Shown: piece by piece, positions 1 through 64,000 of the stretch | Layout of the letters: every line of letters begins with the position of its first letter | How positions within the stretch are numbered: the first letter of the stretch is position 1 | IMG/VR virus record: IMGVR_UViG_3300043570_001741 | Span: 93,714-157,713 of that record | From: a virus | Direction: 5' to 3' (one strand) | Length of the DNA stretch: 64,000 nt | The notes under the pieces: generated by a model | What the model was told of the DNA's origin: nothing | The model's database searches: none | Seen by the model: only the letters and a program-made list of their open reading frames with translations | Position numbers and translations under genes: made by a program

Positions 1-1
1 G

Positions 2-970
2 CGCTACTTGCGGAGGACCTCCAGCGGGTTGAGGACTTGTGGGTGCGGGACCTGCTTGTGTTGGACTAGGTTGTGCCGGATCCATTTGAGCAACGGATGG
101 GTTTTGATTTACATCTTGAGTTTGCGATACTGGACCCTGTTGTGTAGGTGTAGAAACTTGTTGTGATGGTTGAATCGCAACATTGATAGACTCAGGTAAT
201 GATTGTGTAGCAGTAGGCGTTGTATATGTGGTTGTAGGAATATAAGAAGTTGTAGGACTCAATATTGAATTTTTAATATTGGCTATGGCATATCCTGAAC
301 AAGTAGGGCTTGACAATGGATCAGCAATACAAGGATCAGGTTTAACTGAATACTTTAAACTGAAACTAACATTATAAATTTCAGGACCGTAATTACCAGA
401 CCAGAAATTATTATCTCTACCTACAAAACCTACTTGTGCATTACCAAGGGTTGCTACTGTATATGGTGTTGTAAATGTTTCGCTAAAGTTAAACTGTGTC
501 CAATTATATCGCCTGTTAGTTTGACTTGTGTAATCATAGTTAGCAACCTGATTACCAGTGCTCCCATACAATTTTACATATGCAGACAAATAGTCTTGCC
601 GGCCATCATCCCAACCGTTACCATTCTTAGCCATAAAACCAAAATTGAAACCGCTAAGTTGTACACCACTACCACCAATGGACAAAGCCTTGTTTATGCT
701 AACAATTTGATTTAAATCTACAGTACCATACGAGAAGTTAATAACACCGTTTGGTCGTACACTAGGATTTGGCCCGCAGTTTCCAGGTTGACCATACTGA
801 AAACACAATTGGTCAACGTACACACCATTATTCCATTTACTTGTCGTATCTGTAGGTGTACTACCGTAATTAATTAAATTGCCGGTAGTAGATATATCTT
901 GACTGTTAGAATAACTTGTGAACAAGAACGCCGAGAACAGCGCCAATGCCAATTTTCTTATGAGTGTCAT
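2..970 (-). CDS. Secreted protein, truncated at window edge: signal peptide, beta-rich domain, Cys pair, Pro/Gln/Thr-rich linker
   Basis: Not in the ORF track. Hand translation from ATG at 970: MTLIRKLALALFSAFLFTSYSNSQDISTTGNL...GPEIYNVSFSLKYSVKPDPCIADPLSSPTCSGY...QPAGGPPQVA, open to position 2. Confidence 0.85.
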   Translation of the reverse strand, partial: MTLIRKLALALFSAFLFTSYSNSQDISTTGNLINYGSTPTDTTSKWNNGVYVDQLCFQYGQPGNCGPNPSVRPNGVINFSYGTVDLNQIVSINKALSIGGSGVQLSGFNFGFMAKNGNGWDDGRQDYLSAYVKLYGSTGNQVANYDYTSQTNRRYNWTQFNFSETFTTPYTVATLGNAQVGFVGRDNNFWSGNYGPEIYNVSFSLKYSVKPDPCIADPLSSPTCSGYAIANIKNSILSPTTSYIPTTTYTTPTATQSLPESINVAIQPSQQVSTPTQQGPVSQTQDVNQNPSVAQMDPAQPSPTQAGPAPTSPQPAGGPPQVA

Positions 971-2066
971 CTGCTATTACCTTGTCAAGTGCTGGAATTT
1001 TTTCTGGATTTGCTTCCCAAGATGCTTTAGCTTGAGCACCAATTTGACCTTCATACGGGCAAGGTGTGCCTGCGGCCATCATAGCGTCAAACACTCTACG
1101 GTCTTGGCACATAGTAGCAACTGCAGCTACTTTCATACCCATATCATAAAGAGTCTTGGACAACTTCAGGCGTTCGCAATTCAGGTCTCTGACAGTACCA
1201 CCACTAGACACACCAAAAATCTGCGTCTGAACAGAACCAGAAGTTCCTGTTGAACACAAATCGGTATTTCCACCACTCATCATTGCCGGTGCAACAGCTG
1301 TTGGAGGAGGTTGAATAACTTTCTGAGTGATAGTTGATTCATTTATGTTACGATTCGTCATGTCACCAGAGTTAATGTTTTGGTTAACATTAGCATTTTG
1401 GTTAACACTTGTACTGGTACTGGCTGATGTTGAAGCATTGATATTACGATTGGTCATATCGCCACTATTCACATTATTGTTTTGGTTAACACTAGTGCTT
1501 GTATTAACGTTTGTATTTCTACTATCACTGGTTGAAGCATTGACATTGTTGTTATTGTATGTCATTGTACCGGTGTTTTCACTTTTATTGATATTGGTTG
1601 ATGTACTGGTGCTATTATTGTTATTGTTAAATGTCTGAGTTCCGCTATTGACGTTGTTGTTTGTGTTTACGCTGGTAGAGGTTGAAGCATTGACATTATT
1701 GTTATTGTTGGTCATTGTGCCGCTATTGACGTTATTATTGTTAAACGTCTGAGTACCAGAATTTACGTTGTTGTTATTGTTTGTATAAGTGACTGAACCA
1801 CTCATAACGTTGTTGTTGTTATTGTTGTTTGTCAGAGTACCGCTATTGACATTGTTATTGTTGTTGGTATTGGTACTTGTACTGCCAACTGTAGTTTGGT
1901 TGATATTGGTTATAGTGCCACTGTTAACATTATTTGTGTTAACGGTACTTGTGCTGGTGCTTGTGCTATTTGTGTCTACCAGACTTTTAGTATCATATGT
2001 GGTCTGAGCGAAAGCCCCGCCACCAATCATAACAAAAAGAAGCGCAGCTATCTTTTTGCGTAGCAT
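906..2066 (-). CDS. Secreted Asn/Thr-rich repeat protein with Cys-containing C-terminal domain
   Basis: Signal peptide ending AFA|Q; about 230 aa of NNNVNSGTxT repeats; C-terminal PPPTAVAP...CERLKLSKTLYDMGMKVAAV...GTPCP; AAGGA SD. Confidence 0.9.
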   Translation of the reverse strand: MLRKKIAALLFVMIGGGAFAQTTYDTKSLVDTNSTSTSTSTVNTNNVNSGTITNINQTTVGSTSTNTNNNNNVNSGTLTNNNNNNNVMSGSVTYTNNNNNVNSGTQTFNNNNVNSGTMTNNNNNVNASTSTSVNTNNNVNSGTQTFNNNNNSTSTSTNINKSENTGTMTYNNNNVNASTSDSRNTNVNTSTSVNQNNNVNSGDMTNRNINASTSASTSTSVNQNANVNQNINSGDMTNRNINESTITQKVIQPPPTAVAPAMMSGGNTDLCSTGTSGSVQTQIFGVSSGGTVRDLNCERLKLSKTLYDMGMKVAAVATMCQDRRVFDAMMAAGTPCPYEGQIGAQAKASWEANPEKIPALDKVIADDTHKKIGIGAVLGVLVHKLF

Positions 2067-2122
2067 TTCTTTTTCCTTTTATGTTTTTGTTTCCTATCAA
2101 ATGGTTCATTAAACTATATGGG

Positions 2123-2130
2123 TATTTATG
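2123..2130 (-). promoter_or_regulatory. T4-type late promoter (CATAAATA)
   Basis: One-mismatch variant of the gp55 consensus TATAAATA, about 55 nt upstream of the 2066 start. Confidence 0.6.
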
Positions 2131-2150
2131 CCTCCATTGACTCCACACGC

Positions 2151-2204
2151 TGTTGTTTTGGCACAACATAGGCTCTTGATTAATTTGACTACATATGTTA
2201 TACT
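2151..2204 (+). promoter_or_regulatory. Early sigma70 promoter with upstream TGTTG-N8-CAACA palindrome
   Basis: Palindrome 2151-2168; TTGATT 2176-2181, 17 bp spacer, TG-extended TATACT 2199-2204. Confidence 0.75.
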
Positions 2205-2226
2205 AGAACATAAACAAGGACTTTAT

Positions 2227-2493
2227 ATGTCAGATGGAATCTACATACTAAAGACGGCTGATGGTTTTCGTGTTACTTACTCAAAACGATATGATGATTT
2301 TGTGACAATTGAAGGCAAGTTGGTTGGTCTTTCGGTAAATGAATGTTTTGGTTCATGTGAACCTTTACGAACACAGGAAAATGCTATGGATGTGGCACAA
2401 CGGCTTGCGAGAAAATACCACGAAACCGATGATGGTATTTGTTTGATTGAAATAGGTAAAAAACAAACATTTGATGAAATTGTAGGAATTTAA
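2227..2493 (+). CDS. Hypothetical protein (start moved from 2128)
   Basis: AAGGA SD before ATG 2227, downstream of the promoter. Confidence 0.75.
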   Translation: MSDGIYILKTADGFRVTYSKRYDDFVTIEGKLVGLSVNECFGSCEPLRTQENAMDVAQRLARKYHETDDGICLIEIGKKQTFDEIVGI

Positions 2494-2494
2494 A

Positions 2495-3547
2495 ATGGCT
2501 ACTAGACATTTAAAAATTGAAGAACCAAAATTTATTAATGAGATGACCACTATTCAATTAATGAATAGTTTAAATTGGTATCATCAGAATAAAGAATATA
2601 AAGAAGGTGTTAATTACATCCAAGATTATGCCAAGAAGCATAAAATTGAAGGCCGTGTTGATACCTCAAAAAGCATTTTAACATTAGCTTGGGCTTGCCG
2701 TCTTGTGATGAACGGAAATGATATTGGTGAAAAAGGTCGAAACTTTTTAAATGCCGAAATCAGAAATGTCATGCAAAAAGAAGTTGAAGAAGCATCGGTT
2801 AAAGTTGATACAACACCGACAGTTTCAATTCAGGAAAGATTGCGTGAAAAGGTTGCAGAAATTGCTGGTGACCTTGAAGGTGCTATTGACGATTATATTG
2901 AAAATGACTTTGCCCACCCAGCGTCACCTTTTGCTATTATGCAAGACAGAGCTAAAGGCGTTCATGCACAAAGGTTGATTGAGCAGTTTAAGAAACGCAG
3001 GATTGAATTTGATGAAGTGTTACACACCAAAGATGCTGAAATTAAAGAAGGTTATGGCAACTTTACTAAACCACAACTGAAGAAGATTGTGGCTTTGTGT
3101 GATGCTATCATTACTGATGCCATGAAGATTGCTGGTGAAGCCAAAGTTAATCGTAAACCACGTAAACGTAAACAAAAATCTGCCGATGAATTGGTGGCTA
3201 AGATGAATTACTGCCAAGAGTTTGCAGAATTGAAGTTAAAATCGGTTGCACCAAAAGAAGTCATTGGTGCGTTACAAGTTTGGGTATATAATACCAAGAC
3301 TAGAAAATTAGGTTGTTATCATGCAGAAGATGCTGGCGGCATTTCAGTCAAAGGGTCATCGCTGTTGAATTTCAATGAGACCAAATCGGTACAGAAGAAA
3401 CTCAGAAAACCAGAAGTTACTTTGCCTGAAGTATTGAAAGGTGGCAAAATTTATCTAAGAAGTGCAATAGATAACATTAAAGCTGTAGATTCAGCCTTGA
3501 CAGGACGTATCAATGGTGATACAATCTTGGTGCGCTGTATTAAATAA
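2495..3547 (+). CDS. Hypothetical phage protein, 350 aa, basic C-terminal half
   Basis: Long ORF in operon; no recognised motif. Confidence 0.8.
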   Translation: MATRHLKIEEPKFINEMTTIQLMNSLNWYHQNKEYKEGVNYIQDYAKKHKIEGRVDTSKSILTLAWACRLVMNGNDIGEKGRNFLNAEIRNVMQKEVEEASVKVDTTPTVSIQERLREKVAEIAGDLEGAIDDYIENDFAHPASPFAIMQDRAKGVHAQRLIEQFKKRRIEFDEVLHTKDAEIKEGYGNFTKPQLKKIVALCDAIITDAMKIAGEAKVNRKPRKRKQKSADELVAKMNYCQEFAELKLKSVAPKEVIGALQVWVYNTKTRKLGCYHAEDAGGISVKGSSLLNFNETKSVQKKLRKPEVTLPEVLKGGKIYLRSAIDNIKAVDSALTGRINGDTILVRCIK

Positions 3548-3555
3548 GGATTATT

Positions 3556-4389
3556 ATGAAGATTGCTGTTTGTTCCGATATTCACCTAGAATTCGGTCCT
3601 ATTGAATTAGAAAACACCGACAATGCCGATGTGCTGATATTGTCTGGTGACATTTGTGTAGCTAAAGACTTGCCTTATAGTGATTCTAAAAAGGGTGGTA
3701 TAGCTAGAGACTTTTTTAGAATGTGTGCTTTGAGATTTCCGCATGTACTCTATGTTATGGGTAATCATGAGCATTATAATGGAGATTTTGCCAAGAGTGC
3801 CAAGATTATCAAAGAAGAACTTGCTCAATATGCTAATGTCCATCTACTTGATAAAGAAATCAAATTGATTGGTGATGTTACCTTTATTGGTGGAACATTG
3901 TGGACTGATATGAACAAGGAAGATGGAATCACTTTATATCATATGAAAACTATGATGAATGATTTTATGTGTGTAACAAATGCAAACCGAGAAACGTCTT
4001 ATAAAGATGAAGGTGGAATGAATCATACAAGAAAAACTCGCTTTACTCCAGAAGATGCGGTTGAAGACCACAAAAAAATGGTAGGTTACATTAAACAAAT
4101 TGTTGTTGAGAAGCCTGATGAGAAATTTGTTGTGGTTGGCCATCATGCGCCAAGTAAAGCTTCTACTCATCCTAGATATATCAAAGAAGAAATTATGAAT
4201 GGTGGATATAGCTCTGATTTGTCGGAGTTTATACTAGATAGGCCACAAATTAAATTGTGGACACATGGACATACGCATGAAGAATTCGATTACATGATTG
4301 GGTCTACCCGTATTGTTTGCAACCCACGTGGTTACATTAATTACGAAGACCGTGCTGATAAATTTACTTTAAAAACTGTGGAGATTTAA
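3556..4389 (+). CDS. Calcineurin-like metallophosphoesterase
   Basis: SDIH, GD, GNHE, HH and HGHTH motifs. Confidence 0.9.
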   Translation: MKIAVCSDIHLEFGPIELENTDNADVLILSGDICVAKDLPYSDSKKGGIARDFFRMCALRFPHVLYVMGNHEHYNGDFAKSAKIIKEELAQYANVHLLDKEIKLIGDVTFIGGTLWTDMNKEDGITLYHMKTMMNDFMCVTNANRETSYKDEGGMNHTRKTRFTPEDAVEDHKKMVGYIKQIVVEKPDEKFVVVGHHAPSKASTHPRYIKEEIMNGGYSSDLSEFILDRPQIKLWTHGHTHEEFDYMIGSTRIVCNPRGYINYEDRADKFTLKTVEI

Positions 4390-4390
4390 A

Positions 4391-4912
4391 ATGGGATACA
4401 ATTATAGCCGATACGAAGAACTAGTCACGATGCTCATGGAAGCTTCATGGCGTGACCCCGAAGATTTGGAAATTGGTAGGGATATTTCAGACCAACCAGA
4501 AGTTAAAATTATTTTTGATGGTTATGGTGATTTAGAAATTGACAATGGTGTTGATGAGTATCAATATAAAGAAGGTGGCAACACCAAGATGGAATCATAT
4601 GCCATCTTTATTCACAAGGATGCATTAGAACCTGAGTTTATATTCCCTGAGCATGAGCTGACTCCTTGGGCTTTGATTCATAGACCAAAAGAAGAAATCT
4701 GCATCTATGCATGGTATGACGTAGAGAATGACATTTGGGATATCTTACCAATTGAAGATAGGCTAGATGAAGATAATACAATGACTGCCGAAGATGTAAT
4801 GGTAATACTTGAAGGCCTCTATGAGTATTATTTTAAACCATGGGAAGGCAAGTTTACGAATGACCCCGAAACTGGTTTGCCTAATTGGCCATTCCCTACC
4901 GCCAAACCTTAA
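4391..4912 (+). CDS. Acidic hypothetical protein
   Basis: ORF with GGAG SD; D/E-rich. Confidence 0.75.
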   Translation: MGYNYSRYEELVTMLMEASWRDPEDLEIGRDISDQPEVKIIFDGYGDLEIDNGVDEYQYKEGGNTKMESYAIFIHKDALEPEFIFPEHELTPWALIHRPKEEICIYAWYDVENDIWDILPIEDRLDEDNTMTAEDVMVILEGLYEYYFKPWEGKFTNDPETGLPNWPFPTAKP

Positions 4913-4938
4913 TTATTGCCTCACTAGTGATGAATTTG

Positions 4939-4947
4939 TGATATACT
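4939..4947 (+). promoter_or_regulatory. Extended -10 promoter (TGnTATACT) for rnh
   Basis: TGATATACT ending 6 nt before ATG 4954; no SD. Confidence 0.55.
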
Positions 4948-4953
4948 GACTGT

Positions 4954-5802
4954 ATGATTATATTTGATTTTAACCAAGTTGCTATTTCTAATCTGATGGA
5001 ACAAATCGGTTCGTCTAAGACTGCGGTCGAAGAAAGTCTGGTTCGCCACATGATTCTTAATAGCTTGCGTACCTATGTGAAGAAGTTTCGTGACTCACAT
5101 GGGCCAGAAGTTATCATTGCTTGCGACAATAAAAAATATTGGCGCCGTGATATCTTCCCACACTATAAAGCCAGTCGGAAGAAAATGCGTGAGGCATCTG
5201 GACATGATTGGGTTACTATCTTTGAATGTTTGAGTAAAATCAAACAAGAATTGAAAGACCATTCTCCATATAAAGTTATTGATGTTGACTCATGCGAAGC
5301 TGATGATGTTATTGCTGTATTGGCAACAAAATACTCAGCTACTCAAAAGGTTATGATTCTGTCAAGTGATAAAGACTTTGCTCAATTGCAAAAGTTTCCT
5401 AACGTAGAACAGTATTCACCAATTCTAAAGAAGTTCATTCGTGAGCCTTTACCTTCAGCTCAACTCAAACAACTTATTATTCGAGGAGACAAAGGCGATG
5501 GCATCCCTAATATTCTTAGTGCTGATGATTGCTTTATTACTGCGACTAGGCAGAAACCAATAACTGAAGCAAAAATCATTAATTGGATGAATCAGCAACC
5601 TTCAGAGTTTTGTAATGAAGATATGATGAGGAACTATTCTCGTAATGAGAATTTGATTGATTTGACGATGATTCCGTCAACTCTGAAGGTTGCTATACTA
5701 GATACCTATGATAACACCAAAGGTAAGACTAAACAAGAGTTTATGAACTATCTGATGGTGAATCGACTTAAAAATTTGTTAGAAGTAATTGATGAATTTT
5801 GA
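4954..5802 (+). CDS. rnh: T4-like RNase H / 5'-3' exonuclease
   Basis: WRR..FPHYKASR, EADDVIA, SSDKDFAQLQ and GDKGDGIPNILS motifs. Confidence 0.95.
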   Translation: MIIFDFNQVAISNLMEQIGSSKTAVEESLVRHMILNSLRTYVKKFRDSHGPEVIIACDNKKYWRRDIFPHYKASRKKMREASGHDWVTIFECLSKIKQELKDHSPYKVIDVDSCEADDVIAVLATKYSATQKVMILSSDKDFAQLQKFPNVEQYSPILKKFIREPLPSAQLKQLIIRGDKGDGIPNILSADDCFITATRQKPITEAKIINWMNQQPSEFCNEDMMRNYSRNENLIDLTMIPSTLKVAILDTYDNTKGKTKQEFMNYLMVNRLKNLLEVIDEF

Positions 5803-5820
5803 TATAACCCACTTGAGAAC

Positions 5821-6252
5821 ATGATGAGCTCTGAAAAACTATACTCCGAAATTTTTGAAGATTTCGATAAATGCAAAAACAAAGAAGAACGTATTGGCGT
5901 GTTACGGAAGAATTTTCATCCACGCTTTGCTGAATTCTTGCAAATGGCATTTCACCCAAATATTGAATTTGATGTACCAATCCCGAATTACAGACCGGCA
6001 ACTGAACCTGCTGGTTTGAATTTCTCGTATATTGATACTGAGATTTCTAAGATGTATCGATTCATTAAAGGTCATCCAAAACGACCTGAAGGATTGACAC
6101 CACATAAACAAACTAGTATTCTGTTGGTCATTCTAGAATCACTACATAAAGACGAAGCTGAACTGCTTGTTAAATTGTTCAAAAAAGATTTAGGTGTAAA
6201 ATACCTAACATTGAATCTTGTTAAAGAAGCATATCCAACTTTAAACATTTAA
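5821..6252 (+). CDS. Conserved T4-like phage protein (DUF6433-like)
   Basis: LESLHKDEAELL...LVKEAYP pattern and position directly after rnh. Confidence 0.65.
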   Translation: MMSSEKLYSEIFEDFDKCKNKEERIGVLRKNFHPRFAEFLQMAFHPNIEFDVPIPNYRPATEPAGLNFSYIDTEISKMYRFIKGHPKRPEGLTPHKQTSILLVILESLHKDEAELLVKLFKKDLGVKYLTLNLVKEAYPTLNI

Positions 6253-6253
6253 A

Positions 6254-6679
6254 ATGAAATTTGTTGTTGTGACGGGTGGGTTTGATCCCATCCATTCTGG
6301 TCATATTGAATATATACGTGAAGCTGCCAAGCTTGGTGATGTGTTGATTGTTGGTGTAAATTCTGATGAATGGTTGACTCGTAAAAAAGGTAAACCATTT
6401 ATGAATTGGAATGAACGATCCATTATCGTTAATGAATTGCGACACGTTGATTTTGTTTTGAAGTTTGATGACTCTGATGATTCTGCTTGTAGTTTATTAG
6501 AAGACTTGAAAAGAAGCTGGATTGGTAAAGGTGATGAGATTATCTTTGCAAATGGTGGTGATAGAAACAACACAAACAACCGTGAAGTTAAAGTTGAAGG
6601 TATAACATTTGTATATGGAGTTGGTGGCTCAAATAAAATGAATTCATCATCCGATATTTTGAAAGCGTGGAAAGAATGA
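6254..6679 (+). CDS. Cytidylyltransferase-like nucleotidyltransferase (TagD/RfaE-II family)
   Basis: GGFDPIHSGH (HxGH), GVNSDEWL.RKKG and FANGGDR motifs. Confidence 0.9.
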   Translation: MKFVVVTGGFDPIHSGHIEYIREAAKLGDVLIVGVNSDEWLTRKKGKPFMNWNERSIIVNELRHVDFVLKFDDSDDSACSLLEDLKRSWIGKGDEIIFANGGDRNNTNNREVKVEGITFVYGVGGSNKMNSSSDILKAWKE

Positions 6680-7428
6680 AAGTAGCAGTAATAACTCCTA
6701 CAATTGGTTCAGAGTATTTGCAACAATGCATTAACTCTGTAGATAAACAAACTTATGAAAATTTAACCCATTACATTTTTGTTGATGGTGCTCAGTACGA
6801 GGAAAAGGTCAATGATACAATTCAAGGCGCTACCAAAGTCAAAACCATCCGTCTTGAGGAGAATGTTGGTAAAGGTTGGTATGGCCACAGGGTTTACTCC
6901 GCTTGTTCTTTTCTTGTTAATGCTGATGTAATTTGTTATTTGGATGAGGACAATTGGTTTGACAGTTGCCATGTAGAAAAACTTGTCAAGAAAATTCAAG
7001 CTGGAAATGATTGGGCATATTCTTTAAGGAAAATTTATGATAAAGATGCAAACTACCTCTTTGAGGACAACTGTGAAAGCCTTGGTAAATGGCCTGTATA
7101 TTTTGATGACCAAGTATTCCATATTGATACCTCAAGTTTTGCTGTTAAGCGTGACGTTGCTGCTCGCATCGGGCATGCTTGGTATGGCCAATGGGGCGCA
7201 GATAGGCAATTCTTTGCTAACTTGAAACAACACTTTCCAAGATTTGAATGCTCTAACACACATACACTTTGCTATCGTTTAGATGGTAATGATAATTCTG
7301 TTAAATCAGATTTCTTTGTTGGTGGTAATGAAAAGATGGAAGCAAAATATGGAAAAGATTTTCCATGGAAAAAACAAAACAACTTCCATAAGATTCAAAT
7401 TGCACCAGGTATTGTGATTGTAGAATGA
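6676..7428 (+). CDS. GT2 family glycosyltransferase
   Basis: VAVITPT...L..CINSV..QTY N-terminus, YLDEDN DxD motif; ATGA overlap with the previous stop. Confidence 0.88.
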   Translation: MKVAVITPTIGSEYLQQCINSVDKQTYENLTHYIFVDGAQYEEKVNDTIQGATKVKTIRLEENVGKGWYGHRVYSACSFLVNADVICYLDEDNWFDSCHVEKLVKKIQAGNDWAYSLRKIYDKDANYLFEDNCESLGKWPVYFDDQVFHIDTSSFAVKRDVAARIGHAWYGQWGADRQFFANLKQHFPRFECSNTHTLCYRLDGNDNSVKSDFFVGGNEKMEAKYGKDFPWKKQNNFHKIQIAPGIVIVE

Positions 7429-7925
7429 TTGAGTTTACAGACCTAGAAGAAGTATTGTTGGTCACACCTCCTATGGTCTTTGAAGATTTCCGTGGAACAA
7501 ACGTAGAAATTTTCAATAAAGCCTTGTATGGGAATGGTGTCTTAGATAAAGTCAAATGGAAAATTGATAGTGTCAGCACATCGAGGCAACATGTCTTACG
7601 TGGTGTTCACGGAGACGAAAAGACCTACAAGTTGATTAGTTGTCTTTATGGTACAATCTATTTGTTGGTCGTTGATAATAGACCTTGGTCGCCACAATAT
7701 AAAGAGTGGACATCTTTTACTTTATCCGACAAGAATCACAAACAAGTTTTAGTACCACCAGGCTTTGGCAATGGCCATCTGGTTATGTCTGAAACTGCGG
7801 TGTTTCATTACAAGTGGTCGGAGTATTATGACCAAGAAGCACAATTTACAATCAAATGGAATGATCCAGAATATGAATTCTGGTGGCCAGTTAAACACCC
7901 TATTTTATCCCTAAGAGATTACTAA
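7425..7925 (+). CDS. rmlC: dTDP-4-dehydrorhamnose 3,5-epimerase-like cupin
   Basis: FEDFRG, VLRGVH, VPPGFGNGH, YKWSEYY and WNDP...WP motifs. Confidence 0.88.
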   Translation: MIEFTDLEEVLLVTPPMVFEDFRGTNVEIFNKALYGNGVLDKVKWKIDSVSTSRQHVLRGVHGDEKTYKLISCLYGTIYLLVVDNRPWSPQYKEWTSFTLSDKNHKQVLVPPGFGNGHLVMSETAVFHYKWSEYYDQEAQFTIKWNDPEYEFWWPVKHPILSLRDY

Positions 7926-8488
7926 TGAAAAAAGAAGACTTGATGATTCCTGCCGAAGAAAAGATTAGTATCGGTTTATTGAACGCACACGTACATTTTC
8001 TCTCAGGCGAAATTAATGAGGAAACTGTAAAGAGTGCTATTCAATGGATTGTATATGAAAACTTGAATACGTCAAGTGATACTCCCCTCAGTTTGTATAT
8101 CAATTCAACTGGTGGTGATTTGAGTGAAGCTTTTGCACTTACAGATATAATGCGTAATTCAAATCGTGTTATCAGAACGTTTGGTTTGGGTTCAGTATGC
8201 TCAGCCGCCTTTTTAATCTTTGCTTCAGGAACTCAGGGGCATAGATATATCGCTAAGAATACCAGTATTATGTGTCACCAATATGCTTCTGAAATGAATG
8301 GTAAATACCATGACATGAAAGCCTATGTACGTGAAAGTGAGCTTGCTAATACCCGAATGAATAAGTTATTGCAAGAATGTACTGGTATGGATTCTAGAAG
8401 CGTTAAAACTAAACTTCTTCCACCAAGTGATGTTTGGTTTACCGCTGAAGAATTAGTAGAACTAAGTGTAGCAGACCAAATTTTTTAG
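7925..8488 (+). CDS. clpP: ClpP-like serine protease subunit
   Basis: LYINSTGG, catalytic Ser in CSAAFLIFASG, His in MCHQ, Asp in DVWFTAEE. Confidence 0.88.
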   Translation: MKKEDLMIPAEEKISIGLLNAHVHFLSGEINEETVKSAIQWIVYENLNTSSDTPLSLYINSTGGDLSEAFALTDIMRNSNRVIRTFGLGSVCSAAFLIFASGTQGHRYIAKNTSIMCHQYASEMNGKYHDMKAYVRESELANTRMNKLLQECTGMDSRSVKTKLLPPSDVWFTAEELVELSVADQIF

Positions 8489-8505
8489 GAGAAGTGTTTT
8501 CTAGT

Positions 8506-8658
8506 ATGTTAAGCGGCGGTAAAAAGGTTGAAAAACCTCAAAGAACAAAATTTAGAAAGAATACGGATAATTTGAATCAGAAGAATTCGAATAAACCGAA
8601 ACACCATGACCGATCCTTTTATCGGTTAGTAAAAGAGGAAAAAGAATATGTCTTATAG
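8506..8658 (+). CDS. Small basic hypothetical protein, 50 aa (possible in-frame GTG start at 8494)
   Basis: Hand translation MLSGGKKVEKPQRTKFRK...; AGGAG upstream. Confidence 0.6.
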   Translation: MLSGGKKVEKPQRTKFRKNTDNLNQKNSNKPKHHDRSFYRLVKEEKEYVL

Positions 8659-8815
8659 AAATAACCTCAGAGAACGAATTGCTGAATTGCAAAAAGAAAT
8701 TACCGAAGACAAAGGTCAAATCGAAGCCTTGAAAAAAGAATTGAAAAGACTTGAAATGGCTGAATTTGAAGAAGATTTGTCGGAAGAATCTAATCAGCAA
8801 CTACTAAAAGGTTGA
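8648..8815 (+). CDS. Small coiled-coil protein, 55 aa
   Basis: Hand translation MSYRNNLRERIAELQKEITEDKGQIEALKKELKRLEMAEFEED...; GAGG SD. Confidence 0.7.
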   Translation: MSYRNNLRERIAELQKEITEDKGQIEALKKELKRLEMAEFEEDLSEESNQQLLKG

Positions 8816-8868
8816 TGTTGTTTTAATACAACAACCCGCTTGACATTTCCATCAATATCTGTTAAGGT
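8816..8868 (+). promoter_or_regulatory. Early sigma70 promoter with TGTTG-N8-CAACA palindrome
   Basis: Palindrome 8816-8833; TTGACA 8840-8845, 17 bp spacer, TG-extended TAAGGT 8863-8868. Confidence 0.75.
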
Positions 8869-8874
8869 ATTGGT

Positions 8875-9258
8875 ATGAGTGAAATTCTGCAAGAAACTAC
8901 AATTTGGACAGGCCATTATGGTGCCTGTAATCACACGTATTTACTAGATAATCAAAATAAGATTATCGCATATATCAAACAAAATGATAATAAAGTAAAT
9001 ATATTAAAAACCCAAATCAAACTAGATAAACGTTATCGGACATTTAATAAAGTCCGTAATATTCAATTAGAATTATTATCTGGTAAATCCATAAAGAATA
9101 ATACCCGTATATTCAAAGTAAAAAGTAAAGATAAAGAATATAATGTTGAATTAATAGATTCTCATTATACCTGCACCTGTACTGGTTTTAATTTTCGTGG
9201 TAAATGTAAACATATTGACGCTGTTGCAAAAACACTACAGTCTGCCGAAATCGCTTGA
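8875..9258 (+). CDS. SWIM zinc-finger protein
   Basis: YNV...CTCTGFNFRGKCKH (CxC-n-CxH). Confidence 0.85.
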   Translation: MSEILQETTIWTGHYGACNHTYLLDNQNKIIAYIKQNDNKVNILKTQIKLDKRYRTFNKVRNIQLELLSGKSIKNNTRIFKVKSKDKEYNVELIDSHYTCTCTGFNFRGKCKHIDAVAKTLQSAEIA

Positions 9259-9308
9259 CAAACCTGCCCGAATCTGTATAATGGTACCTGTTGAGTTGAT
9301 AAGGACAT
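9222..9308 (+). promoter_or_regulatory. Early promoter cassette, copy 1
   Basis: TGTTG-N8-CTACA 9222-9239; TTGACA 9255-9260; TATAAT 9277-9282; AAGGA SD. Confidence 0.85.
9275..9308 (+). repeat. 34-bp direct repeat (-10 box, leader, SD), identical to 11053-11086
   Basis: TGTATAATGGTACCTGTTGAGTTGATAAGGACAT at both sites. Confidence 0.95.
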
Positions 9309-9311
9309 CAA

Positions 9312-9548
9312 ATGAAAGATAAATTGACATGGGAATTGCAGGCATATGGCTCGCCTGCTGATGATATCATTGCTTCTGTGGAAGAATCAATGACTTTTAA
9401 ATTTTCAGGTGTGGGCATGGTCATTGCTTCGTACCTGTCGGATGCTCAAGAAATGTTAGAGCGTGACAACAAAAACGCTTCTCGCCAATATATCAATATT
9501 GCTAAAATGTTGATAATGCATTATGACCTTGGTTTCAAACGTGCTTAA
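9312..9548 (+). CDS. Hypothetical early protein
   Basis: ORF behind promoter and SD. Confidence 0.75.
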   Translation: MKDKLTWELQAYGSPADDIIASVEESMTFKFSGVGMVIASYLSDAQEMLERDNKNASRQYINIAKMLIMHYDLGFKRA

Positions 9549-9558
9549 GGATAAAAAA

Positions 9559-9831
9559 ATGTCTGCTACAAAAGAATACACCATCGAAATTTACAAAACC
9601 GACCGCCGCACAAAAGAAGGCCGCCGTCTGGTTGCTAAACAGGAATTTGCTCCTGTAACTAAAGATTACATCGGCTACGTAGCTGATGCAAAGCGCAATT
9701 TAGGTTTTACTGTAGAAGTTTTTGAAACCTGGGTTACTAAAAAGAATTTAATTTCTGGAAAAGAATATCAGGAAAAATACGATACACCGCATTTTTGCTC
9801 TGCTTCTTCAGAATCATATTGGTCAATGTAA
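9559..9831 (+). CDS. Hypothetical early protein (start moved from 9523)
   Basis: TAAGGA SD before ATG 9559; ends DTPHFCSASSESYWSM. Confidence 0.75.
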   Translation: MSATKEYTIEIYKTDRRTKEGRRLVAKQEFAPVTKDYIGYVADAKRNLGFTVEVFETWVTKKNLISGKEYQEKYDTPHFCSASSESYWSM

Positions 9832-9840
9832 GGATAAAAA

Positions 9841-10152
9841 ATGAAATTGCTCATCACCACACAAAATTTAGAAAACTACGGCGCCCATGATTGGGACGGA
9901 GTTGGCGAGTGCCCACAATATTGGAAAGCCAAGGGTGGTAGTGATTATGTGGTAAAGAATTTTACCAATTTCAATAATACCACAGAAGCCGTTATGGCTC
10001 TCCGTGGCCAAATTGAAGAGGACAGCGAGTATTATCGTTCCTTTATTATTGATTGGGAAGTTGTGGCTGATGACTACCTCACCGAGTTTGAGCAAATGCA
10101 GCTGGACTATGAAGGCAAGATTCGTTTTGCTGCCAAAGAATTGACATTGTAA
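9841..10152 (+). CDS. Hypothetical early protein
   Basis: ENYGAHDWDG..ECPQYWK.KGG motif; TAAGGA SD. Confidence 0.8.
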   Translation: MKLLITTQNLENYGAHDWDGVGECPQYWKAKGGSDYVVKNFTNFNNTTEAVMALRGQIEEDSEYYRSFIIDWEVVADDYLTEFEQMQLDYEGKIRFAAKELTL

Positions 10153-10161
10153 GGATATATT

Positions 10162-10296
10162 ATGTGGCGAATTGTTTATTTAAATGACAGATATGGTATA
10201 ATGAATTTGCTGACCGAAGAATGCTGCGGTTGGTATGAATTTAAATCGGATGCTAAAGAAGCTTTCGAATCTTTGCGTAAAAATGGAGAACTTTAA
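10162..10296 (+). CDS. Small hypothetical protein, 44 aa
   Basis: TAAGGA SD; MWRIVYLNDRYGIMNLLTEECCGWYEFK...; fills the intergenic gap. Confidence 0.6.
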   Translation: MWRIVYLNDRYGIMNLLTEECCGWYEFKSDAKEAFESLRKNGEL

Positions 10297-10298
10297 TT

Positions 10299-10646
10299 AT
10301 GGCTTATATGAACCAACAAAAGAAAGCAGTTATTGCTGCAGCTTTAAAACCTATTTTGAAAAAGTACAATCTCAAAGGTTCTTTGCGGGTTAACAATCAT
10401 TCAAGCATTATGTTAAACCTGAAATCTGGCCCAATTGATTTTGGCGGTGATTATGTTCAGGTTAATCCTTATTGGCTCGATGACCATTATGATGGTGTAG
10501 CCTTAGAAGCTTTGAAAGAAATCAAAGAAGCTTTGCTCTCGGCTGATTATTATGACCATTCCGATGCTCAGACTGATTATTTCAATACGGCATATTATTA
10601 CCACATTCATGTTGGTAAATGGGATAAACCATACGTATGTCAATAA
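10299..10646 (+). CDS. Hypothetical protein, possibly related to LPD25/LPD29 polyvalent-protein domains
   Basis: SDAQTDYFN motif; family call is tentative. Confidence 0.5.
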   Translation: MAYMNQQKKAVIAAALKPILKKYNLKGSLRVNNHSSIMLNLKSGPIDFGGDYVQVNPYWLDDHYDGVALEALKEIKEALLSADYYDHSDAQTDYFNTAYYYHIHVGKWDKPYVCQ

Positions 10647-10984
10647 TTTATACTTACCAAAAGTCTAAAAAGAAAAGCAAGACCAAAAAGGAAATTGCTG
10701 AGTATCAGGCATGGCTTGATAGCGTCAACAATATGTCCACTGGCTTTTCTAAACTAAAACCTAAAGTGATAAATTCTGGTGTTCCGAAACTGACCACACC
10801 CGTTGGTCGTGAAACGCCAAAATATCCTAGTTTTGAAACGTTTGGTGGTTCTGCTACAAAACCAATTCAAGGTAAAGTTTATACTGGTACTGCTATGAAG
10901 GGTATTGGCACTTTGCACAAAAGCAATGCGGTTCCTATATTTTCGGATGAGGAAGCTCGTGACCAGGCATTGATGCGGAGATGA
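10637..10984 (+). CDS. Conserved phage hypothetical protein
   Basis: C-terminal YTGT..KGIGTLHKSNAVP..S.EEA.D...MRR pattern. Confidence 0.75.
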   Translation: MSIIYTYQKSKKKSKTKKEIAEYQAWLDSVNNMSTGFSKLKPKVINSGVPKLTTPVGRETPKYPSFETFGGSATKPIQGKVYTGTAMKGIGTLHKSNAVPIFSDEEARDQALMRR

Positions 10985-10999
10985 ATACTTTAGTATTAC

Positions 11000-11086
11000 T
11001 GTTGCTTTCACGCAACACCTGCCAAAAAGTGCTTGACTATCCTGCCAGTTTGTGTATAATGGTACCTGTTGAGTTGATAAGGACAT
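11000..11086 (+). promoter_or_regulatory. Early promoter cassette, copy 2
   Basis: TGTTG-N8-CAACA 11000-11017; TTGACT 11033-11038; TATAAT 11055-11060; SD. Confidence 0.85.
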
Positions 11087-11090
11087 TGAA

Positions 11091-11840
11091 ATGAATTTGC
11101 TATCTACAGGTAACCCCAAAATTTTAAAAGGTTTGGCACAAGGTTACAATACCTACATTTTGCACCTGGCTCCTGCTGACTTGTCAGGTTATGAAACCTG
11201 CGCTAAACGTACCATTGGTTGCACAGCTGCTTGCTTGAACCTCGCTGGTCGTGGCGGTATGTTCAAGCGTGGCGAATTTACCAACGTCATTCAAAAAGCT
11301 CGTATTCGCAAAACCAAAATGTTTTTCGAAGACCGTATTACATTTATGAATTTGTTGGTTAAAGATATTGAATTGGGCATTAAACAAAGCAAACGCCTTG
11401 GCTTAATTCCTGTTTTCCGTTTGAACGGCACCTCTGACCTTGCTTTTGAAAAGTATGAGGTCAACCGCAATGGACAAACCTATTCAAACATTTTCTACGC
11501 TTTTCCTGAAGTGACATTTTATGATTACACCAAAATTCTTGGTCGTAAAATTAAAATGGTTCCCAATTATTCGTTGACATTTTCTGCCGCTGATGGTAAT
11601 GATGCTGACGTTTATGCTGCCATTCAACAAGGTTACAATGTTGCTACGGTGTTCGGTTTGAAAAAGACTGAACCAATGCCTGATAGCTACATGGGTCGTC
11701 CTGTTTTTAATGGCGATGAATCAGACCTGCGGTTTCTGGATCCCAAAGGTGTTGTGGTCGGTTTGTATGCAAAAGGCAAAGCCAAAAAAGATACAACCGG
11801 TTTTGTAAAGTATCCAGTTCTAATGATGAAAGCTGCGTAA
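11091..11840 (+). CDS. GP88-family protein
   Basis: LAPA.LSG..TC......C...C, RLNGTSD and FYDYTK motifs. Confidence 0.75.
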   Translation: MNLLSTGNPKILKGLAQGYNTYILHLAPADLSGYETCAKRTIGCTAACLNLAGRGGMFKRGEFTNVIQKARIRKTKMFFEDRITFMNLLVKDIELGIKQSKRLGLIPVFRLNGTSDLAFEKYEVNRNGQTYSNIFYAFPEVTFYDYTKILGRKIKMVPNYSLTFSAADGNDADVYAAIQQGYNVATVFGLKKTEPMPDSYMGRPVFNGDESDLRFLDPKGVVVGLYAKGKAKKDTTGFVKYPVLMMKAA

Positions 11841-11974
11841 TGATAAAAGAATTTTTCTTCTACCTCGATGCATGGAAATTTTGTAGAGATAATGACCTTC
11901 CCGTATCTCTAATTGTCCGTAAAAATTGGAAAGTTTGGGAAGTTGATTTTGAAATGAATGAAATGGAGTCTTAA
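11840..11974 (+). CDS. Small hypothetical protein, 44 aa
   Basis: TAATG coupling; MIKEFFFYLDAWKFCRDNDLP... Confidence 0.6.
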   Translation: MIKEFFFYLDAWKFCRDNDLPVSLIVRKNWKVWEVDFEMNEMES

Positions 11975-12211
11975 ATGAAAAGATTGTTAGTTATCCCTTT
12001 AGTGTTATCTTTGGTTGCTTGCTCGTCAACACCAACCTATAAATTGACGAACTATAAAGGCCCTGAAGCCATGGACCGAAACGAAGCAGTACAAGCTGCT
12101 AAACAATGTGTGTTCGCTAAAATGCGACCAAATGTGGAATATATTTCCGTAAAAACCGATGCTGGTCCCAAAGTTATGGTGCCTATAAATGTTCATTGCG
12201 AACCATTTTGA
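11975..12211 (+). CDS. Lipoprotein
   Basis: MKR + hydrophobic stretch + LVAC lipobox. Confidence 0.8.
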   Translation: MKRLLVIPLVLSLVACSSTPTYKLTNYKGPEAMDRNEAVQAAKQCVFAKMRPNVEYISVKTDAGPKVMVPINVHCEPF

Positions 12212-12217
12212 TTGTAA

Positions 12218-12535
12218 ATGCTTAATCAGGAAACATTAGAACTGATTTTATTGGGTGGCATTGGTATTGTCATTCTTGGTTTTTTCTGGAGAATTATTGT
12301 TATTGGTGCTGCATTGCTTTTTGCTATTGTAGTTCTTGCTAACCATACACCACCTACTGAAACCAGAACCGTTGCACCTTCTGTGGTTGTGCAACAAGAG
12401 GTTGTAATAGAACCGCAAAAAGTGAACGACCCTCGCCGTGAGGAATACGTTCAAGGATGTGTAAGATATGGATTCACCAAGCAATCTTGTGAAGATTATT
12501 GGGATGGAAAAGTTGATAGTTTAATGGAGATTTAA
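12218..12535 (+). CDS. Membrane protein with C-terminal Cys pair
   Basis: Two N-terminal hydrophobic segments. Confidence 0.75.
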   Translation: MLNQETLELILLGGIGIVILGFFWRIIVIGAALLFAIVVLANHTPPTETRTVAPSVVVQQEVVIEPQKVNDPRREEYVQGCVRYGFTKQSCEDYWDGKVDSLMEI

Positions 12536-12536
12536 A

Positions 12537-12917
12537 ATGGGAACACGTAGTTTGACTTTTGTTTATGAAGAAAACAAACCAATTATCAACATGTACCGCC
12601 AATTCGATGGCTATCCAGAAGGTCACGGCCAAGAACTGGCTGATTTTCTGTTGTCTGGTAAATTGGTAAATGGTTTTTCTGAAACTCAAACCGTGCAGTT
12701 TAATGGCATGGGTTGCTTGGCAGCTCAGATGATTGCCAACTTTAAGAAATCTGTAGGAGGTTTCTACATTTATCCTATTGAATCTAATTCATGCTGGCAA
12801 GATTATGAATACCACGTTTATGAAGAAACTGTGGTTGTAAAGAATCCCGACCAAGTTATCTTTGATGGCACTTGGGAAGAATTCAAAGCTTTCTGTTGCG
12901 AAATGGCGACAGACTGA
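12537..12917 (+). CDS. Conserved phage hypothetical protein
   Basis: MGTRS...YRQFDGYPEGHG and NGMGCLAAQ motifs. Confidence 0.8.
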   Translation: MGTRSLTFVYEENKPIINMYRQFDGYPEGHGQELADFLLSGKLVNGFSETQTVQFNGMGCLAAQMIANFKKSVGGFYIYPIESNSCWQDYEYHVYEETVVVKNPDQVIFDGTWEEFKAFCCEMATD

Positions 12918-12966
12918 GGCAACAATGGCGATGCCTCTTGACAAACTCGCCTATTTGTGTTACACT
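12894..12966 (+). promoter_or_regulatory. Early sigma70 promoter with TGTTG-N8-CGACA palindrome
   Basis: Palindrome 12894-12911; TTGACA 12938-12943, 17 bp spacer, TG-extended TACACT 12961-12966. Confidence 0.75.
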
Positions 12967-12997
12967 TGAAGTTCTTAAATTATATTGGAGTTATATT

Positions 12998-13426
12998 ATG
13001 GCCCGTGGAAAATCTACTAAACTAAAGCCCTTTCAGAAATTGTTGACCGTTATGATTAGCGGCAACCCAACAACAGTCGAAGAAATCGATGCCTTACTTG
13101 GCAAAGAAATCCAAATGTATCGCTTGTCGACCTACATTTGGCACATTAAGACCAATGCCGATGGCGTTGTTCGTGCAATCAAAGATGGTCGCAAAGTGAC
13201 CGCTTATCAAATCGTTAACGTTCCTGACGTTAAAAAATACATGAGTCGTGTTGGCATTACCAACAGCGGATTCGTAGCAGGTCAACCTGCACCAGCGCCT
13301 GTAACTAAGGCTAAGAAAACTAAGGTTGAGAAACTGGCTGACTTGGCCGCCACACCAATCGAAACACCAGTTATTGTTGAACCAGTAGCTGAGTTACAAG
13401 TGACAGAAATCACCGTAACGGAATGA
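12998..13426 (+). CDS. Putative winged-helix DNA-binding protein (start moved from 12872)
   Basis: GGAG SD; LLTVM...PTTVEEIDALLG...RLSTYIWHIK...GVVRAIKDGRKVTAYQI fits a wHTH pattern; low-complexity tail. Confidence 0.6.
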   Translation: MARGKSTKLKPFQKLLTVMISGNPTTVEEIDALLGKEIQMYRLSTYIWHIKTNADGVVRAIKDGRKVTAYQIVNVPDVKKYMSRVGITNSGFVAGQPAPAPVTKAKKTKVEKLADLAATPIETPVIVEPVAELQVTEITVTE

Positions 13427-13698
13427 AAGATGTGCAAAAAGAAATCCTTCTGATTGCTCAGGAGGAATGTGCAGAGGTCACCCAAGCTATTTCTAAAGTG
13501 TTTCGTTTCGGTATTGAGGCCAAATATAATGGCAAAACCAATCGTGAGCGCTTAACGGAAGAAGTTGGTGACCTTCTTTGCATGATTGATTTGATGGTTG
13601 AAAGAAAAATCATTGATGATACAAATGTACATGAAGCTATGCTAGCTAAAAAAGCAAAATTACAAACTTGGTCAAATATCTTTGGAGAAAATAAATGA
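13423..13698 (+). CDS. MazG-like NTP pyrophosphohydrolase
   Basis: EECAEV and EEVGDLL motifs. Confidence 0.8.
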   Translation: MKDVQKEILLIAQEECAEVTQAISKVFRFGIEAKYNGKTNRERLTEEVGDLLCMIDLMVERKIIDDTNVHEAMLAKKAKLQTWSNIFGENK

Positions 13699-14135
13699 GT
13701 TATATAATTACACTTGAGAACGATCCAGAAACTGGCGATTTGATTTTGCCATTGCCAGATGAATTGTTGAGAGAAGCTGGTTGGCAAACTGGCGACACTT
13801 TAGACTGGAAAGATAATGGTGATGGAACATTCACTATGACTAAAAAAGAAGAAACTGAATGGGTACTTGTTGAAGCTATCTCTCAGTTCCGTGAACGCTA
13901 TATGGTCGAAGTGCCAAAAGGCAAAGCAGAATGGGCTCTTGATACTGTAACCCTGAATGAAGCACAAGAATTTAGCCAAGAACATCTTGGTGAAGTGATT
14001 GTCTCTCACCGTGTTGTATCATTTGATGAAGCCTTGGAAATGTGTGATAAAGATAATCACTATTGTAAAGATTGGGACAATGAGCACAAGATAAGAGCCT
14101 TCTTTTCAAAAGAAGGCGTAAAGTATGACGTATGA
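13695..14135 (+). CDS. AbrB/SpoVT-like domain protein with C-terminal extension
   Basis: GDLILPLPDELL..AGW..GD.L.W motif. Confidence 0.65.
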   Translation: MSYIITLENDPETGDLILPLPDELLREAGWQTGDTLDWKDNGDGTFTMTKKEETEWVLVEAISQFRERYMVEVPKGKAEWALDTVTLNEAQEFSQEHLGEVIVSHRVVSFDEALEMCDKDNHYCKDWDNEHKIRAFFSKEGVKYDV

Positions 14136-14680
14136 ATATTTTTTACCTAGACCATGATGTTTTAAAATGTGCTAAGATGCACAATGACAAACACACAGTT
14201 AAAATGATTCTTGAATATGCTCAATTACTTTCTACTGCTCATCGTTATCTTGATGGTAATATCGTTACTGGCCTCAGTAAAACTGGTCGTAAACAAGTTA
14301 GATATGTACTTTCTGATAATCGTGAATCTATTTTGTATAGTGCTACTCATATCAACCATCCTTCAGCAATTTGGGTGAGACAGACACATGAGAATTATCG
14401 ATGGTTGCAAGCTATGCTTGTAGCACTATGTGGTGAGTATTCTTATCGTTATGGTAAAATTCATAAATCTGAACGTGATGGTTTAGTTGACCAATTAGCA
14501 CAGGTGCCAAATTCAATACCATTTGGCACATTTACTGAACCAACTCCTGCGATGCCTGATGAAGTGAAAGTTGCAGGCGATTCTATAGCTTCTTATCGTA
14601 GTTACTATATAAACAACAAGGCGCATTTAGCGTCATGGAAAAAGCGTAATCAACCGGAGTGGTATAGTGCCCTTGTATAG
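14132..14680 (+). CDS. Pyrimidine-dimer DNA glycosylase family protein
   Basis: MNIFYLD...DKH.VKMILE.AQLLST, H.NHPS..W and YR.YY motifs. Confidence 0.8.
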   Translation: MNIFYLDHDVLKCAKMHNDKHTVKMILEYAQLLSTAHRYLDGNIVTGLSKTGRKQVRYVLSDNRESILYSATHINHPSAIWVRQTHENYRWLQAMLVALCGEYSYRYGKIHKSERDGLVDQLAQVPNSIPFGTFTEPTPAMPDEVKVAGDSIASYRSYYINNKAHLASWKKRNQPEWYSALV

Positions 14681-14960
14681 TTTTTTAGACACCGAAACAG
14701 GTGAAGAATTTGAATCATTTATGAGCATTTCTGCTCGTGAAGAATATCTACAAACCAATCCAACAATTCATTCAGTTGTAACATCGGCTGCAATTGTTAG
14801 TGGAGTTTCCGTTACTGGTAAAGTGCCTGATGGATTCAAAGAAGTGCTTTCTAAAATTTCAGAGAATCACAAATCAAGTGAAGTTGCTAGTCGTCATGGC
14901 CAGCGTTCATCAAAAGAAATTAAGACCAAACAATTGGTTGATAAACACATAGGAAGATAA
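14667..14960 (+). CDS. FmdB-like small protein (Cys-less variant)
   Basis: MPLYSF....TGEEFE N-terminus and GFKEVLSKI motif. Confidence 0.6.
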   Translation: MPLYSFLDTETGEEFESFMSISAREEYLQTNPTIHSVVTSAAIVSGVSVTGKVPDGFKEVLSKISENHKSSEVASRHGQRSSKEIKTKQLVDKHIGR

Positions 14961-14962
14961 GT

Positions 14963-15655
14963 TTGGCATTTAATCATGTAAAATTGAAAGAGTTGGATTT
15001 CGATTTAAAAGCAATTACAACTGATAGTGGTCGTCAATATCTAACACCTGATGGCCATTCTTTTCCATCCGTAACCACAGTATTGTCGGATTATAATAAG
15101 AAGGCTTTATTTGAATGGCGTGAAAGAGTTGGTGCTGAAGAAGCAAATAGAATTGCAGCCAAAGCCTCAAGTCGTGGAACAAAGTTACATACAATATGTG
15201 AAAACTATTTGATGAATGAATTGACTCCTATAAAAATGACATCCATGATGCCAGATACCAAAGAGTTGTTTCTGTCTTTGAAACCACATATTGATACGAA
15301 CATTGGTAATGTATATTCAATTGAACAAGCATTGTATTCAACTCGCCTCAGATTGGCAGGCCGTGTTGATTGTATTGCAGAATGGAATGGCCAACTATCA
15401 GTGATTGACTTTAAAACTTCTACTAGAGAAAAGTCAGAAGAAGGTATTTTAAATTACTTCATGCAATGTACAGCTTATGCAACCATGTTTGAAGAAATTA
15501 CACATAAACCAATCAATCAATTGGTGGTTGCTATTGCAGTTGCTGATGGTAGTAATCAAATTTTTGTTAAAGAGAAAAGTCAACATTACATTGATTCTTT
15601 AGATAGTTACATTGCTAAGTATTGGAAGAAAAAGTATAAACAACAAGGTGAATGA
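14963..15655 (+). CDS. PD-(D/E)XK exonuclease (Cas4/ExoA-like)
   Basis: PSVTTVL, RGT.LH...E, AGRVDC..E, IDFKTS and YFMQ..AY motifs; TTG start. Confidence 0.9.
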   Translation: MAFNHVKLKELDFDLKAITTDSGRQYLTPDGHSFPSVTTVLSDYNKKALFEWRERVGAEEANRIAAKASSRGTKLHTICENYLMNELTPIKMTSMMPDTKELFLSLKPHIDTNIGNVYSIEQALYSTRLRLAGRVDCIAEWNGQLSVIDFKTSTREKSEEGILNYFMQCTAYATMFEEITHKPINQLVVAIAVADGSNQIFVKEKSQHYIDSLDSYIAKYWKKKYKQQGE

Positions 15656-15656
15656 A

Positions 15657-16022
15657 ATGCCAATTACACGTAAACAAGGTTTTATAGAAAAAGGTTGGGG
15701 ACACGAACTTATTTGGGCCACGAATGATAAATATGCTGGTAAGTTGCTGAAGTTTAACAAAGATGCCAGATTCAGCATGCACTTCCATTCCGTTAAAGAT
15801 GAAACATGGTATGTTTTGTCTGGTAAATTCGAAGTGAAATATATTCTAACCAAAGACGCTTCAATCAAGTCTCAAATTCTGGAACCAGGTTCTGTTTGGC
15901 GAAACGAACCTCTTGAACCTCATCAAATCATCTGCCTAGAGGAAGGCACAATCATAGAAGTTAGCACACCAGATTCCGTTGAGGATAACTATCGTGTGTT
16001 TCCTGGAGATTCTCAGAAATGA
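15657..16022 (+). CDS. Cupin, mannose-6-phosphate isomerase-like (start moved from 15612)
   Basis: KGWG.E..W, SMHFH..KDETW, PH, EVST and DNYRV..GDSQ motifs. Confidence 0.8.
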   Translation: MPITRKQGFIEKGWGHELIWATNDKYAGKLLKFNKDARFSMHFHSVKDETWYVLSGKFEVKYILTKDASIKSQILEPGSVWRNEPLEPHQIICLEEGTIIEVSTPDSVEDNYRVFPGDSQK

Positions 16023-16690
16023 AAGTTTACATAAGCAAGTATCGATATCACTGGATATCACCATATCATATCTTAGAAAAGGTTTGTTTTTGGGAAAAAG
16101 ACAACGATGTGTTTTACAACCATGAAGAAAAGCCTGGTAACAAGTATGACAAATGGGTGAATCGTTTAAACCCTATCTGTAAAGCTTTACATAAGTTTTT
16201 AGATTTTGTTCATCCTAAAATTGACTATGTGAAGGTTGATAGATGGGACACTTGGTCAATGGATCACACCCTTGGTATGATTGCTTTGCCAATGTTGAAA
16301 CAATTGCAAACAAGCAAACACGGTGCACCAAATGTCGATGATGAAGATGTGCCAGATGAATTGAAATCCACTTCAGCTCCACCAAAAGAGAATGAATGGG
16401 ATACAGATGAGAACTGGCATAAGCGCTGGGATTGGGTAATGAATGAAATGATTTTTGCATTCGAACATCACCTTGACACTAAGTGGGAAGAAGCATATTC
16501 TAAAGGCAAATGGAGTACAAGAAGTGAAGCCTGTAAGTGGGATGAAAATAAGAAACCAAAGATGTTTAAAATGGTTTACAATGATGACCACACACATGAA
16601 ACTGATTATGAAGCTCTAAAGATTGTACATGAAAGAATTGCAAATGGTTTTAAGCTGTTTGGTAAGTATTATCGAAACCTTTGGGACTAA
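16019..16690 (+). CDS. Conserved phage hypothetical protein
   Basis: DTWSMDHTL...PMLKQL...KHGAP and GF.LFGKYY.NLWD patterns. Confidence 0.8.
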   Translation: MKVYISKYRYHWISPYHILEKVCFWEKDNDVFYNHEEKPGNKYDKWVNRLNPICKALHKFLDFVHPKIDYVKVDRWDTWSMDHTLGMIALPMLKQLQTSKHGAPNVDDEDVPDELKSTSAPPKENEWDTDENWHKRWDWVMNEMIFAFEHHLDTKWEEAYSKGKWSTRSEACKWDENKKPKMFKMVYNDDHTHETDYEALKIVHERIANGFKLFGKYYRNLWD

Positions 16691-16705
16691 AAAAGAAAGG
16701 ATAGG

Positions 16706-17269
16706 ATGAAAAGTAAACCAATACTTTTTAGTCTTATATTTGCAACTCTAATTATAACGTTATCGTTTGTAAATATAAACAAATACAATTTGCCAATCAA
16801 AGCACCATTTAGCTCATTGGCACCAGATGTAAAAAAACAAATCACATGTCTAGCCGAAAATATATATTTTGAAGCAGCACATGAACCTATTGAAGGCCAA
16901 ACAGCAGTAGCTTTCGTTACATTTAATAGGTTACAAACAGGCAATTATGCAAATTCAATATGTGAGGTCGTACAACAAAAAACTGGCAATGTTTGTCAAT
17001 TTTCGTGGTACTGTGATAAGACTATTACCTCAAAGCGCTTGACAATCAAGCATACTCCGTTGTATAATGATATATTAGAGATGTCCACTAATCTTTATCT
17101 AAATTTTGAAAGAACGAAAGATGTAACAAACGGAGCAACTTATTATCATGCTGATTATGTAAACCCTGAGTGGTCTAAACTTAAAAAGGAGAAACAAATT
17201 GGCAGGCATATTTTCTACAAAAGCAAAGGTGACAAAATTGACAGAAACAAAGGAATTATCTATGAATAA
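16706..17269 (+). CDS. SleB-like cell wall hydrolase (Hydrolase_2) with N-terminal hydrophobic anchor
   Basis: CLAENIYFEA, ICEVV.Q, QFSW, GATYYHADYV.P.W and IG.HIFY motifs. Confidence 0.9.
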   Translation: MKSKPILFSLIFATLIITLSFVNINKYNLPIKAPFSSLAPDVKKQITCLAENIYFEAAHEPIEGQTAVAFVTFNRLQTGNYANSICEVVQQKTGNVCQFSWYCDKTITSKRLTIKHTPLYNDILEMSTNLYLNFERTKDVTNGATYYHADYVNPEWSKLKKEKQIGRHIFYKSKGDKIDRNKGIIYE

Positions 17270-17474
17270 AGATTTGATTACAATATGTGTATCAATAATT
17301 ATTGTTGTTTGTACCGCAATCATTGGTGCATTCATCTATAATATCAATGACAGAAACAACATGGCGAAAAACATTGAAGCAGCGATTGCTAAAGGTGTTG
17401 ATCCGCTATCTGTAAAGTGTGCATATGAAACGCACACAAACCCAACCTGCATTACATATGCAATGAAAAAGTAA
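17262..17474 (+). CDS. Small membrane protein (start moved from 17199)
   Basis: AAGGA SD; one transmembrane helix. Confidence 0.7.
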   Translation: MNKDLITICVSIIIVVCTAIIGAFIYNINDRNNMAKNIEAAIAKGVDPLSVKCAYETHTNPTCITYAMKK

Positions 17475-17488
17475 ACTAGGAGTATATT

Positions 17489-17761
17489 ATGGCTATCCAG
17501 CAAGTGAGTGTCAATCAATTATCTAACCCAGCCGACCGAGATAAACTATTAAAAGTTATCCGTGAATGTTCTGATGCGATGGTTCGAGCGTCAGCGGAGA
17601 AAGACTTTATCAAAGAAGCAACCGCTGATATCAGCAAACAATTACAGTTACCTAAGAAAATCGTTCAACGAATGGTTAAGGTTTACTGGAAACAAAATTA
17701 CGATGAAGAAGTGGCAGTCCACGACCAATTTGAAACTTTATATGAAACGGTGGTGAAATAA
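17489..17761 (+). CDS. dsbA: T4 DsbA-like dsDNA-binding protein
   Basis: I.E.SD...R...EKD.IK...K...KVY.KQ..E......FE.LY pattern; synteny with gp33/59/32. Confidence 0.8.
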   Translation: MAIQQVSVNQLSNPADRDKLLKVIRECSDAMVRASAEKDFIKEATADISKQLQLPKKIVQRMVKVYWKQNYDEEVAVHDQFETLYETVVK

Positions 17762-18174
17762 TGCCTAAATTTATCTTAACATGTGAGCACGATTATCCTA
17801 CTGGCTCAAGAAACACATTAGAGTTTGAAGCTGACTTTTTACCAACTGTACTCGAACACTTTAGACAATTCTTAAAAGGTTGTACATTTGAGTTTGATGG
17901 TGAGTTGGAAATTGTTGATGTTGACTATAGCCAAAAACCATCAGAAGATGAGTGTGAAGAAGATTATTCTGTTGCAGGTTCCCAAGCATTCAATACCATG
18001 GCTGGTAATTTGATTCAACCTAAACAAAATGTAACAACTGAAGATTTTTGGAATGAAGCTCCATCTATCGGTGCATTCAACACAAGCAGTCCTAAATGTC
18101 CTGTGTGTGGTTTGCCAGAATCAATTATGAAGCGTAGCGTGTGCTTTGATAAAAACTGTGGACTTAAAAAATAA
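17761..18174 (+). CDS. Hypothetical protein with C-terminal Cys cluster
   Basis: F.QFLKGC.F.FDG; CPVC...C...C. Confidence 0.7.
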   Translation: MPKFILTCEHDYPTGSRNTLEFEADFLPTVLEHFRQFLKGCTFEFDGELEIVDVDYSQKPSEDECEEDYSVAGSQAFNTMAGNLIQPKQNVTTEDFWNEAPSIGAFNTSSPKCPVCGLPESIMKRSVCFDKNCGLKK

Positions 18175-18398
18175 TGCCAACAAGAGATGAAATGGTTAAA
18201 TTCGCCAAAGCAATTGATGTTATTGTTGCTAGAACGGATTACAATTACATTGAAGCCATTCTGGAACATTGTAAAGAAACCGGTCTTGAACTTGAGATTG
18301 CAGCTACTCTAGTAAACGCTAATCTTAAATCTAAGATTGAGAATGATGCAATGGATAATAATATGTTGAAAGAAAAGGGTGCTAGACTTCCTATATGA
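18174..18398 (+). CDS. gp33: gp33 late transcription coactivator
   Basis: F...I..IV.....YIEAI...C....LE.E....L....LK.KIE.DA...N.L pattern; synteny. Confidence 0.9.
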   Translation: MPTRDEMVKFAKAIDVIVARTDYNYIEAILEHCKETGLELEIAATLVNANLKSKIENDAMDNNMLKEKGARLPI

Positions 18399-18988
18399 CT
18401 GGTTATGAAACCTTTGGTTTATATCAAGCACTTAAATTACACTTTACACAAGAATCATATGACTTCTTTAAGTACAATGGTAAAACTAATGTAAGTGTGA
18501 CCACATTCGACAATAGAAAAGACAAGTATCATTTCCATAAACTTTCTCGTAGATTATCTCAAAAAGAAGATATGATTGATTTCATTGTTGCTAATCTTAT
18601 TGAAGATGGAAATACTTGGGTCGGCTCTCTTTTGACAGAAGATGCTGAAGTGAATTATCGCAAGCACCAGAAGGTTATACAATCAATTTCCTATATTTTT
18701 GAAAATGAATGTAGGAATGTCTTTAGTGGACTTGATAATCCAAACGAAGCATTGAAGACAGAAGGTGATTATCCTTTACTACTGAAAAGTGGTCTAAGGA
18801 AAGAAGTAAGTATTGAAACTGTTTGCCTATTAAATAATGTTCTTGGTTTTGTACCGATGTGGTCACGTAAGATTGCTGATACGATACATTGGCCTAATTA
18901 CAGGATGAAATTGCTCAAGTATGCCGCATTCCTTCCTAAGGATGATGTAAAATATAAGTTATTATTAAAGAAAGTATTAGATACATGA
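18395..18988 (+). CDS. gp59: gp59 helicase loader
   Basis: Y.ALKLHF....YDFFKYNGK and RKDKY.F.KL motifs. Confidence 0.92.
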   Translation: MTGYETFGLYQALKLHFTQESYDFFKYNGKTNVSVTTFDNRKDKYHFHKLSRRLSQKEDMIDFIVANLIEDGNTWVGSLLTEDAEVNYRKHQKVIQSISYIFENECRNVFSGLDNPNEALKTEGDYPLLLKSGLRKEVSIETVCLLNNVLGFVPMWSRKIADTIHWPNYRMKLLKYAAFLPKDDVKYKLLLKKVLDT

Positions 18989-19470
18989 AGGTAACTAAAA
19001 TTTATTTGGATATGGATGGTGTTCTTTGCCATTTCCAAAAACGTTTCAATGAGTTGTTCGGTGTACAATCATCCGAAGTTCGTAATCGTAAAAACTTTAC
19101 TGAACATTGGCCATTGTTTGTTGCACAAGAACAATTTGAAACACTTGAGTGGTTCCCAGGCGCTCATGAGCTTTTGGAATTTGTAAACGCTTCTGGAATT
19201 GAGATTGAGATTCTTTCTTCCTCAGGCGGTGAAAGATTCCACACCGAAGTTCAGAAACAAAAGAACGTGTGGTTGAAAAGTAAAGGTATTGATTATCCTG
19301 TCAATATCGTTCCGGGTCGTAAGTTTAAATCAGACTATGCAACACCGACCACAATTTTAATTGACGATACTGAGGATATTATTGTCAATTTCAACGCTGC
19401 TGGAGGTATTGGTATTCTTCACAAAGATATCAATGAAACTTTAGACAGACTCAGGATTCTACTTAAATGA
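18985..19470 (+). CDS. HAD-family 5'(3')-deoxyribonucleotidase
   Basis: DMDGVL, ILSS, K..WL, LIDD and GG.GILH motifs. Confidence 0.85.
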   Translation: MKVTKIYLDMDGVLCHFQKRFNELFGVQSSEVRNRKNFTEHWPLFVAQEQFETLEWFPGAHELLEFVNASGIEIEILSSSGGERFHTEVQKQKNVWLKSKGIDYPVNIVPGRKFKSDYATPTTILIDDTEDIIVNFNAAGGIGILHKDINETLDRLRILLK

Positions 19471-19547
19471 TATACTAAATAATGGTACATTATGATATTG
19501 TGGATAAAACTTATACTACGTAATACAATTTATACAAGGAAAAATAT

Positions 19548-20435
19548 ATGACTTCATTTGCTAACCTCAAGCGTAACCGCAACTCATTTGAGAAGCTCTC
19601 AAAAGCGGTAGAAGCAACCTCAACAGGTTCAGACGCAAACTCCAAAGATGACAATCGTTTCTGGCAACCAGAAGTAGATAAGGCAGGTAACGGCATGGCT
19701 GTTATTCGCTTCTTGCCTGCACCTGCTGTTGATGGTGATGATGCACTTCCATGGGTTCGCACATTCAGCCACGGATTTCAAGGTCCAGGCGGATGGTTTA
19801 TTGATAACTGCTTGACAACTCTTAATGAGAAGTGTCCAGTTTGTGAACACAATAACACATTGTGGAATTCAGGAATTGAAGCTAACAAAGATATCGCTCG
19901 TAAACAAAAGCGTAAACTATCTTATGTTGCTAACATTTTGGTTGTGTCAGACCCTAGCAATCCTTCTAACGAAGGCCAAATCAAACTGTTTAAGTTTGGT
20001 AAGAAAATCTTTGACAAGATTACAGAAGCAATGAATCCAGATTTTGCTGATGAAACACCAGTTAACCCATTTGATATGTGGGAAGGTGCTAACTTCAAGT
20101 TGAAGATTCGTAATGTCGAAGGCTATCGGAATTATGACAAATCAGAATTTGCTGATGTGTCTGCTTTGTTTGATGGCAACGATGAGAAACTTGAAGAACT
20201 GTGGAAGAAAGAATTCTCTTTGAAGGATTTCACAGAACGTAAAAACTTCAAACCTTATGACCAATTGAAAGGTCGTTTGGATAAGGTTCTTGGTTTTAGT
20301 GGTGCACCTATCGCTAAGACAAAGGCTGAAGATACAGTTGCAACATTTAAAGATGATGTTTCTGTATTGGATAAACCAATTCAATCTGACGATGATGACC
20401 TGGATTATTTCAAGTCACTCGCTGAATCAGATTAA
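19548..20435 (+). CDS. gp32: gp32 single-stranded DNA-binding protein
   Basis: DKAGNG.AVIRFLP, H...C..T....CPVC zinc site, FGKKIFDKI, acidic tail. Confidence 0.98.
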   Translation: MTSFANLKRNRNSFEKLSKAVEATSTGSDANSKDDNRFWQPEVDKAGNGMAVIRFLPAPAVDGDDALPWVRTFSHGFQGPGGWFIDNCLTTLNEKCPVCEHNNTLWNSGIEANKDIARKQKRKLSYVANILVVSDPSNPSNEGQIKLFKFGKKIFDKITEAMNPDFADETPVNPFDMWEGANFKLKIRNVEGYRNYDKSEFADVSALFDGNDEKLEELWKKEFSLKDFTERKNFKPYDQLKGRLDKVLGFSGAPIAKTKAEDTVATFKDDVSVLDKPIQSDDDDLDYFKSLAESD

Positions 20436-20456
20436 ATAAATCCCATGCAAGTGTGC

Positions 20457-20480
20457 AACCCCGCTTCGGCGGGGTTTTTT
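20457..20480 (+). terminator. Intrinsic terminator with cUUCGg tetraloop, between convergent genes
   Basis: AACCCCGC-TTCG-GCGGGGTT followed by TTTT. Confidence 0.92.
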
Positions 20481-22380
20481 ATGCGACTCTACCAAACAAG
20501 GTAGTAAACACATCATCGAATGCTGATGGTATGTTTGGAGTGCCTTGAGTTCCTTGGCCACCGCCACCAGTTTTACTGTTGTTGGTGGTATTATTGTTTA
20601 TGATAGTTGTTCCCGCTTGACCAGCACTTGCTACTTGTACTGAAGAAGTTGTTAATGCACTACCTGTTGATGGTCTAGGTGGAACCTGAGATGCGGATGC
20701 TACCATTGTTGAACTTGGAGGTGCAACAGAAGGAGAATAACCAGCAAACATGGTAGATTCTTCAGTTCTTCTTTTAACTAAACCAGTATTTACAACATTT
20801 GAAGCTTTATTATATTCTAATATTTTTTGACCAATTTGTTCATTTGTTCTTGTTCCATTAGCTGTTAAAGAATTTAGAGAACCTGATCCTAAATTGTAAA
20901 CAAAAGAAGTTAGTGCATCCTTTTGGCCTTGATTCCAATCATATTTATTTTTCTTAGCAAAATTGTCAACAAAATCAACATCTTTTTTCAATCTTTCTCT
21001 TAAACGACTATCGGCTTCTTTCTCAGTGATAACTTCATTCTCACTATTAGCTTTTGTTCCATATCCTATAGACCATTGTTTATGATCCCAAATAGCCTTT
21101 GCTGTAAATCCTTCTTTTTTCTTCACATAGTTAACCAAATCTTCACTCAAACCATCTGATGGAACTGGAGTTGGACTAAGTTGTTCTGCTGTTGGCCCAC
21201 CTTGGCCACCACGACCAGCACCTGCTCCACCATCGGACGTTGGTGTGGGTGCAATCTTCATTCTTCTCATTTCAGCTGCATCAATACTTCCATCTGCTTG
21301 GCTTTTTAATGCATCGGCATGTTGTATATCTTGCTGTTCTTTAACGACACGAGATTCTTTAATTTCGATAGCTCTTTTACCTAATGCTTCAGCCTCAGCA
21401 ATTTTAGCACGCAATTCATCTTTAGTCCTTATTTCACCTGAGGTAAAGTCAGATAGCTCTTCATCGGTTCTATCATCTTTTAGATAGGATTTCAATTCAT
21501 CATTTATTAAAAAAGTTCTTCTTGCAACTTTTGATGATTGACTACCCCTGTCTTGAGCTATACGCAAATCAGTTTTTGCTTTTGTATTAGCTTCTGAATT
21601 TTTCTTATCAATTAAGTCCATTAACCATTTTGCAGCCAACAGGCCACCAACAAGGCCTAAAAATACTGGACTTGTTAGTAAAGGTAATAATGTACGAAAT
21701 ACGGTACTTATACCTTTAATAACATCTAAGCCAAGGCCAAATACTTTTACTAAATTATCTGGAGAAAATATTGATCCCAATGTTGCAGTAATTGCTGAAA
21801 CAATTGTTCCACCAAGTGTTAAAAGTGGTGCAAAAAGTGTTGATAAGAATCCTAAGATTCCAGTGTTCTTTTCTGGTTCTTTTGATGTTACTGGTGTTGG
21901 TGCCACACCTTTTTGTTTGCCAAATTGTGTCTCATAAGCAGATTCACGCTCACTAGATTTTCTGAAGTACATATCAGCTTTATTGGTTGCTTCTCCGCCT
22001 TGGAGTTTAACCAGTTTGACAATGTTCTGTCTCATCACATTCATGTCTCTAGCTATATCAGGTAGAGTCATTGAATTTTTTGCAGCCAGCTGTGTGTTTA
22101 AACTTACATTTCTTGTTTCATTTGTTAACCCATCTATCTTAGATTCCAATTGCATTGTTGAAATCTGAGGAGCCGGTGCAGATAAAGATGTTGGTGATTT
22201 ACCAGTTGTTCGAGTTGCAGAATATGTTTTGAACAGAGATGGCGCAATGGCAGCTGCCAATCCTTTTTGATTGAACATTCGTCTTGGGTCAATTTTCTCT
22301 AAGGCTCTTTTACCCAAAGCTGATGCTATTCCACCACCTTTTGCTTTTTCTGATTTATAAATTTCTGCTAATCTTGACAT
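20479..22380 (-). CDS. Tape-measure / baseplate hub-like protein (gp29 position) with GH24 lysozyme domain
   Basis: Helical N-terminus, central hydrophobic segments, EGF..KAIWD..QWSIGYGT, DAL.SFVYNLG and GLVKRR.EE motifs. Confidence 0.75.
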   Translation of the reverse strand: MSRLAEIYKSEKAKGGGIASALGKRALEKIDPRRMFNQKGLAAAIAPSLFKTYSATRTTGKSPTSLSAPAPQISTMQLESKIDGLTNETRNVSLNTQLAAKNSMTLPDIARDMNVMRQNIVKLVKLQGGEATNKADMYFRKSSERESAYETQFGKQKGVAPTPVTSKEPEKNTGILGFLSTLFAPLLTLGGTIVSAITATLGSIFSPDNLVKVFGLGLDVIKGISTVFRTLLPLLTSPVFLGLVGGLLAAKWLMDLIDKKNSEANTKAKTDLRIAQDRGSQSSKVARRTFLINDELKSYLKDDRTDEELSDFTSGEIRTKDELRAKIAEAEALGKRAIEIKESRVVKEQQDIQHADALKSQADGSIDAAEMRRMKIAPTPTSDGGAGAGRGGQGGPTAEQLSPTPVPSDGLSEDLVNYVKKKEGFTAKAIWDHKQWSIGYGTKANSENEVITEKEADSRLRERLKKDVDFVDNFAKKNKYDWNQGQKDALTSFVYNLGSGSLNSLTANGTRTNEQIGQKILEYNKASNVVNTGLVKRRTEESTMFAGYSPSVAPPSSTMVASASQVPPRPSTGSALTTSSVQVASAGQAGTTIINNNTTNNSKTGGGGQGTQGTPNIPSAFDDVFTTLFGRVA

Positions 22381-22512
22381 TTATTTTGCCTTTTGTTGTT
22401 TCAATCTCTCTTTTTCTTCTTCTAAAAACTTCACTAACATATCAATATATACTTGTCGTTCCCAAGGTAACATATTATCCAATTCTGTCAAACTATATTT
22501 GTGGTGTTGCAT
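22381..22512 (-). CDS. gp51: gp51-like baseplate hub assembly segment, probably reached by -1 frameshift from gp26
   Basis: MQHHKYSLTELDNMLPWERQVYIDML...; the frame stays open upstream (YDNLGNYYQTNFAL) to the gp26 slippery site. Not in the ORF track. Confidence 0.85.
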   Translation of the reverse strand: MQHHKYSLTELDNMLPWERQVYIDMLVKFLEEEKERLKQQKAK

Positions 22513-22562
22513 TAATGCAAAATTAGTTTGATAGTAATTACCTAGGTTATCATAATTAAAAT

Positions 22563-23300
22563 TTAGACGAAAAAATTTTGAATTCCTTCTACCTCGATTC
22601 TTTCCTCATATCCACACTTGGGACATTTAAAGTCCAAATCTTTTTTGATTTTTGGCATGGTTGAAAAGAAATTTTGAATCTTCTCTATATCATCTTGTTG
22701 TAAGTTTTCAATAAACTCCACAAGCTCTTCTTTTGGTGTATCTTTTGCATAATACATTTGATTCTCATCATAGATGTAATCAATACAATTCGCAATGATA
22801 TCGATTGTCTTTTCTATATTGTTTTCAACTGATTCATCATTGAATGATGTTTCAAAACTAGGATACTTCATAACAAGTCCTAGTTTTGGTGAAATAACAA
22901 TTTTAGTAGAATGTTCTTTATCAATTGTTGGTTCAATCTCCAACAATTTTAAATCAAACTTAACTAGACCACCACATGTCTTTTCTTCACCATCGTCTTT
23001 TTTGACAATGTTGTTGCAGTTGTATTTGAGGTTAACTACCTCACCCACAGACCTAGCACGAAGCTGCATGAATAAGTGTTCAAGGTCGAATGTTGGTAAT
23101 GTTTCAACATCCACATCTGATAAAATACAATTATTCAAAACTTGTTTGATAACACCAACTGTTTCTTTAACATCAGTTGATTCTGAAGCCATCATAAAAA
23201 GTTTTTGTTCTTTAACTAAGAACGGTCTAAATTTAACCGTTTTTCCCGTTGAAACCAATTTAGTTTCATATACAGGCACATCAATTTTTGGTAAAGCCAT
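22563..23300 (-). CDS. gp26: gp26 baseplate hub assembly protein
   Basis: MALPK...Y, FRPFLVKE.K, FDLE.LF.QLRARSVGE, FF.TMPK and EG...FF motifs. Confidence 0.92.
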   Translation of the reverse strand: MALPKIDVPVYETKLVSTGKTVKFRPFLVKEQKLFMMASESTDVKETVGVIKQVLNNCILSDVDVETLPTFDLEHLFMQLRARSVGEVVNLKYNCNNIVKKDDGEEKTCGGLVKFDLKLLEIEPTIDKEHSTKIVISPKLGLVMKYPSFETSFNDESVENNIEKTIDIIANCIDYIYDENQMYYAKDTPKEELVEFIENLQQDDIEKIQNFFSTMPKIKKDLDFKCPKCGYEERIEVEGIQNFFV

Positions 23301-23315
23301 ATTATATCCTCACAT

Positions 23316-24110
23316 TTAAAATATTAATCTACTAACTGGTGTAATCAGTCTTTCACTAATTGAGTTACCAGCTTTGTCGAAGAATCTGGATGCTTTGTCT
23401 CCAAATAGTTGAGCTGCCGCAGCAGCAATATCATATTGACCAGAATATACCACACGGTATTTTTGGTACGCAAATTGAACCGTCAATCGGTGAAATCCTT
23501 CTTCAGACCATGACAATGGCTGAGCAGCAATGGAAATTGGATAAGCATCAATCATTTCCACCGCATAAATTTGTTTGATAAAATCATCATACTGAATAAC
23601 CTTAATATTGGTCATATAACCAGTACCAGTGTTACCGCCTTTTGGAAAACGCAAGTTGTTGGTATCAGATGGCATAATTGCATCTAACCAGCGGTCAAAT
23701 AACTTGCGCTCATAGAATTCGTTTGTGCATACAAAATTTAATGCAAGCTGATTATATTGAGTTTGATATGGAACTTTAAATGTTGGTCCATAAATTTTAA
23801 CATCAGTTGTTATTAATTCTCTACCTGGCAATTCAGCACTTTCACATTGAAGTGCCAAATATCTGGACATAGATGCATTGCTAGTTTTAGATTGGCCGTC
23901 CGCAGATTCATTGCCTAAAATTTGATTAATAGCATCTGAAACATCTGTTACAATTGTTGTTGGTAGATTTAAAAGTTTTTCGAGTGCTGATGATTTAACG
24001 AAATCATTAACGTATTGTGGAATAGGAAGAATAACCTCGAAACGGTTGTTCTTTGCTAGGCCATCTTTAGCTTTGATATTGGACAGAAATGATTGTGGTG
24101 TAAAAGCCAT
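23316..24110 (-). CDS. Tail-tube family protein (gp54/gp19-like)
   Basis: GLA..NRFEV, C.S..LPG, F..W.D.I, AYP.SI....LSW and LTV.F.Y motifs. Confidence 0.8.
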   Translation of the reverse strand: MAFTPQSFLSNIKAKDGLAKNNRFEVILPIPQYVNDFVKSSALEKLLNLPTTIVTDVSDAINQILGNESADGQSKTSNASMSRYLALQCESAELPGRELITTDVKIYGPTFKVPYQTQYNQLALNFVCTNEFYERKLFDRWLDAIMPSDTNNLRFPKGGNTGTGYMTNIKVIQYDDFIKQIYAVEMIDAYPISIAAQPLSWSEEGFHRLTVQFAYQKYRVVYSGQYDIAAAAAQLFGDKASRFFDKAGNSISERLITPVSRLIF

Positions 24111-24688
24111 TAGAATTTTCCCTCTGAGTCGGCATAAACCTTACTTGTTGAAGCACCGACAAAACTTTCCATTGGTAATAATGCAGCTATATCCCACTCA
24201 TCAGCTGTAATTTCCAAAAATCTGGAACCAACATGTGAATATAGATAACGTTTGATACATGGTTGCGCCTCAAATATCTTAGAAGCCGATGCCAATACGG
24301 CATAACTTAAACGCAATTTGGTGCTCTTATCAAAGTTTTTATTGGTCGCAAAACTACTCAATTTATCCAACAAAATCATCCGTTGCTTTGGGTGAATGTA
24401 ATGTAAATTCAACCCTAAAAATCCGTCATTGTATTGTTCTATTGGTAGTACCAAAGGGAACCGGTCGTAGTATGGCAACGAAGCTTTCGTCTTGGGACTG
24501 TATGAATAGAAATACATTTTCCCAATTATGGTATTATCCTTTAGACGGGTTCTATCCTGTAGTAATGCTTGTCTTGTGGGATTCAATTCAGTTATTTTAG
24601 ATTGAAGCCACGAGCGTGCTTGGTTTGTTCTTGGTGTCAAACCTTGTTTCATCAACGATTGATTTATTCTGTCTAATAGATATGCCAT
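24110..24688 (-). CDS. gp2: gp2 DNA end protector
   Basis: GKMYFY.Y.PK.K..LPYYD.FPL, GLNLHY and CIKRYL..HV motifs. Confidence 0.93.
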   Translation of the reverse strand: MAYLLDRINQSLMKQGLTPRTNQARSWLQSKITELNPTRQALLQDRTRLKDNTIIGKMYFYSYSPKTKASLPYYDRFPLVLPIEQYNDGFLGLNLHYIHPKQRMILLDKLSSFATNKNFDKSTKLRLSYAVLASASKIFEAQPCIKRYLYSHVGSRFLEITADEWDIAALLPMESFVGASTSKVYADSEGKF

Positions 24689-24692
24689 TGGT

Positions 24693-24700
24693 TATTTATA
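24693..24700 (-). promoter_or_regulatory. T4 late promoter TATAAATA
   Basis: Exact consensus 4 nt before the gp2 ATG. Confidence 0.8.
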
Positions 24701-25147
24701 TTAAAGTCCAAGTTCTTTTTCAGTCAATATTTGAAATTGCCATCCATGTTCCTTACAGAATAGGTCGGCTGCTCGCCACTTCTCTTGATTAATGGCGTAA
24801 GTTGCCGCCTCTTGAATGAATCGTTTTGTCTGCCGTTTCTGTACTGGCATCTTGGTTTGGGCGTTTGGTTTTACCTCAATCATTACAGTTTTTATCAGGC
24901 CAGTTTTCACTTTGAGTTTTGCAACAAAATCAGGGTAATACTTGTGCATTCTGTTGTCCACTGGAGACTTGTAAGGAATTGATAATTCTTCGGAAGCCCA
25001 CCAAATCACGTTTGGATTGTCATCAAAATATTTCATAACCCTGAGTTCCCACGAAGAACGATAAATGATGTTTGACGCATCTCCGTTATATTTTGCTGGG
25101 TTCTTTGGTTTGAATATTCCTTTGTATGTTTTATTTAAGGAAGTCAT
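24701..25147 (-). CDS. gp4: gp4 head completion nuclease
   Basis: YKG.F.PKNP.KY.GD...I.YRSSWE, YYPDF, EVKP and N..KW.AA motifs. Confidence 0.93.
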   Translation of the reverse strand: MTSLNKTYKGIFKPKNPAKYNGDASNIIYRSSWELRVMKYFDDNPNVIWWASEELSIPYKSPVDNRMHKYYPDFVAKLKVKTGLIKTVMIEVKPNAQTKMPVQKRQTKRFIQEAATYAINQEKWRAADLFCKEHGWQFQILTEKELGL

Positions 25148-25154
25148 ATAAATA
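25147..25154 (+). promoter_or_regulatory. T4 late promoter TATAAATA
   Basis: Exact consensus upstream of gp48. Confidence 0.85.
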
Positions 25155-25179
25155 TATAGTAAATTCTATAGGACCACAA

Positions 25180-26358
25180 ATGGCACTTTTCTCTTTAACG
25201 GACATAAATTTCAAACCGGACGCTACAAGAAATTTCAAATCATTGAATTCTTATAGTGTCGATAATAAAAGATATCCAATAGACCTTGGCGCAACAGATA
25301 AGGGACACTATATGATGTTTTTTATCAATGTCCAAAGACGAACACAATTTGAAGCTAATTATGATAACTCTGGTCCAATGCCAACAGTTCTTGCCAATGC
25401 TCAGAAAAATAACAATAATACATTGACTGGTGCACTAAGTAATGTGGGTGAAAAAATTAAATCTGTTGTATCATCTTCCATATCAGGCCTTGTAACAAAT
25501 GCTGATAATGAATATGTGAATAAAGCTAGTGATGTTATTGGTCAAGAAATAAATGCTGGCTTTGGTAGATTGAAAGAAGGAAATCTCTTTCGTTCCATTA
25601 AAAGAACGAAAGATACAATTGCCTTGTATATGCCAGACACATTGAATTTTAATTATCAACAGAGTTATTCAGACGTTTCACTAACTGATGCTTTTGGTAT
25701 ACCGGGTGCGCTTGCTCAAGGTGCTGCGGCAGGTTTAGATGCTTACAATGATTATAAAGCAACAGGCAGAGTTAATCTTCAAAACATGTCTCCTTTTGCA
25801 GTTGCAGCTTTAACATCGAAATTTGGTGGTTCTCAAGGACCACTCTTTACTGCATTGACTTCGGCAACTGGTGGTGTGATTGCACAGAATCCACAATTAG
25901 AGTTAATTTATAGTAAGCCACAATTTAGACAATTTAGATTTTCTTTTATGTTCTATCCAAGGAGTCAAAGAGAGGCTAGAGAAGTTATTGACATTATTGA
26001 AATGTTTAAATATCACCAAGCACCAGAATTATTGAATGGTACTTATGGTAGATTTTTAGTTCCACCATCTGAATTTGATATTCAATTCATGTACAATGGC
26101 CAAGAAAATGTGAACATTCCAAAAGTTTCAACCTGTGTACTAACCGGTCTAGATATAAACTATGCACCAACAGGTACTTTTGCAGCTTATGAAACAATTG
26201 ATTCCAACTCACCATCAAAAGGCGGAACTGGTATGCCAGTTGGTATTGGTTTGGATTTGTCATTTACAGAAACCGAAATTATTACTAAAAATTATTACAA
26301 TCCAACACTAAGACAAAACGCACCAAATCAATTTGATATTGCTAATGGAGGTGTTTAA
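25180..26358 (+). CDS. gp48: gp48 baseplate tail-tube cap (start moved from 25126)
   Basis: RYP.DL, I.LYMP, NP..E..Y..P.FR.F.F.F...PRS..EA and L.F.ETE motifs; AGGA SD. Confidence 0.88.
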   Translation: MALFSLTDINFKPDATRNFKSLNSYSVDNKRYPIDLGATDKGHYMMFFINVQRRTQFEANYDNSGPMPTVLANAQKNNNNTLTGALSNVGEKIKSVVSSSISGLVTNADNEYVNKASDVIGQEINAGFGRLKEGNLFRSIKRTKDTIALYMPDTLNFNYQQSYSDVSLTDAFGIPGALAQGAAAGLDAYNDYKATGRVNLQNMSPFAVAALTSKFGGSQGPLFTALTSATGGVIAQNPQLELIYSKPQFRQFRFSFMFYPRSQREAREVIDIIEMFKYHQAPELLNGTYGRFLVPPSEFDIQFMYNGQENVNIPKVSTCVLTGLDINYAPTGTFAAYETIDSNSPSKGGTGMPVGIGLDLSFTETEIITKNYYNPTLRQNAPNQFDIANGGV

Positions 26359-26359
26359 T

Positions 26360-27007
26360 ATGGCAAAATACTTTAAACATTTCCCAAAAGTTTATTATAC
26401 TCCAAACTCCGAAATGGAATCTTTGGATGTTTTAACTAACATCACAACAAGATTTTCTTTTGAACAGGAGTTTAAGAAAAACAGTTCTATTTACTATGAG
26501 TATAGTGTTGAAGATGGTGAAACACCTGAAATTGTTGCTGCTAAAATTTATGGTTCTTCCGAAAAACATTGGATTATTATGAATCTTAATGACATTGTTG
26601 ATCCAATGTATGATTGGCCTCTTACACAAAGAAACGTTATTAAATACATTGAAGCTAAATATTCTGCCAATGCAGCTGCCGGTCAAACAGGTTACGAATG
26701 GGCGGTACAAACCACACATTCTTATTATCGAATTGAAACACAAACAGAACCAGTTTCTGGTATATCTACGATAATTAAAAAAGAAATCGATTCTGCAACG
26801 TATGCTAATGTTGCATCTTCAACAACAACTTATACATTACCTGATAGTAATACCATAACGATTGATATTGGCAAAGAGTTTAAAACATATTATGAATATG
26901 AAGTTGAAGCTAATGATGCTAAAAGGTCAATAAAAATTTTAAAACCTGAATTAGTTGATGTTGTTGAAAAAGAATTTAAACGTGTGATTGCTGATATCAT
27001 TGTATGA
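26360..27007 (+). CDS. gp53: gp53 baseplate wedge protein
   Basis: YF..FP...Y, GETPE.VA.KIYG....HWII...N.I.DP..DWP and YEYE...ND.KR.I motifs; GGAGG SD. Confidence 0.92.
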   Translation: MAKYFKHFPKVYYTPNSEMESLDVLTNITTRFSFEQEFKKNSSIYYEYSVEDGETPEIVAAKIYGSSEKHWIIMNLNDIVDPMYDWPLTQRNVIKYIEAKYSANAAAGQTGYEWAVQTTHSYYRIETQTEPVSGISTIIKKEIDSATYANVASSTTTYTLPDSNTITIDIGKEFKTYYEYEVEANDAKRSIKILKPELVDVVEKEFKRVIADIIV

Positions 27008-28338
27008 ACGAAAACCAATTGCTACAACCTACAGATTTTGATATTCAGAGATTGGATCTGGTAACAAAATTTGGTTCGGTTGATTTACGTGGCATGTTTG
27101 AAGAAATCAACCTGTATGATAGTATGTTGGCACCATGTGCAACCGGCAATATGTTGATTGTCGATGCTATTGGTTTATCACAAAAATTACTATTAGATGG
27201 AACAGAATATTTGTTGGTGGAAATTGACAAGGGTGATGGCCTTTTTCCAATAAAAAGAAAGTATCGTGTTCATAGCCAAACTGATAGAAAGACTATGAAT
27301 CAAACCAGTGAGAGCTATATTTTAAAGTTTTCTTCGGAAGAATTAATTTTCTCTGAGCAACAAAGAGTCAGTCATTATTATGAAGGCACATATACTGAAA
27401 TTATTTTGGCTATCATTAGGGATTATTTAAAACCTGATAATGTAACATTAACTGGTGTTTATGACGCTTCAAATGGTTTGAATAAGGTAGTCATACCAAA
27501 CTTAAAACCATTTGATGCTATTCAATGGTGTGTCAAAAGAGCTTTAAATAATAATTCTAAACCGAATTTCATGTTCTTTCAAAACAATGATGGTTACAAT
27601 TTAAGCACATTAGATACAATTATGTCTAGTGAACCACTTTTAAATTTGACGTTCTCTGTTAAAAACTTGCCCGATGGAACATTAAATGAAGAAATGATTG
27701 GCGTTAGACACATGCAAGTAATGACACAATCAGACTTCATAAAAAATACTAGAGCTGGTGTATATTCTGGTAGTGTTGTTGGTTTTGATCCAGTAACTAG
27801 AACGTTGAAAAAAACAAATTACACCTTCAATGATATATACGAAGGTTCGGCTCATGCTAATCCAAATAGAATTGTAGCAAAATCTCAAACGAAGTATGGT
27901 AATAGTAACTATGATATGAATAACTCCAGAAAAATATTTTATTTGGATACAACTGAGCGACAAACTACTGCATACATTAATGAAAATGATCCAGAGCCTT
28001 TGCAGAATCAAGACACTCCTCAACAATACATTTTTCAACGAGAATCAATTCTGCAAAATTTTGTGAGTCAACGATTAAGACTGGTTATTCCTGGTAACTT
28101 TGCGGTAACATCTGGAAAAACATTGTATCTAAATGTACCACGTAGAGGTTTTGATTCAGATGATACAGATAATTTTGATATTACGTTAAAGGGCAAATAC
28201 GCTATTTTGGCTACAAGACATATGATACGACATAATAGGTTTGAAACCATTGTGGAAGCGGTAACAGATTCAACCGAAAGACCTGAATTTACTGCAAATC
28301 AGCAGGAGATGGATAAACAAATGGAATCGTTTAAGTAA
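27004..28338 (+). CDS. gp27-like baseplate hub protein
   Basis: Size and position between gp53 and gp5; IPN.KPF.AI.W, PGN.....G and G.Y.I...RH motifs. Confidence 0.7.
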   Translation: MNENQLLQPTDFDIQRLDLVTKFGSVDLRGMFEEINLYDSMLAPCATGNMLIVDAIGLSQKLLLDGTEYLLVEIDKGDGLFPIKRKYRVHSQTDRKTMNQTSESYILKFSSEELIFSEQQRVSHYYEGTYTEIILAIIRDYLKPDNVTLTGVYDASNGLNKVVIPNLKPFDAIQWCVKRALNNNSKPNFMFFQNNDGYNLSTLDTIMSSEPLLNLTFSVKNLPDGTLNEEMIGVRHMQVMTQSDFIKNTRAGVYSGSVVGFDPVTRTLKKTNYTFNDIYEGSAHANPNRIVAKSQTKYGNSNYDMNNSRKIFYLDTTERQTTAYINENDPEPLQNQDTPQQYIFQRESILQNFVSQRLRLVIPGNFAVTSGKTLYLNVPRRGFDSDDTDNFDITLKGKYAILATRHMIRHNRFETIVEAVTDSTERPEFTANQQEMDKQMESFK

Positions 28339-29456
28339 TGAAGACAGAATATAAACAACACCAAGGTATGTACCATGGTATCATTGAAGATATTGATGAC
28401 CCATTAAAACTGCATCGTTTGAGGGTTAGAGTTATTGAAATACACGATGATGATAAACAAAGAATTCCAACTACAACGTTGCCGTGGTTTCAGCCATTAT
28501 TTGCAGTAAACAATTCTGATAAAGCTTCTGCACCTAAACTTGGTGATTGGGTTTTGGTGTATTTTCCTGATCCTGATTCTGCACAATTTGGTTATGTGAT
28601 GGGTGTAATTCCTGGTATTGTATCTGAAGAAGAAGTGCCAGAACTTGTGGTAACAGCAAAAAGACCAGTTAAACCGGCCGGTGATCCAGCGGGAAATGTA
28701 GGTTATCCCTCAACTGCACCAACAGGTAGAAGTGTTGTCACGGGCACTGGTGTTGATAGAACAAACAACAAACTTATTCACGTTTGTGATATTACAATTG
28801 AAACGGACCGAGTTGTTGGTGCTGTAACAAGACAATTTAGTGAAGTTGTTGCTGCAATTAAAGCTGCAATAGCTGCTTTACTGAAGACTCTTGGAGCTAC
28901 AGATAGGTCTGGCGAAGTTTTGAAACTTACTGAAATTGCTAAAAATATTGCAAGAGAAATAAAAAAAGTTACTGATTTTATTAAAGACATTAATCAAACA
29001 ATTGCCGGTTATTTAAAAATTGTTGCAAAGATTAGAGCAATGATTGCATACATCTTAAACTTGCCTGCAAAATTATTAGCAGAATTTCAACAATGTTTGG
29101 CTAACTTATATAAATCATTACTTGCTGGTTTTACAACAGGTTTTGCTGATATTGGTTTAGTTTCTGATTTAAAAGAATTGGCCACTGCTGTTAATGAAGT
29201 TGGTACTGAAATTGCGGAAGTTGCTAAACAAGGTGCTATTTTGGCCAGTACACCACAACAATTAGGTGCAGTTCTTGTGGCACCATCAAGTGCGGCCGAC
29301 ATTAAAGCATCTGAAACCGCATTTACAAATTACATGGCATCACCTACAGCATATAGTTCATTGGTGCCATCTACATCGTCTTTGACAGCATCAACAGAAG
29401 CAACAGCTATTTCTAATGCTAATATCACAGACCCAACTAATGCGAAACTGGCTTAA
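28338..29456 (+). CDS. gp5: gp5 N-terminal OB-fold protein with helical extension
   Basis: GIIEDIDDPLKL.R.RVR...H, LPW and P..GDWV...F.D...AQ...VMG motifs. Confidence 0.8.
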   Translation: MKTEYKQHQGMYHGIIEDIDDPLKLHRLRVRVIEIHDDDKQRIPTTTLPWFQPLFAVNNSDKASAPKLGDWVLVYFPDPDSAQFGYVMGVIPGIVSEEEVPELVVTAKRPVKPAGDPAGNVGYPSTAPTGRSVVTGTGVDRTNNKLIHVCDITIETDRVVGAVTRQFSEVVAAIKAAIAALLKTLGATDRSGEVLKLTEIAKNIAREIKKVTDFIKDINQTIAGYLKIVAKIRAMIAYILNLPAKLLAEFQQCLANLYKSLLAGFTTGFADIGLVSDLKELATAVNEVGTEIAEVAKQGAILASTPQQLGAVLVAPSSAADIKASETAFTNYMASPTAYSSLVPSTSSLTASTEATAISNANITDPTNAKLA

Positions 29457-29461
29457 ATAAT

Positions 29462-30271
29462 ATGGCAATTACTAATGAATATTCTCCACCAGATTATAGT
29501 TGGAGACAAAGAGAGTCTGAGGCTTCGGTAGAAAATCCTCCAAAGTATCCTGACAATAACGTTACACAAACAAAATCGGGACACTTATTTGAATTGGATG
29601 ATACGTTTGACCGTGAACGTATCCGCATTCACCACAGAACAGGTACATTCATTGAAATGCATTCTAATGGTGATGAGACACATAAAATCGAAGGCGATGG
29701 TTATGAAATCATTGCTGGTAACAAATACGTACACATTACTGGATTTTGCAACATCACTATTGAAGGTGATGCTATTGTCAATATTAAGGGCAATAAAACA
29801 GAATTGATTGAAGGCAATTTGAATCAAGTTGTTAAAGGTGATTACACACAAGTTGTTAAAGGTGAATCTAGAATTTTAGCCGATGGTAACATGACTGTTG
29901 GATGTGGTTCTGATTTTCTTGGTTCTCTGAGGTTAGTTACTGGTGACCACATGAGACTTGAGGGTGACCTATCAGTTAATGGTGGTATCTCCGCAACAAA
30001 CATTACGAGTGAAAATTGGGTTGCAGCTGGCGTGGGTGTAAATGCAGGACCATCCGGTTTTGTTTCTATACTTGGTGGTTTAGCTGTAGGTTTTCCAATT
30101 GCTATTCCAGGTTCTGTGACTGCTGCTGTGCAAGTTAAAGCACCACTTGGTTCATTTGGCACAATGTCAGCCGTATTGATGACTGATATGATTAATACAA
30201 AAATATTTGACACACATATTCATATGGCTAAAGGTCCAACTTCTCCACCAATTTCTGGTCCAATGATTTAA
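29462..30271 (+). CDS. gp5 C-terminal beta-helix spike protein
   Basis: YP.N.V..T.SGH.FE.DDT...ERI...HRTGTF.E, VxG repeats, terminal HxH. Confidence 0.85.
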   Translation: MAITNEYSPPDYSWRQRESEASVENPPKYPDNNVTQTKSGHLFELDDTFDRERIRIHHRTGTFIEMHSNGDETHKIEGDGYEIIAGNKYVHITGFCNITIEGDAIVNIKGNKTELIEGNLNQVVKGDYTQVVKGESRILADGNMTVGCGSDFLGSLRLVTGDHMRLEGDLSVNGGISATNITSENWVAAGVGVNAGPSGFVSILGGLAVGFPIAIPGSVTAAVQVKAPLGSFGTMSAVLMTDMINTKIFDTHIHMAKGPTSPPISGPMI

Positions 30272-30281
30272 GGAATATATT

Positions 30282-31139
30282 ATGGCTTCTTTGTTTTCCC
30301 GATTAAATTATAACTACGTAGATACCAATTCAGTTATTAGTGAATTATCTACTGAAGTGAGAACGACACTAGATTCTATGCCGAAGATGTTGACTTCTTG
30401 GCAAGCTGCTGATTTAGCTAATAATGATACTGGTGGTTACTTTATTAATCCTTGTGCTAATGTGACAAGTAATATTTGGAGTGTATCTAATAATTTGGTG
30501 AATGTTACAAGCTCACTACAAGGCTCAGGTAATTTGACTGGTCTGTGGACTCATATTCGTAGCACTTTTGCTTACATCAGTAATAGCGCAACCGGTAACA
30601 CACAAGCTGGTGACTTCCTTGCTCACACGAACAGAATTTCAGGTGTAACTTCTATAACAGTATCATCTGACCAAGGTGTTGCAAATTTACCACATTATGA
30701 GACTGCCGTTCAAACAGGCAAAGCAGTAGTCTCATTAATTTACCAAACAGAAGGTGTATCCAACAATGCACCAATTATGGGCAACTTTACGAGCTTGTTT
30801 GTGGCTAATGATTTGATATCAATCTATAATACTGTGGTCACATATGCAAATACGATTAACAGTAGTATTTCGATTTCAGGTTCTGGTAGCGAAATGGATC
30901 CATTCATTAGAACTTCCAATCTGACATTCAACACAGTAAATGCCATAGCAACCACAGCTAATTCTGCTAACTCCATCTTCTATGACCGCAGAGTCCATGA
31001 TGAGCAGTTTTATAAGAATTCGTTAAGTATTCTTACAGACTACAAAAAGGCTCGTGGTGTTGGAAGTACAGGTCAAACAGAAGACTTTTTAATTAAAAAT
31101 TATATTGGCTCAAGTAAACTATTATATAGGATAGGTTGA
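30282..31139 (+). CDS. Hypothetical structural-region protein
   Basis: TAAGGA SD; Ser/Thr/Asn-rich; lies between gp5C and gp25. Confidence 0.7.
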   Translation: MASLFSRLNYNYVDTNSVISELSTEVRTTLDSMPKMLTSWQAADLANNDTGGYFINPCANVTSNIWSVSNNLVNVTSSLQGSGNLTGLWTHIRSTFAYISNSATGNTQAGDFLAHTNRISGVTSITVSSDQGVANLPHYETAVQTGKAVVSLIYQTEGVSNNAPIMGNFTSLFVANDLISIYNTVVTYANTINSSISISGSGSEMDPFIRTSNLTFNTVNAIATTANSANSIFYDRRVHDEQFYKNSLSILTDYKKARGVGSTGQTEDFLIKNYIGSSKLLYRIG

Positions 31140-31146
31140 ATAAATA
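31139..31146 (+). promoter_or_regulatory. Late promoter variant AATAAATA
   Basis: 4 nt before the gp25 ATG. Confidence 0.55.
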
Positions 31147-31150
31147 GAAA

Positions 31151-31555
31151 ATGGCAATAGGAATAACCACAACCGTAAGAGAATATCGTGACTTGGATTT
31201 GAATTTTAAGATTCATCCAATCAGGAAAGATATCAATAAACATACTGCTGAGATGGCGGTAATCAATTCCATTAAGAATTTGGTACTGACTCAGCATTAT
31301 GAAGTGCCTTTTCAACCAGAAATTGGTTGTAATATCCAAAAGTTACTATTTGAGCCTTTGGATCCAGTATCGGCAACTCTCATTCAACGTGAGATAACGC
31401 AAACAATTCAAAACTTTGAGCCTAGAGTTAGTGTCTCAAAGGTACAAGTATTTCCAGATTATGATAAGAATGGTTTTAGGATTGCGATGGAATTTTTCAT
31501 TGTCAACAGAACCGAACCAGTAACAATACAATTTTTCTTAGAACGAGTACGATAA
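31151..31555 (+). CDS. gp25: gp25 baseplate wedge protein
   Basis: Y.DLDL.F..HP...D, SIKNLVLT...E.PFQP.IG and I..FEPRV motifs. Confidence 0.95.
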   Translation: MAIGITTTVREYRDLDLNFKIHPIRKDINKHTAEMAVINSIKNLVLTQHYEVPFQPEIGCNIQKLLFEPLDPVSATLIQREITQTIQNFEPRVSVSKVQVFPDYDKNGFRIAMEFFIVNRTEPVTIQFFLERVR

Positions 31556-33607
31556 ATGGCACAAAATCGTTTACAGGTAACAGACCTTGATTTCGATACA
31601 ATCAAGACCAACCTAAAATCATTCCTAAAACAACAAACTGAATTCCAAGATTATGATTTTGAGGGTTCTGGTTTAAATGTTTTGGTTAATCTTTTAGCTT
31701 ACAATACACACTATAATGCCTACTATCTAAACATGGTTGCCAACGAGGCATTCTTAGATACTGCCCTGTTGCGTGATTCTGTGGTTTCTCATGCCAAGAC
31801 ATTAGGCTATGTGCCTTATTCTAAAACTGCACCTACAGCAACTATCAACCTAACAATCAATAGTGGTAACACAACATTGGATACATTAACTATTCCAAAG
31901 GGATATGTTTTTAATTCTAAGTTGGTAGATAAACGTATTTTTGGTTTTGTGGTTATGAATGGCGTTACTGTCACAAAATCTGACACCAGTTATTACTTTG
32001 AGAATTTAGAAATCAAAGAAGGCCAGTTATTGAATTACACTTTCAATTATGATGAGAGTGCTAATCCAAAGTCAATATTTACTTTGCCTGATATGGACAT
32101 TGATACATCCACAATTACTGTATCAGTAAATCCATCCACAAGTAATACATCAACCACAGTTTATAACAAAGTGACGGATATTTTGGATGTTGGCGCTGAC
32201 TCTGCCGTATTCTATTTGCAAGAATCTAAAGGCGGAAAATATCAAATCTATTTTGGTAATGGAACTGTTGGTCGTAAGATTGAAGATGGTTCTGTAATTT
32301 CAGTTGGCTATTTGTCAACAAACGGCACTTTAGCCAACAAGGTTGATGGTTTCGGAATGTCTTCTGCCATTGGCCCTTACAGTACCGGTGTAATTCAAGT
32401 TGTCTCTGTTGCAGCTGGTGGCTCAGATAGAGAAACAGTTGATGAAATTAAATCAGCATCACCAGTTCAATTTGCCACGCAGAATCGTTTAGTTACTAAG
32501 GTGGACTATGAGTCCTACATTAAGAAGAATTATCCAAGTATTGATTCATTATCAGTATGGGGTGGTGAAGATGAAATTCCACCAATCTATGGTAAAGTTT
32601 TGATTTCTTTGAAACCAAAAGAAAACTACTATATCACAGAATCAGAAAAGACAAGAATTATCAATGAGATTATTAAACCAAAGGCCATTGTTTCAGTTAG
32701 CGCTGAAATTCGTGACCCCGAGTATTTGTATTTGATTTTAAACTCGGTTGTGAAATATGATGATAGAAAAACATCTCTTAATGAAAACACATTAAGAACT
32801 CTAATCAGGAACGGAATCATTGGTTACAAAAATACTTACCTTAATAAATTTAATAGTGTTTTCGCTCTCTCGAAATTACAAGACGAAATTGACAATGTTA
32901 GCTTCAATGGTATCATTGGTTCAGAAACGATTGTTAGATTACAAAAAAGATTCCAACCAGAAGTAGGAACAACGTCTAATTATACTATTAATTTTGGTGT
33001 TCCACTACATCGTGGCACAATCACAAACAGAATGACCTCATCGGAGTTTACTACAGTTGATAATAGTGGTGTTAGTCGTACTGCTGTCATTGAAGAAATT
33101 CCACAATCTTCAACCGGCATTTCTTCTATCGAAATTTCAAACGCAGGCTATGGTTTTCAAACTGTGCCAACGGTAACAATTACTGGAGATGGCGTAGGTG
33201 CAACAGCTGTGGCTGTAATCCAAAATGGTAGAATTACTGAAATCAAAATGACAAATCGTGGCTCTGACTATAGCCGTGCAGTTGTTACTATTACAGGTGG
33301 TGATGGTTATAACGCTGCAGCATCGGCTGTAATCGATACTAAAGTTGGAACAATTAGAACAATTTATTACGATAGTACCGCCAATAGGCAAGTTATAAAT
33401 CCAAGTGTAGGTACAATTAATTACTCAACTGGTATTATTACAATCAACGATTTAAGAATTTTAGCAGTTGCTACTTCAGATGGTTTAATTCGTTTGAGTA
33501 TAGAATCTGAATCTGGTATTATTGAATCGATTAGAAACACTATTATTACTATTGATGAAACAGACCCATCAGCAGTTGCTACGCAATTATTAAAAGTTAA
33601 TTCGTAA
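31556..33607 (+). CDS. gp6: gp6 baseplate wedge protein
   Basis: LDFD.IK.NLK.FL, DYDFEGS, LAYNTHY, QNR.VT..DY and WGGE...PP.YGKV motifs. Confidence 0.95.
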   Translation: MAQNRLQVTDLDFDTIKTNLKSFLKQQTEFQDYDFEGSGLNVLVNLLAYNTHYNAYYLNMVANEAFLDTALLRDSVVSHAKTLGYVPYSKTAPTATINLTINSGNTTLDTLTIPKGYVFNSKLVDKRIFGFVVMNGVTVTKSDTSYYFENLEIKEGQLLNYTFNYDESANPKSIFTLPDMDIDTSTITVSVNPSTSNTSTTVYNKVTDILDVGADSAVFYLQESKGGKYQIYFGNGTVGRKIEDGSVISVGYLSTNGTLANKVDGFGMSSAIGPYSTGVIQVVSVAAGGSDRETVDEIKSASPVQFATQNRLVTKVDYESYIKKNYPSIDSLSVWGGEDEIPPIYGKVLISLKPKENYYITESEKTRIINEIIKPKAIVSVSAEIRDPEYLYLILNSVVKYDDRKTSLNENTLRTLIRNGIIGYKNTYLNKFNSVFALSKLQDEIDNVSFNGIIGSETIVRLQKRFQPEVGTTSNYTINFGVPLHRGTITNRMTSSEFTTVDNSGVSRTAVIEEIPQSSTGISSIEISNAGYGFQTVPTVTITGDGVGATAVAVIQNGRITEIKMTNRGSDYSRAVVTITGGDGYNAAASAVIDTKVGTIRTIYYDSTANRQVINPSVGTINYSTGIITINDLRILAVATSDGLIRLSIESESGIIESIRNTIITIDETDPSAVATQLLKVNS

Positions 33608-36111
33608 TGTCAGATTTTAAAAATTCAATTCTTGTAAATCAACAAGTACCCGAGTATGTTCGGGAAGAATATCCATTATTCGTAAACTTCTTAGAAGCTT
33701 ACTATGAGTTCCTTGAAACTAAACAAGGAACCCAACAGAATGATTTAGTTACTCAGGCCAAAAACTTACGATATATTTCTGACGTTGATGATTCAATTGA
33801 TGCGTTTGGAGAAAGTTTCGTATCAAATTTTGCAACGCTTTTGCCGCAAGCAGAACAGATTGATAAAGCATTTTTAATTAAGAATGTTCTTCCATTGTAC
33901 CTATCAAGAGGTAGTGAGAAGTCTTTCAGTTTGTTGTTTAGAATTCTTTATGGTGAAGAAGTTGAATTTACTTTGCCAAAAGACAATATTCTTAGAGCAT
34001 CCGCTGGCGATTGGGTTGTTGAGAATGTTCTTAGAATTGACAATGATGTATATACCTCTTATGTTGGTGATGGTGAAACCACCACATTCTATTTGGCTCA
34101 GCAAGCACTTATAACAGACCTTCGTGTGTATGAAAATGGTGTTTTGTTGAATAGTGGATATACTGTACGTAAAGAAACTAAAAAGTTAATCTTTTATACC
34201 GCACCGCCAGTTGGCATGGTTATCAAAGTATATTATCCAAGCTTTGACTTTGACGCATTTAATTCCAGAAGAATTATTGGTACAACATCTGGTGCCAGTG
34301 CAATTGTTGAACGTGCCGCACCAAGGTTGATTACACAACAAACAGCAATTGAATTATACATCAATACCAAGAATTTAGATGGCACATTCCTAAATGCTGA
34401 AGAAATTACCTGTGAGATTATTGGTGATGATGGAACAACATTAATCACCATTGGTTCTAACACCATCTCTACTGTTAACCTAATCAATGTTATCAATGGC
34501 GGCGCAAGTTACAATATTGGCGACCAAGTTCCAATTAATGGTGGTGGTTTTACAACCAGAGCAGAAGCTGTAGTTGATTCTATTTCAACAGGTTTTGTGG
34601 ACGTAATGAATGTCCGTTTTGGTGGTGCAGGATTCCAATCAGGTGATGATTTTAAAGGATTTGGTCCAGGTGGCACAGTTGTTACTGGTGCGATTAATAC
34701 GGTTGACACAAGCGGTACACTTAGTCCAAACACATTCACCTTGTTTACTGATGTTATCTCGACATATTCTAGTATACAACTTTCAAATACAGATTATGGA
34801 TTTCCAGCTAATGTAATTCCAACTGGTGAAAATGCAAGTACAAGAATTGTTGATGCGTTGTCCAGAACAACATTGACCTCATTAGGTCCAATCACCAATG
34901 TATCCATTCTTTCATCAAATTCATCAAGTAATACTATAACGTATAATGCTAATAGTCCTTTGGCTATTGCTAACACAAACGTTAGATTAAAAGACTTTGG
35001 TTCTTTAGGTAGAATCAGAATTAATGCTGGCGGCCAAGGTTATAAAAAAGGCGATGAAGTTGTCTTTGGTGCAAACCCACCATCAACAACAGGTGCAGGT
35101 GCTGCAGCTGCGGTAACTAACGTCAGTTCAACTGGTGCAATTACTAGGATTGAATTTGGTCCTTCCAGAATTCCAGGTACCGCAAACGCATCATCTGGTG
35201 ATATTATAGTTACTGGTACTGGAACAAACTTCACATCTGATTTGTTCGTTGGTGACCAGATTATGATTAATTTGGAAGCTCGTTACATTAACAGTATCAC
35301 ATCATCAACATCATTCAATGTCAACGTAGCATTCACTAAAACATCCACATTTGCAAAAGTTGGTGTATATGACCGAGATTTAATTGGTGGCCAAGGTTAC
35401 GTACAAGACAATTTCCCATCTATTACCATTTCTTCTGCAAACACATCAGCTGTAAATGCTAACGTGGAGATTGTTTCTATTATGGGTGACTCAGAGCTCA
35501 TTAGTGGTAACACATCTACAGTTGTTGGCCAGATTCAATCAATTCGTGTTACTGACACCGGTTCAGGTTATGAGTTTTTGCCTGCGGTTGATTTATCACA
35601 GTCTGGAGATGGAACTGCGACTGCTGAGGCCGTAATTGAAAGGTCTTATGTTTCATTCCCAGGTAAATGGAATAGTTCAGAAGGTATTCTGTCCTCATTG
35701 GATAGAAAACTTGAAGGCCTAAACTATTACACGGACTTTGTTTATGTGACATCCGTACAAGTTGAATTCTCTAAGTATAGAGAGATTTTAAAAGGATTGT
35801 TACACCCAGCTGGTTTCAAACAGTATGCTGAATATCCAATTAACAGAACTATTGACACAAATATTAGTTTGTCTTCGGATAAACAAGTTTCTGTTTCCGG
35901 CAGAGTCAATGTCAATAGTTCAATTCACGTAACAGGTACTTTGACCAAATTTGTTACGGCCAACAGTCGTGGCATTCTAACAGTTGGTTCAAACATCTCT
36001 GTAAATAATCAAATCAGAACAGTTAATGCTATTACAAGTAATACATCTTTAACTGTATCCAGTGCATTTACAACCAATGCCAACTCACAATCTTTGATAA
36101 TTGTAACATAA
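33607..36111 (+). CDS. gp7-like baseplate wedge protein
   Basis: Q.PE.VRE.YP.FV.FLEAYYEFLE, LY..RG.E.S...LFR.LY and L.HPAG motifs. Confidence 0.8.
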   Translation: MSDFKNSILVNQQVPEYVREEYPLFVNFLEAYYEFLETKQGTQQNDLVTQAKNLRYISDVDDSIDAFGESFVSNFATLLPQAEQIDKAFLIKNVLPLYLSRGSEKSFSLLFRILYGEEVEFTLPKDNILRASAGDWVVENVLRIDNDVYTSYVGDGETTTFYLAQQALITDLRVYENGVLLNSGYTVRKETKKLIFYTAPPVGMVIKVYYPSFDFDAFNSRRIIGTTSGASAIVERAAPRLITQQTAIELYINTKNLDGTFLNAEEITCEIIGDDGTTLITIGSNTISTVNLINVINGGASYNIGDQVPINGGGFTTRAEAVVDSISTGFVDVMNVRFGGAGFQSGDDFKGFGPGGTVVTGAINTVDTSGTLSPNTFTLFTDVISTYSSIQLSNTDYGFPANVIPTGENASTRIVDALSRTTLTSLGPITNVSILSSNSSSNTITYNANSPLAIANTNVRLKDFGSLGRIRINAGGQGYKKGDEVVFGANPPSTTGAGAAAAVTNVSSTGAITRIEFGPSRIPGTANASSGDIIVTGTGTNFTSDLFVGDQIMINLEARYINSITSSTSFNVNVAFTKTSTFAKVGVYDRDLIGGQGYVQDNFPSITISSANTSAVNANVEIVSIMGDSELISGNTSTVVGQIQSIRVTDTGSGYEFLPAVDLSQSGDGTATAEAVIERSYVSFPGKWNSSEGILSSLDRKLEGLNYYTDFVYVTSVQVEFSKYREILKGLLHPAGFKQYAEYPINRTIDTNISLSSDKQVSVSGRVNVNSSIHVTGTLTKFVTANSRGILTVGSNISVNNQIRTVNAITSNTSLTVSSAFTTNANSQSLIIVT

Positions 36112-36114
36112 ATA
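36107..36114 (+). promoter_or_regulatory. Late promoter CATAAATA
   Basis: 6 nt before the gp8 ATG. Confidence 0.65.
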
Positions 36115-36120
36115 TAGTTC

Positions 36121-37686
36121 ATGGCAACAAATTACACATCAAAAAAACTACCTTTGAATAGCGCTGAGAGATTTAAAAACTCTTTTAGCGATACTACTCC
36201 ATCAATTGAATACGTCTTCATTGGTGGCCACGTGGCATATGCTAATGAGGCATCTCCAGATTCAATCGTAGAAACCATCTCAAATGAAAAAGAAGTTTGG
36301 GACAATATGTTTGCAGCTAAGAAAGTTACTGCAAATGACGTAGAACATGTTATTCCAAGGGTCAACTGGACGGCAAACACAAAGTACCGCCAGTATGACG
36401 ACACTATTGGCTTGGAAAACTTAATTACCGCAAACGTTAGTCAAAACTTGAAACCGATGTATGTCATTACTTCGACTAAAAATGTTTACAAATGTTTGTC
36501 TAATAATGCAACGGCTAATTCGACAGTTGAACCAACAGGAGACTATACCACTTCAAATGGTGTAATCTCAACAGCCGACAGTTATATTTGGAAGTACATG
36601 TTTAATGTTCGTTCTTCCAACAAGTTTTTAACTAACGATTGGATTCCAACACCAAGAAGGTCTGACACCGCTAGTACATTGTCTGACTATAGTTTAGATG
36701 ATACGGGTGTGGTTGCTGGCGAATTGACAACTGTGGTTATTCAAACTGGCGGTACAGGTTATTACCATAACGTTATTACTTGTTCCGCATTTGGAACAGG
36801 TTGCACAATTCTTACATTGGCCAATACAACTAATGTTTCTTCCAACATGTCTGTTACAGGAACTGGTATTCCAGTTGGTGCTTTTATCTCCAACTTAGAT
36901 TCACCAAACAATAAGATTACGTTGTCTTCTGCCACTACTGCTAATGGCGGTGGTGCCGCAACTGCAAACAACCTGTCAATCTCCACAAGAATTTACTTTG
37001 ACGGAGATGGCACTTTGGCAGCTGCATCAGCAACTGTATCTAATGGTGCAATCAATAAGATTACAGTAACTACAATTGGTGCTGGTTATACGTATGCTAA
37101 CGCCATCATCTTTGGTTCTGGAACTAATGCAAATGCTCGTTGTATCATTGCGCCAAAATATGGCCATGCAAAGAATCCAGTTAAAGACTTACTTGCTACT
37201 AATGTTATGGTTGCAAGTAAAATTGGAGAAGTTGATTCTACAGAAAGTGGTTTAATTTCTGTAGATACTGCTTTTAGACAATTTGGTTTGCTTAGGAACC
37301 CACATAAATATGGCGTTACATCAGTAGCAAATAATTCAACAGCAAATGCTGTTATTTCACAGGCGAGAACTATTACATTGACTGCGGGTTCATCATATTC
37401 CCTTAATGAGTATGTTTACCAAGGTGCTTCAGTAAATACAGCAACAGCATATGGTTATGTTTATTCTCAGACCTCTACTTCAGTTAAAATGACAAATACA
37501 CAAGGAACATTTGTGGTTGGTGCTTCTTTAACTGGAACAACTTCAGGTGTATCGAGAACAATCGTTTCACAAATAAATCCAGAATTCGAACCGTATTCTG
37601 GTGACATTCTCTATGTTGAGAATGCGGCCAAAACTGATAGAGCAGATGGCCAAGCAGAAAATATTAAATTTGTAATACAGTTTTAA
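36121..37686 (+). CDS. gp8: gp8 baseplate wedge protein
   Basis: VIPR.NW, VYKCL.N, D.YIWKYM, FRQ.GL..NP and SGD.LYVEN....R...Q.E.IK motifs. Confidence 0.9.
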   Translation: MATNYTSKKLPLNSAERFKNSFSDTTPSIEYVFIGGHVAYANEASPDSIVETISNEKEVWDNMFAAKKVTANDVEHVIPRVNWTANTKYRQYDDTIGLENLITANVSQNLKPMYVITSTKNVYKCLSNNATANSTVEPTGDYTTSNGVISTADSYIWKYMFNVRSSNKFLTNDWIPTPRRSDTASTLSDYSLDDTGVVAGELTTVVIQTGGTGYYHNVITCSAFGTGCTILTLANTTNVSSNMSVTGTGIPVGAFISNLDSPNNKITLSSATTANGGGAATANNLSISTRIYFDGDGTLAAASATVSNGAINKITVTTIGAGYTYANAIIFGSGTNANARCIIAPKYGHAKNPVKDLLATNVMVASKIGEVDSTESGLISVDTAFRQFGLLRNPHKYGVTSVANNSTANAVISQARTITLTAGSSYSLNEYVYQGASVNTATAYGYVYSQTSTSVKMTNTQGTFVVGASLTGTTSGVSRTIVSQINPEFEPYSGDILYVENAAKTDRADGQAENIKFVIQF

Positions 37687-37695
37687 AGGCAATTT

Positions 37696-40600
37696 ATGGC
37701 GCAGAACTATAATGTTAATCCCTACTATGACGACTACGATGAAACGAAACAGTTTTATCGTATCTTGTTTAGACCAGGTCGTGCAGTCCAGGCTCGTGAA
37801 TTAACACAGTTACAAACATCACTACAAAAACAAATTGAGCGTTTTGGCCAAGGCATCTATAAAGAAGGTTCAATCGTTGTTCCTGGTGGTCAAGCTGTTG
37901 ATAATAAGTACAACTATGTTAAATTGACGGCATCATATGGTGCTAATACTTCTGACACTAAAATTTCTTCGTTGATTAATGAAACGATTACAGGTTTAAC
38001 TTCTAACGTAAAAGCTATTGTTGTTAATTCTATCAGTTCAACATCTGGTGGTGACCCATCAACCATTTACGTAAAATATACAGCATCACAACCATATTCT
38101 GGTGGTTCTAACACAGTCTTTCAGGCTGGTGAGTTAATTACCACACAATCAGGCAATGTGACATTACAAGTTGCAGCTACTACTCCAACTGGTGTAGCTA
38201 CTGCGTTCTCTGTATCATCTGGTGTTATCTTCACTAAAGGTGTGTTTGCTTATTTTGACAATCAAACTTTGGTTGCAGGAAAATATGCTTTGGCTAACAA
38301 TACTATTATTGGTTTCCAAGTAACAGAATCTACAACAACTTCTTCACAAGATACTTCACTACTTGACCCAGCTGTTGGTGCAAGTAACTATATTGCGCCT
38401 GGTGCCGACCGTTATAAAATTGCATTGGACTTGGCCACACGTCCTGTCACATTTAATGCTAACGATGACCCCAACTTCATTGAATTAATTAAAATTGAAA
38501 ATGGTGAAGTCATTTCTCAGAACTTGGATCCACGATACAGTATCTTGGGTGACACATTTGCTAGAAGAACATATGACGAATCTGGCAACTACATTGTAAA
38601 ACCTTACACCTTGAATATCATTAACCATTTGAAGAGCAGTAATGTCTCAAGTAATGGTTACTATGAGGCTGCTAATGGTGGTGATGATAACAAGTTAATG
38701 ACTATCATTCAGCCAGGAAAAGCATACGTTCGTGGTTATGAAGTTGAGAACATTCGAACAAAATATACTATTGGAAATAAAGCCAGAGAATATGCTAACG
38801 TAAACAATGGTGTAGTTAGTACAACAATTGGTAACTATATCTACATCACTGGTTTAAGTTCAATTCCCGATTTGTCGTTGTTGCCATCTGTGTCATTCTA
38901 TGACCAATATACTGTGACTGCTGGTTCTTCTAGTGGTACTGCAATTGGTACTGGTAAAATTAGAGCCATGGAATTCAGTTCTGGCACAGCAGGCACTACA
39001 ACTGCAATTTACAAGTGCTGGTTATTTGACGTTTCTATGACGCCTGGTTATGTCTTTGAGCGTGATGTTAAACAGTTGTATGTTGACAATACTGGTTATG
39101 CAGATTTTACTGCTAACATTTCGCCAACACAAATTGCATTATCTGGTTCTGTTTCAACAACAAACGGAAGTAATGTAATTACTGGTGCTGCTACATTGTT
39201 TACCAATGAAGTAACAACTAATGATTTTATTTCAATTAACAGTATAAGTTATAGAATTACTTCTGTTACAAATGCTGTGAGTTTAGTGGTAGCTACTGCA
39301 CCAACATCTAATCAAACTGGTATCATTGCATTTTACGATACAGCTGCATATAATGAAACACAATACTTGTCACATTTGTTTGAGTTGCCATATTCAACAA
39401 TTAAAACTGTTGACCCAACAAACATTGAAACTTCTTATGATGTTAAGCGTTCATATGCAAGAACGCTATCTTCTAATACTGTAACCATTTCAGCTGGTAC
39501 TGATGAGACCTTTGACAGTATCTCCACATCGTCTTACATCTTGGTTGTTAAGAGTGGTACAAACGCTGGTCAATATTTGAATCCAACAACTTTTGTGACA
39601 CGAGCAGTTGGCGGCACTTCTGTTACTATTAACCTTGCTGCTTTGTCAAACTCGCCTGCCAATGTATCAGCCTATGCTACTGCTGACGTGGCACTTGTTG
39701 GCAAACTTACAAAGACAAATACTGCGGCAGACAAGAAAACTAAAACTTTGGTGTCTGGTGCCACAATTGATTATACCGATGCCAATACTGCTCAGGCAAC
39801 TGTCGTGTCTTTAGGTAAGGCTGACGTCTATAAACTAACATCTGTAATGATGTCTCCAGATGCGTTTGGAACTGCGTATAACACGACAGGAGACGTTGAC
39901 ATTACTGACAGATATGAATTAGACAATGGCCAAAAATTAACGTATTATGGCCTTGGCAAAGTTAGACTGAAAACTGGTTCACCAAAACCAACTAACCCAA
40001 TTCGTATTACCTTTGATTACTTTACCCATGGTTCTGGTGATTACTTTTCGGTAAACTCATATACTGGAATTGCCTATAAAGATATTCCTACATTTACCGA
40101 TAACAGAAAAACTTACCAACTAAGAGATTGCTTGGACTTCAGACCAAGAATCAATGATGCTGGCACAGGATTCACTGGAGCTGGTGCTGTTGTAAACGAC
40201 TTCATTGATCCATCTAGCGATGTTCTAACTGATTATTCTTATTACTTGCCAAGAACTGATAAGATTGTCCTCGATAAGAATGGCATATTTTCTATTGTTG
40301 AAGGTATTAGTTCTTTAAATCCTAAAGAGCCAAATGTGTCTGATGATACAATGCCTTTGTTTGTAATTAAACAAAAACCATATGTGTTTGATATTACTTC
40401 TGATATTGAAGTAACCACTATTGATAATCGTAGATACACAATGCGTGACATTGGTCGTATCGAAAACCGTGTTAAGAATTTGGAATATTACACAACATTG
40501 AATTTGTTGGAGAAAGATACACAGTCTTTACAGATTCAAGATTCAAATGGTTTTGACCGATTCAAAAATGGTTTTGTTGTAGATAACTTTGCTGGCCATG

Positions 40601-43600
40601 GTGTTGGTGATGTTTATAACCGTGACTATGGTGTTTCTATTGATTACACTAAGAAAGAATTGAGACCTCTTTCCAAAACACAATTTGTTCCGTTGCAAGA
40701 AATTAATTTAACAACACCAGCAAGAACTGCAAACAATTATGTTTTAACAAACGATTTGATTACTTTGCCATATACTGACGTTTCATACATTAAAAATGAA
40801 AAGGCAAGTAAGACAGAAAACATTAACCCATTTAGTGTTATCACATGGACTGGTTCTATCAAGTTGGATCCACCATCAGATATCTGGTTTAGTGAAGAAG
40901 AATTGCCGATGGTTGCTAAAAATGAAAATGGCAACTATGACCAATTCGGTGCTACCTCACAATCTAAGGGTACATATAATGCAGTTTGGGGTAATTGGAG
41001 AACCAACTATTACGGCAGCCAAAGAACAGACGATAGGACAGGTCTTGACTATGCTGTTTCAGAGGGACAAGATACTAAAACAAACAATGATTTGGTAACA
41101 AATTCTGCTCTTGTTCCAAAAATGCGCTCAGTGAAAATTACATTTACTGCTGAGGGCATGAAACCTAAGACAAGAGTTAATATATTCTTCGATAACATCA
41201 ATGTTACAAACTATTGTAATAGCATCAATACAAATCCTATTGGCGCTAACTCTGCATTGGCCGCTGCAGCTACTGCAAACTCACAAAACTTGATTACTGA
41301 TGAAACAGGTAAACTTACAGGTGAGTTCCATTACTTGGCTAATTTGTTTAACTTGCCAACTGGTGAATCAACGTTTGTTGTAACAGATTCTACAGCTGGT
41401 GGTACTGACTTTGAAACTTTTGCTGTTGCGAAATTTAATTCAAATGGCCAGTTGATTAAGAAACCGGTTCCAGCTCCACAAGTTATTTTGGAACCACCTC
41501 CAACTTATGTTGCATCGGCATATGTTCCTGAATATGTTGAACCAGATCCTGCTCCAGCTCCTGTGCCACCAACGCCAGATTATCTGGATGTGACTTATCG
41601 TTATGCCTTTGGCCGCAATCCTGCGCCTAGTGAAAAACAATATTGGTATGATTCTTTTTCTAAGCAAGTTACCAACAAAGGTTATGCAAGTATTAATGCT
41701 TTGATTAGCGCTTCTAGTGTTAATGGTGGCGCTTTTGTTGACGTTGGTGCAATTTCTCCTGACTTAATTACAATTGGCGATTATAATACAGCAGCTGCTG
41801 ATTTGTATGCACTCACAAAACAAATTACTGATGCGGGTATTAGAAATAACGAACAAGGCAAAAATGGTGTTAATGGCATTACAGAAATCCATTTAAACAA
41901 TGGCGGAACAAAAGAAGTAGCTTCTGATTTTACAGCTAAACAAATTACATATGCAATTGCAGCTATAAACGGTGCTGTACCTGAGGCAACTAATACAAGT
42001 AATTATTGGAAAGGTGATGCTCAGTCAGCTGTACTTACAACAGTTAAGGCAGAGCCAACTGCTGGTTATTCTTATGGTGCAAACTGTTTGTCTGCTGGTG
42101 GCATGGATCCATTAGCGCAATCATTCTTTATCAATACACCAATCTACTTGTCTAAACTTGATGTTTATTTCTCAAGTAAAGATGATACTATTCCAATGCG
42201 TGTTCAAATTCGCAAAATGGAAAACGGTGTTCCTGGTTCGTTTATTTTGCCATCATCTGAAGTTGTTGTTTATCCTACTAACATTAATACATCAACTGAT
42301 GGTAGCACAGCAACATCAATTAGTTTTGGGAGTCCAGTATTCTTAGATTCTGGTGAATACGCTTTTGTTCTATTGTCCGATTCTATCAACTATAGAGTTT
42401 GGATTGCACAAGTTGGTGAATTCGACATTCTAACTAATGCATTTATTGCTGAACAACCATATATTGGTGTATTGTTCAAATCACAAAATGCTTCAACGTG
42501 GCAGGCTGACCAATTCCAAGATATGAAGTTTAATTTGTATCGTGCAGAATTTGATACGTCTGTAACTGGTGTTGTTGAGTTTAATGTTGATGATGAATAT
42601 TATGACCAAATTTCTTTGGGTATTGACCCATTTGAAGTTTACGCAAACTCCAACATCATGCGTGTGATTCATCCAGCACATGGCCAAGTTACAGGTTCTT
42701 CAATCAAACTTAATGGTTTCCCATTAAATGGTAATCTGATTAATTCATCTGCTAACTCTAATTTCTTTGGTATCAATGTAAGTTCATTAAATGCTCAAAC
42801 CTTTACAATTGATAATACAACATTAGACTCATACACAATTACATTGCCATCTAATGTGTCGAATGCTATTACGCAAACAACACGTACTGGTGGTGCTAGT
42901 ATTCAAGTTTCTACAGACTTTGCATATGACACTTACTATCCTGTAATCTCTGCCGTTGTTCCATCCGGTACAACATTGGTTAATAAGATTAAGACAACCA
43001 GTTCATCCACGTATGGCGTTGATTCTGCATTTACTACAATTGCATTAGATGATGTAAACTTCAATTCTACTAAGACATTGGCAAGTAATGTGAATAAACA
43101 AGTTGCAATGAGCAACACTAATCCGTTTATTCATAGAATTGAATTCTCAACGTCTTCTAGCTTGGTTTCACCAGTAATTGACACTAAACAAATTGGTGGT
43201 GTGTTTGCTCGTAACTTGATTAACAACCCAACTTACAGCACACAAAATAAAATCTCTGCAAATGATATTGTTACTATTGCTAATGCTAATAACATCATCT
43301 TTACTCAAGTGTCTGGTGCTCAAGGCCTAATTACACTATCAGGTTCACAAGACAAGATTAATGCTACATCAATTATTAAGGGTACATATATTAATGTTAC
43401 CGCTAATAACGGTGTGAATGCTGGTCAATACCGAGTGATTGATGTTACAGATGCTGGTGCAAACATCTCCATCTATAATGTAAGTACACAAAATGTATCC
43501 ACAAATGCAACTGCAACATACACTATCACAAATGGTAGAAACTTCATTGCAGAAGAAGCTGCATATGACGGATCAGCCTATTCTAAATACATTACAAGAG

Positions 43601-43911
43601 AAATCGATTTTACCAACCCATCTACTTCGTTTAAGTTCTACGTAGATGTGGCCAAACCAACAAACGCTAACATCAAGTTCTTCTACAAGATTAGTGAAGT
43701 TGGCGATACAGTTGATTTGAGAGAAAAAGAGTATACCGAAATTACTGGCATAACTGTTCAAGCTTCTCTTGGTGGCGAATTTAATGAAGTAGAAAAATTG
43801 GTAGAAAACCTTCCACAGTTTGATGCAATCGTATTTAAGATTGTATTCTTGTCTGATGATAGTTCTCAGATACCAAAATGTAAAAACCTACGTTTAGTTG
43901 CATTGGCATAA
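37696..43911 (+). CDS. Large structural protein, VrlC/DUF4815-like
   Basis: PYYDD.D..K.FYR.LF.PG.AVQARELTQLQ, RYTMRDIG.IE.R..NLEYYT.L, DPLAQSF and LFKSQNASTW motifs. Confidence 0.88.
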   Translation: MAQNYNVNPYYDDYDETKQFYRILFRPGRAVQARELTQLQTSLQKQIERFGQGIYKEGSIVVPGGQAVDNKYNYVKLTASYGANTSDTKISSLINETITGLTSNVKAIVVNSISSTSGGDPSTIYVKYTASQPYSGGSNTVFQAGELITTQSGNVTLQVAATTPTGVATAFSVSSGVIFTKGVFAYFDNQTLVAGKYALANNTIIGFQVTESTTTSSQDTSLLDPAVGASNYIAPGADRYKIALDLATRPVTFNANDDPNFIELIKIENGEVISQNLDPRYSILGDTFARRTYDESGNYIVKPYTLNIINHLKSSNVSSNGYYEAANGGDDNKLMTIIQPGKAYVRGYEVENIRTKYTIGNKAREYANVNNGVVSTTIGNYIYITGLSSIPDLSLLPSVSFYDQYTVTAGSSSGTAIGTGKIRAMEFSSGTAGTTTAIYKCWLFDVSMTPGYVFERDVKQLYVDNTGYADFTANISPTQIALSGSVSTTNGSNVITGAATLFTNEVTTNDFISINSISYRITSVTNAVSLVVATAPTSNQTGIIAFYDTAAYNETQYLSHLFELPYSTIKTVDPTNIETSYDVKRSYARTLSSNTVTISAGTDETFDSISTSSYILVVKSGTNAGQYLNPTTFVTRAVGGTSVTINLAALSNSPANVSAYATADVALVGKLTKTNTAADKKTKTLVSGATIDYTDANTAQATVVSLGKADVYKLTSVMMSPDAFGTAYNTTGDVDITDRYELDNGQKLTYYGLGKVRLKTGSPKPTNPIRITFDYFTHGSGDYFSVNSYTGIAYKDIPTFTDNRKTYQLRDCLDFRPRINDAGTGFTGAGAVVNDFIDPSSDVLTDYSYYLPRTDKIVLDKNGIFSIVEGISSLNPKEPNVSDDTMPLFVIKQKPYVFDITSDIEVTTIDNRRYTMRDIGRIENRVKNLEYYTTLNLLEKDTQSLQIQDSNGFDRFKNGFVVDNFAGHGVGDVYNRDYGVSIDYTKKELRPLSKTQFVPLQEINLTTPARTANNYVLTNDLITLPYTDVSYIKNEKASKTENINPFSVITWTGSIKLDPPSDIWFSEEELPMVAKNENGNYDQFGATSQSKGTYNAVWGNWRTNYYGSQRTDDRTGLDYAVSEGQDTKTNNDLVTNSALVPKMRSVKITFTAEGMKPKTRVNIFFDNINVTNYCNSINTNPIGANSALAAAATANSQNLITDETGKLTGEFHYLANLFNLPTGESTFVVTDSTAGGTDFETFAVAKFNSNGQLIKKPVPAPQVILEPPPTYVASAYVPEYVEPDPAPAPVPPTPDYLDVTYRYAFGRNPAPSEKQYWYDSFSKQVTNKGYASINALISASSVNGGAFVDVGAISPDLITIGDYNTAAADLYALTKQITDAGIRNNEQGKNGVNGITEIHLNNGGTKEVASDFTAKQITYAIAAINGAVPEATNTSNYWKGDAQSAVLTTVKAEPTAGYSYGANCLSAGGMDPLAQSFFINTPIYLSKLDVYFSSKDDTIPMRVQIRKMENGVPGSFILPSSEVVVYPTNINTSTDGSTATSISFGSPVFLDSGEYAFVLLSDSINYRVWIAQVGEFDILTNAFIAEQPYIGVLFKSQNASTWQADQFQDMKFNLYRAEFDTSVTGVVEFNVDDEYYDQISLGIDPFEVYANSNIMRVIHPAHGQVTGSSIKLNGFPLNGNLINSSANSNFFGINVSSLNAQTFTIDNTTLDSYTITLPSNVSNAITQTTRTGGASIQVSTDFAYDTYYPVISAVVPSGTTLVNKIKTTSSSTYGVDSAFTTIALDDVNFNSTKTLASNVNKQVAMSNTNPFIHRIEFSTSSSLVSPVIDTKQIGGVFARNLINNPTYSTQNKISANDIVTIANANNIIFTQVSGAQGLITLSGSQDKINATSIIKGTYINVTANNGVNAGQYRVIDVTDAGANISIYNVSTQNVSTNATATYTITNGRNFIAEEAAYDGSAYSKYITREIDFTNPSTSFKFYVDVAKPTNANIKFFYKISEVGDTVDLREKEYTEITGITVQASLGGEFNEVEKLVENLPQFDAIVFKIVFLSDDSSQIPKCKNLRLVALA

Positions 43912-43912
43912 T

Positions 43913-44125
43913 ATGGAATACAAAGTAGAAGGCCACCCTGACCTGGTCAGGGATTCTAAAAGCAAAGCGATTATTAATATCAATCGTGGTGCTATGATGG
44001 AACATAAGTATAAAAAAGATATGAAAACAACTGTCGAATCCTTATCTGATGAAATAGCATCAATAAAAGATGAATTCAGAGAAATCAAATCTCTGTTACA
44101 ACAGATTGCGTCTAAGGGACAATAA
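43913..44125 (+). CDS. Small coiled-coil protein typically following VrlC-like genes
   Basis: KVEGH.DLVRD..S.AIIN motif and C-terminal heptads. Confidence 0.75.
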   Translation: MEYKVEGHPDLVRDSKSKAIININRGAMMEHKYKKDMKTTVESLSDEIASIKDEFREIKSLLQQIASKGQ

Positions 44126-44385
44126 TGGCAATTAATCAACTAACCACGGCAAATACATTCCAACAATGGCTGGGTGCTTCACAGTCTTTAATCACTACGA
44201 CCAACAACCTAACAGATGGTGGTAACTCAGCAACATTCTATGCCAACACAAATGTGACAATTGGTGGCAATTTAAATGTTACACAGCTTTCAGGTTCTGC
44301 TAATACAGCAATTTACGCTAACATTGCGAATGCGGCAACAGTATCAACTGGCGACAGTCTTGCCTTTGCAATAGCATTAGGCTAA
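44125..44385 (+). CDS. Short virion protein with fibre-attachment-like N-terminus
   Basis: I.QL...NTF.QW...TN; ends LAFAIALG. Confidence 0.7.
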   Translation: MAINQLTTANTFQQWLGASQSLITTTNNLTDGGNSATFYANTNVTIGGNLNVTQLSGSANTAIYANIANAATVSTGDSLAFAIALG

Positions 44386-44393
44386 TATAAATA
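44386..44393 (+). promoter_or_regulatory. T4 late promoter TATAAATA
   Basis: Exact consensus, intergenic. Confidence 0.85.
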
Positions 44394-44414
44394 CGGCATT
44401 AAGGATATCAAAAC

Positions 44415-44735
44415 ATGGCCAATTCTTTTAAAAATTATCACGTTAAAAATGCAAACACAGCTGCACAGACTATATTTACTGCTGGCGCTGGTGTTCAAGC
44501 AACAGTCATTGGCATGAGTATTGCTAATATGACTACATCACCAATTAGCGCTAACGTATTCATTACGGTTAGTGGCACAGACTATTTTATGGTTAAAGAA
44601 GCAACTATTGCAGTTGGTGGTGCTTTAGTTCCAATTGGCGGAGACCAAAAATTGGTACTGGAAGCAACTGATGCAATTAAGGTTTCAGCAACCGCCAACG
44701 CAGACGTTATTTTATCGGTGCTGGAGATTAGTTAA
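44415..44735 (+). CDS. Small beta-sandwich virion protein
   Basis: MAN.FKN...KLVLE..D.I.V...D..LSVLEIS; resembles 51253-51627. Confidence 0.7.
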   Translation: MANSFKNYHVKNANTAAQTIFTAGAGVQATVIGMSIANMTTSPISANVFITVSGTDYFMVKEATIAVGGALVPIGGDQKLVLEATDAIKVSATANADVILSVLEIS

Positions 44736-45598
44736 TGTATATCGGTAATACACCATCCACATCAGCTTTCGTATCATTGACCGAAAGGTTTAATGGTGAT
44801 AATACGACAACGGCTTTTACATTATCACGAACAGTTTTTGCTACTGGTGATATTGAAGTTATCGTTAACAATGTCCAACAAGACCCATTTACGGCTTATA
44901 CTGTAAGTGGAACAACACTTACGTTTGACGGTGCTCCATCGTCCGGTACTGGTAACATTCTTGTCACATATAGAAACAGTATCATAAGTAAATTTGTACC
45001 TAGTGATGGTACAGTTTTAACGGCATCTATTGCCGATGGTGCAATCACTGGTGCCAAAATTGCAGCCTATACAATTCCATCTTCTGATTTAAGTAATACT
45101 GGTGTAACATTCGGCTCTTATGGTGGCGCAACACAGATTCCAGTTGTTACAGTTGGCATAGATGGTCGTGTGACTTATGCAGCTAACGTAGCGTTTAGTG
45201 CGGTACCAACATACTCAAGTGGACCATTTGCGGTTGGTAACACATCTGGTGCAATTGCCAATACTTCATTAGATGTATATGGCGGTGTTGCTATGAACGT
45301 AGTAACATTGGCAACCTCAAGTAATACGATTAACGTAGCACTTGCAAATTACTTTGTTGTAAATCCAGCAGGAACAACAGCATTTGTATTCACTGGTGCT
45401 CCTGTCGCAAGAGATAGTTCTTTTGTTATTGAGTTGGCAAATGGCGGTGCATATACTGTTACATTCCCAGCAGCTGTTAGGTGGCCAGCCAACACGGCAC
45501 CAACACTCACATCTTCAGGTAAAGACTTGTTAATCTTCTCAACAGCTAATACTGGAACAACATGGCGTGGTTCTTCATTGATTGGTTACACAGCATAA
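44735..45598 (+). CDS. Tail fibre adaptor-like protein
   Basis: YIGN.P...F.GD.....FTL N-terminus, TGV..GSYGG...IP linker, C-terminal W.AN.APTL domain. Confidence 0.7.
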   Translation: MYIGNTPSTSAFVSLTERFNGDNTTTAFTLSRTVFATGDIEVIVNNVQQDPFTAYTVSGTTLTFDGAPSSGTGNILVTYRNSIISKFVPSDGTVLTASIADGAITGAKIAAYTIPSSDLSNTGVTFGSYGGATQIPVVTVGIDGRVTYAANVAFSAVPTYSSGPFAVGNTSGAIANTSLDVYGGVAMNVVTLATSSNTINVALANYFVVNPAGTTAFVFTGAPVARDSSFVIELANGGAYTVTFPAAVRWPANTAPTLTSSGKDLLIFSTANTGTTWRGSSLIGYTA

Positions 45599-45601
45599 TC
45601 T

Positions 45602-47605
45602 ATGTCATTAACTCCTAAATTATTGCAGCAAGGCGCAGCTGGTTCTGCTAGACCGGTTTATATTGAAGATGTGTTTAGTGCATTCCTTTATACAGGCAAT
45701 GGCACCACAAAAAATATTACCAATGGTATTGATTTGTCTACTAAGGGTGGATTGGTTTGGACAAAAAGCAGAAGTAATGCCCAAAACAACTATCTTGCCG
45801 ATACCGTCGCTTCCCAGTATTTGATTTCCAACACAACGTCTGGAAGTCAGGGTAGTGCTTTTCAAGGCTCAAATGACATTACCTCTGCCACAACAACTGG
45901 GTACACTCTTGGACCAAATTCAAGTACCGTAGTTAATAGTTCAGGGCAAACTCAGGTTTCATGGACATTCCGAAAGCAACGAAAGTTCTTTGATATTGTG
46001 ACTTATACGGGGAATGGCGCAACTTATCAGGATGTAACACATTCGCTTGGAAGCACTCCCGGTTGCATCATGGTTAAGTGCACGTCCACTGGTTCAACAA
46101 ATTGGATGGTGGTACATAGAAGCTTAGCAGTTGTAAATCAAAACCTGATTCTTAACTCAACTGCTAGTGCCTCAACTGTTAATTCTGAAACAATCACTTG
46201 GGGTTCAGTGGATGGGTCGTATAACGGATTTTTTAGGGTGTTAAATAGCCTTGGAAGTTCTGACCCAAACAACTATCTAAACGTTAACGGCAACACTTAT
46301 GTCGCCTACCTATTCGCCCACAACGCAGGAGGCTTTGGCCCGTCCGCTTCAGACAATGTGATTACGTGTGGGTCGTTTACAACAGACGGAAGCGGTAACT
46401 TTTCTGTGAACCTTGGTTATGAACCGCAATGGGTTCTTGCAAAAGCAACCAATGAGGCGGGTAGTGATTGGTATGTGTGGGACACCATGCGTGGATGGCC
46501 TGCTCGTAATAGTACAAGTGTCAATTATGTTAACAGTCGTTATTTGTCACCAAACACCAGCACGGCCGAAGCGGACTTTGGCGGCCCATACGTCACAAAC
46601 ACAGGGTTTGGTGGAGTATTGGTATCCAGTATCACCTACATCTACATAGCCATCCGCCGTGGCCCGATGAAAGTGCCTACGACTGGTACAAGTGTTTTTG
46701 TGGCAGAAACTTATAATGGAACCAACACGCTAAATAGAGAATTTGATGTATCTCCTTTACAGTATTCTGATTTATCTTGGTTTATTAGTAGAAACTACCC
46801 AACTGCACCAGTCAGTATAAGTTTTGTAGATAGATTGCGTGGATCACTTGCAAAGCTATGGACGGGAGGCACTAGCAATGAAAGCACTTCACAAGCATCT
46901 GTTAGTTTTTCAAATAAAATGGAAGCCATAGTAATTGGAACTACTGGCAATTTTTCAGGCTTAAATGAGACTGGTACTTCTTTTGTTATGTACAACTTAA
47001 AACGTGCTCCCGGCTTCTTTGATGAGGTTTGCTATACTGGAAATTACGCAGGGAACCCTCAAATCCCACATAATTTAACCGTAGCGCCAGAACTAATTAT
47101 TGCAAAAGTTAGAAGCACTACAGGCGCATGGTATATCAACAGTCCTTTAATTGGGACTAACTTTCAACTTGCTTTTAACGCAAGTGCAAAAAGTGCCGGA
47201 AGCACTTACACGCTTACATCAACGTATTTTCAAAATCCAGATATTAACTATCCTACGGGGGAGACATTTGTAGCCTACCTTTTTGCCACTTGCGCTGGTG
47301 TTTCCAAAGTTGGTTCATATACAGGTAATGGTTCATCACAAACTATCGATTGTGGCTTTGCTTCTGGTGCTAGGTTTGTTTTAATTAAACGTACAGACTC
47401 ATCAGGCGATTGGTATACATTTGATACTGCTCGAGGTATTGTTTCTGGAAACGATCCATTCTTAAAATTAAACACTACAGATGCTGAAGCAACAGCTTAT
47501 GATGCTGTTGATCCAGCTAACTCAGGTTTCATTGTCAACAACGATGCTACTAATTTCCCAATTAATGTAGCATCCGCCACATACATCTTTTTAGCAATCG
47601 CATAA
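45602..47605 (+). CDS. YTGNG-repeat tail/receptor-binding protein, paralog A
   Basis: Repeated YTGNG...H.LG..P..I..K......W modules; ends YIFLAIA. Confidence 0.75.
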   Translation: MSLTPKLLQQGAAGSARPVYIEDVFSAFLYTGNGTTKNITNGIDLSTKGGLVWTKSRSNAQNNYLADTVASQYLISNTTSGSQGSAFQGSNDITSATTTGYTLGPNSSTVVNSSGQTQVSWTFRKQRKFFDIVTYTGNGATYQDVTHSLGSTPGCIMVKCTSTGSTNWMVVHRSLAVVNQNLILNSTASASTVNSETITWGSVDGSYNGFFRVLNSLGSSDPNNYLNVNGNTYVAYLFAHNAGGFGPSASDNVITCGSFTTDGSGNFSVNLGYEPQWVLAKATNEAGSDWYVWDTMRGWPARNSTSVNYVNSRYLSPNTSTAEADFGGPYVTNTGFGGVLVSSITYIYIAIRRGPMKVPTTGTSVFVAETYNGTNTLNREFDVSPLQYSDLSWFISRNYPTAPVSISFVDRLRGSLAKLWTGGTSNESTSQASVSFSNKMEAIVIGTTGNFSGLNETGTSFVMYNLKRAPGFFDEVCYTGNYAGNPQIPHNLTVAPELIIAKVRSTTGAWYINSPLIGTNFQLAFNASAKSAGSTYTLTSTYFQNPDINYPTGETFVAYLFATCAGVSKVGSYTGNGSSQTIDCGFASGARFVLIKRTDSSGDWYTFDTARGIVSGNDPFLKLNTTDAEATAYDAVDPANSGFIVNNDATNFPINVASATYIFLAIA

Positions 47606-47608
47606 ATA
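47601..47608 (+). promoter_or_regulatory. Late promoter CATAAATA
   Basis: Overlaps the stop codon, upstream of the chaperone gene. Confidence 0.6.
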
Positions 47609-47657
47609 ATACAGTTAGAGAATATCAATCTAACTATCCAAATATCAAGGAATAAAA

Positions 47658-48164
47658 ATGTCAGACTATAGAATCAGAGAAACAGGCCAAGTTTTAAGTC
47701 AAGGCGAAGTAAGACGCCTACATTGGAACACATCTTTCCCAGCAGTATGGGATGCATCTGTTTGTGAGTTTATTGGAATTGATCCAGTTCTACAAGCACC
47801 ACAACCAACTAATACAGACCCATTGAAAACAATCCGTTTGAATGGAGTTGTGCAGGATAGCCTAGGCAATTGGGTACAAAACTGGGAAGTAGTAGACCTA
47901 TTCGCAGATACCACAGTAGAAGGTGTAACAACAACTAAGGTTCAGCATGAAGAAGCATTCATGGCCAGACGTAATACTGAGAGATGGACACAAGTCCGTT
48001 CACAGAGAGATTCTTTGTTGAAAGATACAGATTGGTTATCCATCCGTGCCGCAGATACAGTTACTCCAATGCCAACAGAGTGGTCTACATATCGCCAAGC
48101 ATTAAGAGATGTTACAGAACAATCTGACCCATTCAATATTGTGTGGCCAACTAAACCAGAATAA
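47658..48164 (+). CDS. Tail fibre assembly chaperone
   Basis: W..VR..RD.LL..TDW...W..YRQALRD...Q..P..I.WP.KP motif. Confidence 0.88.
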   Translation: MSDYRIRETGQVLSQGEVRRLHWNTSFPAVWDASVCEFIGIDPVLQAPQPTNTDPLKTIRLNGVVQDSLGNWVQNWEVVDLFADTTVEGVTTTKVQHEEAFMARRNTERWTQVRSQRDSLLKDTDWLSIRAADTVTPMPTEWSTYRQALRDVTEQSDPFNIVWPTKPE

Positions 48165-48175
48165 GAGAATAAAAA

Positions 48176-48724
48176 ATGGCTTTAACTAGAGTTAGTGGTA
48201 ATTTAATTTCAAGTGGTACCTTAACTGCCACTCAATTAGCGGTAACTGGTGTTTCTGCTGGTAGTTATGGTGGTACTACTTCTATTCCTACAATTACTGT
48301 TGGAACTGATGGTCGTGTGAGTTATGCTTCAAACATAGCTTTAAGTCTGAACAGTATTACAGGTAATGTGAATATTAGCGGCAACGTTAAAGCACAGACA
48401 TATCAAGAAACATTCTCTAACGTTTCTATTGCATCTGGTAACATTACTTGCAACTTGGCTAGTGCAACAATTTTTAAAACTGTAGTGACCTCTGCGGCCA
48501 ATGTTATCTTTACTAGCCCACCACCTAGTCTGACAGGATTTAGTTTTTTAATTCAGTTGTCACAAACTGGAAGTTATGCACTTACATGGCCATCTAGTAT
48601 TCAATGGCCATCAAACACAGCACCAACACTATCCACAACTGCTGGTTATGTTGATACGATTGCTCTATACACTATTGATGGTGGAACAAACTACTACGCT
48701 ACTTCAGTTCTAGGACAATTTTAA
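48176..48724 (+). CDS. Tail fibre adaptor-like protein (paralog of the 44735 C-terminal half)
   Basis: TGVSAGSYGG...IP linker; WPS.I.WP...APTL...D..Y domain. Confidence 0.7.
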   Translation: MALTRVSGNLISSGTLTATQLAVTGVSAGSYGGTTSIPTITVGTDGRVSYASNIALSLNSITGNVNISGNVKAQTYQETFSNVSIASGNITCNLASATIFKTVVTSAANVIFTSPPPSLTGFSFLIQLSQTGSYALTWPSSIQWPSNTAPTLSTTAGYVDTIALYTIDGGTNYYATSVLGQF

Positions 48725-50709
48725 TGAGTAAAGCTGCTTATAATGTTTATGCGGCCGGTGGTGCAGCAACGCCAACATATATTGAAGATGTGTTCAGCAC
48801 TTACCTATACACGGGCAATGGCGCTACACAGACCATTGTCAACGGGATCGATTTGTCTGGTAAAGGTGGGTTGGTTTGGCTGAAAAGCCGAGCCGGCGCG
48901 GATCCGCATGAGTTAACAAACACCGTACAGGGCGTTTCAAACTCACTGCGAACTAACAGCACTAATGGTTCGTCTTCTACAGATTTGACTGGTTTTACTT
49001 CTTCCGGCTTTACTCTTGGATACGTCACTGGAAACACCAACTTATCTGGAGCAACTGAAGTTTCATGGACCTTCCGCAAGCAACCAAAGTTCTTTGATAT
49101 TGTGACATGGACGGGAAACGGTACTACACAGAACTTGTCACATAACCTTGGCTCTGTACCGGGTATGATAATTGTAAAAAGAAGTGGTAACACGGGAGAT
49201 TGGAATGTTTGGCATAGAAGTTTAACAGCAGGAAACTACATAAAACTTAATAGTACGGCCGCACAAACCACAGGTGGCGCAGCTAACTATTTTGGAAATA
49301 ACTCTACCACAGTTAATCCAACAAGCACAACATTTACGGTTGGCAACAACTCACAAGTCAACGCTGATAGTGGAGAAGCCGGAAACACATATGTTGCCTA
49401 CCTATTTGCCCATAACGCAGGTGGCTTCGGTCTGACTGGCTCAGACAATGTGATTACGTGTGGGTCTTATACGGGCGGCACTTTTAATGGGGTTACATAC
49501 GATGCAGTAACCACGACTTTGGGGTTTGAGCCTCAATGGCTGCTTATTAAAGAAGCTACAGGCACTAACGCTTGGTTTATATTTGACAATATGCGTGGGA
49601 TTGTCACTGGCGGCAATGATCCGCGATTGAGCCCAAACAGTAGTAATCAAGAATTTAGCTCCAATTGGGTTGATTTAACATCAACAGGCTTTACCGCAAC
49701 AGCATCAGACGGATCAAGCGGAATCAATAACGGCAGCAGCTACACCTACATCTACATCGCCATCCGCTGTGGCCCGATGAAAGTGCCTACGACTGGGACT
49801 AGTGTGTTCAAAACTATTAGTAGAACAGGTACAGGCTCAGCAACTACAGTTACTGGAGTTGGCTTTCCACCAGATTTGGTAATCGCAAGAGCTAAAGCTA
49901 CGGCTGGATTAAATACTACATGGATGGCAAGACTTAGAGGTAGTGCTCAACTATACTCAAATTTTACTTCTTCAGGAGCTAGTAGTTCAACACAACAGAT
50001 AACCTCGTATGACATGGATGGAATAAGTGTAGGAACTGACGTAGCTCAATCTGGATTTAATAGTTCTGGTGATCCGGTTGTAAATTGGTTTCTTCGCCGA
50101 GCTCCAGGTTTCTTTAGTATTCTCACTTTTGTTGGAGACGCAACAACAAATAGGTCAATTAATCATAATTTGGGTGTAACACCAGAATTAATTATTACTA
50201 AGTCAAGTAACCAAACGGGCAATTGGCATGTTGGTATTGGGTTGCTTGGATGGACTTATGGTTTATATTTGGATACAACAAATGCAAGTAGTGTTCAAAA
50301 CTGGTATTCTACACCATCATCAATAGCTTATTCCACTGGTTCATCTACTACTGCAAATAGAAATAGTTACGAATATATTGTTTATCTTTTCGCCTCTTGT
50401 CCTGGTGTTTCCAAAGTAGGCTCATACACAGGTAATGGTTCAACACAAACAATTGATTGTGGCTTTGCAGCTGGTGCTAGGTTTGTTCTTATTAAGAGAA
50501 CCGATGACGTTGCTGATTGGTATGTCTGGGACACTGTTCGAGGTATTATTTCTGGAAATGATCCTTATCTTCTGATTAACAGTACAGTTGCTGAAGTAAC
50601 CAATACAGATTACATTGACCCATACAGCGCAGGGTTTGAATTATCCTCCACCGCACCAGCCGCCATTAATGCAAATGGCGGTACTTACATCTTCCTTGCA
50701 ATTGCATGA
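48724..50709 (+). CDS. YTGNG-repeat tail/receptor-binding protein, paralog B
   Basis: Colinear with 45602-47605 (YIEDVFS, AYLFAHNAGGFG, GPMKVPTTGTSVF, YIFLAIA). Confidence 0.75.
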   Translation: MSKAAYNVYAAGGAATPTYIEDVFSTYLYTGNGATQTIVNGIDLSGKGGLVWLKSRAGADPHELTNTVQGVSNSLRTNSTNGSSSTDLTGFTSSGFTLGYVTGNTNLSGATEVSWTFRKQPKFFDIVTWTGNGTTQNLSHNLGSVPGMIIVKRSGNTGDWNVWHRSLTAGNYIKLNSTAAQTTGGAANYFGNNSTTVNPTSTTFTVGNNSQVNADSGEAGNTYVAYLFAHNAGGFGLTGSDNVITCGSYTGGTFNGVTYDAVTTTLGFEPQWLLIKEATGTNAWFIFDNMRGIVTGGNDPRLSPNSSNQEFSSNWVDLTSTGFTATASDGSSGINNGSSYTYIYIAIRCGPMKVPTTGTSVFKTISRTGTGSATTVTGVGFPPDLVIARAKATAGLNTTWMARLRGSAQLYSNFTSSGASSSTQQITSYDMDGISVGTDVAQSGFNSSGDPVVNWFLRRAPGFFSILTFVGDATTNRSINHNLGVTPELIITKSSNQTGNWHVGIGLLGWTYGLYLDTTNASSVQNWYSTPSSIAYSTGSSTTANRNSYEYIVYLFASCPGVSKVGSYTGNGSTQTIDCGFAAGARFVLIKRTDDVADWYVWDTVRGIISGNDPYLLINSTVAEVTNTDYIDPYSAGFELSSTAPAAINANGGTYIFLAIA

Positions 50710-50730
50710 TAAATAGAATAAACCCAACAA

Positions 50731-50738
50731 CATAAATA
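50731..50738 (+). promoter_or_regulatory. Late promoter CATAAATA (second variant GATAAATA at 50708)
   Basis: Intergenic, 7 nt before ATG 50746. Confidence 0.55.
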
Positions 50739-50745
50739 AAGAATT

Positions 50746-51246
50746 ATGGCTTACATCGGAAATTCTCCCAGCTCAGCAACATTTGCTATTGACACCTTTA
50801 GTGGTGACAATACAACTGTTAACTTCACCTTACGTGAAGCACCATTGGCAACAAGTTCTATTATTGTCTTTGTTGGTGGTGTCCGTCAACAAACAGACTC
50901 ATATAGTCTTAGCAGTTCAACTCTTGTGTTCTCTGAAGCACCTCCGTTGGGAACAAATAACGTTGAGGTTATATTCTTAGGTTTAGGTGCAAGTGCTTCT
51001 ATTCCTTCTGATGGGTCTGTATCAACAATAAAGATTATTACTGGTGCAGTAACCGGTGATAAGTTGGGTCTTACATCAATCAATGCAAACAATATTGTTG
51101 ATGCTTCTATTACTGGCAATAAATTAGGATTGACTTCTATCAATGCTAATAATATTGTTGACGGAACAATTACAAACGCAAAACTTGCATCGCCAGGTGC
51201 ATCAACAGGAAAGGCAATAGCAATGGCTATTGTATTTGGAGGATAA
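50746..51246 (+). CDS. Tail fibre adaptor-like protein with 20-aa internal repeat
   Basis: YIGNSP N-terminus; KLGLTSINANNIVD twice; ends KAIAMAIVFGG. Confidence 0.7.
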   Translation: MAYIGNSPSSATFAIDTFSGDNTTVNFTLREAPLATSSIIVFVGGVRQQTDSYSLSSSTLVFSEAPPLGTNNVEVIFLGLGASASIPSDGSVSTIKIITGAVTGDKLGLTSINANNIVDASITGNKLGLTSINANNIVDGTITNAKLASPGASTGKAIAMAIVFGG

Positions 51247-51252
51247 AAATAA

Positions 51253-51627
51253 ATGGCCGCACCTAATATTGTCAACGTAGCACTAATTAATGCTAACTCA
51301 AACACACAAATTCTTTCCACTTCATCAGAGATTGGACTCTTAAGCAATCCAGCATCTAGTGGTAAAGTCTATAAAGTTAATACTATTATAGTAGCAAACA
51401 GAGATGGTACAGCTGCTGTTGATGTGAGTTGTAATATATACTCACAAGCAGCTTTAGCAGGAACTGGTTTTCCAATTGCTTCTACTATTTCTGTTCCAGC
51501 GGATGCAACTTTGATTTTGTCGGATAAATCTACAGCTTTTTACTTGGAAGAAAATCGCTCAATAGGAATTAAATCTGGAACAGCAAATGGTTTATCCGTT
51601 TTATGTTCTTGGGAAGAAATTTCTTAA
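51253..51627 (+). CDS. Small beta-sandwich virion protein
   Basis: MAAPNIVNV...K.N.I.VAN.DG...VPADATL...YLEE...S.EEIS pattern. Confidence 0.7.
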   Translation: MAAPNIVNVALINANSNTQILSTSSEIGLLSNPASSGKVYKVNTIIVANRDGTAAVDVSCNIYSQAALAGTGFPIASTISVPADATLILSDKSTAFYLEENRSIGIKSGTANGLSVLCSWEEIS

Positions 51628-51631
51628 TATA

Positions 51632-52834
51632 ATGTCTAAACGATACCCATCCGGGTTTATCTCGGCCTTTTATGATCCCTTAAAAAACCCTGGTGCGCCG
51701 ACCATTGGGACGGCTACGAGTGGTGATGCAACTGCTTCTGTACCGTTTACAGCACCTCCTAATGTTGGCGGTTCGGCTATTACATCATACGTGTTACAAT
51801 CAACACCCGGTAAAATTATTTCAAGTAACACAACGTCTCCGATTTCTGTTACAGGGTTGACCAACGACACAGCATACACCTTTCAGGTGTGGGCTTTGAA
51901 TGCGTATGGGCCAAGTGCGTTTAGTGCGGCAAGCAATAGCGTTACTCCGGCTCAATTGTTCCGTGGTGTTTTTGCAGGTGGAAGTTCTAACATTATTGAT
52001 TATATAAGCATTCCCTCAACAGGTAACGCCACAGATTTTGGCGATTTGCTTTCATCACAAATTTATCAGTCCGGGTTTGGATCCACAACAAGAGGGGTGT
52101 TTGCTGGTGGAAGTAATACAAACGTCATTCAATATATTACAATTGCCTCTACAGGAAACGCCACAGATTTTGGCGATATAACTGTGAACCGCCAGTCTTC
52201 GGCTGGGGCAAGTTCCAGTACCCGAGGATTGGTTGCCGGTGGAGTAATGACTGATAGTCCCTACTTTAGATATAATATTATTGATTACGTAACTATTGCT
52301 TCAGTCGGTAACGCCATTGATTTTGGAGATATGACAAACACTTCTGAAGGGCCAATGGCGTGTTCGTCACCAACTCGGGGAGTTTTTGCTGGCGGATATA
52401 ACGGTGCTAACCGATTAACCACGATTGATTATGTAACTATTGCGTCTGCTGGAAACGCAACCAATTTTGGGTCATTAACATCTCCAACCGCTACTGGTGC
52501 TGGGTGTTCTTCATCTACTCGTGGCATTTTTGGCGGTGGGTATGACGGTAATGCAGCAAATGGTACTAATGTTATTGAATACGTCACAATTGCTTCCACA
52601 GGAAACGCCACAGATTTTGGTGATTTGTCGGATATTCTGAACTTTCTTACCGCTTGTTCTTCACAAATTCGTGCAGTCTTTGGTGGAGGGTTTAGTTATA
52701 ACACATTTACGAGTTTTAATGTGTTGCAATATATAACCATATCCTCAACAGGTAATACAACAGATTTTGGCGATTTAACCAGAGCAACAAATGCCCTAAC
52801 ATCCTGCTCTAATTGCTCTGGAGGAGTCCAATAA
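51632..52834 (+). CDS. Fn3 domain plus beta-propeller repeat protein, paralog 1 (start moved from 51587)
   Basis: PGAPT...GGS.ITSY...GLTN..AYTF.V.A.N..G Fn3 domain, then six IxY.TIAS.GNA.DFGDL repeats. Confidence 0.8.
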   Translation: MSKRYPSGFISAFYDPLKNPGAPTIGTATSGDATASVPFTAPPNVGGSAITSYVLQSTPGKIISSNTTSPISVTGLTNDTAYTFQVWALNAYGPSAFSAASNSVTPAQLFRGVFAGGSSNIIDYISIPSTGNATDFGDLLSSQIYQSGFGSTTRGVFAGGSNTNVIQYITIASTGNATDFGDITVNRQSSAGASSSTRGLVAGGVMTDSPYFRYNIIDYVTIASVGNAIDFGDMTNTSEGPMACSSPTRGVFAGGYNGANRLTTIDYVTIASAGNATNFGSLTSPTATGAGCSSSTRGIFGGGYDGNAANGTNVIEYVTIASTGNATDFGDLSDILNFLTACSSQIRAVFGGGFSYNTFTSFNVLQYITISSTGNTTDFGDLTRATNALTSCSNCSGGVQ

Positions 52835-53796
52835 TGCCAAGCTATTCAGGTGTATGGACACTCACTGCTCAGTATCAAGCCAAGGGTTCTGGTAATTGGC
52901 CTTTCCCACCCCCACTTCTTACTGGGTCCGTAGCGGTGTTTGCTGGACAACAGGCAAATAAGCTTGTTTCTACAAGTGAGTATATTAATATTTCGTCACT
53001 ATCTAACTCTGCTAATTTTGGTGATTTATTAAACCCTTGGGGTAATTGGGGTACATGTGCATCTACTACTAGAGGATTATTTTCTGGAGAAGTTTTTAGT
53101 TCTAATGTAATTCAGTACATCACAATTGCTACAGCTGGTAACGCTATTGACTTTGGTGACCTTACTAGAGGTCGTGAATATCATAGTGGTGGTTGTAACA
53201 GTACAACAAGAGGTGTGTTTGCACCTTCTCAGGGGTCTAATAATGAAAGTAATGTGATTGATTACGTTACAATCGCTACAACAGGTAACGCCACAGATTT
53301 TGGCGATACTACTATATTAGCTTATGAAACTTCATCAGCTTCATCTCAAACTAGAGGAATAATTGCAGTTGGAACCAATTCTACTGGTTTAAAGAATGTT
53401 ATTGAATACATTACAATTGCTTCCACAGGTAACGCCATAGATTTTGGAGATGCAACAATAGCCAAATCCGGTACCGCTGCTTGTTCTAATTCTACTAGGT
53501 TGCTTTTTGGAGGTGGACATGTATCATACGTTAGTCACAATATTATTGACTATATTACAATTGCCTCTACAGGAAATGCAACAGATTTTGGAGACTTGAC
53601 TGTTAGTAGGCGTTATGGAGGCGCTGCCTCAAATTCAACTAGAGGTATTTTTATAGATGGTTATTCTAACCAATCTGTCAATGTGATGGACTACGTTACA
53701 ATTGCCTCTACAGGAAACGCCATAGATTTTGGTGATTCTATAATTTCACAATTAGGTGTTGGTGCTGTATCTAATGCCAACGGAGGAACTCAATAA
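52834..53796 (+). CDS. Beta-propeller repeat protein, paralog 2 (start moved from 52813)
   Basis: TAATG coupling; SGVWTL..Q N-terminus; six repeats. Confidence 0.8.
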   Translation: MPSYSGVWTLTAQYQAKGSGNWPFPPPLLTGSVAVFAGQQANKLVSTSEYINISSLSNSANFGDLLNPWGNWGTCASTTRGLFSGEVFSSNVIQYITIATAGNAIDFGDLTRGREYHSGGCNSTTRGVFAPSQGSNNESNVIDYVTIATTGNATDFGDTTILAYETSSASSQTRGIIAVGTNSTGLKNVIEYITIASTGNAIDFGDATIAKSGTAACSNSTRLLFGGGHVSYVSHNIIDYITIASTGNATDFGDLTVSRRYGGAASNSTRGIFIDGYSNQSVNVMDYVTIASTGNAIDFGDSIISQLGVGAVSNANGGTQ

Positions 53797-54836
53797 TGGC
53801 AATTTCATCATGGAGCGCAGGGATTATTAGACCCGTAGCTGTAGCACCTGCTGGTCCTTATCAAGACGGAGCGGCTCCCGGTGTGTGGACGCTGGATGAG
53901 GCAGCTTTTTGGACTAAGCAAGGTCTATGGCCTACTGCAGGAAACGTGTTCCCACTTGGAATATTTTCCGGCGGCAATGAGGGGGGCAACATGACCAACG
54001 TTATTCAGTACGTCAATATATCGACCACTGGTAATTCCGTTGATGTAGGTGACTTGGCTGTGGTTCAAGGTCGAGGGGCTAACGGAACGATTTCTTCAGG
54101 TACTCGCGGCATCTTGGCCGCTGGCGGTGATGCCGGTGGTTATTCCAACACGATCCAGTACATGACACTTGCCACGACTGGCACTTCGTTTGACTTTGGA
54201 GATTGCAGCGGCAGAAAAATTATTCTTGGAGGTTGTTCTAACGCCACCCGTGGCATCATTGCTGGTGGAGATGTTTCTGGCACAGGCCGAGTCAACATCG
54301 TTGAGTACATCACAATTACTACAACTGGTGACGCCACGGATTTTGGCGATTTGACGCAGGTGTGGGAAGGTCTTTCTGGAGTTGCGTCCACAACTCGTGG
54401 CGTCTTCGCTGGTTCTTCAGGTTTAACCTATAACACAATCAATTATATAACAATCGCTTCTGTTGGAAATGCAGTTGATTTTGGTGATTTAAACTCTTCC
54501 AGACAAAGCGCCGGCGCATGTTCAAACTCCACAAAAGGAGTGTTTGGGGGAGGATATCTTTTACCTGGTAGTGTGCTTACGGACGATGTGCAAACAATAA
54601 CAATTGCTAGTACAGGAGACTCCTCCTCTTTTGGTACGTTAACTGTGGCCCGAAATTATGTGAACGGAGTCTCCAGTTCGACACGAGCTTTATTTGCTGG
54701 AGGTACTACTGGTTCCGATTCCAACGTGATTGACTTCCTGACGTTCGCCGCAGGTGGTTCGGCCACAGATTTTGGCGACTTGTTGACTGCCAATAAACAA
54801 ATGTTTTCAGCGTCTGCGGTCCACGGTGGTTTATAA
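53796..54836 (+). CDS. Beta-propeller repeat protein, paralog 3
   Basis: GVWTL.E....WP N-terminus; six repeats; visibly GC-richer DNA. Confidence 0.8.
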   Translation: MAISSWSAGIIRPVAVAPAGPYQDGAAPGVWTLDEAAFWTKQGLWPTAGNVFPLGIFSGGNEGGNMTNVIQYVNISTTGNSVDVGDLAVVQGRGANGTISSGTRGILAAGGDAGGYSNTIQYMTLATTGTSFDFGDCSGRKIILGGCSNATRGIIAGGDVSGTGRVNIVEYITITTTGDATDFGDLTQVWEGLSGVASTTRGVFAGSSGLTYNTINYITIASVGNAVDFGDLNSSRQSAGACSNSTKGVFGGGYLLPGSVLTDDVQTITIASTGDSSSFGTLTVARNYVNGVSSSTRALFAGGTTGSDSNVIDFLTFAAGGSATDFGDLLTANKQMFSASAVHGGL

Positions 54837-54841
54837 TTGAC

Positions 54842-54866
54842 TTCTCCACAAACAGGAGAATTCTTT
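54842..54866 (+). terminator. Weak putative terminator hairpin
   Basis: TTCTCC-7 nt-GGAGAA followed by TTCTTT. Confidence 0.35.
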
Positions 54867-54903
54867 GAACGAGCTTTAATGTCAATTATAAGTAAAAAAA
54901 CCA

Positions 54904-54932
54904 TTGACTTCTTTTACAACATCATATATAAT
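54904..54932 (+). promoter_or_regulatory. Near-consensus sigma70 promoter inside the late region
   Basis: TTGACT 54904-54909, 17 bp spacer, TATAAT 54927-54932; TAAGGA SD downstream. Confidence 0.8.
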
Positions 54933-54965
54933 AGAATACACTATGTTTATATTAAGGAAAAATAA

Positions 54966-55808
54966 ATGAATGATTTGATTATTAAAAATATTAATACCGC
55001 ACTTGCAACTACCAGTAAACCTGAGTATGGGGTAATGTTGCAGAATATTGATGCGAGAATGCCGGCAATTGTCAGAGACACAAGCAACTTCCACAAGTCT
55101 CACAGCCAGTTCATGTCGGTAACACTAGACGTAACGGCAATCACACCAATACGTTCTATCAAGCACACATTGGCTGAGATTGATAGAACAAAATCGGCAT
55201 TACAAGAAGCTTATATTGGTCTACGTAAAAAACAGATTGAGCTAAAGCGCAAGACTGTCGAACTTGCAGCTGCTACCGATCCTCTAGATATAGAGTTACT
55301 TGAAGTAGAAATTCTGGAAATTAATGGCCATTTAGAAGGCACGCAAAACCATGTCAATGGTGCTTTACGTAAAATGAATTTCATGGTCAACCAACATGCA
55401 CAATTGCTAGAGAAGGTTGGTAAGAATGAAATTACTGAAGAAGACTATGAACTAGAAGAATCTAAGTATCACATTATGACTTGTATGAAGCAAGCTCTCA
55501 ATGCTGCTCGTAGTCGCAATGGTATGATTGATGAAGGTAATTTGATTTACTTGTTTGACTTAGGTATCAATGCTGCACAAGCACAGGCTGAAGTTTTTGC
55601 ATATTTAAATATGGAGAATGAATTAATTTCCAATGGTCAGGCTCCAACTCATGAGATGACTGTTCGCTGGTTAGAGGCATGTGCAAATAAATGGGCAGAA
55701 GATCCTGCTAAATTTGCTGGCCGCAGAGGCTTTTCTGTATTTGATAAATCTTCTCTTACTAATGTGCCTTTGTTGGAAGAATCTTCTACAGCACCAGAGG
55801 AAAAATAA
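54966..55808 (+). CDS. Helical / coiled-coil hypothetical protein
   Basis: Heptad-rich centre; IDEGN..YL...GIN motif. Confidence 0.75.
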   Translation: MNDLIIKNINTALATTSKPEYGVMLQNIDARMPAIVRDTSNFHKSHSQFMSVTLDVTAITPIRSIKHTLAEIDRTKSALQEAYIGLRKKQIELKRKTVELAAATDPLDIELLEVEILEINGHLEGTQNHVNGALRKMNFMVNQHAQLLEKVGKNEITEEDYELEESKYHIMTCMKQALNAARSRNGMIDEGNLIYLFDLGINAAQAQAEVFAYLNMENELISNGQAPTHEMTVRWLEACANKWAEDPAKFAGRRGFSVFDKSSLTNVPLLEESSTAPEEK

Positions 55809-56542
55809 TGCATCTGGTCGTTGGTACTCCTTGTTATGGCGGAATGATGTGTACAGAGTACACACAATCCATTCTTGATTTAAAAGAAGCATGTCTAACT
55901 AATAATATTAAACTTACTTGTATCTTTCTTGGTAATGAAAGTTTAATACAGCGAGGTAGAAATACCATTGCTCATCACTTTATGAATATGCAAGATGCTT
56001 CTCATCTTATGTTTATCGATGCGGATCAAAAATTTTTAGCAAATGACATTGCTTTGATGATAAAAGCGGACAAAGGTATTATTGGTGGACCTGTTCCTAT
56101 GAAAGGAATAAATTGGGAAAGAGTGCGACAAGGTGCTGTTCTAAATCATCCAAATCTTTCATCTCTTTCAGGTATATTTAATATAAATAAATTAAAGGAC
56201 CATGAAATGATTGCTCCTAATTTACCCTTTCAGGTTAAACATATAGGCACAGGGTTTATGCTTATTCGCAAAGATGTGTTTGAGAAAATCAAACCACATG
56301 TTGGTTGGTATACTAATGCAGGTAATACTATTAATGCGAATGAAAAAATTTATGATTATTTCAAAGTTCAGAATGTAAATAACGAATTACTATCTGAGGA
56401 TTACAATTTCTGCCACATGTACCGTGAACATGGAGGAACAATCTGGGCTGCTCCTTGGTGCGTTCTCGGTCATTTTGGCTCTTATCTTTTTTCAGGGCAA
56501 TATGCTCAACAAGGAGTTTTAAATGGCACACCATTGCATTAA
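55808..56542 (+). CDS. GT-A fold glycosyltransferase-like protein
   Basis: VGTPCYGG, NESLI.RGRN, FIDAD (DxD), GTGFMLIR..VF, LSEDY.FC and H.G motifs. Confidence 0.85.
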   Translation: MHLVVGTPCYGGMMCTEYTQSILDLKEACLTNNIKLTCIFLGNESLIQRGRNTIAHHFMNMQDASHLMFIDADQKFLANDIALMIKADKGIIGGPVPMKGINWERVRQGAVLNHPNLSSLSGIFNINKLKDHEMIAPNLPFQVKHIGTGFMLIRKDVFEKIKPHVGWYTNAGNTINANEKIYDYFKVQNVNNELLSEDYNFCHMYREHGGTIWAAPWCVLGHFGSYLFSGQYAQQGVLNGTPLH

Positions 56543-56867
56543 ATATCGTCTAACCGCTGAAGGTACAGTCCCAACATTTCTTTGCCTACATCCTGAGGGT
56601 GTTGGTGGTGTATATGTAGTTGGTGATCCTTCAACACCAAGTCCTCGTGATATGGTTATGATTGGTCTATCAGAAAATGATGATGTAGGAGACGCTGAAA
56701 TTATTCCTACAAAAGCTGACCTGTTAACTTATTTGACCGATGTAGGTGCAAATTGGACTCAACCAGATCCAACACAACCTGGTGACCCACAAGCAACTAT
56801 TCCTTTTGATCCTTCTGCTGCGGCTGATTGGGTCTGGGCACGAAAAACAGCTCTTGATGCAAGCTAG
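56523..56867 (+). CDS. Hypothetical protein
   Basis: AAGGAG SD; coupled to the GT gene. Confidence 0.75.
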   Translation: MAHHCIKYRLTAEGTVPTFLCLHPEGVGGVYVVGDPSTPSPRDMVMIGLSENDDVGDAEIIPTKADLLTYLTDVGANWTQPDPTQPGDPQATIPFDPSAAADWVWARKTALDAS

Positions 56868-56894
56868 TGTTAATGTAGAAAGCATCCTATATTA

Positions 56895-56902
56895 ACTAAA
56901 TA
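56895..56902 (+). promoter_or_regulatory. Late promoter variant ACTAAATA
   Basis: Intergenic, upstream of 56932. Confidence 0.55.
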
Positions 56903-56931
56903 GAGTAAACAACCAATAGAACAATAAAACT

Positions 56932-58296
56932 ATGCCAATCTCAAGAATTACAGCTAATAGTATTACAGCAAACACGATTACATCTGCAGCTCTGGCCAAC
57001 ACTGGCGTAACATCCGGTGTTTATGGTGGTGCTGGTGCTATTCCAATTATCACAGTCGATTCTGTTGGTAGACTGACAAGTGCAGCTAATGTTGCAATTA
57101 GCGGCAGTAGTGTAAAATTATCTTCACGTTCATCTAATACAATATTAGGTGTAAATGATAACTCTTATGTAATTAACCTCAGTAGTACATTTACACAAAC
57201 ATTCACCGCTGCAGCAACTTTAGGTGACGGTTGGTTCTGTTACCTAAAGAATGGTGGTTCAGGTGACATTACACTTGATCCAAACGCAAGCGAAACGATT
57301 GATGGCTTAACAAGTTTTGTAATGTATCCTGGCGAAGTTCGATTGGTTCAATGTACAGGAACAGCATTTACTTCTATAGTTTTAGATACGTTTAAAAAAA
57401 CAATAACTTCAACAGGAGCATTTATTACTCCACCTGGTTACACACAATTGTCTTTAAGAATGTGGGGTGGCGGTGGAGGTGGTGGAGGTGGTAGAGGCGC
57501 AGGTGCACCCGGTCGTTACTCAGGTGCCGGTGGCGCTGGCGGTGGCCAACATATTGCAACTTTTGAAAGTACAGCAGGAACATCCACTACAGTAACTATT
57601 GGTGCCGGCGGCACAGCTGGAGCAGGTGGCCTATCTTCTTCTTCTGATGGTACAGCTGGTGGAGATACTTCTTTTGGCACACAGTTCTATGCTTATGGTG
57701 GTTATTTTGGCCACACCGCAAGCTCAGGCGCTTCTGGCCTAAGCGGCGGCGGCGGAGGTATATTGAGTGCTGGTACTTCAACCACTGGTGGTAATCCTAA
57801 AATGCCTGGTTCCAGTACTACTGGTGTTATTGTTTATGGTGATAGAGGCACAAGTGAAAATTTTTGTATGAATTTTGGATTTGGCGGTGGTGCTCCTAGT
57901 TCCGGAAATCTAGGCTATACTGAATATGGTGGGTCAGCTGGTGGTAGCAATTCTTCTAGAGGATCGAATAGTATATTTGGTGCTACAGGTGGGGGTTCAG
58001 GAGAACAAATGGATGGGTCTGGTAACCCCGGCAACGGCGGTGTAGGTTTCCAAGGCGGTGGCATTGGTTACACAACAGCTTACACTAATGGAGCTTTGCA
58101 CAGCACTAACGGTGTAGTATTAAGTAGTGGCAGTGGAGGCGGTGGCGGCGGAGGTGCTTCTGGTGGTGTAAGTGGCGGTTCTGGCGCAACTCCAGGTGGA
58201 GGTGGCGGAGGAGGCGGTGCAAACTTTGGCGGTGGTAATGGCGGTTCTGGCGGTGCTGGTGGAAACGGACTTTGTATTATTTGGGGGATTGTATAA
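56932..58296 (+). CDS. Glycine-rich tail fibre protein
   Basis: TGV.SG.YGG...IP linker, ETIDG domain, GGGGGGG glycine-rich C-terminal domain. Confidence 0.8.
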   Translation: MPISRITANSITANTITSAALANTGVTSGVYGGAGAIPIITVDSVGRLTSAANVAISGSSVKLSSRSSNTILGVNDNSYVINLSSTFTQTFTAAATLGDGWFCYLKNGGSGDITLDPNASETIDGLTSFVMYPGEVRLVQCTGTAFTSIVLDTFKKTITSTGAFITPPGYTQLSLRMWGGGGGGGGGRGAGAPGRYSGAGGAGGGQHIATFESTAGTSTTVTIGAGGTAGAGGLSSSSDGTAGGDTSFGTQFYAYGGYFGHTASSGASGLSGGGGGILSAGTSTTGGNPKMPGSSTTGVIVYGDRGTSENFCMNFGFGGGAPSSGNLGYTEYGGSAGGSNSSRGSNSIFGATGGGSGEQMDGSGNPGNGGVGFQGGGIGYTTAYTNGALHSTNGVVLSSGSGGGGGGGASGGVSGGSGATPGGGGGGGGANFGGGNGGSGGAGGNGLCIIWGIV

Positions 58297-58550
58297 TGAG
58301 AGCTTTAGTAATCAAAAATGGAATTGTTGTTAATGCTATTTTGGTAGAATCATTAGATGTTTTACCAAACTTAATAACAGACACAGACAGTCAAGGTAAA
58401 GTTGGAAACATTGGTGATTCATGGAATGGAAATACATTCACAACACCTGAACCAGTTGTACCTGAACCTGTTGTTACACCAACACCAACAAAAGAAGAAT
58501 TGTTGGCTCAACTTCAAGCACTTACTGCTAAAATCGAAGCATTAGAATAA
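58296..58550 (+). CDS. Small fibre-associated protein (start moved from 58272)
   Basis: TAATG coupling; A.I.NG.V.N...IG..W.G..F..P pattern with C-terminal coil. Confidence 0.7.
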   Translation: MRALVIKNGIVVNAILVESLDVLPNLITDTDSQGKVGNIGDSWNGNTFTTPEPVVPEPVVTPTPTKEELLAQLQALTAKIEALE

Positions 58551-58560
58551 CACAGTTCCA

Positions 58561-58600
58561 AACTCCCAGTTTGACTAAATAGGTAATTAAATTGGGAGTT
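58561..58600 (+). promoter_or_regulatory. SD-sequestering RNA hairpin with late promoter in its loop
   Basis: 14-bp stem AACTCCCAGTTTGA / TTAAATTGGGAGTT with two G-U pairs; ACTAAATA 58574-58581; GGGAG SD in the 3' arm; TTG start at 58605. Confidence 0.75.
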
Positions 58601-58604
58601 AATT

Positions 58605-58940
58605 TTGGCCGCTTATTCCGAGATAACGATTGAACAATACGCATCTTTTTCCTCTACAATCAATGTAGAAGATACTGCTGGCGATGCTATTAATCTATAT
58701 GGTTATAGCGCATCATCACAACTGCGTAAATCGTTCTATTCAACAACAGCAACTAACTTCACCGCTTCTGTCACAGGCACAGCAAACGGTGAAGTAACTA
58801 TTTCCATGACCTCGGCTAACACAGCCAACTTAACTCCTGGTCGTTATATGTACGATGTTATTATTACTTCTCCACAATCTGTGACAACCAGAGTAGTTGA
58901 AGGAATTGTGGTAGTAGCACCTGGAGTAACACGCATATAA
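58605..58940 (+). CDS. Conserved small virion protein (BppU-N/Ig-like)
   Basis: I.Q.A.F..T...NL.GY....QLRK...GRY.YDV...TRVVEG.V.V.PGVT; TTG start. Confidence 0.8.
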   Translation: MAAYSEITIEQYASFSSTINVEDTAGDAINLYGYSASSQLRKSFYSTTATNFTASVTGTANGEVTISMTSANTANLTPGRYMYDVIITSPQSVTTRVVEGIVVVAPGVTRI

Positions 58941-59197
58941 TGGCTATAATAGCTAAAATTAATACAACAGGTTCTATTGGAAGAACAACACTCAACCAGT
59001 CAAATAGGACCACGATTGTTTCCAATAATTTTCGACCAAAACCAAACGTATCTATTAATGAAGTTGGTGGAGTTTCGACAGCGGGTGTTGCCAATGGTTA
59101 CACTTTTGTTTTTAACTCAACAACAAACACTTTCGAGGTTCAACCAACAACAGACCTCACAGGCACAATAACAATAATAACTGGAGGCACTTTTTAA
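58940..59197 (+). CDS. Small virion protein
   Basis: NG..FVFNS.T..F motif; ends ITGGTF. Confidence 0.7.
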   Translation: MAIIAKINTTGSIGRTTLNQSNRTTIVSNNFRPKPNVSINEVGGVSTAGVANGYTFVFNSTTNTFEVQPTTDLTGTITIITGGTF

Positions 59198-60589
59198 ATG
59201 GCCAATACTGTAATTCAACTTAAATTTTCCACGGTAAATGCGGCGCCAACAACGCTAAACGTTGCAGAACCAGCGTATTCGTATGTAAGTAACGTTGCAT
59301 ACATTGGTTCTCCAGCAGGTACCGGTGCAATTGCTATTGGTGGTAAATTCTACCTTGACCAACAAGCAGGTATCTTCAACTTAGTTAACGCTGCGTTTAC
59401 AACTGCTAATGCGGCAGGAACTTCAACGTTTGCACAAGACGGTTACACTAAGGCCAACAATGCATTCCATCAGGCAAATGCTGCCTTTACAGTTGCTAAT
59501 GCATCCATATTAATTGATGCTACACAGAACAATAGTATTACAGCTGCATTTACACAGGCCAACCTTGCTGTATCAAATGCAGGTAGCGCTTCAATTTATG
59601 CTAACGGTGCCTTTGCGGCAGCCAATTCAGCAGCTACATTATCAGCTGCAACAGATTTAACACAGAATAACAGTATCGTAGCCGCATTCACCCGTGCTAA
59701 TAATTCTATTAGTGCTAATGCAGGCGGTACAATCACCGGTGATTTGGTAATTACTGGTAACTTTACAGTTAGTGGCGCAACTACTTACGCTAATACAACC
59801 AACGTTCAACTTGGTGATAACATTATCACATTGAATGCTGACCTTCCAGTTTCAGTTGCACCATCTGAGAACGCTGGTTTTGAAATCAATCGTGGTAATG
59901 CATTAGCGAATGCTTCTTTTCTATGGGTTGAAGCTTCTGGTAAATGGCAAGCCAACAGCGGTGCTGCAACAGGTGCATACTTTATTGGTTCTGAGTCAAA
60001 TGGTGTTTATGCTAACGGTGCTTTCATTCAGGCCAATGCCGCATTTACAACTGCTAACCAAAGTTTAGCAGTTAATCTTACACAAAACAACAGCATTACA
60101 GCTGCATTTACTCAAGCAAATACTGCGGTAGCAAATGCTGGTGGTGCTTCAATCTATGCAAATGGTGCCTTTGCTGCGGCCAATACTGCTTCAATTTACG
60201 CTAACGGTGCATTTGCTGCAGCTAATAGTGCTTCAATCTATGCGAACGGTGCATTTACTAGGGCTAACACAGACGTTACAAACATTGCGATTTCGGCTGC
60301 CGATTTCGGTTCTGCATCTTCTGTTGCATCATTTAAACTTGAGGCAAACGGTCGTATCAGTACCGCTAACTCTACTTCTATTGCAATTTCGGCCTCTGCT
60401 ATTACTTCTGGTACACTAGGTGTCGCTCGAGGCGGTACAGGTGCAGCCACATTTACAACAAACGGTGTCTTGTTAGGTCAAGGTACTGGTGCAGTTTCTA
60501 CAGCATCGTCTTCAACAGAAGGCCATGTATTGACTATAAATAATGCAGGTGTTCCAACCTTCTCACATTTGCAAGGTGGAACATTCTAA
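59198..60589 (+). CDS. Tail fibre protein with Ala/Asn coiled-coil repeats
   Basis: MAN..IQLK.S.....P..L...E.AYS N-terminus; TQNNSITAAF and YANGAF repeats; ends GGTF. Confidence 0.8.
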   Translation: MANTVIQLKFSTVNAAPTTLNVAEPAYSYVSNVAYIGSPAGTGAIAIGGKFYLDQQAGIFNLVNAAFTTANAAGTSTFAQDGYTKANNAFHQANAAFTVANASILIDATQNNSITAAFTQANLAVSNAGSASIYANGAFAAANSAATLSAATDLTQNNSIVAAFTRANNSISANAGGTITGDLVITGNFTVSGATTYANTTNVQLGDNIITLNADLPVSVAPSENAGFEINRGNALANASFLWVEASGKWQANSGAATGAYFIGSESNGVYANGAFIQANAAFTTANQSLAVNLTQNNSITAAFTQANTAVANAGGASIYANGAFAAANTASIYANGAFAAANSASIYANGAFTRANTDVTNIAISAADFGSASSVASFKLEANGRISTANSTSIAISASAITSGTLGVARGGTGAATFTTNGVLLGQGTGAVSTASSSTEGHVLTINNAGVPTFSHLQGGTF

Positions 60590-60612
60590 TATTATCGTGA
60601 AAAGGAGTTGTT

Positions 60613-61113
60613 ATGAGTGTGGAATTTTCAAACACTTATCAGGAGATTCTGCTTGACAATTTAATGTCAATCATTAAGCAGAATTTCATGTTTCAAACTC
60701 AACTAAAAATGGTTGAGGACACTGGTACACAGAAGGCAGAATTAGAGGCAAAGTTGGCTGAAGCTCAAAATCAATACAATGCTATTCGTCCATTGGTCGA
60801 GGAAATAGAATCGTATAAACAGAGAGCTTTACAGAATACTTCAGCACATCAGGAAAAAGATAGAATACAATCTGCGCTAAATGATTACATGCGTAAACAT
60901 GCAGATTTGCAAGCAGTGATAACAGAGAGAGATGGAGAAATTGGCAAGCTTAAAGAATACATTGATAAACTTGAGCAAGCAGTTCCTATTTCTAAATTGA
61001 AGAAGATTAATCCTGACAAGAAGTTTGAAGAACCAACACCAGCGCCTGTACTTTTACTTGAAGAACCACCAATCACCAAAAAACAAGAAGTAAAAGACGG
61101 TAGTTCGTTCTAA
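60613..61113 (+). CDS. Coiled-coil hypothetical protein
   Basis: AAGGAG SD; long heptads; ends DGSSF. Confidence 0.75.
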   Translation: MSVEFSNTYQEILLDNLMSIIKQNFMFQTQLKMVEDTGTQKAELEAKLAEAQNQYNAIRPLVEEIESYKQRALQNTSAHQEKDRIQSALNDYMRKHADLQAVITERDGEIGKLKEYIDKLEQAVPISKLKKINPDKKFEEPTPAPVLLLEEPPITKKQEVKDGSSF

Positions 61114-64000
61114 TGGCAAATACAACAATTCAGATTAAGCACTCAACGGTTGCAGGTAATGTTCCTGCAACCTTGGCCAATGGTGAGATTTCCATCAACT
61201 CAGCTGATGGTAAGATTTTCTATGCGAAACCCAATGGTGCAATATTTTTTATATCAACAGATACCGCAACTGGTCCTGCTGGTCTGAATGGTGAAGTCCA
61301 ATTTAATGATTCAGGTGTTCTAGGTTCAACTGCGAACCTTTCTATCATAAAGGCCAATGGCACACTCACAGTTGGTGGTAGTGTCAGGTCAGCTGGTTCT
61401 CCTGGCGATTCCTCTTTTATATCAAGAGGCACCAATCAAAAAGGTGGTGCAAATTATCATGGTTTCTTAGAGGCTCATAACTCAACTGCGGCAAATGGTT
61501 CTAAACATTTCCGTGTGAACAGCATTGGTGATATGGAAGTTGTTAATAGTGGTTATACAGCCACTATTCTTTCATTAACAGATGCTGGTGTTTTAAGTAC
61601 ACCTGCACTTGCGACAACTGGTTATGTCCAGTTCTCCGATGGTACAAGACAATATACTGCCAATGCTGGTTCAGGTGGTGGTACAGTTACATCTGTTGGT
61701 GGTGTATCTGGTGCAATCTCCAATACTCAACTTCTTGGTTTTATTACCTCAGTTGATGGTGCAGGTTCTGGTCTTGATGCTGACTTATTGGATGGTTTAA
61801 ACAGCACATCATTTGCAAACACAACAACTACTGATGCAATTAATGTTACACAAAACAATAGTATCACGGCCTCTTTTACGCAGGCCAATCTTGCTATTGT
61901 TAATGCATTATCAGCAAGTAACTATGCTAATGGTGCTTTTGCAGTTGCTAATGCAGCTACAACAACAAACCTCACACAAAACAATAGTTTAACAGCGGCC
62001 TTTGTTCAGGCTAATGCCGCTTACACAAGAGCAAACAATAGTCTGAATGCTAACACTGGTGGCACAATCACCGGTAACGTCATCATATCAAGTAATGTAA
62101 CAATTACTGGTAATGGTGCATCATTAACCATCCAGTCTAATACTGCATTCGTAAGTCCAAATACACAAAACACCATCACCATGAGAATGTTGAATGGTGG
62201 AACATTGTCGTTCTCAGGTAATGCTGGCGAGTTGTTCTCTATTACCGACAGCATGGCTGCAGGTAGTATATTCTCAGTTAATGACATTTCTGGTTTGCCT
62301 GTTATTGATGTTGATGCCAATGGATGGATTTCCATGGCACAGTATGGCGGTAACGTCCACATCTACAATGCAGCCACCTCTGTATCTAACTCAACAGGCG
62401 CATTGGTTGTCGATGGAGGCGTTGGGGTAAGAGGGAACGTATATGCAGACGCAGTTTATGATGGAGGCGTTGAGGTCATTGCTTTTGCCAATGCAGCTTT
62501 CAATACTGCAAATGCCGCATTCATTTCTGCCAACTTGGCCAATGGTGTAGATACAACACAAAATAATAGTATTACTGCCGCATTTATTGCTGCAAATAGT
62601 GCCGGCATTTACGCTAATGGTGCCTTTACGGCAGCCAATGCAACTACAACATTACAGTCTGGTATCAATACAACTCAGAATACCAACATTACATCCGTAA
62701 CAAATACGGCTGAAGCTGCTTTCTTAGCAGGTAATACTGCTGCTACATTGCAGTCTACAATTAATACAACGCAAAATAATAGTATTACAGCTGCTTTCTT
62801 AGCTGCTAATTCAGCAGCCACTTTATCAGCAGCTACCGATGCAACTCAGAATACCAACATCACATCGGTAACAAATACGGCTGCAGCTGCTTTCTTAGCA
62901 GCCAATTCAGCTGCTACATTATCAGCTGCAACTGATGTAACTCAAAATAATTCCATAACGGCTGCTTTCTTGGCGGCTAACTCAGCTGCTACACTATCAG
63001 CTGCTACCGATTTAACACAGAACAATTCCATAACGGCCGCTTTTATCAGAGCTAATAATTCTATTAGCGCAAATGCGGGTGGTACAATCACTGGAGATTT
63101 AGTTGTTACTGGTAACTTAACAATTAGTGGTCAAACAACTTATTCCAATACAGTACAACTCTTAGTTGGTGACAACCTTATCACATTGAATGCTGAGTTA
63201 CCAACATCAGTAACACCAGTAGAAAATGCTGGTATTGAAATCAATCGTGGTAATACTTTTGCTAACTCATCACTATTGTGGATTGAGGCTTCTGGTAAGT
63301 GGCAAGCAAATAGTGGTTCTGCAACTGGTGCTTATTTCCTTGCTAATGAAGCCGTTGTTACAGCTGCTTTCTTAGCAGCCAATTCAGCAGCTACATTATC
63401 AGCTGCTACTGATGCAACACAAAACACCAACATCACATCGGTAACAAATACGGCTGCAGCTGCTTTCTTAGCAGGTAATACTGCTGCTACATTGCAGTCT
63501 ACAATTAATACTACACAAAACAATAGTATCACTGCCGCATTTATTGCTGCAAATAGTGCCGGCATTTACGCTAATGGTGCCTTTACGGCAGCCAATGCAG
63601 CTGTAACACTATCAGCTGCAACCGATTTAACACAGAACAATAGTATTACAGCATCTTTCATTGCAGCTAACTCTGCTGGAATTTATGCTAATGGTGCTTT
63701 TGCGGCAGCTAACGCAGCCACTACAACAAACACTACTCAAAACAATAGTATCACGGCTGCGTTTACTACGGCTAATAGTGCCGCAATTTACGCTAACGGT
63801 GCCTTCGCAGCTGCCAATGCAGCTACTGCTACAGATACAACTCAGAACAATAGTATTACAGCGGCATTTACCGCAGCCAATAACCGAGTATTAAAAACTG
63901 GCGATACGATGACCGGTAACTTGGTTATTGTAGGTACTTTATCTGCCACAACTAAGTCATTCGTAATTAAACATCCACTAAAAGAAGGTATGCAATTACG
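61113..64000 (+). CDS. Long tail fibre protein, truncated at window edge
   Basis: Not in the ORF track. MANTTIQIKHSTVAGNVPATLANGEISIN..., GSGLDADLLDG motif, TQNNSITAAF repeats, ends TKSFVIKHPLKEGMQL, which resembles the start of an intramolecular chaperone domain. Confidence 0.85.
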   Translation, partial: MANTTIQIKHSTVAGNVPATLANGEISINSADGKIFYAKPNGAIFFISTDTATGPAGLNGEVQFNDSGVLGSTANLSIIKANGTLTVGGSVRSAGSPGDSSFISRGTNQKGGANYHGFLEAHNSTAANGSKHFRVNSIGDMEVVNSGYTATILSLTDAGVLSTPALATTGYVQFSDGTRQYTANAGSGGGTVTSVGGVSGAISNTQLLGFITSVDGAGSGLDADLLDGLNSTSFANTTTTDAINVTQNNSITASFTQANLAIVNALSASNYANGAFAVANAATTTNLTQNNSLTAAFVQANAAYTRANNSLNANTGGTITGNVIISSNVTITGNGASLTIQSNTAFVSPNTQNTITMRMLNGGTLSFSGNAGELFSITDSMAAGSIFSVNDISGLPVIDVDANGWISMAQYGGNVHIYNAATSVSNSTGALVVDGGVGVRGNVYADAVYDGGVEVIAFANAAFNTANAAFISANLANGVDTTQNNSITAAFIAANSAGIYANGAFTAANATTTLQSGINTTQNTNITSVTNTAEAAFLAGNTAATLQSTINTTQNNSITAAFLAANSAATLSAATDATQNTNITSVTNTAAAAFLAANSAATLSAATDVTQNNSITAAFLAANSAATLSAATDLTQNNSITAAFIRANNSISANAGGTITGDLVVTGNLTISGQTTYSNTVQLLVGDNLITLNAELPTSVTPVENAGIEINRGNTFANSSLLWIEASGKWQANSGSATGAYFLANEAVVTAAFLAANSAATLSAATDATQNTNITSVTNTAAAAFLAGNTAATLQSTINTTQNNSITAAFIAANSAGIYANGAFTAANAAVTLSAATDLTQNNSITASFIAANSAGIYANGAFAAANAATTTNTTQNNSITAAFTTANSAAIYANGAFAAANAATATDTTQNNSITAAFTAANNRVLKTGDTMTGNLVIVGTLSATTKSFVIKHPLKEGMQL
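62574..62642 (+). repeat. 69-bp perfect direct repeat, second copy at 63531-63599
   Basis: ACTGCCGCATTTATTGCTGCAAATAGTGCC...GGCAGCCAATGCA at both sites. Confidence 0.9.

Follow-up and report, generated by a model that had tools for sequence, protein, structure and literature searches.

Palindromes and early promoters at the locus

The stretch of DNA analysed here (the window, 64,000 nucleotides) is part of a 157.7-kb record of a T4-like phage. Five of its sigma70-type promoters are each preceded by a copy of the 18-bp palindrome TGTTG-N8-CAACA (Table 1). A first-pass annotation had reported these five copies, and all are present, three of them exact and two with one mismatch. The gaps of 7, 6, 15, 15 and 26 bp that it gave between palindrome and -35 box are confirmed on the sequence, as is the location of two copies within coding sequences. 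Palindrome copies inside coding sequence persist in three different reading frames. The promoter at 54904 lacks the palindrome, as had also been noted, the best match within 120 bp upstream having five mismatches.

The promoters at 9255 and 11033 have a 31-nt leader in common. At the promoter at 8840, 6 nt separate the end of the -10 box from the ATG at 8875, and the transcript would therefore be leaderless, or almost so. The early cassettes, each formed by a palindrome and its promoter, are located among small ORFans. Genes for GIY-YIG and HNH endonucleases share regions with the palindromes.

Table 1. Palindrome copies, associated promoters and two candidate DNA-binding proteins in the window.
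Feature	Position	Strand	Context
Palindrome copy 1, exact (TGTTGT-N6-ACAACA)	2151..2168	.	Divergent intergenic region; gap to -35 box 7 bp
Sigma70-type promoter TTGATT-N17-TATACT	2176..2204	+	Precedes 88-aa ORF starting at 2227
Palindrome copy 2, exact	8816..8833	.	Abuts stop codon of ORF 8648-8815; gap to -35 box 6 bp
Promoter TTGACA-N17-TAAGGT	8840..8868	+	Precedes SWIM zinc-finger ORF, ATG at 8875
Palindrome copy 3, CTACA arm, one mismatch	9222..9239	.	Within 3' end of ORF 8875-9258; gap 15 bp
Consensus promoter TTGACA-N16-TATAAT	9255..9282	+	Precedes 78-aa ORF at 9312
Palindrome copy 4, exact	11000..11017	.	Intergenic; gap to -35 box 15 bp
Promoter TTGACT-N16-TATAAT	11033..11060	+	Precedes GP88-family ORF 11091-11840
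Palindrome copy 5, CGACA arm, one mismatch	12894..12911	.	Within 3' end of ORF 12537-12917; gap 26 bp
Promoter TTGACA-N17-TACACT	12938..12966	+	Precedes operon: 142-aa ORF, MazG, AbrB-like, Pyr_excise-like
146-aa protein, sub-threshold AbrB/MazE-like N-terminus	13695..14135	+	Very weak candidate reader
DsbA-like 90-aa gene, PF11126	17489..17761	+	T4 double-stranded-DNA-binding transcription regulator family; weak candidate reader

Enrichment and promoter linkage

The exact palindrome occurs three times in the window against 0.29 expected, and none of 100 shuffles gave three copies. The whole genome holds eight exact copies and none of the reversed control. Promoter-like sites (score at least 10 of 12) lie 0-30 bp downstream of five of the eight exact copies (P ~ 6e-8) and of 11 of the 33 copies with at most one mismatch (P ~ 3e-12). 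The five promoter-linked copies first described are all real but are an undercount, the whole genome having 13.

The strong sigma70-type promoters are bimodal. In 13 of them the motif is present with no more than one mismatch, whereas the best match of another 13 has three to five mismatches. The motif marks about half of the strong early promoters in this phage and also in many relatives. Some copies are in tandem (genome positions 79370 and 79429), and a phage-like contig has three 18-mers that abut one another (G007:C18:1060-1113).

Anatomy of the palindrome

The fuller motif is cTGTTGY-N6-RCAACAg, a palindrome of 18-20 bp with an A/T-tract core and a centre of AA or TT in 64% of sites. The half-site statistics were obtained from 201 non-redundant sites of this genome and of IMG/VR (uncultured-virus) contigs. 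In the proximal sites (gap of 4-8 bp, n=99), position 6 is Y in 97% and position 13 is R in 98%, neither of which was demanded by the search. The element has two conserved inverted half-sites at a fixed spacing around a variable core, as in a generic dimeric operator.

As hairpins the copies are weak. The computed energies range from -2.3 to -12.1 kcal/mol (median about -5.5), with stems of 5-6 bp. Positions 6 and 13 form Watson-Crick pairs in 101 sites against 105.8 expected, a C-A mismatch is present in 24% of sites, and the 201 non-redundant sites show no base-pair covariation at this inner Y/R pair. Among about 200 non-redundant sites no pairing extends into the flanks. No G+C-rich stem with a T-run, as in an intrinsic terminator, was found: no copy is followed by a T-run and the terminator scan lists none of the five copies. 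The window has no Rfam match in positions 1-20000.

Spacing to the -35 box

The gap peaks at 6 bp in 45 of 97 seeded cases, the proximal seed having admitted gaps of 4-8 bp equally. The distal set comprises 113 other phage contigs seeded uniformly over gaps of 9-39 bp. In these contigs the non-redundant gaps of at least 11 bp are periodic, with a period of 10-10.5 bp and a phase of about 5-6 (p <= 0.002), and the distal copies favour gaps of about 6 (mod 10-10.5) bp. The GP88 orthologue has its site at a gap of 15 bp here and of 6 bp in a relative.

The phasing by about one helical turn that had been proposed from the five copies therefore holds in an independent set of contigs, but it is imperfect. 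One complete genome or lineage uses a 3-bp gap, gaps of 9-10 and 18-20 bp exist too, and when the shoulder at 9-10 bp is counted the best period is about 9 bp. Helical phasing is a preference, not a rule.

Conservation and spread among phages

Of 13 clade members, 12 retain the palindrome upstream of their cobS orthologues, which have 46-58% amino-acid identity; two of the 12 have the CGACA arm. The arms are preserved, while the core and the flanks have diverged. In the pelagiphage HTVC008M the orthologous cobS promoter lacks the palindrome. The cassette is present on at least 120 IMG/VR contigs, and 97 of 120 have genes in common with this phage; related promoters are not fully independent samples. 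Four complete genomes of 150-172 kb and one large record (56% complete) hold 2-10 promoter-linked copies each, against none for the controls. Relatives of gp32 with 88-100% identity account for all 120 matches listed, so that they number at least 120, and one cluster is found on 217 contigs. The carrier phage group is very common in metagenomes.

The cassette was not found in eight cultured T4-like or related phages, T4 included, in line with the earlier remark that such a regulatory layer is not described for T4 itself. By megablast the early region has no match to cultured phages. Ralstonia phage RSP15 was rejected as a motif user, none of its five exact copies lying upstream of a promoter. 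Use in truly unrelated phages was not confirmed: the contigs that share no genes with this phage are small fragments of larger phages (6-12% complete). A literature search found no paper for the motif string and nothing relevant for the arm sequence, and the repeated promoter of the pf16 paper differs from this motif.

Comparison with known regulatory sites

The T4 MotA box is an asymmetric 9-mer of the TGCTT type that replaces the -35 box at about -30. The MotA box with AsiA resembles the palindrome in being a phage-specific cis element that sets apart a temporal subclass among the sigma70-dependent promoters of a T4-type phage. However, the -35 boxes are intact here and the palindrome lies further upstream. 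The LexA SOS box of the gamma- and beta-proteobacterial type is CTGT-N8-ACAG and usually overlaps the promoter, whereas the palindrome, where flanked by C and G, reads CTGT-N12-ACAG and is placed upstream of the -35 box. The first-pass annotation was correct in separating the palindrome from both.

The nearest mechanistic analogue appears to be the 18-bp TyrR box. This box is TGTAAA-N6-TTTACA, and activation depends on the helix face and on the alpha C-terminal domain of RNA polymerase. Both elements are 18-bp palindromes of TGT-N12-ACA geometry with an A/T-rich centre, located upstream of sigma70 promoters. On the other hand, the inner arm bases of the phage sites are TGY/RCA (97-98% of sites) and not AAA/TTT, and no recognisable TyrR-like or HTH_8 protein is encoded in five motif-bearing phage genomes.

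The CRP site is TGTGA-N6-TCACA, with class I centres at -61.5 and -71.5, and Fis at rrn P1 recognizes a 15-bp degenerate core. These systems also place symmetric dimer sites upstream of the -35 box, at positions one helical turn apart. They differ in sequence and in half-site spacing, and the centres here are near -50, -60 and -70. Neither TGTGA-N6-TCACA nor the TTGAT-N4-ATCAA of CRP/FNR-type sites matches the palindrome, in arms or in spacer length. In phage phi29, a p4 dimer on an inverted repeat upstream of sigma-A promoters operates the early/late switch via the alpha C-terminal domain. The dimer predicted here would similarly sit at an inverted repeat upstream of a promoter, but phage family, sequence and host are unrelated and no p4-like protein was recognised.

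Interpretation of the palindrome

The weak hairpins without covariation, the copies that persist in several reading frames, the arms kept upstream of cobS and the periodic gaps argue together for a dimer that binds in a sequence-specific manner to a single face of the DNA, which is probably the best reading of the palindrome (probability about 0.65). The palindrome would then be an operator, read as double-stranded DNA by a symmetric dimer with one TGTTGY half-site per subunit. The operator centres, near -50, -60 and -70, would lie on the same helix face upstream of about half of the sigma70-type early promoters. From there the bound dimer may contact RNA polymerase, most plausibly its flexible alpha C-terminal domains, in the manner of class-I factors, and would modulate initiation at promoters that the host sigma70 already recognises. 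Such an operator would define an early-gene sub-regulon across a broad clade of uncultured T4-like phages. A role in boosting or recruitment is favoured, though with somewhat less than an even chance, over one in holding or shutting off early transcription, which is rather doubtful. The core promoters are already near-consensus, so the need for an activator is not obvious.

The nearest published concept appears to be the promoter-early stem-loop (PeSL) cassette. These stem-loops lie just upstream of sigma70-like early promoters in the hyperplastic regions of RB49/phi1, T4/PST and KVP40/nt-1, some with a lineage-specific stem consensus (PMC2839356, PMC4122927). They are described as having stable stems, often of poly-G/poly-C, with demonstrated termination of transcription, and their position with respect to the promoter varies (Arbiol 2010, PMC2839356; Comeau 2014, PMC4122927). 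As an element of this type, the palindrome would act as a stem-loop in RNA or single-stranded DNA that terminates or attenuates upstream transcripts or marks them for processing, and the repeated DNA would provide homology for the shuffling of small early ORFs. The likeness is considerable. In the variable regions of this T4-like phage, the palindrome is an inverted repeat directly upstream of early promoters of the sigma70-like kind, among small variable ORFs that here are likewise ORFans, and it has a lineage-specific stem consensus. An association with gene shuffling may exist too: gene order and cassette presence around the cassettes vary among close relatives (G000 compared with L108, L121, L101 and L040), and two promoters share a leader. 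However, the computed stems are not those of a stable terminator or attenuator, the arms are invariant over deep divergence with no compensatory change at positions 6 and 13, and a 5-6 bp arm with a variable core is too short for homologous recombination. Nor would a hairpin function lead one to expect gaps to the -35 box that recur with a period of about 10 bp. The weak stem without T-run, the invariant and non-covarying arms and the periodic distance point to protein recognition rather than to a PeSL hairpin, which is an unlikely explanation, albeit the one that survives best among the alternatives.

Slightly less probable is a module that needs no separate factor, either UP-like or curved DNA read by the alpha C-terminal domains of RNA polymerase, or an A-tract core that bends the DNA. 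At the commonest spacing the A/T-tract core lies at about -53 to -48, in the UP-element zone, its centre is mostly AA or TT, and strong early promoters must compete with host promoters. The conserved information, however, is in the G/C-containing arms TGTTGY/RCAACA and not in the A/T core, which sets the element apart from the UP consensus. Positions of about -60 and -70 are used as well, and half of the strong promoters lack the element.

The palindrome could also serve another DNA transaction (replication initiation, site-specific recombination, homing-endonuclease recognition or a modification target) and travel with the promoter cassettes. The tandem and abutting copies and the nearby endonuclease genes would fit this explanation, but the tight directional linkage to -35 boxes at periodic distances and the conservation at orthologous promoters make it very improbable, and no recombinase or endonuclease was found that co-occurs consistently. 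Least probable of all is an absence of function, with chance matches or one promoter cassette that was duplicated recently: paralogy is clear for some promoters (those with the common leader) and single cassette matches in bacterial chromosomes are at about chance frequency by estimate, yet this reading is already contradicted by the control data (shuffles and reversed controls at about zero), by cores and flanks that differ between copies and by arms conserved upstream of orthologues with about 50% protein identity.

Search for a binding protein

The predicted sequence-specific dimer would imply a reader, encoded with about equal probability by the phage or by its host. No recognisable HTH_8 (Fis/NtrC-type helix-turn-helix) was detected in five motif-bearing genomes, the search controls being positive, and none of the helix-turn-helix families was found among 28 small early ORFs. 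AsiA and MotCF gave no match in the window's own genome, in searches run without a positive control. A set of proteins is shared by all four other motif-bearing genomes and missing in two motif-free ones, but no DNA-binding domain could be recognised in any of them. About 90 early or clade-specific proteins were scanned against Pfam and PHROG, which gave only three possible binders of DNA. Of these, the DsbA-like protein does not occur in the motif-bearing G003, and the cassette is lacking in T4, the phage whose protein defines this family. The AbrB-like domain is present in only three of the five motif-bearing genomes, and an HTH_7 protein (genome 77038-77538) was found in none of the other four. 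These three were set aside, the DsbA-like and AbrB-like proteins being no more than weak candidate readers.

Two proteins of the shared set were modelled and also set aside. A 115-aa basic protein (window 10637-10981) occurs in all motif-bearing genomes, yet for the most part AlphaFold models it as a disordered chain. For a 223-aa clade-specific protein (window 16019-16687), the model (pLDDT 71) has no fold match and the protein atlas gives only unnamed viral clusters. The first proposal, a dimeric factor controlling an early regulon, is supported on the side of the DNA, where the palindrome is non-random, promoter-linked, conserved, built of two half-sites and periodic at about a helical turn, but no DNA-binding protein that tracks the motif was found.

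Implications for early-gene timing

For transcriptional timing in phages, T4 is the example found in textbooks. To our knowledge, the MotA/AsiA middle-mode machinery is missing from most environmental T4-like phages. Tentatively, and at somewhat less than even odds, this very abundant clade, in whose one tested genome AsiA and MotA were not detected, may use a helically phased operator to sort its early promoters into two classes. Its reader would be a protein of unrecognised fold or family, either a phage ORFan or a TyrR/NtrC-type regulator taken over from the host. If true, early genes would be timed independently of MotA, and part of the "PeSL stem-loops" would be reinterpreted. A conserved, position-constrained operator on half of the early promoters would offer a handle on the order of early expression in environmental T4-like phages, and the defined 18-mer is usable as bait, reporter element and genomic marker. 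Should the reader come from the host, the motif could help to assign hosts to these uncultured phages.

The motif in bacterial genomes

A rough estimate over 251 Pseudomonadota genomes puts the bare motif at about twice the frequency of the reversed control, and in a search for a host regulon no genome stands out among them. In the three top-scoring genomes the sites have G/C-mixed cores and no promoter link. Single cassette matches in Firmicutes chromosomes (infC/L20 leader, tRNA, metK and valS promoters) were also discarded, at about chance frequency by estimate.

A similar arrangement is found in Planctomycetota, at an NtrB/NtrC-like operon. This cassette differs from that of the phage in being chromosomal, with one or two copies per genome, in a position 6 that is not limited to Y and in its leaderless genes. 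It consists of TGTTGnTTTTTTGCAACA, about 7 bp and TTGACA-N16-18 (mostly N18)-TATAAT, and is conserved across several orders. The cassette precedes a PAS histidine kinase or, in one genome, a REC-sigma54-HTH_8 regulator instead.

Palindrome copies and their promoters

A pattern search of the window returned three exact copies of TGTTG-N8-CAACA against 0.29 expected, a number reached by 0 of 100 dinucleotide-preserving shuffles, and two copies with one mismatch. Downstream of each of the five a sigma70-type promoter can be read. The positions reported by the first-pass annotation, the distances to the -35 hexamer, the placement of two copies within coding sequence and the lack of a copy at promoter 54904 were all reproduced (see table).

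The whole genome contains eight exact copies versus none for the reversed control, and 13 copies with at most one mismatch are placed immediately upstream of strong promoters. The motif is enriched at promoters over background genome-wide (P ~6e-8 when only exact copies are counted, ~3e-12 when one mismatch is allowed). The strong promoters are bimodal: 13 have a copy within one mismatch of the motif, and at 13 the best match has 3-5 mismatches. Since they split into two classes, the motif marks a subclass of the early promoters, which includes those of cobT, cobS and many small ORFans, as well as one promoter inside the tRNA cluster.

The virus record (157,713 bp, 38% G+C, estimated completeness 95%), of which the window covers bases 93,714-157,713, is T4-like in gene content, with gp32, gp59, a gp33-type late coactivator, a DsbA-like protein, a T4-type RNase H, baseplate and tail genes and a CobS/CobT-like pair. 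Cultured phages are only distantly similar (24% identity for a tail protein, 49% for CobS), cyanophages being the best matches. Neither AsiA nor a MotA C-terminal domain was detected in this genome, both being weak negatives from searches run without a positive control.

Coordinates of the palindrome copies and associated features (genome, whole virus record)
Feature	Coordinates	Gap to -35 (bp)	Remarks
Palindrome, exact	window 2151	7	
Palindrome, exact	window 8816	6	
Palindrome, one mismatch	window 9222	15	in 3' end of ORF 8875-9258
Palindrome, exact	window 11000	15	
Palindrome, one mismatch	window 12894	26	in 3' end of ORF 12537-12917
Promoter without palindrome	window 54904		nothing similar in 120 bp upstream
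Palindrome between divergent consensus promoters (78763-78822)	genome 78787	12 (plus strand), 18 (minus strand)	minus-strand promoter lies ahead of a basic 172-aa ORF without family
Common leader, promoters 9255 and 11033	window 9283-9314, 11061-11093		~31 nt to start codon (GGTACCTGTTGAGTTGATAAGGACAT...)
Motif-bearing promoters, 6 nt from -10 box end to ATG	window 8863-8877; genome 84134-84148		SWIM-finger ORF at window 8875; 105-aa ORF at genome 84146
23 clustered tRNA genes	genome 86647-90274 (L129:14647-18274)		directly upstream of window
Promoters in tRNA cluster	genome 87222, 87915		motif-free; motif-bearing, preceding tRNA-Glu
Glycosyltransferase, family 2	window 6667-7428		early region
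RmlC-type dTDP-sugar epimerase and ClpP-type protease	window 7425-8488		early region
phrog_27048 protein	window 10637-10984		115 aa, very basic
Paralogous acidic ORFs	genome 82726-83159		63 and 81 aa, adjacent
Triple palindrome, phage-like contig in Bacteroidota MAG (L272)	G007:C18:1060-1113		three 18-bp copies abutting directly
Planctomycetota cassettes	L247, L260, L264, L266-L268, L275, L276, L279, L281-L283, L285, L288, L290-L293, L295, L297		

One explanation for the leader common to two of the promoters could be duplication of a 5' UTR; others might be a recombination footprint or an operator acting on translation. The transcripts of the two genes with the 6-nt distance would be, from the sequence, leaderless or almost leaderless; the relatives L108 and L289 share this arrangement. 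The epimerase, protease and glycosyltransferase genes are auxiliary and might hint at the host or at DNA or surface modification.

Anatomy of the element

The consensus of twelve genome copies is c-TGTTGY-N6-RCAACA-g. Its anatomy was derived from about 200 non-redundant promoter-linked sites of this genome and of IMG/VR contigs from uncultured viruses. With positions 6 and 13 left free in the search pattern, the proximal sites (gap of 4-8 bp, n=99) contain a pyrimidine at position 6 in 97% and a purine at position 13 in 98%. The centre is mostly an unbroken A- or T-tract, positions 9/10 being AA or TT in 64%. The intragenic copies occupy different reading frames and, therefore, the constraint acts on the DNA and not on the peptide.

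Stem-loops beside T4-like early promoters are already published as promoter-early stem-loops (PeSLs; PMC2839356, PMC4122927), which would make the palindrome a hairpin terminator and recombination cassette. A PeSL would be in keeping with where the element lies and with the gene shuffling around it, but the stems are weak (-2.3 to -12.1 kcal/mol on RNA folding, median ~-5.5), no T-run lies 3' of any folded copy and covariation is absent. Among 201 sites, positions 6 and 13 form Watson-Crick pairs in 101 cases versus 105.8 expected from column frequencies, C-A mismatches account for 24% and the flanks show no pairing. The periodic spacing would also remain unexplained, and a PeSL is considered unlikely. 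The anatomy points to a pair of putative half-sites for protein on double-stranded DNA rather than to a hairpin.

Spacing and helical phase

At least 120 IMG/VR contigs have the palindrome with TTGACA 4-8 bp downstream, many of them with 2-4 full cassettes (palindrome, gap and promoter). The seed weighted gaps 4-8 equally and, among the matches listed, the gap is 6 in 45/97 cases and 7 in 24/97. A second scan with a uniform seed for gaps 9-39 added 113 contigs. After removal of near-duplicates, the gaps of at least 11 peak at 14-16, 25-29 and 34-37 and are sparse at 11-13, 21-24 and 30-33. Their strongest period is 10-10.5 bp with phase 5-6 (p <= 0.002 by simulation), in register with the primary peak; the best period becomes ~9 bp once the shoulder at gaps 9-10 is counted. 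The GP88 gene has a gap of 15 in this genome versus 6 in the relative L040, so the site can lie one turn apart at orthologous promoters.

The steps of one helical turn claimed by the first-pass annotation hold as a strong preference, with exceptions at a minor cluster of 18-20 and in one complete genome with direct terminal repeats (G004; IMGVR_UViG_3300022752_000022, 149,598 bp). The latter has a gap of 3 instead of 6 at 7/10 promoters and often reuses one core, yielding TGTTGCATAAAAACAACA. If transcription starts ~7 nt past the -10 box, the site centres would be near -50, -60 and -70.

Proposed function

The palindrome is best read as an operator to which a symmetric dimer would bind, acting on RNA polymerase from one helix face, with a probability of roughly 0.65. 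Either sign of regulation is plausible because the core promoters are near-consensus. The bound factor may boost the early promoters, for instance so that they outcompete host promoters or so that early expression is coupled to the host state. Alternatively, a phage early protein may hold or shut off a subset of them. We lean slightly towards the boost.

Other readings fit less well than this operator: an UP-like element without a separate factor is somewhat less probable still than a PeSL, and a DNA site for a non-transcriptional purpose is improbable. A palindrome without function is the least credible.

Distribution among phages

Genes in common with this phage occur in 97/120 contigs among the matches listed. 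Four complete genomes (150-172 kb) and one large record (56% complete) contain 2-10 promoter-linked copies each, and the reversed controls none. Of 13 clade members, 12 have the palindrome ahead of their cobS orthologue (46-58% amino-acid identity), two of them with a CGACA arm, while the 8-bp core and the flanks have diverged; it is absent from the orthologous cobS promoter of pelagiphage HTVC008M. The cassette is absent from eight cultured T4-like or related phages (T4, RB49, phiM9, Mendera, RSP15, S-PRM1, HTVC008M and Vibrio phage 207E48.1) and, therefore, the element belongs to a large clade known from metagenomes alone. This clade is very abundant: at least 120 gp32 relatives were found at 88-100% identity, one cluster being on 217 contigs.

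Operators for dimers are commonplace ahead of promoters. The literature searched holds no description of one that is sequence-invariant and helically phased and that sets apart half of the early promoters in a very abundant uncultured T4-like clade.

The triple palindrome of the contig binned in the Bacteroidota MAG has two further copies within 1.4 kb, forming an array instead of single sites.

The cassette in cellular genomes

The full cassette gave 53 matches in 185,579 prokaryote genomes. The single Firmicutes matches are estimated to be near chance level. About 20 of the 53 are orthologous Planctomycetota promoters, with the 18-mer kept across several orders; the same architecture is therefore in use by cells. 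Their cassette consists of TGTTGnTTTTTTGCAACA, ~7 bp and TTGACA-N16-18 (mostly N18)-TATAAT and immediately precedes a leaderless PAS histidine kinase, which in L285 is replaced by a REC-sigma54-HTH_8 regulator (of the NtrC type, activating sigma54). The cassette probably serves its two-component system as the autoregulatory site. Proteins of the TyrR, NtrC and GlrR kind read sites with TGT...ACA geometry and, by analogy only, the Planctomycetota cassettes may point to such readers. No genome with a large regulon of the motif was found in a sample of 251 Pseudomonadota genomes.

Search for a binding protein

Pfam and PHROG scans of ~90 proteins, co-occurrence and models yielded no convincing reader of the palindrome. 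HTH_8 (Fis/NtrC-type helix-turn-helix) is absent from all five motif-bearing genomes in a search whose controls were recovered. Only three of the scanned proteins are possible DNA binders. The DsbA-like protein is a weak candidate: iterative search finds it in 4/5 motif-bearing genomes (undetected in G003) and in neither of the two motif-free genomes. T4, whose own protein defines the family, lacks the cassette. The sub-threshold AbrB/MazE-like domain, a very weak candidate, occurs in 3/5 motif-bearing genomes, and the HTH_7 protein is absent from the four motif-bearing genomes other than this one. A reader would be equally likely to be encoded by the phage or by the host.

The proteins found in all motif-bearing and no motif-free genomes are enzymes, small acidic proteins or unknowns. 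Two unknowns with this distribution were modelled, one giving a largely disordered chain and the other a fold without match. The first of these, the phrog_27048 protein with its invariant HKSNAVP motif and mostly disordered AlphaFold model, is present in 5/5 motif-bearing genomes, 28/120 of the related contigs listed and 0/2 motif-free genomes. The paralogous acidic ORFs, both with an HFGIKE end, are kept in all motif-bearing genomes and missing from the two motif-free ones.

Follow-up and report, generated by a model that had tools for sequence, protein, structure and literature searches.

In the uncultured T4-like phage studied here, a short reading frame resembling gp51 overlaps the 3' end of gp26, which raises the question whether it is a gene of its own or the continuation of gp26 in another frame. 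Precedents for the latter are gpG and gpGT of lambda and the conserved -1 frameshift of tail chaperone genes (Levin, 1993; Xu, Hendrix and Duda, 2004; both as cited in PMC5009743). The citing article, a recoding review from 2016, regards G-T frameshifting as conserved in long-tailed phages 'except T4' (PMC5009743). For T4 itself, gp26 and gp51 were described as hub assembly chaperones, of which gp51 is required yet absent from the particle (Leiman et al., 2010; PMC3004832). The analysis described below suggests that gp26 and 'gp51' are probably a single gene with two products, which would arise by a -1 ribosomal slip on the heptamer T_TTT_TTC and form a chaperone pair of the G/GT type.

The DNA that was analysed (the window) corresponds to the final 64 kb of an IMG/VR virus record that is 157.7 kb long and, according to CheckV, 95% complete. 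Among cultured phages, T4-like cyanophages and one Pelagibacter myophage are closest to it at the DNA level.

Gene order around gp26

On the minus strand of the window, the genes for the head completion protein gp4 (24701-25147) and the DNA end protector gp2 (24110-24688) are followed by a tube-family gene (23316-24110), gp26 (22563-23300), the gp51-like extension (22381-22569) and a gene coding for a 633-aa protein (20479-22380). The tube-family gene lies directly upstream of gp26, and its 264-aa product, a tube initiator of the gp54/gp48 type, matched phrog_45 (tail tube, E 3.6e-34) and phrog_3629, with scores against the Pfam tube families that stayed under their cut-offs. gp26 codes for 245 aa in the 0 frame and ends with TAA at 22565-22563. 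Its product, the short chaperone form (TAC-N), matched PF12322 (T4_baseplate) with 212.5 bits (cut-off 24.5), residues 9-244 aligning to positions 2-218 of the 219 in the profile, as well as phrog_150 (E 8.7e-69). The extension (TAC-C) consists of 62 codons and a stop in the -1 frame, and its translation matched phrog_634 ('baseplate hub assembly catalyst', E 1.5e-26) and phrog_150. Right after the stop of the extension the 633-aa protein starts (TAA ATG), which has a lysozyme domain. In a preliminary description of this DNA, the order had been given as tube-family gene, gp26, gp51 and tape measure; profile matches bear out the order, but not the label 'tape measure' for the long gene.

A slippery heptamer at the 3' end of gp26

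Read directly from the minus strand, gp26 ends with GGA ATT CAA AAT TTT TTC GTC TAA. The heptamer T_TTT_TTC (22575-22569) is in phase, with the pattern X_XXY_YYZ on the 0-frame codons AAT|TTT|TTC, and the gp26 stop follows one codon further on. The gp26 end and the slippery site had been described correctly to the base in the earlier work, which proposed two overlapping heptamers. T_TTT_TTC and A_AAT_TTT are indeed both in phase, but among the relatives considered below the A's are conserved to just 67-87% and the six T's to 100%.

From C22569, the -1 frame reads RLNFNYDNLGNYYQTNFALMQHHKYSL... and continues for 62 codons (22569-22384) to a TAA at 22383-22381. Its open stretch already begins 40 nt ahead of the gp26 stop, and the stop-free, gp51-like -1 frame claimed before is recovered, together with its phrog_634 match. 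The predicted transframe product gp26-gp51 (TAC-NC, 22384-23300), for which C22569 is read twice, would have 306 aa and the junction peptide ...GIQNFF/RLNFNYDNLGNYYQTNFALMQHHK or, with the R placed before the stroke, ...GIQNFFR / LNFNYDNLGNYYQTNFALMQHHK.

In the mechanism that we propose, the majority of ribosomes would read gp26 to its stop and produce the 245-aa protein, consisting of an N-domain with chaperone fold and a CxxC domain. In a minority, both tRNAs would slip back one base on U_UUU_UUC (22575-22569), and these ribosomes would translate 62 further codons in the -1 frame to yield the 306-aa protein. The ratio of short to long form would be set by the slip frequency, and the pair would act like lambda gpG and gpGT as chaperones that stay out of the virion and help to assemble hub, tape measure and tube.

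In the 65 long ORFs of the window (18,787 codons), x-Phe-Phe occurs 23 times. Of the Phe codons in these ORFs, 72% are TTT, yet the Phe-Phe dipeptides shun the T-run spelling, the first Phe being TTC at 15 of the 23 sites. This scarcity of T-runs agrees with slippery runs being selected against in this phage. The sole other in-phase NNT TTT TTC among the 65 ORFs is a GGT TTT TTC at codons 21-23 of a 105-aa ORF on the plus strand (12218-12535), where the heptamer sits early in the ORF.

Conservation of the heptamer among related loci

Related loci were retrieved from IMG/VR with gp26 (47 loci) and with the extension (80 loci) as query, and records of cultured phages were added. T_TTT_TTN was present in identical phase in 127 out of 127 related loci holding the junction, corresponding to about 117 distinct sequences, among which 102 are spelt TTTTTTC, 11 TTTTTTT and four TTTTTTA. 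A comparison of gp26 3' ends across T4-like relatives had been suggested as a check in the preliminary description; in all of these junction loci, both the heptamer and the -1 relation of the downstream frame were constant. Cultured phages with the heptamer are P-SSM2, P-HM2, the pelagiphage Mosig, Stenotrophomonas phage DLP6 and the KVP40-like phage PG216, as well as Nanhuvirus LPCS28, Chrysonvirus avDM12 and Paraglaciecola GD1. The junction of the GC-rich DLP6 reads GAG AAT TTT TTC GTC TAA.

For the analysis of single columns, 114 distinct sequences were aligned with the heptamer as anchor. Column entropy was 0 at all six T's, two of which are 0-frame wobble positions, compared with 1.5-1.9 at neighbouring wobble positions. 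The codon preceding TTT TTN varies (AAT, AGT, GAT, GCT or TCT, encoding Asn, Ser, Asp or Ala) and always ends in T, and in the TTTTTTA variants Phe-Phe is changed to Phe-Leu with the nucleotide pattern kept. TTC is used as second Phe codon in 89% of the sequences, though TTT represents 73% of the Phe codons in these genes. The 0-frame stop is located one codon past the heptamer in 106 of 115 sequences. Judged from these alignments, a heptamer in constant phase is far more than chance would produce.

Coding potential of the -1 frame

In the 36 nt upstream of the heptamer, the entropy by 0-frame codon position was 1.27, 0.66 and 1.61 for positions 1, 2 and 3, and from +13 onwards the entropy by -1 frame position was 0.65, 0.44 and 1.19. 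It is exactly at the heptamer that wobble variability passes from one frame to the other, indicating that coding in the -1 frame begins there. In the window, the first ATG of the -1 frame is codon 20 of the extension. The first 19 codons are free of ATG, GTG and TTG and yet under purifying selection in the -1 frame, in agreement with the earlier observation that gp51-like sequence begins ahead of the first ATG.

Among the relatives, an ATG before the conserved NF motif was found in just 19 of 113 sequences, accompanied by a Shine-Dalgarno (SD)-like site in one. The first ATG corresponds to extension codon 18-19 in 90 sequences and to codon 32 in nine, which would leave about 30 residues, and an ATG is located 1-3 codons after the slip site in P-SSM2, DLP6 and PG216. 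A conserved independent gp51 start with an SD sequence and a variable relative frame, named as counter-evidence in the preliminary description, were both looked for in the heptamer loci and were not found.

Since the extension has no conserved start codon, annotators have chosen different starts for 'gp51', and the annotated proteins differ in length (30 aa in P-HM2, 44 in Mosig, 57 in P-SSM2). In Cronobacter phage LPCS28 (RefSeq; L136:2178-2375) and Aeromonas phage avDM12 (L137:2181-2390) the extension is unannotated and appears as 'intergenic'. None of the 13 phage records examined joins the gp26 and extension ORFs, and two omit the extension.

Elements flanking the slip site

An SD-like run, GAAGG (22585-22589, minus strand), is formed by Glu-Gly codons and ends 9 nt before the heptamer. 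An AGG was present 6-16 nt upstream of the heptamer in 104 of the 115 distinct sequences, with the GG conserved to 99%, and a GAAGG or GAGGG run at about 9 nt was likewise found in 104. The -1 frameshift of E. coli dnaX takes place on A_AAA_AAG, which is preceded by an SD-like element and followed by a hairpin, and HIV-1 gag-pol uses U_UUU_UUA. The site described here shares with dnaX the X_XXY_YYZ heptamer for tandem slippage and the SD-like run at about 9 nt, and by analogy GAAGG/GAGGG could be an upstream stimulator of the slip. However, in contrast to dnaX the run doubles as a conserved Glu-Gly pair, and because the same bases encode these residues, a stimulator role is not separable here. 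The U_UUU_UUA of gag-pol recurs as a variant in four relatives.

A further difference to dnaX concerns the downstream side. No conserved RNA structure was detected in the 45 nt after the heptamer of the relatives (median MFE -3.7 kcal/mol). For this phage itself, the downstream MFE was -1.7 kcal/mol, and the z of -0.73 obtained for 99 nt is weak. Downstream hairpins with z values of -2.1 to -4.8 were obtained for P-SSM2, DLP6, P-HM2 and Mosig. A downstream stimulatory hairpin as a general part of the signal was ruled out, as it is not conserved and is weak in the clade of this phage.

Comparison of the predicted fusion with T4-type gp51

Along the 282 positions of phrog_150, gp26 of the window covers 5-232 and the extension 234-278, T2 gp51 covers 13-280 and T2 gp26 covers 14-235. 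In BLASTP, the 306-aa fusion aligned to T2 gp51 (query 192-298 versus 157-249, E 5e-06) free of gaps over the junction, with ...EGIQNFF|RLNFNYDNL... of the fusion opposite ...TDIVDVF|KLLVNPDEI... of T2 gp51. These alignments support the view that the fusion would be the counterpart of full-length T4 gp51 and that the short form is collinear with T2 gp26. The TAC-N and TAC-NC of T4, gp26 (208 aa) and gp51 (249 aa), belong to the same family, both matching PF12322 and phrog_150. In T4, T2 and Karamvirus, however, the long form stems from a second, divergently transcribed full-length gene, whereas here one gene would give rise to both forms.

Full-length gp51 of T2 and Karamvirus has a gene of its own before 27-28-29, and gp26 ends there with GAG TTC TTT or GAA TTC TTC. 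As their gp26 is devoid of the heptamer and full-length gp51 is encoded elsewhere, they serve as a natural negative control. In a tree, Tevenvirinae gp26 and the N-domains of gp51 grouped together (support 83/82, long branches), which is compatible with a duplication in this lineage that replaced the frameshift, but is no proof of it.

A different layout was found in the Ackermannviridae (Shigella) phage Ag3 (L053:3283-3444) and in Vibrio phage D528 (L139:2148-2348). Both are without the heptamer, and the ATG with which the homologous -1 ORF opens shares bases with the stop codon of gp26 (TAATG), which suggests that the extension may act as a separate peptide, in trans, in some lineages. The same pair may be present in Ag3 and D528 in a form coupled through stop and start codons. 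The Ag3 record itself carries the remark 'no identifiable ribosome-binding site'.

Three layouts can thus be set side by side: (a) one gene with U_UUU_UUN in cyanophages, pelagiphages, KVP40-like phages, Nanhuvirus, Chrysonvirus, DLP6 and GD1, (b) a coupled small ORF (TAATG) in Ackermannviridae phage Ag3 and Vibrio phage D528, and (c) a duplicated full-length gene in Tevenvirinae. The published work on these chaperones (see below) may extend no further than their identification; in that case, as we suggest only tentatively, this series, consisting of a slip gene with SD-like GAAGG and without RNA structure, a TAATG-coupled small ORF and a duplicated full-length gene, could be new. If the series is true, the extension works either fused or in trans.

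Fold of gp26 and comparison with lambda gpG/gpGT

An AlphaFold2 model of gp26 was calculated from an alignment of 77 sequences (pLDDT 90.7), and its structure was compared exhaustively with those of 48,161 chains. The top three matches were tail assembly chaperones, all aligning to gp26 residues 1-95: 3fgx (Z 7.4, 85 aligned residues, rmsd 4.1), YqbN (3klu, Z 7.2) and the HK97 chaperone (2ob9, Z 7.0); the next match had a Z of 4.7. Since these Z values are moderate, what counts for the fold assignment is that all three top matches are chaperones of this kind. A Foldseek search of the model against the PDB yielded nothing at E <= 0.001, 2ob9 being obtained with a probability of 0.54, and a profile search with the gp26 alignment against PDB sequences yielded nothing relevant. 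The model supports a tail-assembly-chaperone fold, of the spiral-forming type represented by HK97 2ob9 and YqbN 3klu, for the N-domain of gp26, and the remainder of the protein is a second domain carrying CxxC pairs.

A G/GT-like role of gp26 and gp51 is also supported by the T4 chaperone literature together with the gene order. As in lambda, ribosomes would slip by -1 a few codons ahead of the stop, yielding one product with and one without a C-terminal extension; a downstream structure would not be obligatory, the gene has a tube-family gene on one side and a long gene on the other, and, by analogy, the products would assist assembly without becoming part of the virion. HK97 extends this likeness through the match of its chaperone 2ob9 to the gp26 N-domain. 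On the other hand, no sequence similarity to gpG/gpGT is detectable, the site is U_UUU_UUC here and G_GGA_AAG in lambda, and gp26, roughly double gpG in size, carries the CxxC domain as an extra C-terminal part. In pairs of the G/GT type, the short part is expected to bind the tape measure and the extension the tube protein, with both products needed in a set ratio and neither present in the virion; for gp26 and gp51 such properties would follow by analogy. A complex prediction for the extension with the upstream tube-family protein gave a score of 0.00, which is evidence neither way.

Alternative explanations for the two-frame layout

The two frames might represent a single 306-aa ORF that was disrupted by a sequencing or assembly error or by a recent frameshift mutation, and a homopolymer run is a typical indel site in sequencing. 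However, the layout recurs in 127 independent loci that stem from numerous samples, and also in cultured phages for which various sequencing methods had been used; it is kept down to 27% protein identity, and an in-frame single ORF was not found among these loci. The comparative data refute this explanation, to which we assign a negligible probability. The same gp26-gp51 fusion could also be obtained by normal translation if RNA polymerase added one U on the T-run. Such transcriptional slippage, which we regard as unlikely, would agree with the conserved element being a T homopolymer, with the 7-8 T's present in 10 of the 115 sequences and with the missing conservation of a downstream RNA structure. 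Bacterial polymerase slippage, however, usually occurs at runs of 8-9 or more, for which the exactly six T's of 105 of the 115 sequences are short. Moreover, the run always starts at codon position 3, position 7 is a C in 89% although TTT is the preferred codon (73%), and TTT TTT after a non-T wobble, which would have equal run length, is never seen. Such a constraint on phase is predicted by tandem tRNA slippage and not by run length alone, which argues against transcriptional slippage; the run of exactly six T's in most sequences together with its invariable start at codon position 3 favours tandem slippage on the ribosome.

It is also conceivable that no fusion is made and that a separate small gp51 is produced by ribosomes that re-initiate behind the gp26 stop or that use an internal or non-canonical start codon. 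Databases annotate gp51 as its own gene, the ORF of Ag3 and Vibrio phage D528 begins at TAATG without a heptamer, and P-SSM2, DLP6 and PG216 offer an ATG 1-3 codons after the slip site. This explanation nevertheless appears quite improbable to us, as the first 19 codons of the window extension are without a start codon but under purifying selection in the -1 frame, early ATGs are confined to the 19 of 113 sequences with their single SD, and the codon-32 ATG of nine sequences leaves about 30 residues. In addition, a separate gp51 gives no account of the invariant heptamer, of the T-ending codon in front of it or of the absence of the heptamer from gp26 of T2 and Karamvirus. The synthesis of a 245-aa product and a fusion of about 306 aa by a -1 shift, as put forward in the preliminary description, is supported by the invariant heptamer, the switch in periodicity, the lack of a conserved start, the collinearity with T4-type gp51 and the fold, and one gene with a -1 ribosomal slip remains the reading that we consider probable. 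That the slip is ribosomal, how frequent it is and which partners are bound by both forms are points that we infer.

The gene downstream of the extension

In the 633-aa protein, PF00959 (lysozyme) was detected at residues 420-541, and the central part contains a hydrophobic stretch. By its position, the protein is a candidate for the tape measure. BLASTP revealed no similarity of the 633-aa protein to T2 gp29, residues 1-400 gave no match in PHROGs, TMP phrogs included, and PF25671 was absent from the whole 157.7-kb genome. When 52 diverse N-terminal homologues were analysed with Pfam, muralytic domains alone and no TMP family were obtained. Atlas neighbours of the 633-aa protein with TMP families had scores of just 0.77-0.84, which are below 0.9, and are leads only. 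In 74 distinct relatives, a long ORF begins -8 to +8 nt from the stop of the extension and not from that of gp26.

The N-terminus of the gene following the extension was very variable between lineages (loci L004-L134), and the muralytic domains found at the position of the 633-aa protein differed among relatives (Phage_lysozyme2, SLT, M23 and GH19). On the plus strand of the window, a gp5 homologue of 372 aa (28338-29456) matched the N-terminal part of T4 gp5 alone and is without a lysozyme domain.

Relation to published work and implications for annotation

The PRFect paper (PMC10885494), citing Vladimirov, Gautam and Davidson (Virology 2022;566:9-15), states that, in place of frameshifting, some T4-like phages possess two genes, one for a short chaperone and one for a longer fusion, which is understood there as the two-gene solution of T4. 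A 2025 paper (PMC12846349) cites the same study with regard to -1 frameshift signals of the poly-T type in the TAC-N genes of T4-like phages. From these citing passages, the chaperone pair of T4-like phages and the poly-T signal appear to have been published already by Vladimirov et al. (2022), and the novelty implied by the preliminary description does not hold as far as these passages reach.

A frameshift would explain why 'gp51' of cyanophages and many other T4-like phages resembles no more than the last fifth of the T4 protein and is without a start codon. It would also end the status of the T4 group as an exception to the frameshifting of tail chaperone genes ('except T4', PMC5009743). 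The practical value lies in annotation, as two ORFs are to be joined.

Elsewhere in the window, two paralogous proteins of about 660 aa are encoded on the plus strand (45602-47605 and 48724-50709), which matched the same virion-structural and tail-fibre PHROGs. A tail-fibre-assembly-like gene (47658-48164) follows the first paralogue, and the two paralogues look like a duplicated fibre module.
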